From the NCBI GenBank assembly GCA_009103225.1, contig RHPI01003079.1, positions 28,377-92,376 of the forward strand: DNA of 64,000 bases. The letters run 5' to 3'. The notes beneath the pieces were generated by a model that was given only the letters and a program-made list of their open reading frames with translations, did not search any database and had not been told where the DNA came from. Both the position numbers and the translations under genes were made by a program. The DNA comes from Chlorokybus atmophyticus (lineage: Eukaryota; Plantae; Mesostigma and Chlorokybus algae). Below, one piece after another: positions 1 through 64,000 of the stretch (its first letter is position 1; each line of letters opens with the position of its first letter).

Positions 1-1690
1 GGGGAGAGGGGGCTTTTAGATACGGGTGAAGTTGGTACTATGAGGCAAGCCTTGCTTAGGACATTCGCATCGAATATGTGTAGAATGTGTTTAAACACAT
101 AATGTGTGCATTACCATATGTACCCATTTACAGTGGGCAGTCAGCTTGCTAATTCACATATGGTTATTAACGGCTTAACGTAATCAGCTACAGCTTTATC
201 TTTTTTGCATTGCTTGTGGTTAATATGTTCATTAGGATGATGTCACATATGTGCTTTGTTGCTTGTGCATGTATAACTCACATTGGATGCAATTACTCCA
301 ATGTTGACCTCAACCTTGCAATAAAGCAAAGCAACCGCGCACCAAAAGTTCAGCGCCATTGCGTATCGTACTTGTGAGAGTTGCAAAATTTACATGATTT
401 GTACATCATAATCAAATGCCCATGTCTTGAATGTGATGCATTTTCTTTGACGTAGGGTTGGTAACGTTGATAATAGTGTTACGCACTCGTGTACATTATA
501 ATTCATAGCTTAGCTCAGTTACTTTGTTCGTTCGGTTATGACTTCGGTTGCGGCTTACACGTGCACGCGTTCACTCCTTGTAACGAGCAATCGTAAGATC
601 ACATTATCTCATATACGCAGCTCATGCATTCACAACGCTCACATTCACAATTACGTGTACAATGACAGCAACATCGCCGCCACGAGGCTCAGGCCCAGTA
701 TCACGTCACAATGTACGTCGCTGCTAATACAGCGCTGTGCTGGAGTGTGGGCGACAGCGCGATACTGCAGAACTCTTGATGCGGTCGGCGACCGTCAGCG
801 TAAGAACATTTTGTGCTGGATGCAACATCTTGCGCCTGCCGCAGTATGTTGTATCGCCCATGGCGACGTGTCTGCACGATGGTTGGCCAGGCGGGAGCTG
901 CCGCAGCGTGGCGGTGGCGCTCCCCATGTTGCTGCTGGCCCGGACTAAGTTGAACGCACAGCCTGCCTTAGCTAAGCATGAGCGGAGCCGTCCCATGACA
1001 ATGGCGCTGATGCCGAAGGCAGCGAAGCTGCACTCCTTGTGCTCAGCACATAGTACAACGAGCTGCTGTCTTCTCGAGTAAGCAAGTGTCGGCGTTAGGG
1101 GTTGCTGTGGGATTGTTATATTTGCTACGCCTCCTGCCTTGCGATGCGTTTTTCTGATGTTTGCGTCATTGATTTTACATGGTGACTGACCAGGGACTGA
1201 CGAGTGCCTGACCTTACCTGACCGTACATAACCCTGACGACTTGGGCCATAAAGGGACTAACTGAACTGCCAGTGTATATTGTGGATAACAATTAACGGC
1301 CGATGGCCTATCGTACAATATAATGGACTGCTGCCTGCCTGTCATTACCTGCTTGTAATATATGTCGACGGCCGACCCCCGGTCGTACAGCACCCGCAGC
1401 GGAGACCTACCTGTTATGGCAATAAAGTCACCTCTCAGTCCCCTAATTTCGACGAATGATACGGATTATTTACGTAGTTAATACGACTAACTGCCGGTCG
1501 TATAGCATTTTGCGACGGTGATGTATTAAAAATGGCAAGTGACTTATCAGTCCCAACTTAGGGACGAGCGGTGGCGGTGAGTTGGGACAAGTACCAATAT
1601 ATGATATGATGGAAGTTTCGTCTCAAAACAATACTACGATCGTACTATCGTTATGGTACAGCAGTACCATTACAATGGTACCATTATATA

Positions 1691-1739
1691 GGTACTTTTG
1701 TACCATTACGATGGTACAAAAGTACCATCGTAATGGTAC
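1691..1739. repeat. Overlapping short palindromes (16-bp perfect stem, 4-nt loop)
   Basis: GGTACTTTTGTACCAT-tacg-ATGGTACAAAAGTACC at 1691-1726; 1700-1717 and 1722-1739 are also reverse complements. Confidence 0.85.
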
Positions 1740-2295
1740 GATGGTGTCATAAGGGAAGCCGTTAAGTTATCAAACTCAACAGCCCCCTTGTGAATTCAAA
1801 CGCTAAGCCGCAACACGACGATCAACTGTGCAAGTTGACTTGCGCAGTTGAGCGTTGTGCGGAGGCAGCGGCGGCGGCGGGGGCGGCGGCAGGTATGTGC
1901 TTGTGTGCTTGTGCATGTCTTGTCGTGTAGTGCGTAGCAGCGCAGCGTGACCGCCCTTCCACCCTTCGTGTTGCAGGGCGGCCACCAGGCCAGGCCACGC
2001 GGCGGCAGCGGCGGCCGCCAGCAGGTGCACTGTTGTGGTGGTGGTGGTGGTGTGTATATGATGTGTTGCGCCGCCCTAGCTGACCGCCCCTCTTTCCTCA
2101 GGACGGCCAGGCTAGGAGGGCGGAAGCAGCAGGCAAGCGGCAGCACAAGACTTAGCGGCGGCAGACTGTACGGTAGAAGGTAGTACTACTACCGTAGTAG
2201 TGTAGTAGTATACCGTGGTATGTTAGTGGTGAGGCTTGTACTGTGTAGGTGACATGTATATGAATGTGATGTAATCAAGTTGTGATATATGATTG

Positions 2296-2384
2296 CCGTC
2301 AGTGATGAGTAGGTACCGCATTTATGTGACATCGATTTGCACAGGTGATGTTACACAAACGCGGTACCTACTCATCACTGACGG
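2296..2384. repeat. Long foldback hairpin (24-bp perfect arms plus imperfect inner stem)
   Basis: CCGTCAGTGATGAGTAGGTACCGC (2296-2319) is the exact reverse complement of 2361-2384; inner 13-bp stem has one mismatch and one G-T pair; 13-nt loop. Confidence 0.9.
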
Positions 2385-3311
2385 TACTCTAAGGTACAGT
2401 TAGTCATAACTAGATACCTGGCAGTCTGGGACAAAGTGTCACGCCCAAAGGGCTGGCAAAAGTCACTCTCATGTTCCTTACTTATGTGGTAAGTAAGAAG
2501 AACTAAGTGAGGATCCCGTATAGTCAAGTTGTGTAGTACTTGGCATATGTGCTCATGAAGTTAGTTCTTGTGCACTTAGTGTGCAAGGGCGTTGTAGCTA
2601 CACATAGGCACTGTCTACTAGCAAGCACAGAGCTGGTCGGTGTCATATGTCCGCATGTATATGCATATGGTTGCATATGCATGCATGTGTCCGCACATGA
2701 GTTGCATGCATGTGTCCGCATATGTGCGGATATGAGTGATGTATGCATGTGTATGCATATGTATGAGGTCCTAGACTGATGTGACCAGCCTTGGGCGTTC
2801 ACAATGTCCAAGGCTGATGTGTGATCAGTCTTGGGCGTTGACAAGATGTCCTAGGGCTGATGTGGCAGCTCTTAGGCATGAGTATAGGTCAACGCAGCCA
2901 TGACAAGGCAAGTAGCCTTGGACATGGTTGTTCTAGGTCGGAGAGCAGCAAAGAGGGGGTATATGAACGGCCTCAACAAGTGTTGAGGCAGCTCAGCATG
3001 TGCATACTCAACTCTTGTGTGTGGGGTGCCTAGTTCAGTTGTTCAAGGGGCTCTCCCTCTCATCCCAAGTGGGGTGTAGTGTCCGTAGCAGCCTTGCACG
3101 TGAGTAGGGTGTGCTTGAGTGTGTGTGAGCTGAGTGGAGGGTTTGTTGTGTATTCTCTCCATCCCGTTGCGGTGCGTCATTCCTTCAACAAGGTGCTGCA
3201 CCGTGGTATGTTGCGAAGAAGTTCTTGTGCGTGTGCACAAGTATGTGACATACACGAGCAGGTAAGTGTGTGTGCCACGTCACACAAAGTTACCACAAAG
3301 TTGCCGGTATC

Positions 3312-3470
3312 TAACTGATAAGTACCGGTCAGATACCTGTTGGTTAGGCTAAGTCACCTTTGCTTAACTGATAGGTATCTTACAGGTACGGTTGGTTAGA
3401 TCAAGTCCCTTTTGCTTGACTAATAAGTACCTGACAAGTACCTGTCGGTCTAGGTCAGTCCCTTTGTGTA
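3312..3470. repeat. Degenerate ~53-bp tandem repeat, 3 units
   Basis: Units begin TAACTGATAAGTACC / TAACTGATAGGTATC / TGACTAATAAGTACC and end AGTC(A/C)C(C/T)TT(T)G. Confidence 0.6.
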
Positions 3471-6103
3471 AACGGCCGGGGACGGCCGTTATGCTTAGGT
3501 CTCTGTATCGAGATTACAGGTAAATTGAGCCCGGCCAGTCCAAATGAGTATCCTCAGGTGCACGGCCGTTACCAGTATTTAATCGGCCGGCGGGGGAAAC
3601 ATTTTGCGACGTGTTTGACTGACCTGGTTAGCGCTCTCCCTTGGTTATTGTCACTCACTTGCGTTGCCTGTTCAGGTTGCTTGTCCAGCGCAATACATGA
3701 ACAATTAGGAGCCTACGTTGAACCTGTTAACGAATCTGTCCCGCTGGGTTGCGTTCAAAGCTTGATGCCATGCTGAAGCCAACCTCTGCGCTGAGTATGT
3801 AAGTGCGCTTGCGCCTGTCAGCTAGGGTTCGCATGCTCCGCAGCCTTCCTACCACAGAAAGGGTAGCAAGACCTGCTCGGACCCTTTTCGTCAGTGGTTT
3901 GCTGAGATAGACTTTTTTACTATCTTAATAGGAAGCTAGCCGTTTTTGCTTAGTATGGGTGTGGCCAGCTGGTGCCATTCCTGGTGATTAAATTGCAAAC
4001 ATACCAAACGACCACAAGTTGTTGAAGGTTTGCTGTTGCCTTTGCTGAACTATGAGTGGTGGTAGGTGCTGAAGCTTCTGGGAACAATGCAACACCGAGA
4101 GCATGGAGCAAGGAGTCATGATTTGCGCTCGATTGCCAAGCCTTTTTTCAGGTAATCTGACATTTCCATGCAAATTCCCTTGAACTGGAACTCGAGATGA
4201 CGAAAACTACCTTTAGGAAGTGTCGTATGATGCATTGCATGTAGGTGCCCGCCAACCGATCCCGCTGCTTCGGCAGCGCCCGGCTGCGCGCAGTGTCTGT
4301 GCAGAAGACTTAGCACGGGTCTCTAAGAGTTCCACGTTATTTGTGTTACTGCCAGTGCTGGGCCGTTGTCAACAATTGAACGTGTGTCGCCTGTCAATCC
4401 ACCGAGCTGTATGAAATATTATTACTATTCTCTGAAAAGAGTATTGCATTTGCGCCTGCCACTGGCACTGTCTTGTACATGGGAAGAGTTGATGATCATG
4501 ACGTCTTCCTCCTGGTCATCTGATGCATTACTGTGCATGATGACCTGTAATTTTCTTTCACTCCTATCTGATCTTCCCATCAGAAATGCCTGGCGTCATG
4601 TCTTGCAACATGCACGTCATTTGCCATATTATAGTTTGCTCGCGCACGTATGCAAATGCGCATATCAAGCACACATTGCTTTTGTCTCGCAGTTTTATTG
4701 CGATGGGTTAAGTACGGCGCAAACACAGGCATCGTGGTGGACACACCGCCTCATGCGTGTTCCGAGCAAAATAGGTCAGCATGTTGACACTTCACATGGT
4801 GTTGTGTGGTGTCTCACTTTGACCTAGATTGACTGCAAAATTGGAATTACCGGCTGAGTACTTCTTCAGTTGTAAGCTCTATGGTGACATCTCATGGCTG
4901 CCTGAGGCCTGTGTGAGGAGTTTTGCATGCGACTGCTATCCGCTATGTGGATAAACTGGTGTTTGAACTAGAGATCTGAGCCTATCAGGCCAGTGACGAT
5001 TACCACCCTTGGCTGTCTGTGCGGAAGAGCACTTTGAGTCTGTGTTGCATCAACTATTAATACCCTTGGTCGTTTTGCCATACCATGGGGTTGTAATGGC
5101 CCTGATGCTACATAACAAGTGTGGTCATTCTGGAGCAATGGGCATGTTTGCATGGTCCCTGCGAGTTCCGGGAAAGCCATCGCATATTAGTGTGTCTTTT
5201 AACAACTATTGCAGTGTGCTCACCCAGTACCGCTATTGTGCAGTTTCAGTGGAGTGGCAGATGTAAAGCCATGAAGGCGCAGGGGCATCCGCGTCGCAGG
5301 CGGGCAATTGCGGCTGTAGCTACTTGTTGCAGATACACGTTGTTGTTGGCTTAGGGAAAGGCTGTGCCATTGACTCCCGTTCCTTGCATAGCTTGCTACA
5401 CAGCAGCTGTCCGAGTTATATCAGCATTCCGTCCTCATTTGCAATCATGCGCAGCGTGCATGCATGTGTCAGCCAAGAAGCACTTGCCATGAGTTGGAGG
5501 AGCATGGTGTACAACTTGTGTCGGCGTGTTCAGGGCTTCCTAGGTTGGCTGGGATGCAATGGATGTCTCTTGTGTCTGGCTGTGCAGGTTCCCACAACAT
5601 CACAAGGCGACTACGGCATGTAGCCAATATGTACTGCTGCTTTTGCCATTGAATGTCTCAACACTATGCACTCGGCACAGCAGCAAACCCCTTTTGTTCA
5701 CTGAAGCTGCAATATATAGCGCAACCAAGAAAAGTATGCTGTGTACAGGATATGCGCGGGGTTGTGTACGACCATCGATGTGGTTGTCTACACAGCATAA
5801 CAGCATAAGAGCGTGCTTTTCCTGGTGGAGGTGGGTGTACCATGGATGTGATTGTGCACCCACCTCCATCACTCATCTCGGGTGCAGATGCACTATCAGT
5901 TGTTCTTATGCACAGCTGTGCGTGATCTCTGCAAGTCCTCTCATGGAGCACATCATTGTTGTGCCACACTTGCAGCAAACAGTGTGTAACTTGTCAAGCG
6001 ACCTTGCCACAGGCACAACAACGCAATCAATGTAGACGCAACTATCTGCGACAAACTACGCAGACCACAGCTGTACACAAAATCCAAGACAACATGTCAA
6101 GTG

Positions 6104-9100
6104 TTACAACTTTGAAGTGTTTGTCCGGGCAGCAGCACGCCTCAACTCGAGCTTTGCAAGTGTGCCCAGATGCACTTCATCAGGCCCATCAGCAATTCTC
6201 AGCGTGCGAGCAGCAGCCCACAGGTGTGCCAGCGGGAAATCCCCGCTGACACCAGCGCCACCATGAATCTGGATGGCATGGTCCACAACCAGCAATGCAG
6301 CTCGTGGAGCCGCCACCTTTGCCGCTGCCACCTCACCTTGAGCCCCCTTGAAACCCTTTGCGTCCAAAGCATGGGCCGCTCGTCTCACGAGCAAACGTGC
6401 GCTGTCCACCTCAATACGGCACTGCGATGTTGCACATGGCGAGCGCGTTAGCTGATGACAATGACAATACGCATGGCCCCAACCCAACACAGGGTTCAAT
6501 GCGTGCTTACCGTTGCCAGGCGTTCTGCCGTGCTGCCAAGTTGGGAGAGAGTACTGCCGAAAGCAGTTCGAGCGAGAGAACGCTGTGCGGCCAGAGTGAG
6601 TGCACGCTCGGCAGCACCAACCAGGCGCATGCAGTGATGTAGACGGCCAGGACCCAGCCGGCCCTGGAAAGAAAGAGAAAGTGAGGAGATGCGTGCGTGT
6701 TCAACCCTTCGTCAAGGACAGGCTGCGACTCAGACACATTCACATATCAGCAGCCTCACCTGGGCAATCTCAAAGCCTCGGCCTTCGCCAAGTATGAGGT
6801 TGCTGCAAGGAACGCGCACATTGTCGAAGGAGACCTCGGCATGACCGTGTGGGGCGTCATCAAACCTACCAAAGACACGGCACCAATGAATGGTGTTGCA
6901 AGGGTATGTGCATGCAATCAAAGTATGCTTGAGGCGTCAGTACTTACCCAAAGACCGTCAGGGGCCTCTTGACCGTCAACCCAGAAGTGTCCATCAGCAC
7001 GATGAGCATGGATTGCTGCTTATGCGTGGGTGCAGATATATCCGTTTTGCCCTATCATAACAGCCTGGTGACCCTGTGTGCATGTACACAAGCAACGCAA
7101 ATGCAAGCGATGCTCTGCACATTGTTGGTAACGTTGCTCACCATGAATATGCAAAACTTGCACCTTGGGTCCATGGCACCACTCGCCCACCACTTTAACC
7201 CGTTAACAATATACTCGTTTTTCGCCTTTTGAATCTGTGAACCAATGTTGGTTGCGTCGCTGCTTGCCACGGCCGGCTCCGTCATGCAGAAGCAGCTTCT
7301 GCAGTCGCCAAGCAGGAGCGGACGCAGATACGCCCGTTGTTGTTCAGGGGATGCATATCGCGCTAGGACCTGCGGATGCAAGTCAACGACGGCGTCATTG
7401 TCAAGCAACACTGACAGTGGTGTCGATTGCATGGCGGCGCACACCATATAATTGGCAGACTTGGCATGGATGAATGTGCACAGTTGTTGAGCACACAAGT
7501 AATGCCAGAACAGTACTGTCCATGACGTTGGATTTCCAAACCTCCATGTTGCCGGTATCAGGCGCGCTGCAATTGAAGACCTCGGGTGCCCACAAGCTTC
7601 TGCCCATGACCTCGCATAAAGGAGCATACTCCAGGTTGGTCAAACCTTCAACGGCAAGAGCTTGTTTAGGTTCTGCGTTCTTCACGAAAGACCCAATGCA
7701 GAGAGGAGTTCAGGTAATGAACTTGCCTGCTCCCAACAGGTGCTCTTCCGCTTGTCCTCCACTGAGCAATCCCTTAACTTTCTCAGCAGTGTCTTTTGGC
7801 AACCACAAGTTCCATAGCCCTTGCTTCTTGGCCAGCCGTTTGAGCTCCTCTTGCAAAGGGTGGATAGTCCAGCGCTTGTCGGACAACGCATGCGCTTCAA
7901 GGATTTGTTCAGCTGGATAGATGTGCCTGTATGGGGAGCAGCAACAGCAAGTTTGTTGCAAATCATTTCCTTTGTCAACCACCTCGGTGCTTTGCGTGCG
8001 TAAGACTGCACCTGTCCATGAAAGCCTCCAGTTTTTCCAACAGCACTGCAACCCTAGTGGAACGTTGCCCCGATGTACTCACAACGTCCTCCTCATTCGC
8101 TACGCGCTCCGTTAAGCGTGCCACGGCAGGCGCAGACGAAGACTTGGTGACTTTCAGTGCACTTGTGGCGAGGACGGTCACAAGGGGACCCATCTGTGCA
8201 GCATTGGTAGCAGAGGCATTGCCCTGCGCAACAGTTTCAGTTTACGAGTATGGGTATGAGTGATTGCACTGCTTTGTGCACAGCCAACAACAACTGCCAG
8301 CATACCTGTAGCGCTCTACGATAGACTCCTGCGAGAATAGCTGCAGCACGAAACATGCTCAGCGCAAGGTAGAAAGGCCACGATGGCCCGGGTTGCGCGA
8401 CACCCTGGAGGGCATTCAACACGAATGAGCCAATGCAGGTGAGTTGAATTATGCTGCACAACTCAGTAACATAACGACCATACAGACATGTGGGGGGACA
8501 ATGGTTACCCGTGCATCGCAGTAAACTGCAATGAACTCCTGTTCCGAGAGCATCCCAGCTGGTAGTTGCCCAGGTGTCTCCTGCGGTACAATGTACGTGC
8601 TTGATACTGTGCCACAAGCACAATTCCCAAAGCGAGACTGACCTGCAGTGAGAACTGCATGATGCCAGGTGGCAGTCTGTAGCCCATGCACGCGTATGAC
8701 AAGTCCGAATACGCGTTACCCAATGTAGAGAGCTCCCAGTCCAGCACCGCCAGGACTCTGGGCTGAAAACTGTGCGGGTTAGCACATGAGTGCTGATAAA
8801 TATTATTCACAGCAAAGACATAAGCACACCTCTGTCGGATGAAACACCAGGTTGTCCAGCCTGAAGTCGCCATGCACAATTGTGTTGTAACTGGTCCTGT
8901 CCTCGTGGGGAACGTGCGCTCGCAGCCATGAGATCAACTCATCTACCACAGGTTGCTCTTCAATTTTGCTCGCCTCGTACTGCCGAGCCCATCGCTCTAC
9001 CTGGCATGGACATTACTGTGTAGCGTTGTTCATGTTGAAACATTACCACACTGTATGCCTTATGGGATAACCTGCCGGGCACAGTAATTGTCAGGGCGTC

Positions 9101-10196
9101 CATAATCGCTCAACCCCACTGCACGTGCGTTGATAGCATGAAGCGCCGCCAAAGTGCGTGCAACAGCAGCGAACAGCGCACGCCTTTCTGCTGGCTGACA
9201 TTCCTGCATTGCGCAAGTCATATGATTAAAGATACCAGAATGTAAGGCGACGAGCGCATTGCACATGGGTGGTTACTTACTGGCAAGAGTGGGTTGGTGA
9301 GAATACGTCCCTCAACATACTCCATGATGTAGAAGGGCGTGCCAATCACACTCTCGTCGGTGCACAGACAGTACACTTTGGGCACCGGCACTTTGCTACT
9401 CTGCAGCAAGCCAAAATTAACATGATGTCCTTCATTGCAGGAAGCAGTTCACAGTGTGGTCAGCTGTGATCGTTTCTACTGTCTTGGGAGTTGTCTCAAA
9501 TGCCTGCACTGTAACTGTTTGCACGTGAACGCCCTCAGTGCTTACATAAGACGGGGCACACCCTTTTACCTGCAGTGCAGCGAGCACCCTGTACTCTCTT
9601 TCAACCGCGTGAGCGGACGGCAGCAGCTTGCCAGCGGGCTTCTTGCGCAGAACATAACGCTGCTGCGCATCCGTTTGCAGCAAGTATGTTGGGTTGGACT
9701 GCCCATGCGAGAACTGCGAGCACATTCACAAATGTCAGGGAAGCATAATCTCTTATGACGGACTTCGTATCAGCGCTAACTCTGATAACACAGGACAACA
9801 CACAACGCCATGCTTTGACAGAGTGTCTCAAAAGAGTCTGCTGAGGGAAATCAGCTGTTGTGCCAGCAAATTGCAATTGTCTGATGTGACCTTGTTCAGC
9901 AAATACCAACGCCATTTTAACAAGAGCCTGCAAACTTCTGTCACCTACACCCAAGCTAGTTCGACAGACATGCTGCATGCCAACTTTCTATGCTAGCGCT
10001 CACTCCAGGCTGCTTCTGCTCAAACGCAACGACACCACCACTTACGCACTTTGCTGATAGAGAATCCCCCTTCCTCCGCTGCCGACAGCAGCTTGAAGCC
10101 AGCCACGTGTCGGCTCATGTACTGTGCCAGCGCCGTCCTGTCCAGCATCTCGTGCTGCGCATGGGCGGCGGCGCCACTCTCCATGTCGGCCAGCAT
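6104..10196 (-). CDS. IBR3: Peroxisomal bifunctional phosphotransferase (APH-like) + acyl-CoA dehydrogenase, ACAD10/ACAD11/IBR3 family; multi-exon
   Basis: Exons in order: MLADMESG...[150 protein letters not shown]; C-terminal SKL (PTS1) then TAA at 6104-6106. First intron 9714-10049 (GTGCGT...CAG) joins SISK to FSHGQ in frame. Start could be ATG 10184 instead. Confidence 0.95.
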
Positions 10197-11331
10197 GTGT
10201 TTGTGCTCCGAGCCTATGCCTTCACCTCACCTCCTCCGCTCTGACAATGCCTCGACCCCAGTACCCCACCCTGCCGCCGGCGACGACGCCACCAGCAGCA
10301 GCCACTTCACCTTTCCGCGAACCACAACACTTGTTTACGACCTTACTTCGGGATGCTTGTTGTTGCTGTTGTTGTTAATTTCGGAATGATGGGGCGGCGG
10401 CGAAGCGCCTGTGGCTGGTAAGCTGCGACCGTCACGGTAAGATTGTAATCACACCAAGTCTATCTATATATCTATCTATCTGCCTTTGAACAAAACATGC
10501 ATAGCGTGCATGCAAGTCAAGGCACATGCACATGCTAGGTAAGCAAGCGCATACCAACATCAGCCATGCAAACTCGCCATCACCGTGTTTAAACACACCA
10601 CCATCGGGCTGTTCAAAACTGCCTTCACTACTACCACTACGACCACATACAACACTAACCACCAACCCCAGTAGTCGTGCACGCATACAAGCACACCTAT
10701 TACTTGCACGCAGCAAGTTGTGTGTATGCCATCTGGATATGCGTGTGCCATCTCCACCATATATGACAGCATGCGTGCCACTCCCGCACGCAGTGCTCAT
10801 ACCAAGTGGCATAGATTATCTCACAACACATGCCCATCAACAGTCCGTGCAAAGAATTGGGAGCAAAACCTAATATGCATTCAGCCAACATACTCGCATC
10901 CATGCTCAATACTGTCGCCAACAAGCATATCGTATCATACCATATTGTGTGTGTGTGCTGAGCAATGCTGCACGTATGTGTGCTCACACCACCCCCACTC
11001 CTACCATGCCACAGCGACATGCAACTCATGCTAGTTCTCAGTTGCACGCCTGCACATAGTAATGCAAAACGGAACGAAAAAGCGTAACGGAGGTTGCGTG
11101 CCTAGTGCCATCAGTGATGCATGCTCATGCTTCATTGTCAATGGTGGGGCATTCATCACGTGTAAACAATGTTACACAGAGCATGGAACTAATCACATGC
11201 ACACCCATTGATGGGTGTCTTTGTTCAAGGGGTTACGCAATGATATTACATATGCAATGCAAGCCAACGCATCACTTCATGCACGTGCGCATGCATGAGT
11301 AGCCGCTCCCCCCCACCCCCACCCCCCACCC

Positions 11332-11728
11332 NNNNNNNNNNNNNNNNNNNNNNNNNNNNNNNNNNNNNNNNNNNNNNNNNNNNNNNNNNNNNNNNNNNNN
11401 NNNNNNNNNNNNNNNNNNNNNNNNNNNNNNNNNNNNNNNNNNNNNNNNNNNNNNNNNNNNNNNNNNNNNNNNNNNNNNNNNNNNNNNNNNNNNNNNNNNN
11501 NNNNNNNNNNNNNNNNNNNNNNNNNNNNNNNNNNNNNNNNNNNNNNNNNNNNNNNNNNNNNNNNNNNNNNNNNNNNNNNNNNNNNNNNNNNNNNNNNNNN
11601 NNNNNNNNNNNNNNNNNNNNNNNNNNNNNNNNNNNNNNNNNNNNNNNNNNNNNNNNNNNNNNNNNNNNNNNNNNNNNNNNNNNNNNNNNNNNNNNNNNNN
11701 NNNNNNNNNNNNNNNNNNNNNNNNNNNN
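11332..11728. other. Assembly gap (397 N)
   Basis: Run of N. Confidence 1.
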
Positions 11729-11956
11729 GGGTTATGTTAGAGAAAGGGGGATTGTAATGTGAGCGCCACGCGAGTCACCGCTCAGATGCGTCATTTAAGT
11801 TGGATGACGTATTCATGCGGTGTGCCATGTGTCATTCATACTCAATAACAGTAACAAGCCGGCACACGGTACGTACAGTGTCTCAAGCCTTATACCTGAT
11901 TGAGCCTCGCAACTTTTAGGCTATACATCAACATCCGTTATATATACCATGCATGA

Positions 11957-12130
11957 CACACAACGTTTAAAGACCATGCATGGTCCTTTCATGGCCCTCG
12001 CGGACTATGTATCCACGGGCCAGGACTGCTTGGTCCGCGGGGGACGGACCGTTCCTGGTCCGTTCGGGGCCCTGAATCCTGGTGCGCAGTTGTGCACCAG
12101 GCATGGTGCGCGGCCGGACCAGATACATGT
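11957..12130 (+). mobile_element. Degenerate left end of the CACAC-terminus DNA transposon family seen at 18871-27221
   Basis: CACAC then AACGTTTAAAGACCATGCATGGTCC, matching the TIR segment ACGTTCAAGGACCATGAATGGTCC at 21/24 nt, followed by GGACC/GGTCC subterminal motifs. Similar motifs at 15140-15290 may be the other end. Confidence 0.5.
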
Positions 12131-12879
12131 ATCCCTCGCTAGGGGCATATGTTTATCTTCAACCATCTTATGCTCTTGGCGGGGTCATTCTCCAAGCGTT
12201 TAACAGCATAATATGCTCTTGACTGCCAAGAGACCTAATATGCAATCAGCGGGGTTTTGTGTATAATACATGTATCGCTGTAGCACGGTGAGCAATAAAG
12301 CTCAACAATGCCCATGTTGCTACATTCTTGCTTGAATACCATACAATGCGTTTATTGCTGTAGTCAGATGAATCCAAACTACATTCTTGCAGTAGTTTTA
12401 TGACATGCAGCCAAGATGCTGTGATTATAACTCATTGTTTGATGTACAACTGCTGAACTTGTCAATGGCTTGTAATGTGTTTAGAGTGCGACTTTTGTGT
12501 ATGATGCAAAGCATGCACGCACACTTGCATGCATGTCTCATGCCTTGAACAGAATGAAAGTTCGCATGTACATCAAACATCTCAGCCATTAGTCATTAAC
12601 TACAAAAGGGTCTTCGGACGTTGCACTGGTGGTGGCTGCATGTGATATTGATGCCTCATTGCTCGAGGCATGAAAGAACTCGTGCAAGCATGTCTGGTGC
12701 GAGAAGCCAAATAGCTGATGACGAATTACCACATTGCGGATGTGCCGCAACGCCAACTGTAGATGCTCAGGCATAAAGCACTCACCGCCGGCGACAAAGG
12801 CCTCAACACTGTCCAAGTGCTGAAGACACCCGAACGTCGTCACAACCGGCGGTGCGCACTCATCATCATCTGCAATGTG

Positions 12880-14608
12880 TTATGTGACAATTATGAGAAG
12901 GAAAGCTACGTACGGTGTGCACGTGCACACGTACACACCTTCCGCGGCGGGATCAACGATGTCGTCCGTTAGTGGAGTCAGTGCCCCAACGCTCATAAAA
13001 ATGTCCTCGTCACATTGGCTAGCCTCAGTAGGAAGATGATTATCCCCCTCGACGAACTCCTCAGCGGAGAGCATGTCAACACGCGGATTGGGCAAACGCT
13101 GCAACATCTCACCCATGTCGTGTATCACCGTGTGAATGATGCGCTCGGTGTCGAAAGGGGCCTCATACCATTCTGTGGGGGTGATGCCAGTCTTCCTCCA
13201 GCAGTTGGCAATGGTTGTGGCAGTCAGCTCGTCCCACGCCTCACGATTCCACATCATGGCTTCACGCGATCTGCACCTTCACTTTACTCAAGTCGAGGGT
13301 GGGGTCTGCATCATGTTGCTGGAGAAGATGCTGCACAAGCTTCCTTTCGTACCTGCACATAAAGACCATCGACGACGTGATGTACACCATAGAAACCTCT
13401 GACAAACAAGGGGGCTCGGGCCCCCCAACCTAAAAATTTCTGATATCTTGATAGAAATAAAGGCTTTGTTTGTTCATAACACGGAATGTATTGTGACTTA
13501 CCTAGCCTTATGCAGCGATGATGCCAGCATCCAAAGGTTGCACTCTGGATGTGGTGTTAGTCGGAAGAAACAGACACTTTATGTGGCTTAGGGACAGCGT
13601 TCGGAAGCCTTCTTCCATGCCCTGTTCTGCATACACGCAGGCATGCGTTGAGGAGTTGTCCATCATCAGCAAGATGTGGCGGTTTTGTGGCTTCATATCT
13701 AAATTGAAGGCACACAACCATCGGCTGAAGACCTGTTGCAAGCATCACAACGGTGAGTGACATGTACAATCCATGCATATGCAGCTGCAGATGAAGTTGC
13801 ATGTGCACATGCACTCACCCCGGAGTTCATCCAAGTCTTCTTGTTGTAGTCGTAGTCAACGCCAATGCGGATAAGCGTCGAAGTGCTGCCAAAGGACTTC
13901 GGACGCTTATAAATGGCGATGATGAGGGTTGGTCGCTTTTCAGAACCATCAGCGTTGACACACAAAACTGCCGTGATTCTGGCCTTTTCTCGCTTGCCCC
14001 CCTCTAGCTTCCTCCGATGCAACTACTCATGTACGACGCGGACGTGCTTCATTGAACACTCCGCTCTCATCCATGTTCCATACATCAATGATGCAATATG
14101 TTGCTAGGATCAAAGGCAATTCACTACGAGCAGCATCCACACCCTCCGCATCTGCATCAGCTGCTTTGCCATGCAGAGTTTTTGCAGCAATTGAATGACG
14201 CTTCTTGAAACGGTGCACCCAACCTTGCCAAGCATTGAAGCCTTCTATGCCTAATCGGTTGGCAAAATCTAATGCTTTCCCCATCAACAGTGCATCAGTG
14301 ATCAACGCATTGCATGCTCTGACCTGTGCAAACCACTCATACAATCCATCTTCTGAACTAGGATGAGCCCCAACCCGCAGCTTTTGTTTTTGGCCGCATG
14401 CTTGCCACCCACACAACGCATCGGCTATTTGCTGTCGCTGTTTATTAAGAAGTTTGGAGAGCGAACTCTGCTTGATAGTGAACGTCAACTCAATTCTAAT
14501 AAGAGCAATCAACTTCGCTTGCTTAAGACCTTTATTGGCGTTACACAACTTAAAGATGCGCTGCTTGTCTTTTAGAGGAAGGTTATCACACTTAATTTGT
14601 GCGGCCAT
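12880..14608 (-). pseudogene. pogo/Tigger (CENP-B-like HTH + DDE_1) transposase pseudogene with two introns
   Basis: HTH segment LYEWFAQVR...GWVHRFKKRH; DDE motifs VWNMDESGVF, RITAVLCVNADGSEKRP, ILLMMDNSSTH, TTSRVQPLDAGII, AWDELTATTIANCWRKTGI. Introns 13733-13818 (GTGAGT..CAG, joins WMNSG|VFSRW) and 13353-13501 (GTAAGT..CAG). Stops and frameshifts present; TIRs not identified. Confidence 0.9.
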
Positions 14609-17407
14609 GCTGACCTACACCAACAATCACACACTACATTAATGTATATGCATACACTGAATGTACTTGCATGCACTGCATGTGCGTTGAAAATCCTTAT
14701 CTGTTGAGCGCCAGCAGCGGCGCTGCAACAGCCGTGACCAGCTAGCCGCCCTACAAGTTGAGCGGCATGCCCATCAACTATACCCCACCCGCCGCCGCCC
14801 GCTGCCCCAACCTGCATCTCCTCACCGCCATCGCTACCGTCCGAAGTGGCGGCGGTGATGCTTTGCAACGCTAAGTTACATCAAGATACAGTGCATTATA
14901 TGCATCACGCCCATCATGCTGCGCCTTATGCATCACACCTGCACCCCTATAACAAGCATACCCTCACTCAAACTTACGACTTTCATTATAAAAAAATATG
15001 TTCGCTGCGGTTAGTCATATTCTCTTGAGACGCATAATTTGCATGTAGAACGTTTGATAATCTCATATTGAATGATACCAACGGGGTTATTCTCTTGAAA
15101 CGAGTTCTGTTGGCGGGGGTGGATTGTATGCACCTGGTCCAAATGGTTGCGGAAGTCCGGACCATGTGTGATCTGCGGCTGGATGCCGCGGCCGGAGGGG
15201 CATGTCGCCGGTCCAACTGTCCATGACAATACAAACCATGCTTGGTCCGACTGTAAATGGATTGAAACCCTAATCCGGCTGTCTATTCTTGTACAAATCA
15301 TGCACGGCGCGTTGCGTCGCAAAGGCGCACCGTGCATGGTTCGTACTATGGTTTGCACTGCTGACTTAGATGACTTGCAGCAGCACAGCAGTTTGTACAC
15401 GTCAGCAGAGTCCAAGTGTACGAGCTTGGCAGCCGACAGTGCCAATGGAGGCATTGCGGGACCGTTGCTGCTAATGGCGCTGGAGCGGCGGCGGCGGCGG
15501 CGGCGGCGGCGAGCGGTGGGTGGTGTTACTCTTATGTATTGCGCTACTTTGCCATCTCTTTGCTAGTACAAGCAGCAATTGTTCGTGTGTATGTGTGTGA
15601 CTGTTTGTACTATCAAAGCATAAGCACACGCAGCTGTGCTGCTGCAGCGGGAAAAGGTAACAACGGTAGTTGCTGCTACCGCTTTTACACTTGCTTGTTG
15701 TGATTATTGTTGACTTCAAGTGGGATTGATTACTTCTTTGTGAACTTGCTACCATTGTTTGCATTGTTGTCGTTTTCGAAGAGTGTGCTGTTTTTTGCTT
15801 GGTTGTTGTGCTTGTGACTGCTGCTGCAGCGCAACAGCAAGGACGATGATTGCCAACTGAAGCTGCAACAACAGTCGCAGCAGTTGCTACATCCTCAGCA
15901 GCTGTACCTACAGCCATCACAGCAGGTACAGCCGCACACTTTCAACAAGCCTCAACTGTCAATCGACTGCCCACACCTATCGTCAATTCCTAGACAGTCA
16001 CTTACACATGTCTGTAGGAAAGCACATCTGCATGCATGCACACATTCTTGTACGCGCGCTTGTGCAGTTGCTTAATGTTGTGTACTCATTCATGTCTTGC
16101 AATTTTGAACTAGGCAGCTACAAGCATTGTTAACAAAGCTACACTATCTGCGCAGGAGAGTTGTGAGATGCTTTTATTGAGTAGCTACCATCTGCTCCGT
16201 GCTTGTTGCCGGAGCTGGAGGACCATCAACAAGGAGGGTTGCCCGCTGCCTTAATGCACCACGCCGTCATTTGCATGCTGGCCACATGTGTGTGTCTATG
16301 CCTCATACGCGCTCGGCACACGCTCTCTCACACATGCGCATGCACGCGCACACATTAAACTCGCACACAGGCAGTCAGCTTTGCAAGCACCTAGCAAGCT
16401 ACTGTCCACTTGTCTGCCTGCATTTATGTGAGCATGCATAGTGCTTTGCTGGCACTAATGCGTGCGCCGACGCACACGCACGCGCACACGTGTTATGCAT
16501 ACCTCAGTGACTGCACCCCAGCCCAGGTTGGACCCTCGCAATGGAGGGGAAGGCATGGTGTTCGACGAGGCGACTGGCAAGCTGGAAGAATCCAATGCAC
16601 GCGAATGCGAGCATGCCATGGGCTTCTTTCTCAACAGCATCACGGAATCGCAACTGATTAACAGTGTCAGTTACTCGGTCGCGCCATAGACCAAAACAGC
16701 ATGGTCTGGCTACTGGAGCTCAGCTTTGGATAACAGGACTGCCATGTGTCTTTCGAAGATCTCGAACACTTGGCGGGTGGGTGGGCTGATTGCATTGCCG
16801 ACATCAAAGCAGCTCACAGCCCTCGAGGTTGCGCACATGGAGGAGCAAGCAGCATTAACAGTGGAAGACATCCCCGTGGTTGCCAACGCAACGTCATGGG
16901 ACCGCCCCATTTGCCATAAAGGACACACGAGAAACTGGAGGCGCTTCTCAACAATAGGAGGAGCCAATTCATCGTCACCGTAAAGGAATCAGATACATAT
17001 TCGGTGTATCACATGGATAATGAGTTGGTGGACATCGAGCCGGTGTTCCAATGGCAATACAAGCTCTTCAAGCTTAGAGAAGACCTGGTGAAGGAGAGAT
17101 GCAAGGCTCTGCTTGATGCAGGCCTTATTGAGGACTATACATTGGACTTTGCAGCCGCGACGGTCATGCCACTGATGAAGGATTTAGCAGGCAACTGAAC
17201 AGAACGGCGCATGTGCGGCGACTACCACCCCCTCAACAATAAGACCAAGCAAGACAGGTACTCAATGCCCGCAGCGGAGGGTATCTTTCATGATATAGGA
17301 GACTGCATAGTCTTCAGCATCTTCGACATGCGTCAAGGGTACAACCAAATCGCCATCAAGAACGAGGGCAAGCACAAGACCTCCTTCTAATGCAATCGAC
17401 AGCTGTA

Positions 17408-18323
17408 TGTCGTGCCTTCACTCCTCGTTGCTTGAACTCGCCGTACAACCTCCTTGCCATGCATGTCAGCATGCTAGTGTACACCACGAGACACTGTTGT
17501 GCTGTCTCAAATCACCACTCATCTCACGAGGGGGACACAGACACATGAAAGATGCGCGTCACCTAGCAAAAGGAAGGCAAGATGACCCCAACTTGACTTG
17601 CAATCAGCCGTTTGCTCATGAAGCTCAGTCCTCACCCATGCTAAGGCAGCTCATACGGTGCATCAAGGTCGCAACAATAATTCACACTCCTTCATGCAAG
17701 GCAACCAAGCAAGGCTCACGCGCGCACACACGCAAGCATGCACACACGCATACACTCAGTCAAAAACCTCTTCCCGAAGGCTTTGCTTGCACTCCAGTGA
17801 GCCAACTTGCATTCAACCAACTGTAACACAAGCTAGCTAAGGCTTATATACCACCGTTGAGTCCATGCCCAACCAACTCCTAACCAACTCTTCAACTTCC
17901 AATGACTTACAGGCTGCACCAGCTACATAACAGTCATTATGAGGCCAATAAGTGGTAGTAAATGGATAGCAATGGCTCCCCAAAGCTTATCCTCTTCAAG
18001 TACACTCCAAGACGCATCTTTTGAGTCCATCCCCACGCCAAACCACCACTCCGATTGTCATTTACATCTGTTAAAAGTCATGACTCCAAAAAAGCTGCGC
18101 GGGATACCATACTAACTCGATTACGCCGAGAACTCTGTATCTGGCTATGGATACGCCTCGAATACGCCTCCCACTCTTAAAGCACGACCCAAACTCGAGT
18201 CCCAAGTGAAAACCTAACATGAAGAGCCTCTATAATGGCTCAGGGCTCCAAAGTCATAGGGCGCATGTATGCTGCCAGCCCCGAGGGCACCATGCACATG
18301 ACACTACATGCTCGCGCATGACA
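17408..18323 (-). mobile_element. Solo LTR (A+B, 916 bp) of family B with 4-bp TSD TGTA
   Basis: Minus-strand ends TGTCATGCGC...GGCACGACA; TGTA on both sides (17404-17407, 18324-18327); removal restores RT sequence; 17546-18323 matches 46351-47129. Confidence 0.92.
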
Positions 18324-19419
18324 TGTACCAATAAAAGGTGATGCCGTTTGGGCTCAAGAACGCCCCCGCCAAGTTCCAGCGCGTCATGGACATAGCCTTG
18401 AAGGATTGAACTTCGCGCAGTGCCACATCTACGATGTCCTTGTCTGCCGCATCAAAGAACACAAAGAACACCTTCAGCACATTGAGGCGGTGCTGATGCG
18501 ATCGAGGGAGTGGGGATGATGGTGCACCACGACAAATGCACCTTCTTCACCCACAAGGTGCCGTACTTAGGGCACATGATTGTGCCGCACGGGGTGTATG
18601 TACAGCAGGCAAAGGTAGCAGCTATCTCCACCCCCGCAGACCTCACGCGTCTGCGCGCCTTTTGAGGCCTTGCCAACTACCATCTGCGGTTCGTGAAGAA
18701 CTTCATTAATATCGCGCCGGCCTTCAACGAGCTATTAAAGAAGGAGTTGGAGTTCGCATGGAAGAAGCCACAGCAGCAGGCCTTTAAAGAGCTGGAGAGC
18801 AGGCTCACCACTGCTCCCAACCTTCAACGCCCTGAGTACGCTTATGCTTTATTCCTTTATACCTATTAGACACACGGATTGACGTTCGGGGACCATACAT
18901 GGTCCTTCCACGGACCCCGCGGGCCACGATTGTCTGGTCCGCGAGGGACGGACCGTCTATGGTCCTTTTGGGGCCCCGATACCTGGCGCGCAAGCGCGGA
19001 CCACACATGGTCCGTGCCGCACCTTGTATGGTGCGGCACGGACCTGTACTCTACGCTGGTTCCTGGATGCGGACCAGGAGTGGGCCCGCGGCTCAGCGGC
19101 CCGGCAGCCGAGCACCGTACATGGTCCGTGCCGCACCATGTATGGGGCGGCATGGACCAGCAATGTTGCTGGTTGGCGGCCCTGCAGGGCGCGCTACACG
19201 TGTACCATGACTGGAGTATCGTTATTGCATGTACGAGTACATAGGTACATTGTGTATCATCATTTAATAAATGACAGGCCGCACCGACTGTCGCCGCTTA
19301 CCATAAAGTGGACGGTCGCAAATGGTCGGCGGCTGTCAATGTATATTGACAGCCGGCTGTCCATGTACAATTTAACTTGACAGCCGCCGACCAGTTGCGG
19401 CTGTCCACTTGTGGTCTAT

Positions 19420-19508
19420 ATATGTATATATGGATATGTGTATACATATAAATATATGTGAATATACACACATATATATATATATGTATATGCATATATA
19501 TACATATG

Positions 19509-19540
<32 letters not shown>
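19420..19540. repeat. (TA)n/(CA)n/(TG)n compound microsatellite
   Basis: Direct reading. Confidence 0.9.
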
Positions 19541-21213
19541 CATGTGTTTAGGCTTAAGGCATTTACAAGCAAAAATTGTCGTCGTGTTGCGGCCGCAATT
19601 TGCAGCCGTGCAATTAATTCATATCTATAATTTCATGTACATACATCGTCGTAAGTATTTTGATGCGCGTACACATGTGCATTTAGACCTTTCATATGCA
19701 AAATTGCATACGTCTGAAGTAATGTATAACAACATGAATATATATATATATAAAAAGTACTATAATTATCCATAATAAAGTTAGTGTAAATACTAATATC
19801 AAATTTACATCCATGCGTAGCGCGTGTTTATTACATTATATATAGTTTGTTGGTCATCACATTATCATAATGTTCACAACCGTTGATATCATACCATGAA
19901 TACATATGTTAATCCTGTTCGTATGTTGCATTATTAAGCGTAGTTTATAGTATGTTTCATTTAATGATTTACATGAAACGAAAGCAATGTCAGATGTTAT
20001 GACTTATAGCCTTACTTGTATAACCTCAGTAATGGCCTATAAAAGCCTCATGCGACCACAGAATCATCAACAGCCCGATAAGGTACACTGGCTGCATTGA
20101 CAGTCGCAATTTGGCTACTATTGCTAAGCATTGTCACAATGACAGCCCCTAACAAGTCTACAAATTGTACTGGCGTATTGACAACCGCCGAGTTCGCGGC
20201 TACCAGTATGTAGTTTACCACCGTCCATGTAATTGGTACAGCTATGAATGCTACAGTTGCATGGGCTCAGCCTATGGGCCTATAACAGTGACAATCTCCG
20301 ACTGTCCATCGGCAATTACTGCCGCCGGCCAACAGTCGCCAAGCGGCGCATGCAATACATTATACTACTTTGCACACGATGAGCGATTTACGTTCCTTTT
20401 GTCACAAACAACAATCCTACCTACAGTCCAACTTTGGCAAGAACACCCAAGCCCTACGATGCAACGCATTCATCGTTATAGTTGTGGTTTACACGATGAA
20501 CGACTGTAGATGCATCAAACATTCGGGACGTACCGACGGTGGTTGATAATGACGCGTATCACCGTCGATGTAACGACACGAACGTACGGTGATAAACACG
20601 CTGTTCGCATGACCCGGATCCTCGTTACATGTCATGAACGCATTCGGATTCATAATCGGCTCAGCTTGATCAACATTGCGAATGCACTGGCCAGCGCAAT
20701 CGAGACTAAGCGCATGTGTCTGGCGCAGTGGCGCAACAGGGTGGGGCGGGAAGGGCGAACTTTCGGCCGTCAGCGCCGCCGCCAGCGACGCCGCTGAGAT
20801 GACGGCCGCGACTAAACAGTAATTTGACACATGTGTGTGTCAACTAACCCTAGCGCTAACAACTAGTATTAATTAAATGGTTAACAGTTTGTTATTTCAA
20901 TTTAGCTGACCAATAGTCAGCCTCAACGAGTAATGACCATTATACTACTTTGCACACGATGAGCGATTTACATTCCTTTTGTCACAAACAACAATCCTAC
21001 CTATAGTCCAACTTTGGCAAGAACACATAAGCCCTACGATGCAACGCATTCGTCGTTATGGTTGTGGTTTACACGATGAACGACTGTAGATGCATCAAAC
21101 ATTCTACCGCACCCTCCCAAGCATATATTAGTAGGTAAGGGTTATAGGTGTAGAGCTTGGTATAGTTTCTTGCCAAAGTTATAGTCAAGGTCATTGTGTT
21201 TAGTAGTTGAGTA

Positions 21214-22473
21214 ATGGTTTCTCTGTGTCCGCAGATGAATTTTGCACAGCGGTTGCAGCAAACCGCTGATGTGCAACGCACCGCACGCGCAGCAATTCGT
21301 CCTCAACCAATAACCAGTTGTAATCTGCGTGAGCGAGCTGCGGCAGCGCTGATAGATGTGGAGCGCATCAGCCGTGAAGCTGTCTGCGATGAGACTCGCA
21401 ATCAACGTAATCGCGTGTGGCAAGAGTTTGTCAACTATCTTGAACATCCTGAGCTGAGTATTGCTGTTGCCAACGTCACCACGGCAGTTGTCACAAGCTA
21501 CCTTGCTGGGCACTGGACCGACACACACATTGGCAAAGCTCGCAGGCTTGACCGCCATGGCCATCGCATGATCGCTAGCGCGACACTGGACAATGTCATT
21601 TCCCATCTCACATGCTCCTTCAGATTGCTGGAACGCATCAGCCCTTGGGACAGCGACAGGTCTGTGGGCAACCCGCTTCTGTCCATAGACGTGCGCGAGT
21701 TTCGCCACGGGTATGCGAAGATTGCTGCTCGGCAAGGCGTGCAACCTATTGCTGCTGTACCACTGGCGATGGATGACATGCGCACGCTGATCTACCACTT
21801 CCAGCAACAGCTGTCTACCACACCTCAGCCATCTACTGTCACACATGACAAGGCTGTGCTCTGGCGCGACTACACATTATGCATATACCTGTGGTGCACA
21901 TGGCAACGGGGTGGTGAAGGTGCGCGTTTACAAATGCACGAGATACAAGCGGCTGATTCAAGCTCAGGGCTAGCGGCCACTTTAACACATCTGAAAAATT
22001 ACAGCACGGGAGGTGCACCTACTATACAAGTGCGCAGCAGTGGTCTCCCTGTGGAGTTCTCTGAAGTGCTCTACGCCTATCTGACCTATTGTCGCAACAG
22101 CTCCTTTGCCATCACTGCTGGTCCTTTATTCCGACCTGTTGCAAAGAATAGGTTGAAGTGGGAAGAACACTGCATGTCAGGCAATTGTGCTTATCATGCC
22201 TTCGTGCGTTGCTGCAAGGCATGTGGCATTTATAGGCCGCACCTGGGGTTGCATTCCTTTCGGCGTGGTGCTGCACAGAGTGCCTTTCATGCCGGTGTCA
22301 CCCTGGAAGAAATACAAGCTCAAGGCACATGGAGAAGTCCTGTTATCATGCATCGTTATCTACATGAGAGGTATGCTTACCCAGTGCACAAAAGCACAAA
22401 TGTATGGGTAGCGTCCAGGGTTGATGCTGTTTGCGGGTACTCGCGCACCCCTTTGAAACCACTCAGGTCTTGA
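21214..22473 (+). CDS. Tyrosine recombinase of the DIRS element (open, 419 aa; probable true start ATG 21235)
   Basis: Catalytic set WQRGGEG (R), LHSFRRG (HxxR), GTWRS (W), MHRY (Y); N-terminal TRNQRNRVWQEFVNYL binding-domain helix. Confidence 0.92.
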   Translation: MVSLCPQMNFAQRLQQTADVQRTARAAIRPQPITSCNLRERAAAALIDVERISREAVCDETRNQRNRVWQEFVNYLEHPELSIAVANVTTAVVTSYLAGHWTDTHIGKARRLDRHGHRMIASATLDNVISHLTCSFRLLERISPWDSDRSVGNPLLSIDVREFRHGYAKIAARQGVQPIAAVPLAMDDMRTLIYHFQQQLSTTPQPSTVTHDKAVLWRDYTLCIYLWCTWQRGGEGARLQMHEIQAADSSSGLAATLTHLKNYSTGGAPTIQVRSSGLPVEFSEVLYAYLTYCRNSSFAITAGPLFRPVAKNRLKWEEHCMSGNCAYHAFVRCCKACGIYRPHLGLHSFRRGAAQSAFHAGVTLEEIQAQGTWRSPVIMHRYLHERYAYPVHKSTNVWVASRVDAVCGYSRTPLKPLRS

Positions 22474-24754
22474 GCCCAACCTCTCAAAATAACTGAATTG
22501 CCAATTGTGAAATACTGGCCACCACACAGCAGAGTGCCATTCAGGCACCAACACCACAGCTGGTAGCTGATAGTACTGCAATAATGCTATGGCTTCATTC
22601 AGGAGAGCCAATGGCGGGTGACACCAAACAAAGCCGCCACCCAAGCGCTGAAGAACGTCACGCCAGTTTGTAGTTAGAGCATTTCCCAAACTTCCAGGCA
22701 TGTGTATGTAGCTGAAATAAGCGGGTGTTTTGCTGTTCCAATCGGCTGCAAAACAATCCAACGCCGGTTGTCCAACATGTTGCTGCACATGCGCAGTTGC
22801 ATCTGCTGTTAGACACCAGTCCCCTCTATCCACAAACTTGGACAATGCGTGCGCATCGCGCAGCGCATCGCGAGAGCGCCACACACATGTCAGCGCTATG
22901 TCACGCTCCCAGCACAAGGACCACAATTGATGTAAGACCTGCAGCACGTGAGGGTCTGATGCAGACAGCTTGTTCAACATTTGTATAGCTGGTTGACAAT
23001 CGCCAATAATGCGCACTGTACAGTGCTGGAGATGAAACGCGCGCGCAACCTCTGTAAATGCTTGCACATAGGCTAGTGCCTCCTTAACTGCTGAAGGCAG
23101 TGTCATATGATCAGGCTTGAAGTTGCCTGCCATGCGAGGCCAAGGTCCTGTCGCCCCCCAACCAATTGTACCGGATGCATCCACATGCAGCTCAAGCTGC
23201 ATAGGGGGCTTCCACCAAGCATTGCCATTGTAGGTCTGCAAGCCCGCAGCAGTCCAATCACAAAAGTGTCTGAAGGCGCTCAAATCACCGATGCTGTCAT
23301 CCCATGCATCTGTGGCCAATGCCAGACTCATCAGGTGGCGAGCATAAATGCTTGCAGGTGCAAATGCGAGCTTCAACGCAATGAGTTTGCCAGCAATGCG
23401 TGCCAAGTGACGCTTGGTCAGTACAGGCGCGTGCGCGATGTCCTTCATAAACTGCAATATCTTAGCCAGCTTGTTGGCGGGTATGACAAAAGAGCCAGTG
23501 ATCGTGTCCACCAGCAGACCCAACAACTGCACAACTTGCTCTGGCTACAATTGGCTTTTCTTCACAGAGACAAATATCCCAAGCAACTTCAAAAGACGCA
23601 GCACGCGGCGAATGCGCCAACACAAATGCCAACGATTGGAATGGCTGAAGTGCATGTCGTCAATATAAGCAAGGCAAGGAAAACCCATTGCCCGCAAAGG
23701 CGTGAACACAGTCGACATCAAGGTTGTAAACAGCCAGCAGGCTTGATTCAGGCCAAACGGCAGTACATTCCACCTGTAGGTGACCCCAGCAAAGCGCAGA
23801 GCCAAGTAAGGCTTACTGTCTTTGTAAATGGGCACATGATGATAGCCTGACTTGAGATCTGCGGTAACTTGCCAGAAATGACGCTTGGTGTATAACAGCA
23901 CATTGCGCAACCGCTCATAGCTGAAGGGAATGTGGCGCAAAACGAGGTTGATGTATCTCAGATCCATAATAAGCTTCAAACGCTTTTCTTGTTCCACCAC
24001 GCCTCTGCCAGTCACTACTGCCACATCACTGGCATCAACAACAAAAATTGCTCCTGTTTTCACCAAGTTGGCCAATCACTGACAACATAACTGCCATGTA
24101 TGGAAGCGGACTTGCGATTTCGAAACACAACTAGTGTTGGAGAATTGCGTGACAGCATGGCTGCAATATCAATATCTCCAAAGCCTTCGGCCTTTAACAG
24201 TGCTTGCACTTCGTCCCACTTGCGTGTATCAGATGCTTAAGTGCCTACCCATTGTAAGCAATACCCGTCACGCAACCAATCCAGCATAAAGCTCTTCTTG
24301 CCTTGCATAGTCAGTTGCAACCAGGTGGCCCAAGCGGTTATCCGCTGCTGCAAAGAAGCTGCCACAAAGTTGTCCGCATCCAAAGTGTCTGCGCGTAGTT
24401 GCTCTGCCCATTGCATTGCTGAGGTGGGACATTCTTCCAAACCATTTATCACCTGTGACAGCTCCGCATATACGGAGCGAATGTCGCTGCATTGTTGTTC
24501 AGCAGGTATGACTTCAACAGTGCGTTTCACTTGTGGAATGACGTCAATGTATGCCTCAGGTGGGGACAAAGGGTCTATTGCCAATGCTGGCATTGCAGGA
24601 TCCCGCTCATCTTGTATGCAATCATCCTCATCAATGTCGCTAATAGCAACAACTTCGTCATATGTGCTACATCTGCGCACATGCAACTTGGTTATACTGT
24701 GCAAGGGTGCACCTTTGGCATGAAGCTAGTTGCAATGTACTGGACATGTAATTC
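22360..24754 (-). pseudogene. DIRS pol: RT - RNase H - N6-adenine-methylase-like (MT) domain, disrupted
   Basis: MLDWLRDGYCL, IMDLRYIN, VLPFGLNQA, AYIDD; RNase H LHVDASG...EALA...IGDCQ; MT LDCFAADWNSK...NALTTNW...WCHPPL...VLVPEWHSAVWW (~22480-22835). Stops at 24726, 24237, 23545; 1-nt frameshift near 24077. Confidence 0.92.
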
Positions 24755-24964
24755 CTGTAGGTATTGTAACGACAGTCAAGAGCTGCACTCTGAGTCATGT
24801 ACACTATGATACATCATCATCGAGACACACAGACACGCGCATATGCGCACGTACATGCATACATGCGCACTTGCGCATTGCTATGATACACATGGCCACT
24901 TTTAGACATGCAGTGCTTATGCGCTACTCGCGCGTGATTAGTGGCACCACTCACTGCTGCAAGG

Positions 24965-26459
24965 CTAAGCGTGGCTGCTCTTGCAAGGCACATAGTAGGC
25001 AACATCCTGTGGAGCGGGCGCTGCCTGCTGGGCATAGTAGCCTCCTCCGCGACCATAACCTCCGCGACTGCCATGGCCGTAACCGCGACCTCGACCACGC
25101 TGTGGCCGGAACTGGGTGTTCCCCTCTTCTGTGACAGAGCGCCTGCATGCGCACAATTGCGTCAACGGCGTGCATTGCACAATTGACATGACACTGCAAG
25201 TGATGTGTGTATGTTATGCACTCAATGTGCATATTGACGTATAGGCGCGCATAGCACCATGTATATCTGACTTCAACCGGCGTGCATGCTGTATGCGCAC
25301 ATTGTGCAAGTTATTGAACAGGCGCGCATTGCACCATAGCAATTGAGCAGCTGCTGAGCAGACTGCATGCACACATTGTGCATGTTCATGAACAGGCGCG
25401 CATTGCACCATTATAGTTGAGCAGCTGCCGAGCAGACTGCATGCACACATTGTGCATGTTCATGAACAGGCGCGCATTGCACCATTATAGTTGAGCAGCT
25501 GCTGCGCAGATTGCATGCACACATTGTGCATTCTCATGAGCAAACTTCTCAGATGAACAGTAGACTTACTGAGGAATGGAGGTCTTGGCTTTCTGCATTG
25601 CTGCCTTGCCCTGGAAGCTGTTGGCGAGCTTTGTCAGGCGGCGGATGACCTTGGCTTCCTTGTGCTTGCGATCAATGCGGGCATCGTTAATGATACCCCG
25701 TGCCCCGGTCGCAAAGGCTGTGGCAAAGTCGACACTACCGTGCACGTGCGTGAGCAGCATCTGATACAGAAAAGACACCAACTGCGCAACTGGCGGACCT
25801 GTGAAGAGGGCGCGACCGATTGCCTCGAAGCAGCCCTTCACGCCTGTGGAGAGGTTGCGCGTGCGATACTCTTCCCACAAAGCATACGTCTCCGATTGTC
25901 TGGACATGCGCTTGATGAAGCCTGTGTGCTTGATGTACTTGGTATGTTTGTCCCCAGAGTCGGAGCTGTCCTCATCAGAACTGGATGACGATGAGGAAGT
26001 TGAAGACGAGGATGACGTGAGTGTCTTCGCCTTCTTCTTCTTTCTCTTCTTGTTCTTCTTCTTGTCTGTTTTCTTTTTGTTCACCTCCTCCTCCTCATCT
26101 GAAGAGGAGAAGGTCTCCCCTCTGCTGCGCCGAAGCCGTGGCACCTTGGGCAGCTCCACAGCGAGCACTGAAGGCTGTGCAGCGCCTTCCAGCGTCACGC
26201 CCTGAGCCAGCGTCACAGCGTCGTGCCTTTTGTCCGCGCGTGACGTTGGCGGCGGCTGTGTAGCTAGCGGCGCAGCAGGCTGCGTAGCCTGCGTAGCCTG
26301 CGTAGCCTTGCGCGCACGCCTTGGGCTGGCCTCGCTGGTCGGCCCCTCATCGGCCGCTTCTTCACCTCCAGCGGCCTGCTCAGGCTGCGCAGCTTGAGCG
26401 GCCTTTTTCTTCCGGCCGCCCTGCCCGCCAGCAGCCGCGGCCCGCCTCTTTGGCGGCAT
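24965..26459 (-). CDS. DIRS gag-like ORF, probably spliced (26459-25570 + 25142-24965, ~355 aa, RGG-rich tail)
   Basis: 297-aa ORF directly after repeat A1; its TAA overlaps a GTAAGT donor; acceptor TGCAG at 25143 gives a phase-matched exon RSVTEEGNTQFRPQRGRGRGYGHGSRGGYGRGGGYY. Confidence 0.65.
25295..25540. repeat. 74-bp tandem repeat, ~3.3 units, inside the DIRS element
   Basis: Unit starts at 25295, 25369, 25443, 25517 (exact 74-nt period). Confidence 0.95.
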
Positions 26460-26707
26460 CGTCCCTTCTCCCCAAACTCTCAGCCGAACTTTCGGCCGTC
26501 AGCGCCGCCGCCAGCGCCGCCGCTGAGGTGACGGCCGCGACTGAACAGTAAGTTGACACGTGTGTGTGTCAATTAACCCTGGCGCTAACAACTAGTATTA
26601 ATTAAATGGTTAACAGTTTGTTATTTCAATCTAGCTGACCAATAGTCAGCCTCAACGAGTAATGACCACTATATGATATAGGTTGCCGTGCGACCCTACC
26701 GGTACGT

Positions 26708-26780
26708 GCACTTGTAGCTTGGTGGTTAGGGCGTCGTCTTTGATATGCTAAAGGTGCTGGGTTCGAATCCGGTCGATGCG
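26708..26780 (+). pseudogene. Degenerate tRNA-like sequence / Pol III A- and B-box
   Basis: TAGCTTGGTGG (A box, 26715) and GGTTCGAATCC (B box, 26760) at tRNA spacing; acceptor, anticodon and T stems pair poorly. Confidence 0.5.
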
Positions 26781-29766
26781 TGTGTTCTTGACTAATCATT
26801 CCACTAACGCCGCGGAGCTGGCCGCGGCCTCGTGCGCCGCAGATTGGGCGTGGCTGGTGCCGCCGGCAAAGATGTCTCAACTTTTACTGCAATTGCACTC
26901 ATATTTACATTGGTCCATAATAAAATTCGGTCCATGGTCCGCTGGCCGGACCAGTTATGATTGAAGTATTGTAATGATATGATTGAGTCCCTGGTCCGAT
27001 GGCCGGACCAAACCTGGTCCTGATGCAACAGTAATCGGCTGGACCTTCAGTGGTCCGTACCAAGGGACAATGGTACCATTCACGTGAAATTTGGACCATG
27101 AATGGTCTGACTGTCGATGAAAAACAGACCATGCAAGGTCCACCGATTCAATCATTTAGCAGGGGGAAATCCCGGTCCTGCGTCACGGACCATTCATGGT
27201 CCTTGAACGTCAATCCGTGTGAGAGCAAGCTTGGCATGGGAGCTGTGCTGGTACAGCACGATGAGAACAAGAAGGAGCGGGTAGTGCTGTGCGCCCATGC
27301 TCCAGCACCTGGTTGACTGTCAAACCTTGCGGTCTTTTATACTCTTGCTGCACCGTGCGAAGTACCTCGATAGGCGCAAGGTTTGTCCACTTCACACGCA
27401 GCCGATGCACGCGCGAACCATGCCGTGCCGCATCCATGACCAGCTCATGGCTTAAAACATGTCTCACCAGCTGATAGTCCTCTTTCACGCGCTTGCGCTT
27501 ATCGTCTTCAGCCGGCACATTCTCCATGATGTACGCCATGGGCTGCTCTTGTCTTTGCTGAATCATGTTGATAACACGTACCAACACTCAAAACAATGAT
27601 GAGCGCGCATCCATTAATCCCTTCCCATGACCAACCCGTGAATGCCCTTGACATTCCCACCCCGCTACTAGCAAATTAACCTTGCCAATTGCCGCGAGAT
27701 TATGTGGCCCCACCAAGCAAATGTCTTGCGGCCATGCACTTTGAAAGCCCCTCATTGCACTCTCACAGCAGGTCCGGGTACTTCGTCAACAACACCCTCA
27801 CATGATGTTGAGCACCTTGTTGTGCCGTTGGCGAAGGGTCCACATAGACATAACGCCGCACCTTGATGCCGGCGTTTAACGCAGCCGCAAGCTCACTTGC
27901 AATGCCACCGAGCAGCTCTACCATCACAACACCGTCCTCGGGGACCTTCCACTTAATGGTGTTGTAGTTGATAGGCGGATGTATAGCTCGCACACCCTCG
28001 GGCAGCAACGGAGGCGCCAATGCCATCACATCTCGTGTCCACGCATGGCCAACCTTCTCATGAGCTTGTTGATGCCGCTGAGCACGGTGTTATGCAGCTA
28101 TCTCCAGCTCCTGTTGCTGAGCATGAGCCGCTTGTAGCAGCTGCAGAGGTCTCTCCTCTTCCATATGGTTGAAGACAACGTCTCCCTTCTCCACATGGTC
28201 ATTGTACAAGTCGACGCTGTCACCAAGCCACCCCATAGCTGGTCGCCAACTCAAGCACGCCCACAGTGCAGATGCTGAGGTTGGAGTCCTCTCGACACCC
28301 CCTTGCGTGATGCTCAACGGAAAGTAGGCCTTCTCTCCCCCTCCCGGGCGCCAATGCGGCCGAAAGAACCCTTGCTCGATCCAATTACCAACGCCGCCAT
28401 CGACGGGGAATAAGAACTCTTGTCCGCGCAGCACATCATACCCTCTTGCATCCGTGATGAGGTATTGAACCTTGAATGATGTGGTAGCACCTCCCATTGC
28501 AGTCACACGGATCTCCACCGGCTGCACGGTGATGCCTCGCACCGTCTTGACGGTCCCCGCCGAGGTCTGAATCATGAACGGGCATCTCTCCCACTCGTTG
28601 GAGGTAAGTTCTAGGCCTGCCACAGCTCTGGAACCTAAGATGACAGGTTGTGCGCCTGTATCTACCAAGACAACATCTGGTACAAAGCCGTCCAGGCTGA
28701 CGTGACCACTCCGGTTGTCTACCATAGCCACATTGGGCGAAATCCTCTCTCTCAAGGCCGGCCGAGTGGCGGGAAGCTGTGCCAACATCCCTCCTACACT
28801 CCCCATACCTTCCAGTTTGTCTCCAAACTGAGCGAGAGAACTCGACTTCGATGGGGGCCCTCCCGACGCCGCCAGCATTGCCCGCGCAGCCATACGGCCT
28901 ACTTGCGCCATCATATCTCCTTGAGACTTGCTTATCTGGTCATGAGACTTTGTGGAGGCACTCTTCATGGTGTCTAGAGCGCTTTGCAACAGCCCTACCA
29001 CCTGCTCCTTGGTGACTCCAAGGTCCTCCAAGCGAAGAAGAGGCTGCCCGACCAGCACCGCCGCGACACCCTCCAACGGCGCCGTCAACTCCGAGTTTCC
29101 TTCGTGGACTTGGGTTGGGGGCTGTTGGTAAAGCATCTTAGACTTCTCTAAAAGCTTTACACAAACTTGGAGCAGCTCCTCCACTTTCTTGTGCTCACCA
29201 CTGCTACCAACGCCGACCTCAAGTCGCGCCGTTGCCGTAGCAGTCGGCTGCACCTTCGCACCTTCCGGACGCGAACTCTCTTGCTCCAACGGGGTTGTCG
29301 GCAGCAACTCAAATAACTTTGATATGCGGGCAGGTGGTGCACGCATCCTATCATGATCCACCCCCTCCTCGCGGACGAGTGCGGCCTCCTCCTCGACCAT
29401 CCTAGTCGGAGAGCTGGTGCAGCCCCGCCGCGCGCCGACGCTCTCGTTATAGCCGCAGCTGGCACCTCCGTGCCTCCGTGGAGCGCACCAAACGCAAGGT
29501 GGCTTCCGGAGCTGCTAGGCACATCCCTCCCTCCGCTCTCGGGCCACTTCCCTCGCTCGAGCATGCTCTTCAATGATGCATACTCAGATTGCATAGCCGC
29601 TAGGGCTCTTGTCACCTCTAACATTGAAGGTCCTTCCTTCACACTCGAGTGAGCACCGGCTGCACCTCCTCGTGCTTGTAGACGCAGCTCTGGGTGCTTA
29701 CTCCAACACTTGGCCTCGACGCGCCCTCCCTTCTTGCAATGAGAACACACGTCCTTGTTACCACCC

Positions 29767-30438
29767 TGTCATGCCATCTACCCTCGCATGCCAGTCCTTC
29801 TCGAGCATGCCTACACCCAGCCCCACGCCCGGGCTACCAGCATGAAGACCGCGCGAGCCCCAGCCTACTGCTAGCTACTGTACCGCTCATGTAGCATGTA
29901 GCTAGGGCTACTTTATAGACCTGTCTGTAGGGACCGCGCGTAGCTGATCAGTTGTAAGTCTGTTAATAACACATGTGCTATATCGAGTCTTAGGAGATTT
30001 CCGAAATAGCATGAGGCCTCGATGTGACCGTTGGCCTAGTGCCCGCGTGGCACTGCACAGTTATGATTTGACATGTATAAGTAGGAAGTCACGTCACCAG
30101 ACTGGCTGGTGACACTGTAAGTGAGTACTGGGAGTACTGGGAGTACTGGGAGTACTAAGAAGTAAAGACTCTGTTTCTAAAGAGCTTGTGAAGCGACTTG
30201 AACTGGAAGCACGCTGCCCCGGTTGCCAAGAATTCCCTTACTGCGTGAGACACGGTGCATGCTCTTGTGCGCTGTGCCTGTCATTGTTGTGAGCTTGGCG
30301 GTGGTGTGTTGTCTCAATAGTCAGGGTGTTGTATCCACGTGTTGCACACTCATTCACCTCACTTAACAGTGTATCATTCTATCCACTCATGCAAAGAACT
30401 GTGTCCACAGCACTACCTATCGTAGTGGCTTGTTGACT
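29767..30438 (+). repeat. Terminal repeat A1 of element D (672 bp)
   Basis: Matches 40017-40679 (and copies near 44.4 and 49.6 kb) apart from scattered substitutions and the number of 9-bp GAGTACTGG units. Confidence 0.95.
30076..30122 (+). promoter_or_regulatory. TATA box and predicted transcript 5' end / self-primer of element D
   Basis: TATAAG at 30076; GGTGACACTGTAAGT starts 32 nt later (30108-30122) and is the perfect complement of 30436-30450. Confidence 0.7.
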
Positions 30439-30450
30439 TACAGTGTCACC
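30436..30450 (+). promoter_or_regulatory. Self-priming primer-binding site (Tf1-like) of element D
   Basis: ACTTACAGTGTCACC at the end of A1; no TGG-starting tRNA PBS nearby; preceded by a small stem-loop CACTAC-ctatc-GTAGTG. Confidence 0.75.
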
Positions 30451-30639
30451 CTCTTTGCACAAGTGAGTGTGTTGCAATCTGCATCAGATAGTGCAGTCTG
30501 CACCCAGGGATAGATCGCTGGGCATTCGTTATCATTGTCATCACATAGTGCGCACAAGCACTAGTGTGTTGGGTGGTAACAGCATCAGGATGAACGGTAG
30601 AGCACAAGCACTCTACCCTTTCACCTCTGGACCAGCTGT

Positions 30640-33600
30640 ATGAGCAAGCCCACCCCGTTCTCCCCAATAGACGAGCGTGACCTCAGCAGTTGGAGCCCAA
30701 CCACCAACCTCACCTACGAGCGGACTAGTGACGGGAGCATCGACCGCAGCAGCAGAGGCTCGCGCTCCATCTCCAGCTTCACCCCGCTCCACTCTACTCC
30801 TCGTCATCAAGCTTCTCCACTATCATCGGACAGCGATGACAACGAGATGGAGTCTTCGAGTTCAACCACATCCCTGCGCTTCTCCGGACGTGCCGGCACC
30901 ACCTCGCTGGATGAGTTCATCATCAAGTTCCACTCCAAGATGCGGCAGCAAGCTCTGAAGAACAAAGACTGGTCAGATGAGATCTCTTTCCACATTGCTG
31001 CTCAGTATCTTGATCATGAAGCACACGATGTCTGGAAGTCCGTTGCTGAACTGCATCGAGTAGACGGCTATGGCGAGCTTGCCAGCACCATAGCATCTGC
31101 ATCTCTGCACCGTCCAGCAGGTGTCGTTCCACCTGCCACTTCAGTTGCAGTAACAGGCTTGTCCATAGCTGCAGCTCTCAAGCAGGCAGAGGAAGAACCA
31201 GAGTTGGTACTTGTCAACTTGACCCCTGCAGAAGTGGAGTCCAAGGAGGCCACATGTCGAGTCCGCATCCTTGACCGTTCTGCCATCATCCTTAAGGAAC
31301 AAAGAGCTGTATAGCAAGCGGCAGCCGCAGAGTGGGGTACTCCTCTACCTCCAGCAACACCTGGCTCTCGTGCAGGAGGCAGTGCTTTCACCCTCGGGTC
31401 AGTAGCACTGCGCGCACCAGCCATCACCGTAAGTGCTGCCATCTCTGATTCTCCACTCAAGGACCTGTACGCTGCCCTGCGCCGCACCTTCCCTCCTCAG
31501 ACCATCAGCAAGGTTGAGGAGCTGAGACGCTTCCGATGCAAGCCCAATGAGGATCCCCTCCGCTTGTACTCCAGACTGGAAGGTCTGCTGAAGGACACTG
31601 ACTACAAGATTATCAGTGAGGAGGCTGCTGCAGTGATATACGTCAATGAGTTGGATGCTGCTCTGAGCGAGTCGACACGCCTGACTCTGAACTACAGCAG
31701 GCCCCTTGGCTACACCCTCAAAGAAGCCTTCGAGACTGCACAAGCCATCCACAAGCGCTTGGTGTATGAGAAGGCAGTGCTGGACACCAACCGCAGCGCC
31801 GCACAGCCTGTAGTCAGCACGACAACTGAGCCTCCTCGCCGCGACCGTGGCCGAGACGCCCCACCAGCACGCGACAAAGGGAAACGGTCAGCTCATGCGG
31901 CACTTGCTGCCCCTGTGCTGTGTCATCGCTGTGGACGGCATGGGCACTACCAAAAGGAGTGCATCGAAGAATACTCAACTTTGGTTTGCGACCATTATCA
32001 CAAGACTGGTCATTTGGAGTCAGTCTGCTGGCTCAAGTTCCCAGAGTTGAGGCCCGCCAACAGCTACAACCACAACTACTCCGGTGGCTACAACAGCAAC
32101 AACACTGGAGGCCACACTGGCAACAACTTCAATGGCTACAATAGCAACAACACTGGAGGCCACACTGGCAACCACTTCAATGGCTACATTAGCAACAACA
32201 CTGGAGCCCACAACAGCAACAACGCTGGTGGCAATAACAACAACAACAACGCCAGTGTTCGCAAGGAAGAGCAAGGCTACAGGGGGAAGAACAGACCTCC
32301 TCAGCGTAAGGGACCAGAGACACGTCCGCGCGCTGCTGCTGTTGCCGCCAAGGCTTCAGCCAACCCACCAGCTGATGACCATATGGCAGCCCTCATGGCG
32401 CGTATGGCACGCTTGGAGGAAGACAAGGAGCAGGACTACCGCGCCTGCTACGCTGCCCGATGGGCGCTGATGGCTGCAAAACGCGAGAGAGACAGGAACA
32501 CTCCGTCCCGCGTGCAACCATCACGACGAGCACGAGGGGAAGCTGCAACAACATCAGCAGGCACCTCCTCCGAAGCCACCAGTGGTGCTGCCTCCGCAGC
32601 AACAGCCACACCGGCTACAACGTCGACTCCACCAACGTCAGCAGCACCCACTCCAGTTGCACCACAACCTGGTACACCGATGGACACCGGGACGCCGACG
32701 CTGGTGAGCACAATGGCAACAGCCGCTATGTCTACCAAATCTGCACCATTGGGCGGTGCACTTCCCACTGCAGCAGTGCCTCTGTCCGTAGGCGTTGAGA
32801 CAACTCTCGCACCACCGACCGGTACCGTCGCAACTGCCACAATGGCCATCGTTGAGCCCGCTGTCTCTGCAGCGACGTGCGCAGCCACTGCCCGCTCTCG
32901 ACGTCACTCACGCTGTCCCAACTGGTCAGCAAGCTGAGCGAGCATGGGAGACCATCCTGCGCGGAGCAGACCCCACTACCATCGCCTTCGGTCGCGGGGG
33001 GAGCGCACCACGCGTGTCGCCCGCGATGATCGCATCTTCCCGCTACCAGAGGTTCACACCCTTCCAGCACTCACTCAACACCAATTGGAAGATGAGATCC
33101 TTGCTGGCACTGCACCTCCGATGCGTGACAGGGTGTTTTTGATCAGCTACAGCCCACCGGTAGTGTTGGAGTTGGCCCTGCAGCTGTTCTGGGCGTTGCA
33201 CAACAACATGCAGACCGCCCCGCACCAGCCTGCACGCATGCCAACCACCACCTTTGAACCCAGCCCGCTGGACACGTATCGGGACCGCCGAGACACCGTC
33301 CAGCAGCGCATCGCCGACGCAGCCGACCTGCCTTTGAGCACTGATGAAGCACTCGGACCTCCTACAACCGCTCGCCTTCATCAGCGCTACCACGCACTGG
33401 AACAGGCATATTATTGGCGACAGGATCAAGCTGCCGCCATTGCTGCACGTGAACAAGCTCTTGAAGCTACGCGTGCACCAGTACCGCAGTCACCAGCTGC
33501 TGGTCCATCCTCCAGCACCATTCCGCTCTTCGTCGAGACCAACTCTGACCAAGCGAGGGCGTTGGCTCAACAAACCAGGGGGGTGATCGCCCCGTTGCTG

Positions 33601-36600
33601 CCTGCGCTGGTGGAGGATCTACCTGAGGACCAAAGGGAGCCAGGGAGGGGCTACCTTACACCACAAGGGTGTACATAAAGAGATGAAGCAGGACTGGTTG
33701 GAGAGCAACAACTACGCACTGCTCTGTTGCGACAAGCAACCATGCTGCATCGACAAGAAGGCATTGGACTTCGGCAGATGCTTGGGATGCAAGACAATGG
33801 CAACGCGGCACGCGCACGGTTAGTGACGTGGCTGGTCACCAACCATCCCGCAGTCCCGTTGTTCGCTTTCGGCGCCAGAATAGCGTGGGTGGACGCATTC
33901 CTTCGCTCCATACGGCAAGCCTATGATGAAGTGGCTTCCGCCGCCACTGACACTCTGGAGGGAGCTCTGGAGGCTATACTGAGTTTGCCAGGAGTGGAGG
34001 CAGGACGTCAGTGCAGGCGCATCGCCGCTGCTTACGAGCAGCATGTCCAACAGGCAGAGACCCGCCTCACTGTACGCGCACGAGCAATAACAGTGCTGGA
34101 AGTGGGAGTGGTCAACGGCAGATGGGATGCTTACATGGCAGGGATCCTCAGGGTGCCCACCATCACTCACGACATGAGGGCGCGGCTCCTACGCGCAGTG
34201 TACCTGCAACCCATGCCTCAGAACCATCGCTATATAGACGTGAACAACAATGCGACGGCTACATGGGAAGGTACACTAGTCAGAGAGGCAGCCCATGCTG
34301 TGCGATGGACCTATGCGGAGGAGCAGGCTGCACGAGAGGCAGTCCCGCAAACACCAGGTCCTCCAGGGTTCCCGCCACAGCCACTGGCCACTCCTCCTGG
34401 CATGACAACAGCTGCACAGAGGGTCAACCCTCCTGCACCTCCACTTGGACAGGTTGCAGCAGCACCTCCAGTGCCTAGGCCACCACGCGTGTACCAGCAA
34501 CCGCGACAAGGACGGTTTGGACAAAGCCGAGGACAAGGAGGTCCACAAGATCCATCAGGCAGAGGAGCCCTGGCTGCCTTACGGTCAGGCCCCGCGGATG
34601 AGAGTGAAGCAACAGTCTCTCCACGCAAGAGGTTCCGTCGCTTCAAGAGGCTTCGCATCAACGCCAATGCAGCCATGATCGCCAACCAAGGCAAGCACGT
34701 GACCGTCAATGGTCGGGCACCCAAACGCGTGATGCTAAACACTGGAGCACAGCCTGTCATCATTGGGCGCTACCTCGCACGAGATCTCGGCATCACCAGC
34801 GCTGAGCTGCTTCCCTGTCCCTACCAGCTGGACACCGCAACCGGCAACCGCGACAAGGTGCTCGACCTTACCAAGCAGGCTGTGAGCATCCGCCTCACAG
34901 GACTAAACCCTTCCCACAGCACCAAGATTGTACAAAGGTGTGTGGTCACCGATGCCGGGTCCTTTGACCTACTGCTGGGACAGGACTGCAACTTCCCTGT
35001 CGGCATGGGGATGGACTGCTGGACTGAGCAGGCATGGTTTCGACCGCATTGGGATGAGGATGATGGAGAGGAGCAGGGATTCCTACCTCTCGAACTGGTG
35101 GCCAAGGCCCGCTCGCAACGAAGGTCGGCCGCAGCAGCCACCTACAGTCCTACAAAAAGCTCACGTGTGCCTCGTGCCCGAACGCAGCCGAGGACAACTG
35201 CAACGAGCTCGAGCCCGAGCTCAAACGCTGAAGAGGACTCTCCTACACCGTACGATGAGTCTCAGGAGACTGTCACTAAAGAAGTGGCCTTTCAGGAGCC
35301 ATCCGAGCGTCGCTGGAGCGCACAAGTAGCAGCACACATGCTACTGACCAGGCCTCAGCTCACTGCACACTTCCCTGTCTACAAAGACCAGGCTACAATG
35401 CAGAAGCAGTACTACATAGCTACGGAAGTTGTGGAGTTCCACATGTTCCGCCGACAACAAGGCATCACCGTGCTGGAGCTGTTCGGAGGCATAGACAGTG
35501 GGCTTGCGGCTGTCCTCAACACAGGAACAACAGTCACCAAGTACCTCTACTGTGACCCTAACCCTCATGCACAGGAGGCTCTGAGCCATCATTTACGACA
35601 GCTGCACCAGCGCTACCCGCAGCAGCTACCGCTGTCGGCACTGCAAGGGAGCCAGAAGGCTCTATCGCAGGACATCCGCTGGATTACCAAGGATCACCTG
35701 CAGGCAGTCGGCAACATTGATTTGCTGATAGCAGGATGGGAGTGTCAAGGGCACTCCAGGGCAGGCAGAGGCCACGGGCTCTCTGATCCTCGCTCACAGC
35801 TGTTCTGGGAGCTAATGAGAGTCATCAAACTCCTGCAGACCAGTCAGATCGCTAGGCCCTTGGGGTACATAATCGAGAATGTGCACTCCGAGGATGACAA
35901 GCGGCATCACGTCGCCAAGGCCTATCGACAAGTATGCTCCTTGCTGGGGCATCCTCTCAAAATCAACGCCGCGCGTCATGGATCTCGCGCACACCGCGTC
36001 CGCGCCAAGTGGACCAACCTGGCCATTGTGGAGGACCTGTTTCTGGCAGAGTACCTATACAGCAATCGGCCACGAAATCTCGTCGTCGATGACATCCTGG
36101 ACCCTGAACGCACAGCGCAACCGGTCACACGCCTTGACCACCACCACTTCTACCAGTGCAACCAGCCTGGTCAGCCGCGCCGCGCACTACCCACACTTGT
36201 ATCCTATCTAGGCTCCTGCGCGTTCCGCAATGGAGGCGACGGCATGGTGTTAGACTCCAACACTGGACAGCTGGAAGAACCCAATGCTCGTGAGCGCGAG
36301 CGTGCTATGGGATTCTCTCAAGGCAGCATCACAGGCTCCACGCTGACAATCAGTCAACAGTGTCAGTTGTTAGGGCGCGCCATGGATCAAAACAGCATGG
36401 TGTGGTACTTGGAAATGTGCTTTGCTCTCCAGGACCGCCATGTGTCCTTCCAGAAGCTCGAACACCTGGCTGGGGGGTGGATTGCTCGCTTTTCAGAGAT
36501 CAAAGCGGCACACACCGCCCTCGAGACCGCCCACATGGAGGAGCAAGCAGCAGTCACTGTGGAAGACATTCCAGTGGTCGCCAACGCTACCTCGTGGTCC

Positions 36601-39600
36601 CACGTCATTGGACCGCTGGCCACAGGCCAGACTCGAGAGCAACTCGAGGCTCTCTTCAACAAGTGGAGGAGCCAATTCAGCTTCAGTGTGAAGGAGCTGG
36701 GCATCTGCTCAGCATACCAAATGGACATTGAACTAGTGGACACCGAACCGGTGTTCAAAAGACAGTACCGCCTCTCCAAGCTAGAAGAAGATTTGGTGGA
36801 ACAGAGGTGCAAGGCGCTGCTAGATGCAGGCCTGATCGAGGAGTCCACATCGGATTTTGCGGCCGCGACCGTCATGCCCCTGAAAAAAGATTCAGCAGGC
36901 AACTGGACAGATCGGCGCATGTGTGGCGACTATCGCCCCCTCAACAACAAGACCAAGCAGGACAGGTATCCAATGCCTACCGCAGAAGGCATCTTTGACG
37001 ATGTAGGAGACTGCACGGTCTTTAGTATCCTGGATATGCGCCAAGGGTACAACCAGATCGCCATCAAGGAGGAGGACAAGCACAAGACTTCCTTCTGGGG
37101 AAACCGGCAGCTGTACCAGTGGAAGGTCATGCCCTTCGGACTGAAGAACGCTCCGGCCAAGTTCCAGCGCGTCATGGACAAAGCCCTCAAGGGGTTGGAC
37201 TTCGCACGCTGCTACATCGACGACATCCTCATCTTCAGTCACAGCAATGAGGAGCATCTCCAGCACATCGAAGAGGTGCTACAGAGGCTGAAGGAAGTCG
37301 GGATGACGGTGCACCCTGACAAGTGCACCTTCTTCACCCACAAGGTACCCTACCTAGGACACATGATTGTGCCCCATGGTGTGTACGTACAGCAGGCCAA
37401 AGTGGAGGCACTGGTGGCTATCCCTGCCCCCACAGACCTCACGCGGCTGCGGGCCTTCCTCGGCCTTGCCAACTATTACCGCCGGTTTGTCAAGGACTTT
37501 GCCAAGATCGCAAGGCCTCTCAACGAACTACTGAAGAAGGACACCGAGTTCTTGTGGAAGGAGGCACAACAGGAGGCCTTTCAGGAGCTGAAGCTCCGCC
37601 TCACCACAGCTCCCATTCTGCAACGCCCTGACTACACCAGGTCGTTCATCCTGCACACAGACTGGAGCAAGCTCGGCATGGGGGCCGTGCTCGTACAGCA
37701 CGACAACAACAAGAAGGAGCGCGTAGTGTCGTACGCCAGCCGCAGCAACAACAGTGCTGAGGCCAACTACAGCAGCTACGAAGGGGAGTGTCTCGCCGCA
37801 GTGTGGGCCATCTCCTTCTTCCGACCCTTCCTGTTTGGACGGCAGTTCCAACTGGTCACTGACCATCAACCCCTCAAGTGGCTAATGAACAACCAGCACT
37901 TGACAGGAAAGTTAGCACGATGGGCGCTGCTGCTCCAGGAGTACGACTTCGAGGTGGAACACCGCGCAGGCCTTGCCAACCAGGATGCGGATGGCCTCAG
38001 CCGTAACCCCCACCTCAGCACCAACGACGCCACAGGCGCCCGACATGAGTTGGGTCCTACAGCTGCACCTTCAGGTGTGGCCACCATGTTCGCTGTCGCT
38101 GCGCTACGCTCAGGACGCAGGACTCAGATCGCTGAGGCAGCAGCAGACGGGGACATGCCCGCTCTCGAGCCCGCCATCACCACCACCGATCCTTTATCAG
38201 AAGAAGCAATCGCTGCCGACCCTGAGGTGGATGATGAGGAGCTGGCACCCACCGACACACGACAAGACATCTGGCTGGACGAGCCATCCCTCGCACTGCT
38301 TCAGACTGGACAACTTCCAGCAGGCATGAGCGCACGCGAGAAGGACCGCGTCCGGCAACGCACTCAGCGTTACCGCTGGGCCAACGACAGGCTGTATCGA
38401 CGGATACAAGATGCAGATCAGGAGGTCCCCACACCAGCTGCACGTGAAGGCATCATCTCCTCCCTTCACACCGAGCTCGGGCACTTCGGTGTCAAGCGCA
38501 CGGTCAGCCTGGTCAGGACCCAGTACTGGTGGTATGGGGTGCACAGACAGGTGCGGGAGTTCGTCAGCAACTGTCAGCAGTGTGACATGGTTCGCGCCAG
38601 CCTCAACACGCGCAATGCCACCTTGCATCCCCTTCCCATTTCCGGGTTGTTCTACCGCTGGGGACTGGACATCCTCGGAGACCTAGCGCCCTCAGCGCGA
38701 GGCAACCGCTACATCCTCGTCATGATCGAGCACTTCTCCAAGTGGGTGGAGCTGGTGCCCCTGCCCGACAAGAGCAGTGAGGGAGTAGCCCAGGCTTTCC
38801 TCTCCCATGTACTCGGACGCTTCGGCAGCTGCGCTGAAGTCATCACCGACCAGGGTACGGAGTTCAGAGGAGCCTTCGACAAGCTTATCGACAGATGCTT
38901 CATCGACCACCGTCGCACCTCACGCGACCACCCGCAGGCCGACGGCCTCGCCGAGCGTACCGTGCAGACCATCAAGAAGGCACTGCGCAAGTACGTCCTC
39001 GCCTACGAGAAGAATACCTGGGATGATCACCTCCCATGGGTAGCAATGGGCTACCGGCTGTCCAAGCAGGCAGCCCTGCGAGAGTACAGCCCATACTATC
39101 TACTGTTCGGAAGGCAGCCATTGCTCCCTTTCCGCGCACAGCAGGAGGTCGACAGAGTGGTGGACAATCTCGACAACCCCGACGAGATGGTGTATGATCT
39201 GACAGTGCGCAGTGCGCTGTTCGAACACACAGTCCCCATGGCCTTCAACAACCTGCGCATCGCGCAGCACCGCGACACGCTGCGTTACGAGCGTGTGCGC
39301 AGTGGTTTCTACAAGGAGCGGGAGCGCCGCTTCGAGTCAGGAGACTTCGTCTACCGTATGGCGTCTACACGCGACACCCTCGATACCTCCGTCGGGCGTG
39401 CTGTCTACAAGGTATTGAAGGTGCACCCCACAGGGGTACTGGACCTGTTGGGACAACGAGGCGAGCGCATGAAGGACAACATGGTCAACTGTGCGCCCTG
39501 TCATCTCCCCTACATTGCTGGCTTCACCAAGATCCAGCACCCGCGTCCGCTGCGCAGCACCCGATGCGAGAAGTGTGGCAGCGCCGACGACGACCCATTG

Positions 39601-39729
39601 ATGATGTTATGCGACGGCTGTAATCAAGGCATGCACTGCTACTGCCTTGACCCTCCACTGGACGCAGTACCCTTGTGGGAGTACTGGTGCGATGACTGCC
39701 GCATCAACGGTCCCCCACACAGTCGGTAG
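30640..39729 (+). CDS. Single-frame Gag-PR-DNMT-RT-RNaseH-IN-PHD polyprotein (~3029 codons) with three in-frame stops
   Basis: ORFs 30640, 31564, 32944 and 33727 share one frame; stops TAG 31312, TGA 32935, TAA 33676. Gag CHRCGRHGHYQKEC; protease MLNTGAQ (Asp to Asn, 34738); DNMT 35464-36420; RT YIDD 37213; RNase H HTDWS; integrase HTELGH..CQQC, LDILG, TDQGTEF, LAERTV; PHD 39565-39699. Confidence 0.95.
32086..32240 (+). repeat. 48-bp coding tandem repeat (GYNSNNTGGHTGNNFN) in Gag
   Basis: Units start at 32086, 32134, 32182. Confidence 0.9.
35464..36420 (+). CDS. C5-cytosine DNA methyltransferase domain, DNMT3-like, within Pol
   Basis: Motif I VLELFGGIDSG; II YLYCDPN; IV DLLIAGWECQG; VI YIIENV; VIII SRAHRVRAKWTNL (DNMT3: SAAHRARYFWGNL); IX ERERAMGF; X QLLGRAMD. 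Confidence 0.92.
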
Positions 39730-39767
39730 GAACTGAGTTCTGGAGCAGAGGGCTACCCCAGAATCTC

Positions 39768-39774
39768 AGGGGGG
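39768..39774 (+). promoter_or_regulatory. Polypurine (G-run) tract immediately upstream of repeat B1
   Basis: AGGGGGG running into GTGGCTTGTTGACT; G-run length differs in the duplicated copies. No purine tract precedes A2. Confidence 0.55.
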
Positions 39775-40905
39775 GTGGCTTGTTGACTGTGTGCACTACG
39801 ACACAGTCTGTACACAAAGGTGGCGAGCAACATCGGCTCGTCCACTGCACTAAACACCGCGTAGGCTCATCTTCAAGCCTATGCCCACGATTGGGGGGTT
39901 GTCTTTTGCTTGCATGGCTCTAATGCAGTGCACGGCACTAGCATGCGTGCAGCACTAGCACTCCTCTGCAGCCTGTCCGAGACAAGGTTGCCCTCGACCA
40001 TGACAGGCACGACAGCTGTCATGCCATCTACCCTCGCATGCCAGTTCTTCTCAAGCATGCCTACACCCAGCCCCACGCCCGGGCTACCAGCATGAAGACC
40101 GCGCGAGCCCCAGCCTACTGCTAGCTACTGTATCACTCATGTAGCATGTAGCTAGGGCTACTTTATAGACCTGTCTGTAGGGACCGCGCGTAGCTGATCA
40201 GTTGCAAGTCTGTTAAGAACACATGTGCTATATCAAGTCTTAGGAGATTTCCGAAATAGCATGAGGCCTCGATGTGACCGTTGGCCTAGTGCCCGCGTGG
40301 CACTGCACAGTCATGATTTGACATGTATAAGTAGGAAGTCACGTCACCAGACTGGCTGGTGACACTGTAAGTGAGTACTGTGAGTACTAGGAGTACTAAG
40401 AAGTAAAGACTCTGTTTCTAAAGAGCTTGTGAAGCGACTTGAACTGGAAGCACGCTGCCCCGGTTGCCAAGAATTCCCTTACTGCGTGAGACACGGTGCA
40501 TGCTCTTGTGCGCTGTGCCTGCCATTGCTGTGAGCTTGACGGTGGTGTGTTGTTTCAGTAGTCAGGGTGTTGTATCCACGTGTTGCACACTCATTCACCT
40601 CACTTAACAGTGTATCATTCTATCCACTCATGCAAAGAACTGTGTCCACAGCACTACCTATCGTAGTGGCTTGTTGACTGTGTGCACTACGACACAGTCT
40701 GTACACAAAGGTGGCGAGCGGCATCGGCTCGTCCACTGCACTGAACCCCGCGTAGGCTCATCTTCAAGCCTATGCCCACGATTGGGGGGTTGTCTTTTGC
40801 TTATATGACTCCAATGCAATGCACGGCACTAGCATGCGTGCAGCACTAGCACTCCTCCGCAGCCTGTCCGAGACAAGGTTGCCCTCGACCATGGCAGGCA
40901 CGACA
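39775..40905 (+). repeat. 3' terminal block of element D: B1 (39775-40014) - GC - A2 (40017-40679) - B2 (40666-40905)
   Basis: B1 and B2 are both 240 bp; A and B overlap by GTGGCTTGTTGACT (14 bp); B1/A2 junction GGCACGACA-GC-TGTCATGCC is a near-perfect palindrome. Confidence 0.95.
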
Positions 40906-41478
40906 ACCCTTCCCACAACTCTTTGCAATGTGACCTTGCTCGCCGCACGACCAGCATTTGGCACCCGACACACCTTCCACACTCGCGTTGTTGGCGTGCT
41001 TGAGCTGCCCGGACTTGCCACCAGCTGCCTTGCTCGCTGCTACGGGCTTGGAAGAGCTCTTCTCCTCCGACGCTTCAATTTCAACCCACGACGCTGCCGG
41101 TCGATGTTCTTGAGTTACTCATGCTGAATCTCGGCCGTCTCGGCCACCTTGAACACATCCGCAAGCGTGTACGTACCAAACTCTGACTGAGTGGTCAACA
41201 TGGTCTCCACCTTCAGCCTCAAGTCCCCCTCAAGTTGTTGAAGGTACACCACCGCCGCGGTCTGATCCGTCATCACCTTGTAGTCCGTGTCTGTCAAGAG
41301 CTTGAGCATACGCGTGTACATCATCCTAGCCGTCTCACCGGTGTGGCGCGTGAAATAGCTCAGCTCGCAAACCTTGGCAGGGTTGATTGTGGGTAAGTCT
41401 TCCTCAGAAGCGCCTTAAATTCAGTCACCCGCGGCTCCTTCTTCCACTCCGCCTTTAACTCAGCCGGTGCACCCACGN

Positions 41479-44400
41479 TAAGGAGGAGGACAAGCACAAG
41501 ACTTCCTTCTGGGGAAACCGGCAGCTGTACAAGTGGAAGGTCATGCCCTTCGGACTGAAGAACGCTCCGGCCAAGTTCCAGCGCGTCATGGACAAAGCCC
41601 TCAAGGGGTTGGACTTTGCACGCTGCTACATCGACGACATCCTCATCTTCAGTCACAGCAATGAGGAGCATCTCCAGCACATCGAAGAGGTGCTACAGAG
41701 GCTGAAGGAAGTCGGGATGACGGTGCACCCTGACAAGTGCACCTTCTTCACCCACAAGGTACCCTACCTAGGACACATGATTGTGCCCCATGGTGTGTAC
41801 GTACAGCAGGCCAAAGTGGAGGCACTGGTGGCTATCCCTGCCCCCACAGACCTCACGCGGCTGCGGGCCTTCCTCGGCCTTGCCAACTATTACCGCCGGT
41901 TTGTCAAGGACTTTGCCAAGATCGCAAGGCCTCTCAACGAACTACTGAAGAAGGACACCGAGTTCTTGTGGAAGGAGGCACAACAGGAGGCCTTTCAGGA
42001 GCTGAAGCTCCGCCTCACCACAGCTCCCATTCTGCAACGCCCTGACTACACCAGGTCGTTCATCCTGCACACAGACTGGAGCAAGCTCGGCATGGGGGCC
42101 GTGCTCGTACAGCACGACAACAACAAGAAGGAGCGCGTAGTGTCGTACGCCAGCCGCAGCAACAACAGTGCTGAGGCCAACTACAGCAGCTACGAAGGGG
42201 AGTGTCTCGCCGCAGTGTGGGCCATCTCCTTCTTCCGACCCTTCCTGTTTGGACGGCAGTTCCAACTGGTCACTGACCATCAACCCCTCAAGTGGCTAAT
42301 GAACAACCAGCACTTGACAGGAAAGTTAGCACGATGGGCGCTGCTGCTCCAGGAGTACGACTTCGAGGTGGAACACCGCGCAGGCCTTGCCAACCAGGAT
42401 GCGGATGGCCTCAGCCGTAACCCCCACCTCAGCACCAACGACGCCACAGGCGCCCGACATGAGTTGGGTCCTACAGCTGCACCTTCAGGTGTGGCCACCA
42501 TGTTCGCTGTCGCTGCGCTACGCTCAGGACGCAGGACTCAGATCGCTGAGGCAGCAGCAGACGGGGACATGCCCGCTCTCGAGCCCGCCATCACCACCAC
42601 CGATCCTTTATCAGAAGAAGCAATCGCTGCCGACCCTGAGGTGGATGATGAGGAGCTGGCACCCACCGACACACGACAAGACATCTGGCTGGACGAGCCA
42701 TCCCTCGCACTGCTTCAGACTGGACAACTTCCAGCAGGCATGAGCGCACGCGAGAAGGACCGCGTCCGGCAACGCACTCAGCGTTACCGCTGGGCCAACG
42801 ACAGGCTGTATCGACGGATACAAGATGCAGATCAGGAGGTCCCCACACCAGCTGCACGTGAAGGCATCATCTCCTCCCTTCACACCGAGCTCGGGCACTT
42901 CGGTGTCAAGCGCACGGTCAGCCTGGTCAGGACCCAGTACTGGTGGTATGGGGTGCACAGACAGGTGCGGGAGTTCGTCAGCAACTGTCAGCAGTGTGAC
43001 ATGGTTCGCGCCAGCCTCAACACGCGCAATGCCACCTTGCATCCCCTTCCCATTTCCGGGTTGTTCTACCGCTGGGGACTGGACATCCTCGGAGACCTAG
43101 CGCCCTCAGCGCGAGGCAACCGCTACATCCTCGTCATGATCGAGCACTTCTCCAAGTGGGTGGAGCTGGTGCCCCTGCCCGACAAGAGCAGTGAGGGAGT
43201 AGCCCAGGCTTTCCTCTCCCATGTACTCGGACGCTTCGGCAGCTGCGCTGAAGTCATCACCGACCAGGGTACGGAGTTCAGAGGAGCCTTCGACAAGCTT
43301 ATCGACAGATGCTTCATCGACCACCGTCGCACCTCACGCGACCACCCGCAGGCCGACGGCCTCGCCGAGCGTACCGTGCAGACCATCAAGAAGGCACTGC
43401 GCAAGTACGTCCTCGCCTACGAGAAGAATACCTGGGATGATCACCTCCCATGGGTAGCAATGGGCTACCGGCTGTCCAAGCAGGCAGCCCTGCGAGAGTA
43501 CAGCCCATACTATCTACTGTTCGGAAGGCAGCCATTGCTCCCTTTCCGCGCACAGCAGGAGGTCGACAGAGTGGTGGACAATCTCGACAACCCCGACGAG
43601 ATGTTGTATGATCTGACAGTGCGCAGTGCGCTGTTCGAACACACAGTCCCCATGGCCTTCAACAACCTGCGCATCGCGCAGCACCGCGACACGCTGCGTT
43701 ACGAGCGTGTGCGCAGTGGTTTCTACAAGGAGCGGGAGCGCCGCTTCGAGACAGGAGACTTCGTCTACCGTATGGCGTCTACACGCGACACCCTCGATAC
43801 CTCCGTCGGGCGTGCTGTCTACAAGGTATTGAAGGTGCACCCCACAGGGGTACTGGACCTGTTGGGACAACGAGGCGAGCGCATGAAGGACAACATGGTC
43901 AACTGTGCGCCCTGTCATCTCCCCTACATTGCTGGCTTCACCAAGATCCAGCACCCGCGTCCGCTGCGCAGCACCCGATGCGAGAAGTGTGGCAGCGCCG
44001 ACGACGACCCATTGATGATGTTATGCGACGGCTGTAATCAAGGCATGCACTGCTACTGCCTTGACCCTCCACTGGACGCAGTACCCTTGTGGGAGTACTG
44101 GTGCGATGACTGCCGCATCAACGGTCCCCCACACAGTCGGTAGGAACTGAGTTCCGGAGCAGAGGGCTACCCCAGAATCTTAGGGGTGGCTTGTTGACTG
44201 TGTGCACTACGACACAGTCTGTACACAAAGGTGGCGAGCGGCATCGGCTCGTCCACTGCACTAAACACCGCGTAGGCTCATCTTCAAGCCTATGCCCACG
44301 ATTGGGGGGTTGTCTTTTGCTTGCATGACTCCAATGCAGTGCACGGCACTAGCATGCGTGCAGCACTAGCACTCCTCCGCAGCCTGTCCGAGACAAGGTT

Positions 44401-47400
44401 GCCCTCGACCATGGCAGGCACGACAGCTGTCATGCCATCTACCCTCGCATGCCAGTCCTTCTCGAGCATGCCTACACCCAGCCCCACGCCCGGGCTACCA
44501 GCATGAAGACCGCGCGAGCCCCAGCCTACTGCTAGCTACTGTACCGCTCATGTAGCATGTAGCTAGGGCTACTTTATAGACCTGTCTGTAGGGACCGCGC
44601 GTAGCTGATCAGTTGTAAGTCTGTTGATAACACATGTGCTATATCGAGTCTTAGGAGATTTCCGAAATAGCATGAGGCCTCGATGTGACCGTTGGCCTAG
44701 TGCCCGCGTGGCACTGCACAGTTATGATTTGACATGTATAAGTAGGAAGTCACGTCACCAGACTGGCTGGTGACACTATAAGTGAGTACTGGGAGTACTG
44801 GGAGTACTAAGAAGTAAAGACTCTGTTTCTAAAGAGCTTGTGAAGCGACTTGAACTGGAAGCACGCTGCCCCGGTTGCCAAGAATTCCCTTACTGCGTGA
44901 GACACGGTGCATGCTCTTGTGCGCTGTGCCTGTCATTGTTGTGAGCTTGGCGGTGGTGTGTTGTCTCAATAGTCAGGGTGTTGTATCCACGTGTTGCACA
45001 CTCATTCACCTCACTTAACAGTGTATCATTCTATCCACTCATGCAAAGAACTGTGTCCACTGCACTACCTATCGTAGTGGCTTGTTGACTGTGTGCACTA
45101 CGACACAGTCTGTACACAAAGGTGGCGAGCGGCATCGGCTCGTCCACTGCACTGAACCCCGCGTAGGCTCATCTTCAAGCCTATGCCCACGATTGGGGGG
45201 TTGTCTTTTGCTTATATGACTCCAATGCAATGCACGGCACTAGCATGCGTGCAGCACTAGCACTCCTCCGCAGCCTGTCCGAGACAAGGTTGCCCTCGAC
45301 CATGGCAGGCACGACAACCCTTCCCACAACTCTTTGCAATGTGACCTTGCTCGCCGCACGACCAGCATTTGGCACCCGACACACCTTCCACACTCGCGTT
45401 GTTGGCGTGCTTGAGCTGCCCGGACTTGCCACCAGCTGCCTTGCTCGCTGCTACGGGCTTGGAAGAGCTCTTCTCCTCCGACGCTTCAATTTCAACCCAC
45501 GACGCTGCCGGTCGATGTTCTTGAGTTACTCATGCTGAATCTCGGCCGTCTCGGCCACCTTGAACACATCCGCAAGCGTGTACGTACCAAACTCTGACTG
45601 AGTGGTCAACATGGTCTCCACCTTCAGCCTCAAGTCCCCCTCAAGTTGTTGAAGGTACACCACCGCCGCGGTCTGATCCGTCATCACCTTGTAGTCCGTG
45701 TCTGTCAAGAGCTTGAGCATACGCGTGTACATCATCCTAGCCGTCTCACCGGTGTGGCGCGTGAAATAGCTCAGCTCGCAAACCTTGGCAGGGTTGATTG
45801 TGGGTAAGTCTTCCTCAGAAGCGCCTTAAATTCAGTCACCCGCGGCTCCTTCTTCCACTCCGCCTTTAACTCAGCCGGTGCACCCACGTGCAACGCCCTC
45901 TCTCGCATCTCCAGCTGCTCTTTAAACTCTCTCAACGTGCTCGAGGTTTCATCCTTAAGGTATAGAGGCAGCATCTTGAAGGCCTTGTGCTCGTCCCACC
46001 CCGACTTGTCGCGGTACTCCCATTTTACCATCTCGGAGTCGAAGCGGTCGATGAAGTCGCGTAGGTCCGCCGTGCCGGGCCTCCCACTGAACTTCGGTGT
46101 GCTATCCATGGCTGAAGCTGAGTCAAACATCACCCCACCCTCGTCTTCGAAGTCGGACTCCTCGTCACTCGAAGACTCCACCTCTTTAGCGACGCCCTCC
46201 ACCACCGGAGTGATCGCCCTTCTCGGCGCTCTTCTCTGTAAAGCCGCCTACGTGGGTCTTTCGTGCCAGTCCTCACCAGACCGTAGGGGCATGAACATGC
46301 CTGCTCCTCACTTCAACTCGAGCAAACTCAGCTGATGGGTTGAATGCAAGTGAAAGATGCGTGTCTCCTTGCAAAAGGAAGGCAAGATGACCCCAACTTG
46401 ACTTGCAATCAGCCGTTTGCTCATGAAGCTCAGTCCGCACCCATGCTAAGGCAGCTCATACGGTGCATCAAGATCGCTACAATAATTCACACTCCTTCAT
46501 GCAAGGCAACCAAGCAAGGCACACGCGCGCACACACGCAAGCATGCACACACGCATACACTCAGCCAAGAACCTCTTCCCGAAGGCTTTGCTTGCACTCC
46601 AGTGAGCCAACTTGCATTCAACCAACTGTAACACAAGCTAGCTAAGGCTTATATACCACCGTTGAGTCCATGCCCAACCAACTCCTAACCAACTCTTCAA
46701 CTTCCAATGACTTACAGGCTGCACCAGCTACATAACAGTCATTATGAGGCCAATAAATGGTAGTAAATGGATAGCAATGGCTCCCCAAAGCTTATCCTCT
46801 TCAAGTACACTCCAAGACGCATCTTTTGAGTCCATCCCCACGCCAAACCACCACTCCAACCGTCAGTTACATCTGTTGCAAGTCATGACTCCAAAACAGC
46901 TGCGCGGGATACCATACTAACTCGATTACGCCGAGAACTCTGTATCTGGCTATGGATACGCCTCAAATACGCCTCCCACTCGTAAAGCACGACCCAAACT
47001 CGAGTCCCAAGTGAAAACCTAACATGAAGAGCCTCTATAATGGCTCAGGGCTCCAAAGTTATAGGGCCCCATGTATGCTGCCAGCCCCAAGGGCACCATG
47101 CACATGACACTATATGCTCGCGCATGACAACAGTCCAATGCATCTCAGACATGCAAGGTGGCAGCCGTTGAGCTGAGGAGAATGGCTTGGTCACTTGACA
47201 CGCTGTATCCTGCTATGCAAAAGGCAGTAGTGCGCCTCATGAGCTTGCATGGGAGTTCGTGCAGCCCGAAGCGTGCCAACTTATTTTGGAGGTGGTTGTT
47301 TCGTGAGAGCAGGTCAAGCCGGGCATTTCACCGTGCGGAGAAGATGATTACAATCTGGAGCTTTTATGCCATCAGACAGCGTGAAGGCCTTGTGGACTAT

Positions 47401-47635
47401 GCAGCACAAGACTCAGACTTATCGTGCATGCCGCTACCCGAGGATCGCGATGTTCCCCACGCCATGTATGATTCTGAAGTTGTGAACTTGATTGAGTAGC
47501 GTTATAGCAGCATGTCTACGAGCTGCTATAGCAATAGCCTTGATACATGTGCAACTTGTGCATGGTGACCAACGCATTGCGCAGGGCACACGCAATGGGG
47601 GTCGATTGGTGCAGTGGCATGTATTTATGTCATGC
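41479..47635 (+). repeat. Second copy of D pol 3' half + B-gc-A-B + host flank (likely redundant contig)
   Basis: Bounded by single N at 41478 and 47636; ORF 41543-44143 nearly identical to 37129-39729; same ACCC junction at 45317. Confidence 0.85.
46338..46655 (-). promoter_or_regulatory. TATA, self-primer and PBS of element B
   Basis: Minus strand: TATATAA at 46655, GGTTGAATGCAAGT 32 nt later (46623-46610), perfect complement ACTTGCATTCAACC at the end of the A repeat (46351-46338). Confidence 0.75.
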
Positions 47636-47636
47636 N

Positions 47637-50600
47637 CCAGCACCAACGACGCCACAGGCGCCCGACATGAGTTGGGCCCTACAGCTGCACCTTCAGGTGT
47701 GGCCACCATGTTCGCTGTCGCTGCGCTACGCTCAGGACGCAGGACTCAGATCGCTGAGGCAGCAGCAGATGGGGACATGCCCGCTCTCGAGCCCGCCATC
47801 ACCACCACAGATCCTTTATCAGAAGAAGCAATCGCTGCCGACCCTGAGGTGGATGATGAGGAGCTGGCACCCACCGACACACGACAAGACATCTGGCTGG
47901 ACGAGCCATCCCTCGCACTGCTTCAGACTGGACAACTTCCAGCAGGCATGAGCGCACGCGAGAAGGACCGCGTCCGGCAACGCACTCAGCGCTACCGCTG
48001 GGCCAACGACAGGCTGTATCAACGGATACAAGATGCAGATCAGGAGGTCCCCACACCAGCTGCACGTGAAGGCATCATCTCCTCCCTTCACACCGAGCTC
48101 GGGCACTTCGGTGTCAAGCGCACGGTCAGCCTGGTCAGGACCCAGTACTGGTGGTATGGGGTGCACAGACAGGTGCGGGAGTTCGTCAGCAACTGTCAGC
48201 AGTGTGACATGGTTCGCGCCAGCCTCAACACGCGCAATGCCACCTTGCATCCCCTTCCCATTTCCGGGTTGTTCTACCGCTGGGGACTGGACATCTTCGG
48301 AGACCTAGCGCCCTCAGCGCGAGGCAACCGCTACATCCTCGTTATGATCGAGCACTTCTCCAAGTGGGTGGAGCTGGTGCCCCTGCCCGACAAGAGCAGT
48401 GAGGGAGTAGCCCAGGCTTTCCTCTCCCATGTACTCGGACGCTTCGGCAGCTGCGCTGAAGTCATCACCGACCAGGGTACGGAGTTCAGAGGAGCCTTCG
48501 ACAAGCTTATCGACAGATGCTTCATCGACCACCGTCGCACCTCACGCGACCACCCGCAGGCCGACGGCCTCGCCGAGCGTACCGTGCAGACCATCAAGAA
48601 GGCACTGCGCAAGTACGTCCTCGCCTACGGGAAGAATACCTGGGATGATCACCTCCCATGGGTAGCAATGGGCTACCGGCTGTCCAAGCAGGCAGCCATG
48701 CGAGAGTACAGTCCATACTATCTACTGTTCGGAAGGCAGCCATTGCTCCCTTTCCGCGCGCAGCAGGAGGTCGACAGAGTGGTGGACAATCTCGACAACC
48801 CCGACGAGATGTTGTATGATCTGACAGTGCGCAGTGCACTGTTCGAACACACAGTCCCCATGGCCTTCAACAACCTGCGCATCGCGCAGCACCGCGACAC
48901 GCTGCGTTACGAGCGTGTGCGCAGTGGTTTCTACAAGGAGCGGGAGCGCCGCTTCGAGTCAGGAGACTTCGTCTACCGTATGGCGTCTACACGCGACACC
49001 CTCGATACCTCCGTCGGGCGTGCTGTCTACAAGGTATTGAAGGTGCACCCCACAGGGGTACTGGACCTGTTGGGACAACGAGGCGAGCGCATGAAGGACA
49101 ACATGGTCAACTGTGCGCCCTGTCATCTCCCCTACATTGTTGGCTTCACCAAGATCCAGCACCCGCGTCCGCTGCGCAGCACCCGATGCGAGAAGTGTGG
49201 CAGCGCCGACGACGACCCATTGATGATGTTATGCGACGGCTGTAATCAAGGCATGCACTGCTACTGCCTTGACCCTCCACTGGACGCAGTACCCTTGTGG
49301 GAGTACTGGTGCGATGACTGCCGCATCAACGGTCCCCCACACAGTCGGTAGGAACTGAGTTCTGGAGCAGAGGGCTACCCCCAGAATCTCAGGGGGGGTG
49401 GCTTGTTGACTGTGTGCACTACGACACAGTCTGTACACAAAGGTGGCGAGCGGCATCGGCTCGTCCACTGAACTGCACTGAACCCCGCGTAGGCTCATCT
49501 TCAAGCCTATGCCCACAATCGGGGGGTTGTCTTTTGCTTGCATGACTCCAATGCAATGCACGGCACTAGCATGCGTGCAGCACTAGCACTCCTCCGCAGC
49601 CTGTCCGAGACAAGGTTGCCCTCGACCATGGCAGGCACGACAGCTGTCATGCCATCTACCCTCGCATGCCAGTCCTTCTCGAGCATGCCTACACCCAGCC
49701 CCACGCCCGGGCTACCAGCATGAAGACCGCGCGAGCCCCAGCCTACTGCTAGCTACTGTACCGCTCATGTAGCATGTAGCTAGGGCTACTTTATAGACCT
49801 GTCTGTAGGGACCGCGCGTAGCTGATCAGTTGTAAGTCTGTTAAGAACACATGTGCTATATCGAGTCTTAGGAGATTTCCGAAATAGCATGAGGCCTCGA
49901 TGTGACCGTTGGCCTAGTGCCCGCGTGGCACTGCACAGTCATGATTTGACATGTATAAGTAGGAAGTCACGTCACCAGACTGGCTGGTGACACTATAAGT
50001 GAGTACTGGGAGTACTGGGAGTACTAAGAAGTAAAGACTCTGTTTCTAAAGAGCTTGTGAAGCGACTTGAACTGGAAGCACGCTGCCCCGGTTGCCAAGA
50101 ATTCCCTTACTGCGTGAGACACGGTGCATGCTCTTGTGCGCTGTGCCTGTCATTGTTGTGAGCTTGGCGGTGGTGTGTTGTCTCAATAGTCAGGGTGTTG
50201 TATCCACGTGTTGCACACTCATTCACCTCACTTAACAGTGTATCATTCTATCCACTCATGCAAAGAACTGTGTCCACTGCACTACCTATCGTAGTGGCTT
50301 GTTGACTGTGTGCACTACGACACAGTCTGTACACAAAGGTGGCGAGCGGCATCGGCTCGTCCACTGCACTGAACCCCGCGTAGGCTCATCTTCAAGCCTA
50401 TGCCCACGATTGGGGGGTTGTCTTTTGCTTATATGACTCCAATGCAATGCACGGCACTAGCATGCGTGCAGCACTAGCACTCCTCCGCAGCCTGTCCGAG
50501 ACAAGGTTGCCCTCGACCATGGCAGGCACGACAACCCTTCCCACAACTCTTTGCAATGTGACCTTGCTCGCCGCACGACCAGCATTTGGCACCCGACACA

Positions 50601-52850
50601 CCTTCCACACTCGCGTTGTTGGCGTGCTTGAGCTGCCCGGACTTGCCACCAGCTGCCTTGCTCGCTGCTACGGGCTTGGAAGAGCTCTTCTCCTCCGACG
50701 CTTCAATTTCAACCCACGACGCTGCCGGTCGATGTTCTTGAGTTACTCATGCTGAATCTCGGCCGTCTCGGCCACCTTGAACACATCCGCAAGCGTGTAC
50801 GTACCAAACTCTGACTGAGTGGTCAACATGGTCTCCACCTTCAGCCTCAAGTCCCCCTCAAGTTGTTGAAGGTACACCACCGCCGCGGTCTGATCCGTCA
50901 TCACCTTGTAGTCCGTGTCTGTCAAGAGCTTGAGCATACGCGTGTACATCATCCTAGCCGTCTCACCGGTGTGGCGCGTGAAATAGCTCAGCTCGCAAAC
51001 CTTGGCAGGGTTGATTGTGGGTAAGTCTTCCTCAGAAGCGCCTTAAATTCAGTCACCCGCGGCTCCTTCTTCCACTCCGCCTTTAACTCAGCCGGTGCAC
51101 CCACGTGCAACGCCCTCTCTCGCATCTCCAGCTGCTCTTTAAACTCTCTCAACGTGCTCGAGGTTTCATCCTTAAGGTATAGAGGCAGCATCTTGAAGGC
51201 CTTGTGCTCGTCCCACCCCGACTTGTCGCGGTACTCCCATTTTACCATCTCGGAGTCGAAGCGGTCGATGAAGTCGCGTAGGTCCGCCGTGCCGGGCCTC
51301 CCACTGAACTTCGGTGTGCTATCCATGGCTGAAGCTGAGTCAAACATCACCCCACCCTCGTCTTCGAAGTCGGACTCCTCGTCACTCGAAGACTCCACCT
51401 CTTTAGCGACGCCCTCCACCACCGGAGTGATCGCCCTTCTCGGCGCTCTTCTCTGTAAAGCCGCCTACGTGGGTCTTTCGTGCCAGTCCTCACCAGACCG
51501 TAGGGGCATGAACATGCCTGCTCCTCACTTCAACTCGAGCAAACTCAGCTGATGGGTTGAATGCAAGTGAAAGATGCGTGTCTCCTTGCAAAAGGAAGGC
51601 AAGATGACCCCAACTTGACTTGCAATCAGCCGTTTGCTCATGAAGCTCAGTCCGCACCCATGCTAAGGCAGCTCATACGGTGCATCAAGATCGCTACAAT
51701 AATTCACACTCCTTCATGCAAGGCAACCAAGCAAGGCACACGCGCGCACACACGCAAGCATGCACACACGCATACACTCAGCCAAGAACCTCTTCCCGAA
51801 GGCTTTGCTTGCACTCCAGTGAGCCAACTTGCATTCAACCAACTGTAACACAAGCTAGCTAAGGCTTATATACCACCGTTGAGTCCATGCCCAACCAACT
51901 CCTAACCAACTCTTCAACTTCCAATGACTTACAGGCTGCACCAGCTACATAACAGTCATTATGAGGCCAATAAATGGTAGTAAATGGATAGCAATGGCTC
52001 CCCAAAGCTTATCCTCTTCAAGTACACTCCAAGACGCATCTTTTGAGTCCATCCCCACGCCAAACCACCACTCCAACCGTCAGTTACATCTGTTGCAAGT
52101 CATGACTCCAAAACAGCTGCGCGGGATACCATACTAACTCGATTACGCCGAGAACTCTGTATCTGGCTATGGATACGCCTCAAATACGCCTCCCACTCGT
52201 AAAGCACGACCCAAACTCGAGTCCCAAGTGAAAACCTAACATGAAGAGCCTCTATAATGGCTCAGGGCTCCAAAGTTATAGGGCCCCATGTATGCTGCCA
52301 GCCCCAAGGGCACCATGCACATGACACTATATGCTCGCGCATGACAACAGTCCAATGCATCTCAGACATGCAAGGTGGCAGCCGTTGAGCTGAGGAGAAT
52401 GGCTTGGTCACTTGACACGCTGTATCCTGCTATGCAAAAGGCAGTAGTGCGCCTCATGAGCTTGCATGGGAGTTCGTGCAGCCCGAAGCGTGCCAACTTA
52501 TTTTGGAGGTGGTTGTTTCGTGAGAGCAGGTCAAGCCGGGCATTTCACCGTGCGGAGAAGATGATTACAATCTGGAGCTTTTATGCCATCAGACAGCGTG
52601 AAGGCCTTGTGGACTATGCAGCACAAGACTCAGACTTATCGTGCATGCCGCTACCCGAGGATCGCGATGTTCCCCACGCCATGTATGATTCTGAAGTTGT
52701 GAACTTGATTGAGTAGCGTTATAGCAGCATGTCTACGAGCTGCTATAGCAATAGCCTTGATACATGTGCAACTTGTGCATGGTGACCAACGCATTGCGCA
52801 GGGCACACGCAATGGGGGTCGATTGGTGCAGTGGCATGTATTTATGTCAT
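47637..52850 (+). repeat. Third copy of D integrase-PHD + B-gc-A-B + host flank
   Basis: Starts after N at 47636; 50534-52850 repeats 45317-47635 at a 5217-bp offset. Confidence 0.85.
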
Positions 52851-53127
52851 GCAATATATAACGAATATGCCACTCAAGCTCTCCGCACCACATGCACCAC
52901 ATCACAGCACACTCTGCTTGATGCTATGAGCGCATGTGCTATACATGAGACCTTCCGCGACTTTAAGAAGTTTTGTATATCGAGTTTTGTATATCAAGGC
53001 TTTCTGGAAGCTCAATGATTAAATTAATTGTCATACATGCTGAGCTTAGTCAGTTCCCGAAAGGTTCCGGAACATTCCAAAACCTTTCGGAACGTTATGG
53101 TCAAAGTTACAAAAACGACCATGTCTA
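52347..53127 (+). mobile_element. hAT transposon 3' remnant (C-terminal dimerisation domain); also duplicated at 47130-47635
   Basis: YPAMQKAVVRLMSLHGSSCSPKRANLFWRWLFRESRSSRAFHRAEKMITIW resembles the hAT dimerisation consensus; possible end ...ACCATGTCTA at 53127 abutting gypsy RT ((L)MCIDY). Confidence 0.6.
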
Positions 53128-56100
53128 ATGTGCATTGACTACGGAGCGCTAACACCATTACAAAGAAGAACTGCTTTCCACTACCGCGTATTGACGAGTT
53201 GCTGGAGCAGCTACAAGGTATGCAGTACTTTACCACACTTGATCTTGCTGGAGGTTATCATCAGATCCGCATCGCACCAAAGGACGTGGAGAAGATAGCG
53301 TTCAACATGTGCTATGGACATTATGAGTGGTTTGTGATGTTGTTGGGCTTACGAACGCGCCAGCGACATTTTAAATGTTGATGAACTGCGTTTTTGCTGA
53401 CGTGCTGGGCAAGGGAGTCCTCATGCACCTCGACAACATTCAAGTGTACTCGAAGATAATGGACGAGCATACATGCTCGTCCTTCATCTTGCAACACGCG
53501 CCGTAGAAGACTCATATATATGAGTCTTCTACGGCGCGTGTTGCATCGTTTACGCGAGCACAAGTTGTACGTTCAACTACAGAAGTGCAAGTTTATGCTA
53601 CGCGAGGTGGCGTACCTGGGCCACATTGTGTCACATAAAGAGATCAAGCCGGACCCCAACAAAGTGCAAGTGGTGCGCGAATGGTCTGCCTCGACCAACG
53701 TGAAGGAGGTAATGTCGTTCTTGGGCCTTGCGGGATACTACCGCAAGTTGACCATGGGATTTTCGCGCATTGCGGCTCCTTTAACCACCCTACTTAAGAA
53801 AGAGAAGTCTTGGAGCTGGTCTATGAAGGAAGAGCATGCATTTGCTGCGTTAAAGAAGGCATTGACAGTGGCACCCGTCTTGGCTCACCCCGACATGGAC
53901 AAACCCTTCATTTTGGCCTGTGACGCATCCGATACAGCTATGGGAGCTGTGTTACAGCAAGACCAAGGCATGGGTCTTCAACCTGTAGCGTTCTTTAGTA
54001 AGAAACTGTGTGGAGCAGAGCTGAACTACTTTGTGTACGAGAAGGAGCTATTGGTGCAAGTGCACCAATAGTCCTTCTAGTGGTGGCGCTGCGACAATTG
54101 CAATGCTTTCTTGAGGGCAAAAGGTTCGTGCTGGAGACGGACCATTCCCCATTGAGGTACTTACAGACACAACCACCTCTGAGGTGGAGACAAGCGCGGT
54201 GGTTGGAGTTCTTTCAACTTCTTGATTTAAGATTTAAGAAGTACAAGCCCAGTACGTCTAGTAGTGTGGCCGACGCGCTAAGCCGGTTGAATGCGATTGA
54301 AGCACTCGCTCAAGTGCAACCGGAGTGGGCCGACCAGATCCGACAAGTGCTTTGCAAAGACACAGAGGGTAGGAGAGTCTTGCGGGACATGGAGAGCACA
54401 GCAACGGACACAAGTGGACATTGGACAAAGCAAGACGGTCTACTATGGCCGCTTGTACATCCCCAATAATGCACATATGCGTGTTCAACTTATTAAGGAA
54501 GATCATGACATACCCATTGCTGGCCATCAAGGAGTGGAGAGGACGTTGGCAAGCTTGAAACAACGCTTTTACTGGCAGGAGATCCAACGTGACGTACGCG
54601 ACAATGTGGCGTTGTGCGACGCATGTCAAAGGGTGAAAGCAAGCAACCAAAAGCCAGGTGGGTTGCTACAACCTCTTCTCATGCCATTCTCCAAGTGGGA
54701 GCAAGTTACTATGGACTCTATTACGGGGCTGAAGACAACAAAAGGGTACGACACAATACTCGTATTCGTAGACAAAGTCAGCAAATTGGTACGCTTGGCA
54801 CCGTGTTGTGAGTCTTGCACATGAAGTATGTCTTTCGTTCCCTTGGACTACGACAAAGCATTGTGAGCGATCGTGATCCCTGCTTCACAAGTGGTTTTCA
54901 GAGGCGCTGCATAGTGCACTGGGTACTACCTTAACGTTTAGCACGGCTTTCCACCCGCAAATTGATGGCCAAAAGGAGTGAGCCAACCGTGTGATTGAAG
55001 ATATATTGCGCTGCCTCGTGAATGCATGGCAAGACAATCGGGCGGAGTTGCTAAAAGTGGTGGAAATTGCCATTAACAACCACACTAATGCAAGCACGGA
55101 TGTCACCAGCTTTTTCATGAACTACGGCCGACACCCGCTGACACCGCTGACGGCGTGGACACCGCGACAAAGTGACATTGATGTGGAAGCAGTAAGCAAT
55201 GATCTGACAACATGTGCGGACATTAACAAGGCAGCGAGAGAGGCGTTATTGGTGGCAAAATAGGCAAAAACAGTACGCAGACGCGCATCGCCGATATGTC
55301 ACATTTCGAGAAGGCGATATGGTATTTTGCTTTCTGCGAGGAACTTACAGGTGCGTGCTGGAATTTGCAAATTAATTAAGTGCTGGCTTGGGTCATTCCA
55401 AGTAGTCAAATTGGTTTCGGACTTGGCGTACAAGTTGCAACTGCCCGACTGTATGCATATGCGTCCACCCTATCTTTCATATATCCCTGCTGAAATCATA
55501 TCGCGGAGAGCCACCATTGCGTTCACCGCCTGGGTTGGTTACGGAAGGTCATATGGAATACAAAGTGGAGGACATATTGGGTGAGAAGACGGTGCGCAAC
55601 ATGCGCAAATATTTGATGAAAAATGGAAAGGCTACCCGATGCATGAAGCCACTTGGGAACCGAAAAAGCACTTGGCAAATGCACACCATATCCTGCAACA
55701 GTATCTGCAACAACGAGCAGAGAATCCTCGAAAGCTTCGAGGACGAAGCTCACCTAGAAGGGGAGGAGTGTAACCGTCGAGGCCAAGTTTCATAATTTTA
55801 GGACCTTTTTTGGCCCATTTATCGAGCACCACGTTTTCATGACTTGTGGCATATATCGGCGAGTTATGAGTCTGCCGCGGATATCGACCGGGGCCCCAGG
55901 ACCAGTCCGGAAGGTGCCAAAAACCGGAGGGCCAGTCGAGATGAGCTCGACCAGATTTCTAAAAGGGCCTGGCGCCAAGTAGTATAACTTGACCATATGA
56001 GCACCTAATCAAGAGATCTTTGATGCGTAAGAAAGGTCTAGAAGTATACAGTATACAAGGTTCTGCAATGACATCTTAACATCTTGTTTTGTGTAGCACG

Positions 56101-56335
56101 GGGATCGTCTAGACAGTAGCATGTGCAGACTGGTAGGTATAAAAGCGACACTCTACAATGTGCAATACAGCCTTTAGCTCCCTAGTTTCTTGTGTGCAAG
56201 CCTGGTGGTGGTTAGCAGGGGTTGCTAGCGTGTGTCCACCGGTGCATGCTTGTGTGGCGATCCAAGGCGCTACACAAGTCGGTGTGTAGCTTCGAGCGCA
56301 TGTGCGTGCGTACGCGAGTGGCGGGGCGCGTGTGT
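53128..56335 (+). mobile_element. Decayed chromovirus (Ty3/gypsy): RT-RNaseH-IN-chromodomain, PPT and partial 3' LTR
   Basis: FPLPRIDELL, LDLAGGYHQIRI, LACDASDTAMGAVL, HQGVERT..CDAC; chromodomain YKVEDILGEK..YLMKWKGYPMHEATWEPKKHL across a frameshift (~55550-55710); PPT AGAAGGGGAGGAG 55756-55768; LTR TGTAAC from 55769. Confidence 0.9.
53461..53545. repeat. Inverted-duplication insertion giving a perfect 56-bp palindrome and a 10-bp hairpin
   Basis: 53490-53517 is the exact reverse complement of 53518-53545; 53461-53470 pairs with 53473-53482. Confidence 0.95.
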
Positions 56336-56399
56336 GTGCTTAGCAAAGGGGGCAAGGTTCCGGTGTAAATACCGTGTCCTGATGAGAGGGTTGTTGACT

Positions 56400-58426
56400 G
56401 GACCAACTCACAGGTGACAAGGCACGAGCACCGTCACATACTTAATCTCAAAATCAAACAGTTGAAAGAACTCAAACCACGCTTGTCTTTGGCTCAGATG
56501 TGGTTGTGTCTGTAAGTACCTCAATGGGGAATGGTCCGTATCCTGCACGAACTTTTCGCCCTCAAAAAAGCATCGCCATTGTCGCAGCGCCATCACTTGC
56601 GCCAATAGCTCCTTCTCGCTTGCATAACTTACCACCATGGGCGTGTTCATAGCCACCTCCGATTTCTTCCTTGGTTGCGATGTCACAATCTTCATTTGTG
56701 CGTGAGGCTCCCCCTCATCCACAGCAGTAGCCTCCTTACCTACTGGGGGGAGTCATTTCCCTGATCCTCCACGCCATCTTCCTCCATTACGTTGATGCGT
56801 CGTGCGCGATATGTGTTGCCACCTGATGCAGAAACTTGCTTGCGCCGCTTTGAGCAATTGAAGGCTAAATGTTCTGTCAAACCGCACATATAACACTTGC
56901 GCATGCTGCTACATGCCTCACCACACGTCCACCGTGCTTTGCCACGCCCTTACGCGTGTGTACGGCACCCACCTTCATTGGTTGATGGTCCGAAATACGC
57001 TCCACCTTCCTTTGCTGTGAACTTGGTTCCCTTCGTGTCCATGCATGTTGAAAGTTTCCCCTAGGCTGATCACCACGCTTTTGCTTGCTTCCACGCCTCT
57101 AGTCAGCGTTTGTTGCGAAAGACTTAAAGTACAACGCGTCAAGACGCTTCGCGATGCGTATAGTTTCCGCCAAAGTTTTAGGGTTTCGTAGCTCCACTTT
57201 TTGTGTCCCAAAGGTTTCAAACCACGTGTGTACGTGTCCAACTGCTCTTTCTCGGTCATGTTGAATATGGATGTTACCGAACGTTGAAACGTAGCCGTGT
57301 ACGCCGTCACCGACCCCGTTTGCACAACGGCTGCAATTTTATCACGTGCGGCCTTTACACTCCACGGGAACAAGCTGATGCCTGATCTCCAGAGCCAACG
57401 CTTCCATGATGGTCAGTGGTAGCGCCAACCCACTTGCAACACGCGTACAACGATGTCTCCACCATACAAGTGCTGCACCTTCAAGTAATGTCGCTGCAAC
57501 CTCCACGTGCAGATGCGTGGGCACCTCCGTGAGCTTCAACCAAGACGATACTTGAAAAACCCATTCGCCTATTGCATCTCCATCACGTTGACCTTTAAAT
57601 GGCTTGGGCTTTGGCACCTTCACATGCACGCGCGAGCTTGATGCCATGGGAACTTGTACACGCGCCATTGCATGCTCATACGCCTCGCGTTGTGCTTGTG
57701 CCGCCAATTGAGTGTGATGAAGCTCTTCCCTCAATGCTAAGATGGCAGCTTGAAGCTCTTCCATGCGAGCATTCTCCATCTCCACTAACACACTACACTC
57801 CACTTCCGAATGAAAAGTGTTAACGCCCACTCACTTCCTCTCCCACCATCGTAAACCGTGTACACGCGCGCCCCACCACTCGCGTACGCACGCGCGTGTG
57901 CTCGAAGCTACACACCGACTTGTGTAGCGCCTTGGATCGTCACACAAGCAAGCACACCAGTGGACACACGCTAGCAACCCCTGCTAACCACCACCAAGCG
58001 TGCACACCAAAAACTAGGGAGCTAAAGGTTGTATTGCACATTGTAGAATGTCGCTTTTATACCTACCAGTCTGCACATGCTACTGTCTAGACGATTCCCG
58101 TGCTACGCAAAACTAGATGTTAAGATGTCATTGCGGAACCTTGCAGTATACTTCTAGACCTTTCCTTATGCATTAATGATCTCTTGATTAGGTGCTCATA
58201 TGGTCAAGTCATACTACTTGGCGCCAGGCCCTTCCAGAAATCTGGTCGAGCCCTCTTCAACTGGCCCTCCGTTTTCTGGCACCTTCCGGACTGGTCCTGG
58301 GGCCCAGTCGATATCCGCGGCAGACTCATAACTCGCCGATATCTGCCACAAGTCATGAAAACGTGGTGCTCAATAAACGGGCCCAAAAAGGTCCTAAAAT
58401 TACGAAACTTGGCCTCGATTGTTACA
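56400..58426 (-). mobile_element. Second, deleted copy of the chromovirus family: 5' LTR (58426-57818), gag, RNase H piece
   Basis: LTR TGTAAC...GTTAACA matches 55769 onward; gag KPKPFKGQRDGDAIGEW...LLEGAALVWW; RNase H EKELLA...TDHSPLRYL. Confidence 0.85.
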
Positions 58427-59455
58427 CAGATGTCGAGCAAGACGGATGCCCAAGCTCGCCCTGCTTGCTGTCTGCGTTGCACTTATTGAGTGACATGAAG
58501 TGCTGGTGGAGGGGCTGCCCAAACCTCCGGTAGTACTGCAAGTTGAGATTCAGACAAGCTAGTACACATGCACATGGATCTAGTGTAAGCACTAAGACAC
58601 ACATGCACAGCAATTGCCTCACATGAGCATACACGCACTACATTGTATCACCTGCAAGCTTAGATTATCATGAGTTCACGGGCTTTTGCACCCCGTCAGT
58701 CTCTACACACGTTTGCTCTGGCAAGCACCACGTAAGCTATACTTAGCTAACGCGGTGCTGCAAGTCTTGCCACATAGCTAGCTTCACACTTTTCAACAAG
58801 CTATGCCGCGCGCCATACACTCAACTACATACGGAGTTCTTGCCATCCTTCAAGAGCTCTGGGCTGCGCCAGCCTGCGCCAAGTTCGGTGTCTTCGGGCT
58901 TGCTCACACTCCGCGCCACACACTGTTTGTAAGTTTGCCACTGGACTCGCAACTGCTCGATGTCAGTCCTTACACCATGACCACCAGTACAATAAGGACT
59001 CAGCCATTTCAAGCTGACCGAACTTGTCCATGATATGCACTCAACAGTGCAATCATGCAAGCCAACTTCTAACATTATAGAGGGTGTCGCAACATCAGTG
59101 GCAGTAATTGTTGTGGCGCTTGCATCAGTTGTTGTGATTGAGGTCGCCGCAATGAGTGTGGCAGCAGTCATGGCCGGTGTCGTGGCTTCAGTGGAAGCAG
59201 GGGTGATGTCTCCGCCACCCATGGGCTCGGCGACCATGGCTGCGGTGGTGTCGGTGCTTTCCATCACTGGGGACAACATGGTGCAAAGTGTACCTGCACC
59301 TGCTGCAATGGTTGGTGTGGATGCCGACGGTGTCATCGATGGCGTCGTCCCAACAGTGGTTGTGGCTGCCGAGGCAGCACCACTTGTGGCTTCCGATAAT
59401 GCCGTTGTTGATGATTCGTAAGCGTCTATGCGTGCACGTCTTGTCGGCTGCATAC

Positions 59456-60425
59456 TGTTGAGATGGACAATGACAAGCATACACATGCACAAGTGCACGC
59501 CACAACACCAGCGTCAGGAGGCCATACAAGACCATCTATTGCCATCATGTCCATGGATGTTATACCCGCCAGCTACACATGCTTCTACTATATAAGCTAC
59601 TGCATTTATCACAATCAACTATAACATGCGCTCTAAGTTGCTCCACGTAGCTAGCTTTGAGAGCTTTTCAACAAGCTATGGCACACGCCAATAGTCAAGT
59701 AACCACCGAGATACATTTATTCTACTACAGCGCCGAGAGGTCTCCAGATTCCGGACTCATCGATGCGCCTGGAACCTTTCTTGCGCCTAGGATTCTCGAC
59801 TTGAGTCCCCCGGAATCTTCGAGCGGCTATTCCTATGCAGAGGCCAAGCTGACCGGCTGACCTAGATGTAGGAATATCTTTAACACTCCTTCACGGGCAG
59901 CTTGGCCTTTACACCTTCGCCTTTGTAGATCATGTACCGCTAGCTCTTATGCTAGCCTTACTCCTCTTGTGCGCGATTGCCACGCCTTTCACCTTCTCTT
60001 CTTACTTCACCTCTTCCACCATGCTTCCCATATGCGCGTAAAATTGGTTCGCCTTGAAGTACTTGTCCTACTCAACAACTGGAGCCTCTCGGTTGACCTT
60101 CAACCCCTTGCTCTTTTGCTGCACATGCTTGCTGCCGCCTTGCGCCTGCTGCACCTCTCTTTCTGAGGTAGCAACTCCACCTTTAATGAAAGCTCTTGGC
60201 TCTTCCATAGCCACCTTGCTTTCCACCACTTGCTTGTAGCTCCTTGCAGCTCCCACGGGCTCCGAGCTCATCCGCTTTACAACAACCTTCAGTGCCTCCT
60301 TGTTCCCTTGACCTTGTGGTGTTTTAAATGCTCCCTTCTCAACCACCTTTGTCGCTGCAACATCCTTGTGCGTCTTGTCCTCCTCAACATAGTAGAGCCC
60401 GCCCTTGTTGCCTACCACATGTGTG

Positions 60426-60519
<94 letters not shown>

Positions 60520-62318
60520 NCCTCAACATAGTAGAGCCCGCCCTTGTTGCCTACCACATGTGTGACCCCCCCCCCCCCCCGCACTATCCTAGCCTTGTCC
60601 GCATCAAACACAACTCTAGCACCAACCCTTGTGGCTACACATACTGAGAACAAACTAGTCAATGCACCTGGCACATACAGTACATCTCCAAGCACAAACT
60701 TAACTACACCACCAACCTCGCACATGAGGTTGGCGTCTCTCTTTACAACAGCATCCAGCCATTTTTTGTTCCCAAAGTCCACCGTGACTGGCTTAATTAC
60801 ACCACCAACCTCGCACATGAGGTTGGCGTCTCTCTTTACAACAGCATCCAGCATTTTTTTGTTCCCAAAGTCCACCGTGACTGGCTAGGTCAAGGGAGTG
60901 AGGTTGATGAGCTTGCTGCTGTCGCTTGTGAGATGCTTGCTCGCTCCCAAATCCAGCACCCACCCCAGGATACTCCGCTCCATCATCACATGCATAAAGA
61001 GCACATACCCGCTCCTCACCATCAGCCCTTATTCTCTTCCACTTGGGACACTTGCTCCTGACATGACCACGCTCCCCGCAATGCCAACATTCTACATTGC
61101 TGCCTCGAGCGCCCTTTTTCACATGTACATGCTTCGATGAAGTTGCGAACGCCACACATCGGATTCTGCTCCGTTCTTTACTTCATCCTCTTCCTCAAGC
61201 GTTGCTCCTCTTGAAGAAGCCGTGGTGTCATTCCATCCAACGTCAAGTCCTCCGTTGACGACTCTAAGATAGTGATAACAACCCTATACTCCTTGAGCAA
61301 ACCTGAGAGCACAGCCCAAACAACCTCCACCTCCTTGAGCTCATGGCCAACACCAAGCAAGTCTCTCCACAACGCCTTTGCGCGCGCCATGAACTTGACA
61401 ATGGCCTCTGCACTCTCCTTGCGCAATGAGTTGAGCTTCTGCCTTAGCTGCAGTCTCCTCCCCATGCTACGCGCCTTGAAGTGGTTCTTTAGCTTCGTCC
61501 AAAGCTCCCTTGCATCCTTGCACTCCCTCACCAGCACCAAGTGATAATTCGCCATGTGCAAGCCAATCAGCGCCAGAGCCTTCCTCCCTCGAGACGCCCA
61601 AACACTCGCCTCACCAACGGGAACAGTCTTCTTCGGGTCTACATACTTGCCCACAACCCTTTGTGGGCTAGTAGCAGCTCCATCTTCACGTTCCAAATAG
61701 ATGTGGTTGTCAACGTCCAGTGGGTCGATCATGAACTTGATGCTGTCCATGCTGATGACCTTTGTTGCCCCTCTGCTACTCGCAGATCTTGCAACCCATT
61801 ACTCACACAGCATCCACACCTACTCACACAATATAACTAACTACAACCTACACAAGCATGTGTGGGCCCATAACCTGTTGAGATGGACAATGACAAGCAT
61901 ACACATGCACAAGTGGACGTCACAACACCAGCGTCAGGAGACCATACAAGACCATCTATTGCCATCATGTCCACAGGTTTTATACCCGCCAGCTACACAC
62001 GCTTCTACTCTAGAAGCTACTGCATCTAGCATATCCAACTATAACCTGCGCTCTAAGTTGCTCCACGTAGCTAGCTTCAAGAGCTTTCCAACAATAAGCT
62101 ATGGCACACGCCCAATAGTCAAGTAACCTTTGAGATACAATCATTCTACTACAGCGCCTGGAAGTCTCCAGACTCCGAACTCGCCTACTAGGTAATACGC
62201 GCCCGAAACCTTCTCGCACCTGAACCTCTCGACTTGAGTCGCCTGGAACCTTCTAGCGGCTATTCCTATGCAAAAGGCAAGCTGACTGGCTAACCTAGAT
62301 GTAGAAATATCTTCAACA
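59456..62318 (-). mobile_element. Internally deleted Ty1/copia element with both LTRs
   Basis: LTRs 61876-62318 and 59456-59885 (TG...CA); PBS GGTTATGGGCCCA (61875-61863, copia-type internal tRNA-iMet priming); TSD CATAC/CACAC; gag (ECKDARELWTKLKNHF), knuckle CWHCGERGHVRSKC, protease WVLDLGASKHL, pre-integrase GGLYYV; no IN or RT; 93-bp in-frame tandem duplication (60711/60804). Confidence 0.92.
60380..60580. other. Poly-C run with single N and duplicated flanks; probable assembly artefact
   Basis: About 93 C then N at 60520; CCTCAACATAGTAGAGCCCGCCC...TGTGTGAC occurs on both sides. Confidence 0.85.
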
Positions 62319-64000
62319 CACACGGGATGGCGTGGAAGTGTCCCTCTCGCGTTTTTACGCCATCAGAGCTCAGCGGGCGGAGTAGAGGCTTAATAATCCT
62401 ACTCCTTATTTTCTTCCAAGCGTGCCACGCACGCCATGAGGGCTGCCACTTAGTCAAGAGCTGCAGCTGGTGGGTTTGCTGGTGCTTTAATAGCAGCAGC
62501 TCCAGCACGAGGACGTCCCTAGGGCCCTTTGCGCTGTGGAGGGCGGTTCTTCCCTCTGCAACCCGGCTCGTCCTTGCGAGCACCAGTGTTGTTATTGTTG
62601 GGGTTGTAGCCACCAACGTTAGTGCCATTGTTGTGACCACCAGCGTCGCTGCTGTTGTTGTAGCTAATAGAGGGCCGCAGCTCGAGGAACTTGAGCCAGC
62701 ATATTGCCTCCAAGTGTCTTATCTTGTGGCAGTAGTCCCACACAAGGTTGCCATAGTCTTTTGTGCAATTTGTTCGGTAGTGCCCATGCCGACCACATCG
62801 ATGGCACAGTACTGGCGCAACAAGGGTAGCATGTGCTGACCGTTTGACCTTATTGCGAGTGACTGGAGCATCCCAATTGCAATCTCATTGGAGGGGCTTT
62901 GCACTTGTGCTTGCCATGGGCCGTGATGCGCTTTGGTTGGTGTCCAACACTGCTTTCTCATACACCGCGCGCTTGTGGATGGCTTTGGCTTTTGCTTTTG
63001 AAAGCTTCCTTGAGGGTGTAGCCGAGGGGTCTGCTGTAGTTTAGCGTAAAGCGCGCTGACTCACTCAACGTGTGGTCCAACTCAGCCACGTACACCGCCG
63101 CGGCACCCTCACGGACAATCTTGCAGTCAGTGTCCTTCCGCCATCCTTCCAACCGTAAATACAACCCGAGCGGGTCCTCGTTGGGCTTCCGTCATAAGCG
63201 TCTCAGCTCCTCCACCTTGCTGTTAGTTTAAGGTGGGAAGGTGCGCCGCAACTTGCATTGAATGCCGCGTAGAGGTCCTCGAAAGGAAAGTGAAACATGG
63301 TAGCACCAACGATAACGGCTGGTGCGTGCAGTGCCACTAATTTGAGGGTGAAGGTATTGCCTCCTGCTGAAGCACGTGACCTCGGTGTTGGCAGTGGCAA
63401 TGCACCCGTATCCGCAGCTGCAGCTTGTTGCTCAGCGTGCTGCTCTTTGATGATGGCAGCGACGCGATCAAGCACTTTAGAATTATGACGGTCGGCCCTC
63501 TTGATCTCAATCTATGCAGGAATTAAGGTGGCCACCACCATCTCTTTGTCCTCTGCTTTTTGCATAGCTGCAGCTAACGCCTAGCCGGTGACTGCAGGTT
63601 GAGGGAGCACTGCCGCAGGGGCAGCAGCTGCTGAGCTGTGCATTGACGTGGATGCTATGATGCTGGCATGCTCGCCATAGCCATCAACTTTGTGCAACTT
63701 AGCAATGGACTTCCACACATTATGTGTCTCATAATCAAGATACTGAGCCATAATACGAACGACATCTCAGCTGACCAGTCTTTGTTCTGAAGGGCTTGCT
63801 ATCGCATCATGGAGTGGAACTTGATGAACTCATCGAACGGTGTGATCCCTAGACGTCTCTAGACCGCGGAGTTGGTTGAGCTGGAAGGTTCCATCTCTTT
63901 GTCGTCACTCCTGAATAGGGTAGACAAAGTCGTTGACGAGGAGTAAAGTGGAAGGAGGTGAAGCCGGAGATGGGACGAGAGCCTTCGCTGCTACGCTAAC

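Follow-up and report, generated by a model that had tools for sequence, protein, structure and literature searches.

A Chlorokybus Ty3/gypsy element with split, permuted repeats and an intact DDE integrase

The 64,000-nt stretch of Chlorokybus atmophyticus DNA analyzed here (the window) harbors a retroelement at 29767-40905 whose direct repeats do not follow the order expected for its class. The locus raises the question of how a Ty3/gypsy element reaches the chromosome with its long terminal repeats (LTRs) split and permuted.

Anatomy of the insertion and its proteins

Segment 29767-40905 is a single 11.1-kb Ty3/gypsy insertion of the green-algal type, nearly intact and little decayed. Its repeats run A1, internal region, G-run, B1, GC, A2, B2, i.e., A...B-A-B rather than the standard LTR...LTR.

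29763..29766, forward strand: left copy of the target-site duplication (TSD), ACCC; removal of the element restores the host ORF
29767..30438, forward strand: A1 repeat, beginning with TGTCATGCC, 96.6% to A2; putatively the 3′ portion of U3 followed by R and U5
39769..39775, forward strand: 7-G run ending the polypurine tract (PPT), putative plus-strand primer site; it leads into B1, not A2
39775..40014, forward strand: B1 repeat, opening with the 14-mer common to the A end and closing with GGCACGACA; putative 5′ part of U3
40006..40025, no strand assigned: internal palindrome GGCACGACA-GC-TGTCATGCC, in which both integration ends abut across a 2-bp spacer; candidate att site
40017..40679, forward strand: A2 repeat, 96.6% to A1
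40666..40905, forward strand: B2 repeat, closing with GGCACGACA and overlapping A2 by the 14-mer at 40666-40679
40906..40909, forward strand: right copy of the TSD, ACCC; removal restores the host ORF
27261..29766, reverse strand: downstream part (gag 3′ and pol) of an older related Gypsy-DNMT element, the insertion target, truncated at about 27261 (tblastn and ORF restoration)
40910..41477, reverse strand: upstream part (gag 5′) of the same host element (tblastn and ORF restoration)

The termini, TGTCATGCC at the start and GGCACGACA at the end, are inverted repeats (8/9), and B1 and B2 match at 95.4%. The 14-mer GTGGCTTGTTGACT closes A (30425-38 and 40666-79) and opens B (39775-88). In silico deletion of 29767-40909 re-creates a gag ORF on the minus strand that contains two CCHC knuckles; the insertion is clean. 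The preliminary description of this locus had reported the permuted layout with its 4-bp TSD, the integration ends abutting internally across GC, the G-tract ahead of B1 instead of A2, and the 14-bp overlap of A and B; all four features were confirmed.

30640..33678, forward strand: gag-like region sharing the pol frame, with in-frame stops at 31312, 32935, and 33676 and a CCHC knuckle at 31921
33727..39729, forward strand: Pol ORF of 2000 aa (Pfam; alignment with PFV and Ty3 integrases)

Pfam searches resolved Pol into an aspartic protease, a DNA methyltransferase (DNMT; C5 methylase), reverse transcriptase (RT), RNase H, an H2C2 zinc finger, a DDE integrase core (rve), and a C-terminal PHD finger. 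Among solved structures, the element's integrase matches that of PFV best, and the catalytic D, D, and E residues are conserved in alignments with PFV and Ty3, which indicates an intact DDE core. Pfam detected no tyrosine recombinase domain in any ORF of the element, and its proposed identity as a DDE-integrase Ty3/gypsy element is thus upheld. It belongs to a green-lineage clade of Ty3/gypsy elements marked by a DDE integrase and a PHD finger at the C terminus; a DNMT is present in many of them, this one included. The three in-frame gag stops and the 3 to 4% divergence between repeats mean that this particular copy is not itself demonstrably active.

Priming signals and repeat boundaries across families

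30076..30081, forward strand: TATA-like box (TATAAG) lying 32 nt ahead of the predicted transcript start
30108..30120, forward strand: GGTGACACTGTAA, predicted first 13 nt of the RNA and putative self-primer, perfect reverse complement of 30438-30450
30438..30450, forward strand: TTACAGTGTCACC, putative primer-binding site (PBS) of the Tf1 self-priming type directly after A1, complement of 30108-20 and located at a unitig fork

A primer-binding site after A1 had been anticipated. A candidate does lie there, but it is of the Tf1 rather than the tRNA type: 30438-50 is a 13-nt perfect complement of 30108-20 within A, a match with a chance expectation of about 1e-5, and the tRNA reading was rejected. 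Other copies in the unitigs branch at the A end into CACAGTGTCACCC..., a PBS-type continuation. In the minimum-free-energy fold of the RNA, the partner of the 5′ end is an internal U5 site rather than the PBS. Self-complementary pairs recur in locus L006 (18 nt), in L014 (16 nt), and in the corresponding region of a fourth family, L001 (13 to 15 nt), where a matching TATA arrangement, TATAAATA, precedes the primer sequence. Since their sequences differ among families, these pairs count as covariation. In the Chlorokybus element, L006, and L014, the right edge of A coincides exactly with the self-primer complement. The left edge of B is the end of the G-run just after pol in all families examined, and the run directly precedes B1 in L001, L002, L006, L008, L013, L014, L021, L025, L040, L043, L057, L064, L069, and L086. 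Because B thus starts at the end of the polypurine G-run and A ends at the start of the self-primer site, the A2/B2 joint corresponds to a U5/U3 joint, and the integration ends correspond to the internal palindrome.

The same order of parts was found well beyond Chlorokybus. Element L006, on chromosome 9 of Chlamydomonas reinhardtii, has the G-run, B...ACA-GC-TGT...A, B architecture with TSD TCCG, an A1 that is 100% identical to A2, and the perfect palindrome GCGTGACAGCTGTCACGC. Among metagenome contigs, B2 is present in 17 loci with at least 13 different flanks, i.e., independent insertion sites. Loci with a like layout include L008, L013, L021, L027, L033, L043, L049 (TSD ATCA), L064, L069, and L086, among others, and L001 contains B-GC-A as one contiguous unit from PPT to PBS in a tandem or circular contig. 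The palindrome motif is kept downstream of the integrase in 38 related loci, and the upstream matches inspected in related loci were all spurious. Related copies share the palindrome but differ at the A2/B2 joint. In other families A2 and B2 meet bluntly or with little sequence lost, so the 14-nt A/B overlap is peculiar to Chlorokybus rather than a general feature of the mechanism. B2 and B1 may also differ: L006 has a B2 of only 49 bp, composed of the first 14 and last 30 nt of a G-run-defined B1 of 2.15 kb, and the B2 of L013 is 15 nt shorter than its B1. A search for copies with a normal A+B LTR at the 5′ end, proposed earlier as a refutation, instead encountered the permuted arrangement across the clade, and these comparisons indicate that the layout is clade-wide rather than a one-locus accident. 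The circular-looking contigs L014, L082, and L039 are explicable by assembly-graph collapse.

The preliminary description knew of no published counterpart; the layout, however, appears in two figure legends, neither of which gives a mechanism for it. The legend of Fig. 4c in de Mendoza et al. 2018 (PMC5890265) describes a DIRS-like repeat arrangement with Gypsy domains for KnitGypsy-Dnmt3 of Klebsormidium nitens; no termini, TSD, PBS, PPT, or mechanism are given. Like ours, that element encodes a Gypsy Pol in which a DNMT3-like domain separates protease from RT, but it comes from another host lineage; K. nitens proteins were among the homologues found, and identity across the searched RT-to-integrase region was about 44%. 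The legend of Fig. 6A in Craig et al. 2022 (PMC9940879) concerns Gypsy-7a_cRei of C. reinhardtii, a PHD-finger Gypsy element with "LTR subparts" whose left LTR lacks the final 8 bp found in the right LTR. Its activity is experimentally established, a laboratory strain having gained 86 new insertions. Gypsy-7a_cRei and L006 share with the Chlorokybus element the asymmetric LTRs and a polyprotein PHD finger (which in L006, as here, immediately follows the integrase), and L006 is identical to it in logic: G-run, B, ACA-GC-TGT palindrome, A, B, 4-bp TSD, and self-primer. Both differ in being without a DNMT and without the 14-nt overlap, and in their much shorter 3′ B (8 or 49 bp versus 240 bp); in L006, B1 and B2 are moreover unequal.

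Routes to the permuted product

The best fit to this anatomy, and in our judgment the probable one, is that the ends of the DNA copy are joined and that integrase then cuts at the palindrome within the repeat. Synthesis of the RNA would start inside A1, about 30 nt past the TATA box, and stop in the matching part of A2. Its first 13 nt would fold back on the site just after A1 and prime the minus strand in a Tf1-like manner, and the plus strand would start at the G-run ahead of B1. Given these two priming positions, the reverse-transcribed LTR would be B-GC-A, an earlier proposal that the B boundary in every family examined supports as the best reading, and the linear DNA copy would be (B-GC-A)-internal-(B-GC-A). 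Its ends would not be inverted repeats; the recognition ends of the integrase, TGTC...GACA, would lie inside the LTR as ...GACA-GC-TGTC.... The U5 end would be joined to the U3 start, via the 13-14-nt terminal redundancy in the Chlorokybus element and in a blunt or slightly lossy manner in other families. Integrase would cut after both CAs of the left-LTR palindrome, and the opened molecule would be inserted with a 4-bp staggered target cut. Such an insertion would read A-internal-B-GC-A-B, bounded by TG...CA ends and a 4-bp duplication. A joint that varies while the palindrome is conserved would behave as circle junctions do; the circle, the joined-end intermediate, and the integrase activity are each suggested by sequence logic. 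On the other side, random choice between the two identical palindromes of a symmetric 2-LTR circle should yield dead mirror isomers (A-B-GC-A-internal-B) just as often, and none occurred among four verified full-length copies. The inequality of B2 and B1 in L006 is likewise outside the prediction of a simple joined-end model, and that in L013 also counts against it.

Both of these observations suit a templated, DIRS-like route without a circle, which we consider possible but unlikely. Genomic RNA would read through A2 into B2, with the A2/B2 joint inherited; the upstream part of A1 would be rebuilt by a template switch onto A2; and integrase, acting on linear DNA, would cut the left palindrome internally and use the final CA of B2 as the processing site on the right. 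Such models were devised for this layout in PAT and Ngaro elements. The single deterministic product accounts for the lack of a mirror isomer among those copies, and the route permits a B2 unlike B1, as in L006 (49 bp versus 2.15 kb) and L013, and fits the 8-bp B of Gypsy-7a_cRei (PMC9940879). However, the PBS after A1 and the PPT before B1 are conserved, and ordinary strand transfers would never copy the U5-B2 tail, so that an extra priming step is needed. Moreover, the position of the A2/B2 joint matches the PPT and PBS boundaries exactly, as end joining predicts and read-through does not require, and the joint differs from copy to copy.

It is rather improbable that cutting comes first and joining later. 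Integrase would then cleave the left-LTR palindrome on linear cDNA and insert both ends, leaving the cDNA termini as a chromosomal break that host end joining or 14-nt annealing seals as A2/B2. Product and joint heterogeneity would be the same as with a circle and, because B is always short (8 to 334 bp), the chosen palindrome would be near the DNA end, which could account for the preference for the left one. Nevertheless, a B as short as that of Gypsy-7a_cRei (8 bp) or L006 (49 bp) would detach after cleavage, and every insertion would require a chromosome break.

A one-locus rearrangement or assembly artifact of an ordinary element with an A+B LTR is very improbable, although the assembly lends it some color. 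Region 37066-52852 is threefold redundant, with single Ns at 41478 and 47636 linking its 99% copies (the sequence downstream of 41477 is triplicated), and the first-copy A2 has variants absent from high-depth unitigs. Yet all three contig versions display B-GC-A-B. The PPT-to-B and B-GC-A junctions are both backed at family-level depth by short Logan unitigs from two studies, although at B-GC-A these reach just 29 letters into A, where the bridging rule asks for 31. In the two studies, unitig depth was 60 and 92 for B-GC-A and contig depth was 52 and 114 just beyond the A2/B2 joint, compared with 45 and 74 at the pol 3′ end. The similarity between junction and pol depths argues that almost every genomic copy has the B-GC-A junction. 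In the same data, a fork at the A end leads to PBS-type continuations, and contig depth carries on across the A-to-B2 joint. The PPT precedes B, not A, everywhere, and the cross-family survey, which met the same layout in Chlamydomonas and at many differently flanked metagenome loci, already refutes a one-locus origin. Finally, the split direct repeats A1...B1-A2-B2 are a hallmark of PAT and Ngaro, but an element of the tyrosine-recombinase type (DIRS/PAT/Ngaro), or one mobilized by such an enzyme, is contradicted by the intact DDE integrase, the lack of a recombinase domain in any ORF, and the 4-bp TSD and TG...CA ends that recombinase elements are without, and is scarcely conceivable.

Parallels with other integrating elements

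The clade-wide layout would imply an integrase that cuts a palindrome inside the repeat once the DNA copy has had its two ends linked. PAT/Ngaro/TOC1-type elements share the A1-internal-B1-A2-B2 geometry and, presumably, the need to restore both ends from a terminally incomplete RNA; they use a tyrosine recombinase and have neither a target duplication nor TG...CA ends, whereas the Chlorokybus element has a DDE integrase and both features. An enzymatic parallel is the cleavage of the palindromic LTR-LTR junction of 2-LTR circles by the PFV and HIV-1 integrases (Delelis et al. 2005, 2007: PMC1180852, PMC1905944), in which a DDE enzyme cuts an internal palindrome of abutted att ends and yields processed ends, as predicted here. 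The retroviral palindrome, however, arises by U5-U3 ligation in a side path, whereas that of our element would be inherited inside U3 with its 2-bp spacer; the U5/U3 joint is a separate site that ends up inside the integrated copy. Tf1/Sushi elements likewise lack a tRNA PBS, and here the first 13-18 nt of the predicted transcripts complement a site just after U5; Tf1 nonetheless has ordinary paired LTRs and a chromodomain, whereas the present clade combines permuted repeats with a PHD finger. The bacterial insertion sequences IS3/IS911 and IS30 are described as transposing via a circle with abutted ends, where a DDE enzyme acts on two inverted ends a few base pairs apart, but they are DNA transposons without reverse transcription, and their junction is made by the transposase itself.

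Organization and class of the insertion

Self-comparison and direct reading of the window bore out the anatomy attributed to the element in the preliminary description, i.e., a repeat order of A1-internal-B1-GC-A2-B2 between short target-site duplications (TSDs).

Features of the window element (from window self-comparison and direct reading)
29763-66 and 40906-09: TSD ACCC, on both flanks
29767-30438: A1, 96.6% identical to A2
39769-75: G-run of 7 G, continuing into B1
39775-40014: B1, 95.4% identical to B2
40006-40025: internal palindrome, GGCACGACA-GC-TGTCATGCC
40017-40679: A2
40666-40905: B2

The element starts with TGTCATGCC and finishes with GGCACGACA, so that its termini are of the TG...CA type (TGTC...GACA, with the ACCC duplication), and the 14-mer GTGGCTTGTTGACT is both the last part of A and the first part of B. 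With repeats that run to hundreds of bases, chance cannot account for this layout. A related element of greater age, lying on the minus strand, hosts the insertion. When 29767-40909 is removed, the gag frame of this host is exactly restored at a point between the two CCHC knuckles, so that everything from A1 to B2 came in as a single block, accompanied by a 4-bp duplication. The host parts (27261-29766 and 40910-41477, minus strand) belong to a Gypsy-DNMT relative with 37-50% amino acid identity, truncated at ~27261. A 9-bp tandem repeat, GAGTACTGG, just past the putative transcript start is present in 4 copies at 30121-30160 versus 3 at 40373-40403, and another variant in the reads omits 40375-40421.

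A single reading frame spans 30640-39727, with three in-frame stops (31312, 32935, and 33676). Its first 3 kb are gag-like, including a CCHC knuckle in frame with pol (CHRCGRHGHYQKEC at 31921), and the final 2000 codons are open and match, in Pfam, an aspartic protease, a C5 DNA methyltransferase (DNMT), RT, RNase H, an H2C2 finger, an integrase core, and a PHD finger. The Pol domain order is PR-RT-RNase H-IN, as in Ty3/gypsy. The integrase aligns with that of PFV with the catalytic D, D, and E all in place, Ty3 Gag-Pol was also matched, and searches with four ORF segments of the element (E<=0.01) returned no Phage_integrase or other recombinase. By every protein criterion, this is thus a Ty3/gypsy element. 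Nonetheless, it departs from the Ty3/gypsy rule of two identical full terminal LTRs, the 5' one next to the primer-binding site (PBS) and the 3' one next to the plus-strand primer site (PPT): the 5' end carries A only, the G-run that serves as the candidate PPT adjoins B1, and the GC spacer parts B1 from the 3' terminal A2-B2. Paired LTRs emerge only when B-GC-A is taken as the LTR. Split direct repeats in the order A1-internal-B1-A2-B2 are common to this element and the DIRS order (DIRS1, PAT, Ngaro, TOC-type). However, the tyrosine recombinase of that order was not found in the ORF segments searched, and DIRS-order elements produce no TSD, whereas the 4-bp TSD of the window element is borne out by the restored host ORF.

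The element fits the KnitGypsy-Dnmt3-like/PHD-finger clade of green-algal Gypsy elements, which combine a DNMT located between PR and RT and/or a PHD finger behind IN with A...B-A-B repeats and have been described previously (PMC5890265, PMC9940879). De Mendoza et al. remarked on the repeat layout in the legend to their Fig. 4c (PMC5890265), as did Craig et al. 2022 on an LTR asymmetry of the active Gypsy-7a_cRei in the legend to their Fig. 6A (PMC9940879). The layout is thus already in print, and the window copy is a further example. Termini, placement of PBS and PPT, and mechanism are given in neither paper, and we found none in the other literature searched. The present analysis adds the clean nested insertion, the covariation of the self-primer, the survey of palindrome, G-run, and TSD across lineages, and the problem of a missing isomer. 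Annotation tools that rely on LTR pairs will take A1 and A2 for this clade's LTRs and set the element ends wrongly; a plant-element reference classification that is itself based on such pairs has no entry for the clade (PMC6317226).

The layout in related loci

Ordinary LTRs in other copies would have refuted the preliminary description; this check did not refute it, as related loci in several families show the same layout. The RT-IN homologues form a large green-lineage group with a PHD finger, and many carry a DNMT. In the Chlamydomonas reinhardtii chr9 element (L006), A1 and A2 are 100% identical, and the junction ...GCGTGACA-GC-TGTCACGC... is present, with a 49-bp B2 and the TSD TCCG. Despite identical A copies, this B2 of only 49 bp stands against a G-run-defined B1 of 2.15 kb (L006:17590-19757). 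The last 120 bp of this B1 hold three palindrome-like GTGACA-NN-TGTCA motifs, with an A-run after each of the first two. In locus L008, the G-run is followed by a 129-bp B1, the palindrome GTCATGACAGCTGTCATGAC, an 850-bp A2, and a B2 100% identical to B1. The motif was seen again in L001, L013, and L014. A hifiasm contig (L007) has an ACGACA-GC-TGTC junction, its ends being embedded in a 432-bp repeat, and in L002 several units form an array (A-B-GC-A-internal-B-GC-A-B-A), one junction of which is damaged; extra LTR units would fit this order.

An integrase alignment, run against JGI metagenomes, picked out 80 loci. CGACA-NN-TGTCA occurs downstream of the integrase in 38 of them, and B2 finishes in ...ACGACA in 17, against at least 13 different flanks. 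One locus, L049, is a full-length copy with the TSD ATCA. Upstream palindrome matches in five loci (L033, L050, L087, L080, and L060) proved spurious on inspection. The Klebsormidium and Closterium loci (L003, L004, and L005), interrupted by contig ends or Ns, were uninformative, as was one Pleodorina locus in three strains (L009-L011), which showed no flanking repeats.

The window itself holds a solo unit of the A-B type from a related family (17408-18323, 916 bp, TGTCGTGCC...GCATGACA) with the TSD TGTA (17404-07 and 18324-27). The unit is inserted into the RT part of a further Gypsy-DNMT fragment (16537-18863), and its last 779 bp are found again at 46351-47129 and 51568-52346. One more related element is represented by its gag region at 62319-63992 on the minus strand, with 72-75% nucleotide identity to 30748-32494; the 5' end of this element is beyond the window end. 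A more distant gypsy pol fragment (53142-54803, 29-35% amino acid identity) has inverted repeat pairs nearby: 55768-56335 versus 58427-57862 (92%) and 54079-54238 versus 56597-56441.

Reverse-transcription signals and read support

In every family, B1/B2 homology begins at, or a few bases from, the end of the G-run soon after pol, the expected end point of a plus-strand primer. In the window element, L006, and L014, A1/A2 homology stops where a perfect complement of an A-internal sequence begins.

Self-complements that begin where A ends
Window element, 30108-20 versus 30438-50: 13 nt
L006: 18 nt
L014: 16 nt

L001 has a complement pair of 13-15 nt in the same region; the end of A cannot be placed there because this locus lacks a second A copy. 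Among these four loci, the sequences vary between families while complementarity is kept, and the upstream partner lies ~30 nt past the predicted TATA box in the window element and L001. The arrangement may be that of Tf1/Sushi-type self-priming, in which the RNA start pairs with a PBS placed right behind U5. The minimum free energy fold of 30108-30460 (z-score, -1.7) is without pairing of the 5' end to the PBS. A second U5 site at 30355-30376 (CTCACTTAACAGTGT...) complements nt 5-18 of the putative RNA, and the predicted fold prefers it over the PBS. A PPT at the start of B and a self-primer site at the end of A would define B-GC-A as the reverse-transcription LTR; in L001, B-GC-A is a single unit flanked by PPT and PBS. 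With these boundaries, the A2-B2 joint of integrated copies would be a joint of U5 end to U3 start.

The assembly of the 3' region calls for caution. Single Ns at 41478 and 47636 coincide exactly with the limits of "tandem" copies of 99% identity, and the three versions within 37066-52852 (each the 3' part of the element plus flank) differ at 55 positions (44 substitutions plus two short indel events). These differences are confined to the repeated part; B2 plus flank is identical in all three. The copies look like unmerged contig overlaps, i.e., one locus assembled three times, rather than real duplications, and in the repeat portion polishing drew on reads of other copies. The triplication does not touch the 5' half of the element. 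Read support came from short Logan unitigs of two studies, too short to span the element. PPT to B is covered by 96 nt at a depth of 54, and B1-GC-A2 (39831-40045) at depths of 60 and 92, with an A side of only 29 letters, 2 under the 31-letter bridging rule. The end of A forks into PBS-type sequence in other copies. Since the depth of the B-GC-A junction approximates those just beyond the A2-B2 joint and at the pol 3' end, the junction is present in almost every genomic copy of the window family.

Proposed route of integration and alternatives

Overall, the observation was confirmed, and its interpretation as integration from a 2-LTR circle was partly supported. A Ty3/gypsy element with a DDE integrase and B-GC-A as its LTR stood, but the mirror isomer expected of a symmetric 2-LTR circle (A-B-GC-A-internal-B) was not seen in any of four verified full-length copies, a small sample. 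A U5-U3 joint inside the element, with palindrome halves as its outer ends, is most simply accommodated by joining before cutting. The cDNA ends (U5 end and U3 start) would be joined first, in the window genome via the 13- to 14-nt terminal redundancy, which could permit RT-driven or annealing-driven closure. Integrase would then cleave behind each CA of the palindrome in the left LTR, and, with GC as a 2-bp spacer, the resulting 5' overhangs would be exactly 2 nt, as on processed retroviral ends. In other families, the A2-B2 joint is blunt or slightly lossy and varies between related copies, a variation that resembles that of circle junctions. Circle formation and palindrome cleavage are putative steps; PFV and HIV-1 integrases do cleave the palindromic 2-LTR circle junction (PMC1180852, PMC1905944).

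The unseen mirror isomer and a B2 shorter than B1, by far in L006 and by 15 nt in L013, keep two alternatives alive. One is a templated, DIRS-like route, which we regard as unlikely. The other, cut-then-join, appears less probable still.

Evenly balanced, in our judgment, is a wider reading of joining before cutting, in which an entire ancient DDE-integrase clade, spanning streptophyte and chlorophyte green algae, moved its att sites from the cDNA ends to an inherited U3 palindrome; with att sites inside U3, integration would have to start from a joined U5-U3 form, be it a 2-LTR circle or its equivalent.

Two ENA contigs consist of element sequence only: scaffold_8219 (L014), in which two B-GC-A units stand in tandem and the ends overlap by 400 bp, and ctg159469_5x_c (L001), flagged "c," with 2.2 tandem units that have one B-GC-A each. 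Both could be circles, tandem arrays, or assembly-graph collapse. Contigs L082 and L039 are also circular-looking. All four were dropped as direct proof of circles, as a collapsed assembly graph of integrated copies yields the same paths and the two L001 units differ by 0.17%.

Integration from circle junctions was once proposed for retroviruses and later abandoned. If the reading with joining before cutting is true, these elements would represent a natural, obligatory form of it and the DDE-integrase counterpart, by convergence, of the split repeats of tyrosine-recombinase retrotransposons, showing how both arrived at the same repeat geometry. An internal palindrome on a joined-end intermediate would then be a normal substrate for retroviral-type integrases, which bears on the long debate on whether 2-LTR circles can be integration precursors. 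Gypsy-7a_cRei, a member of the clade, is currently jumping in laboratory Chlamydomonas strains, and the model is therefore directly testable.
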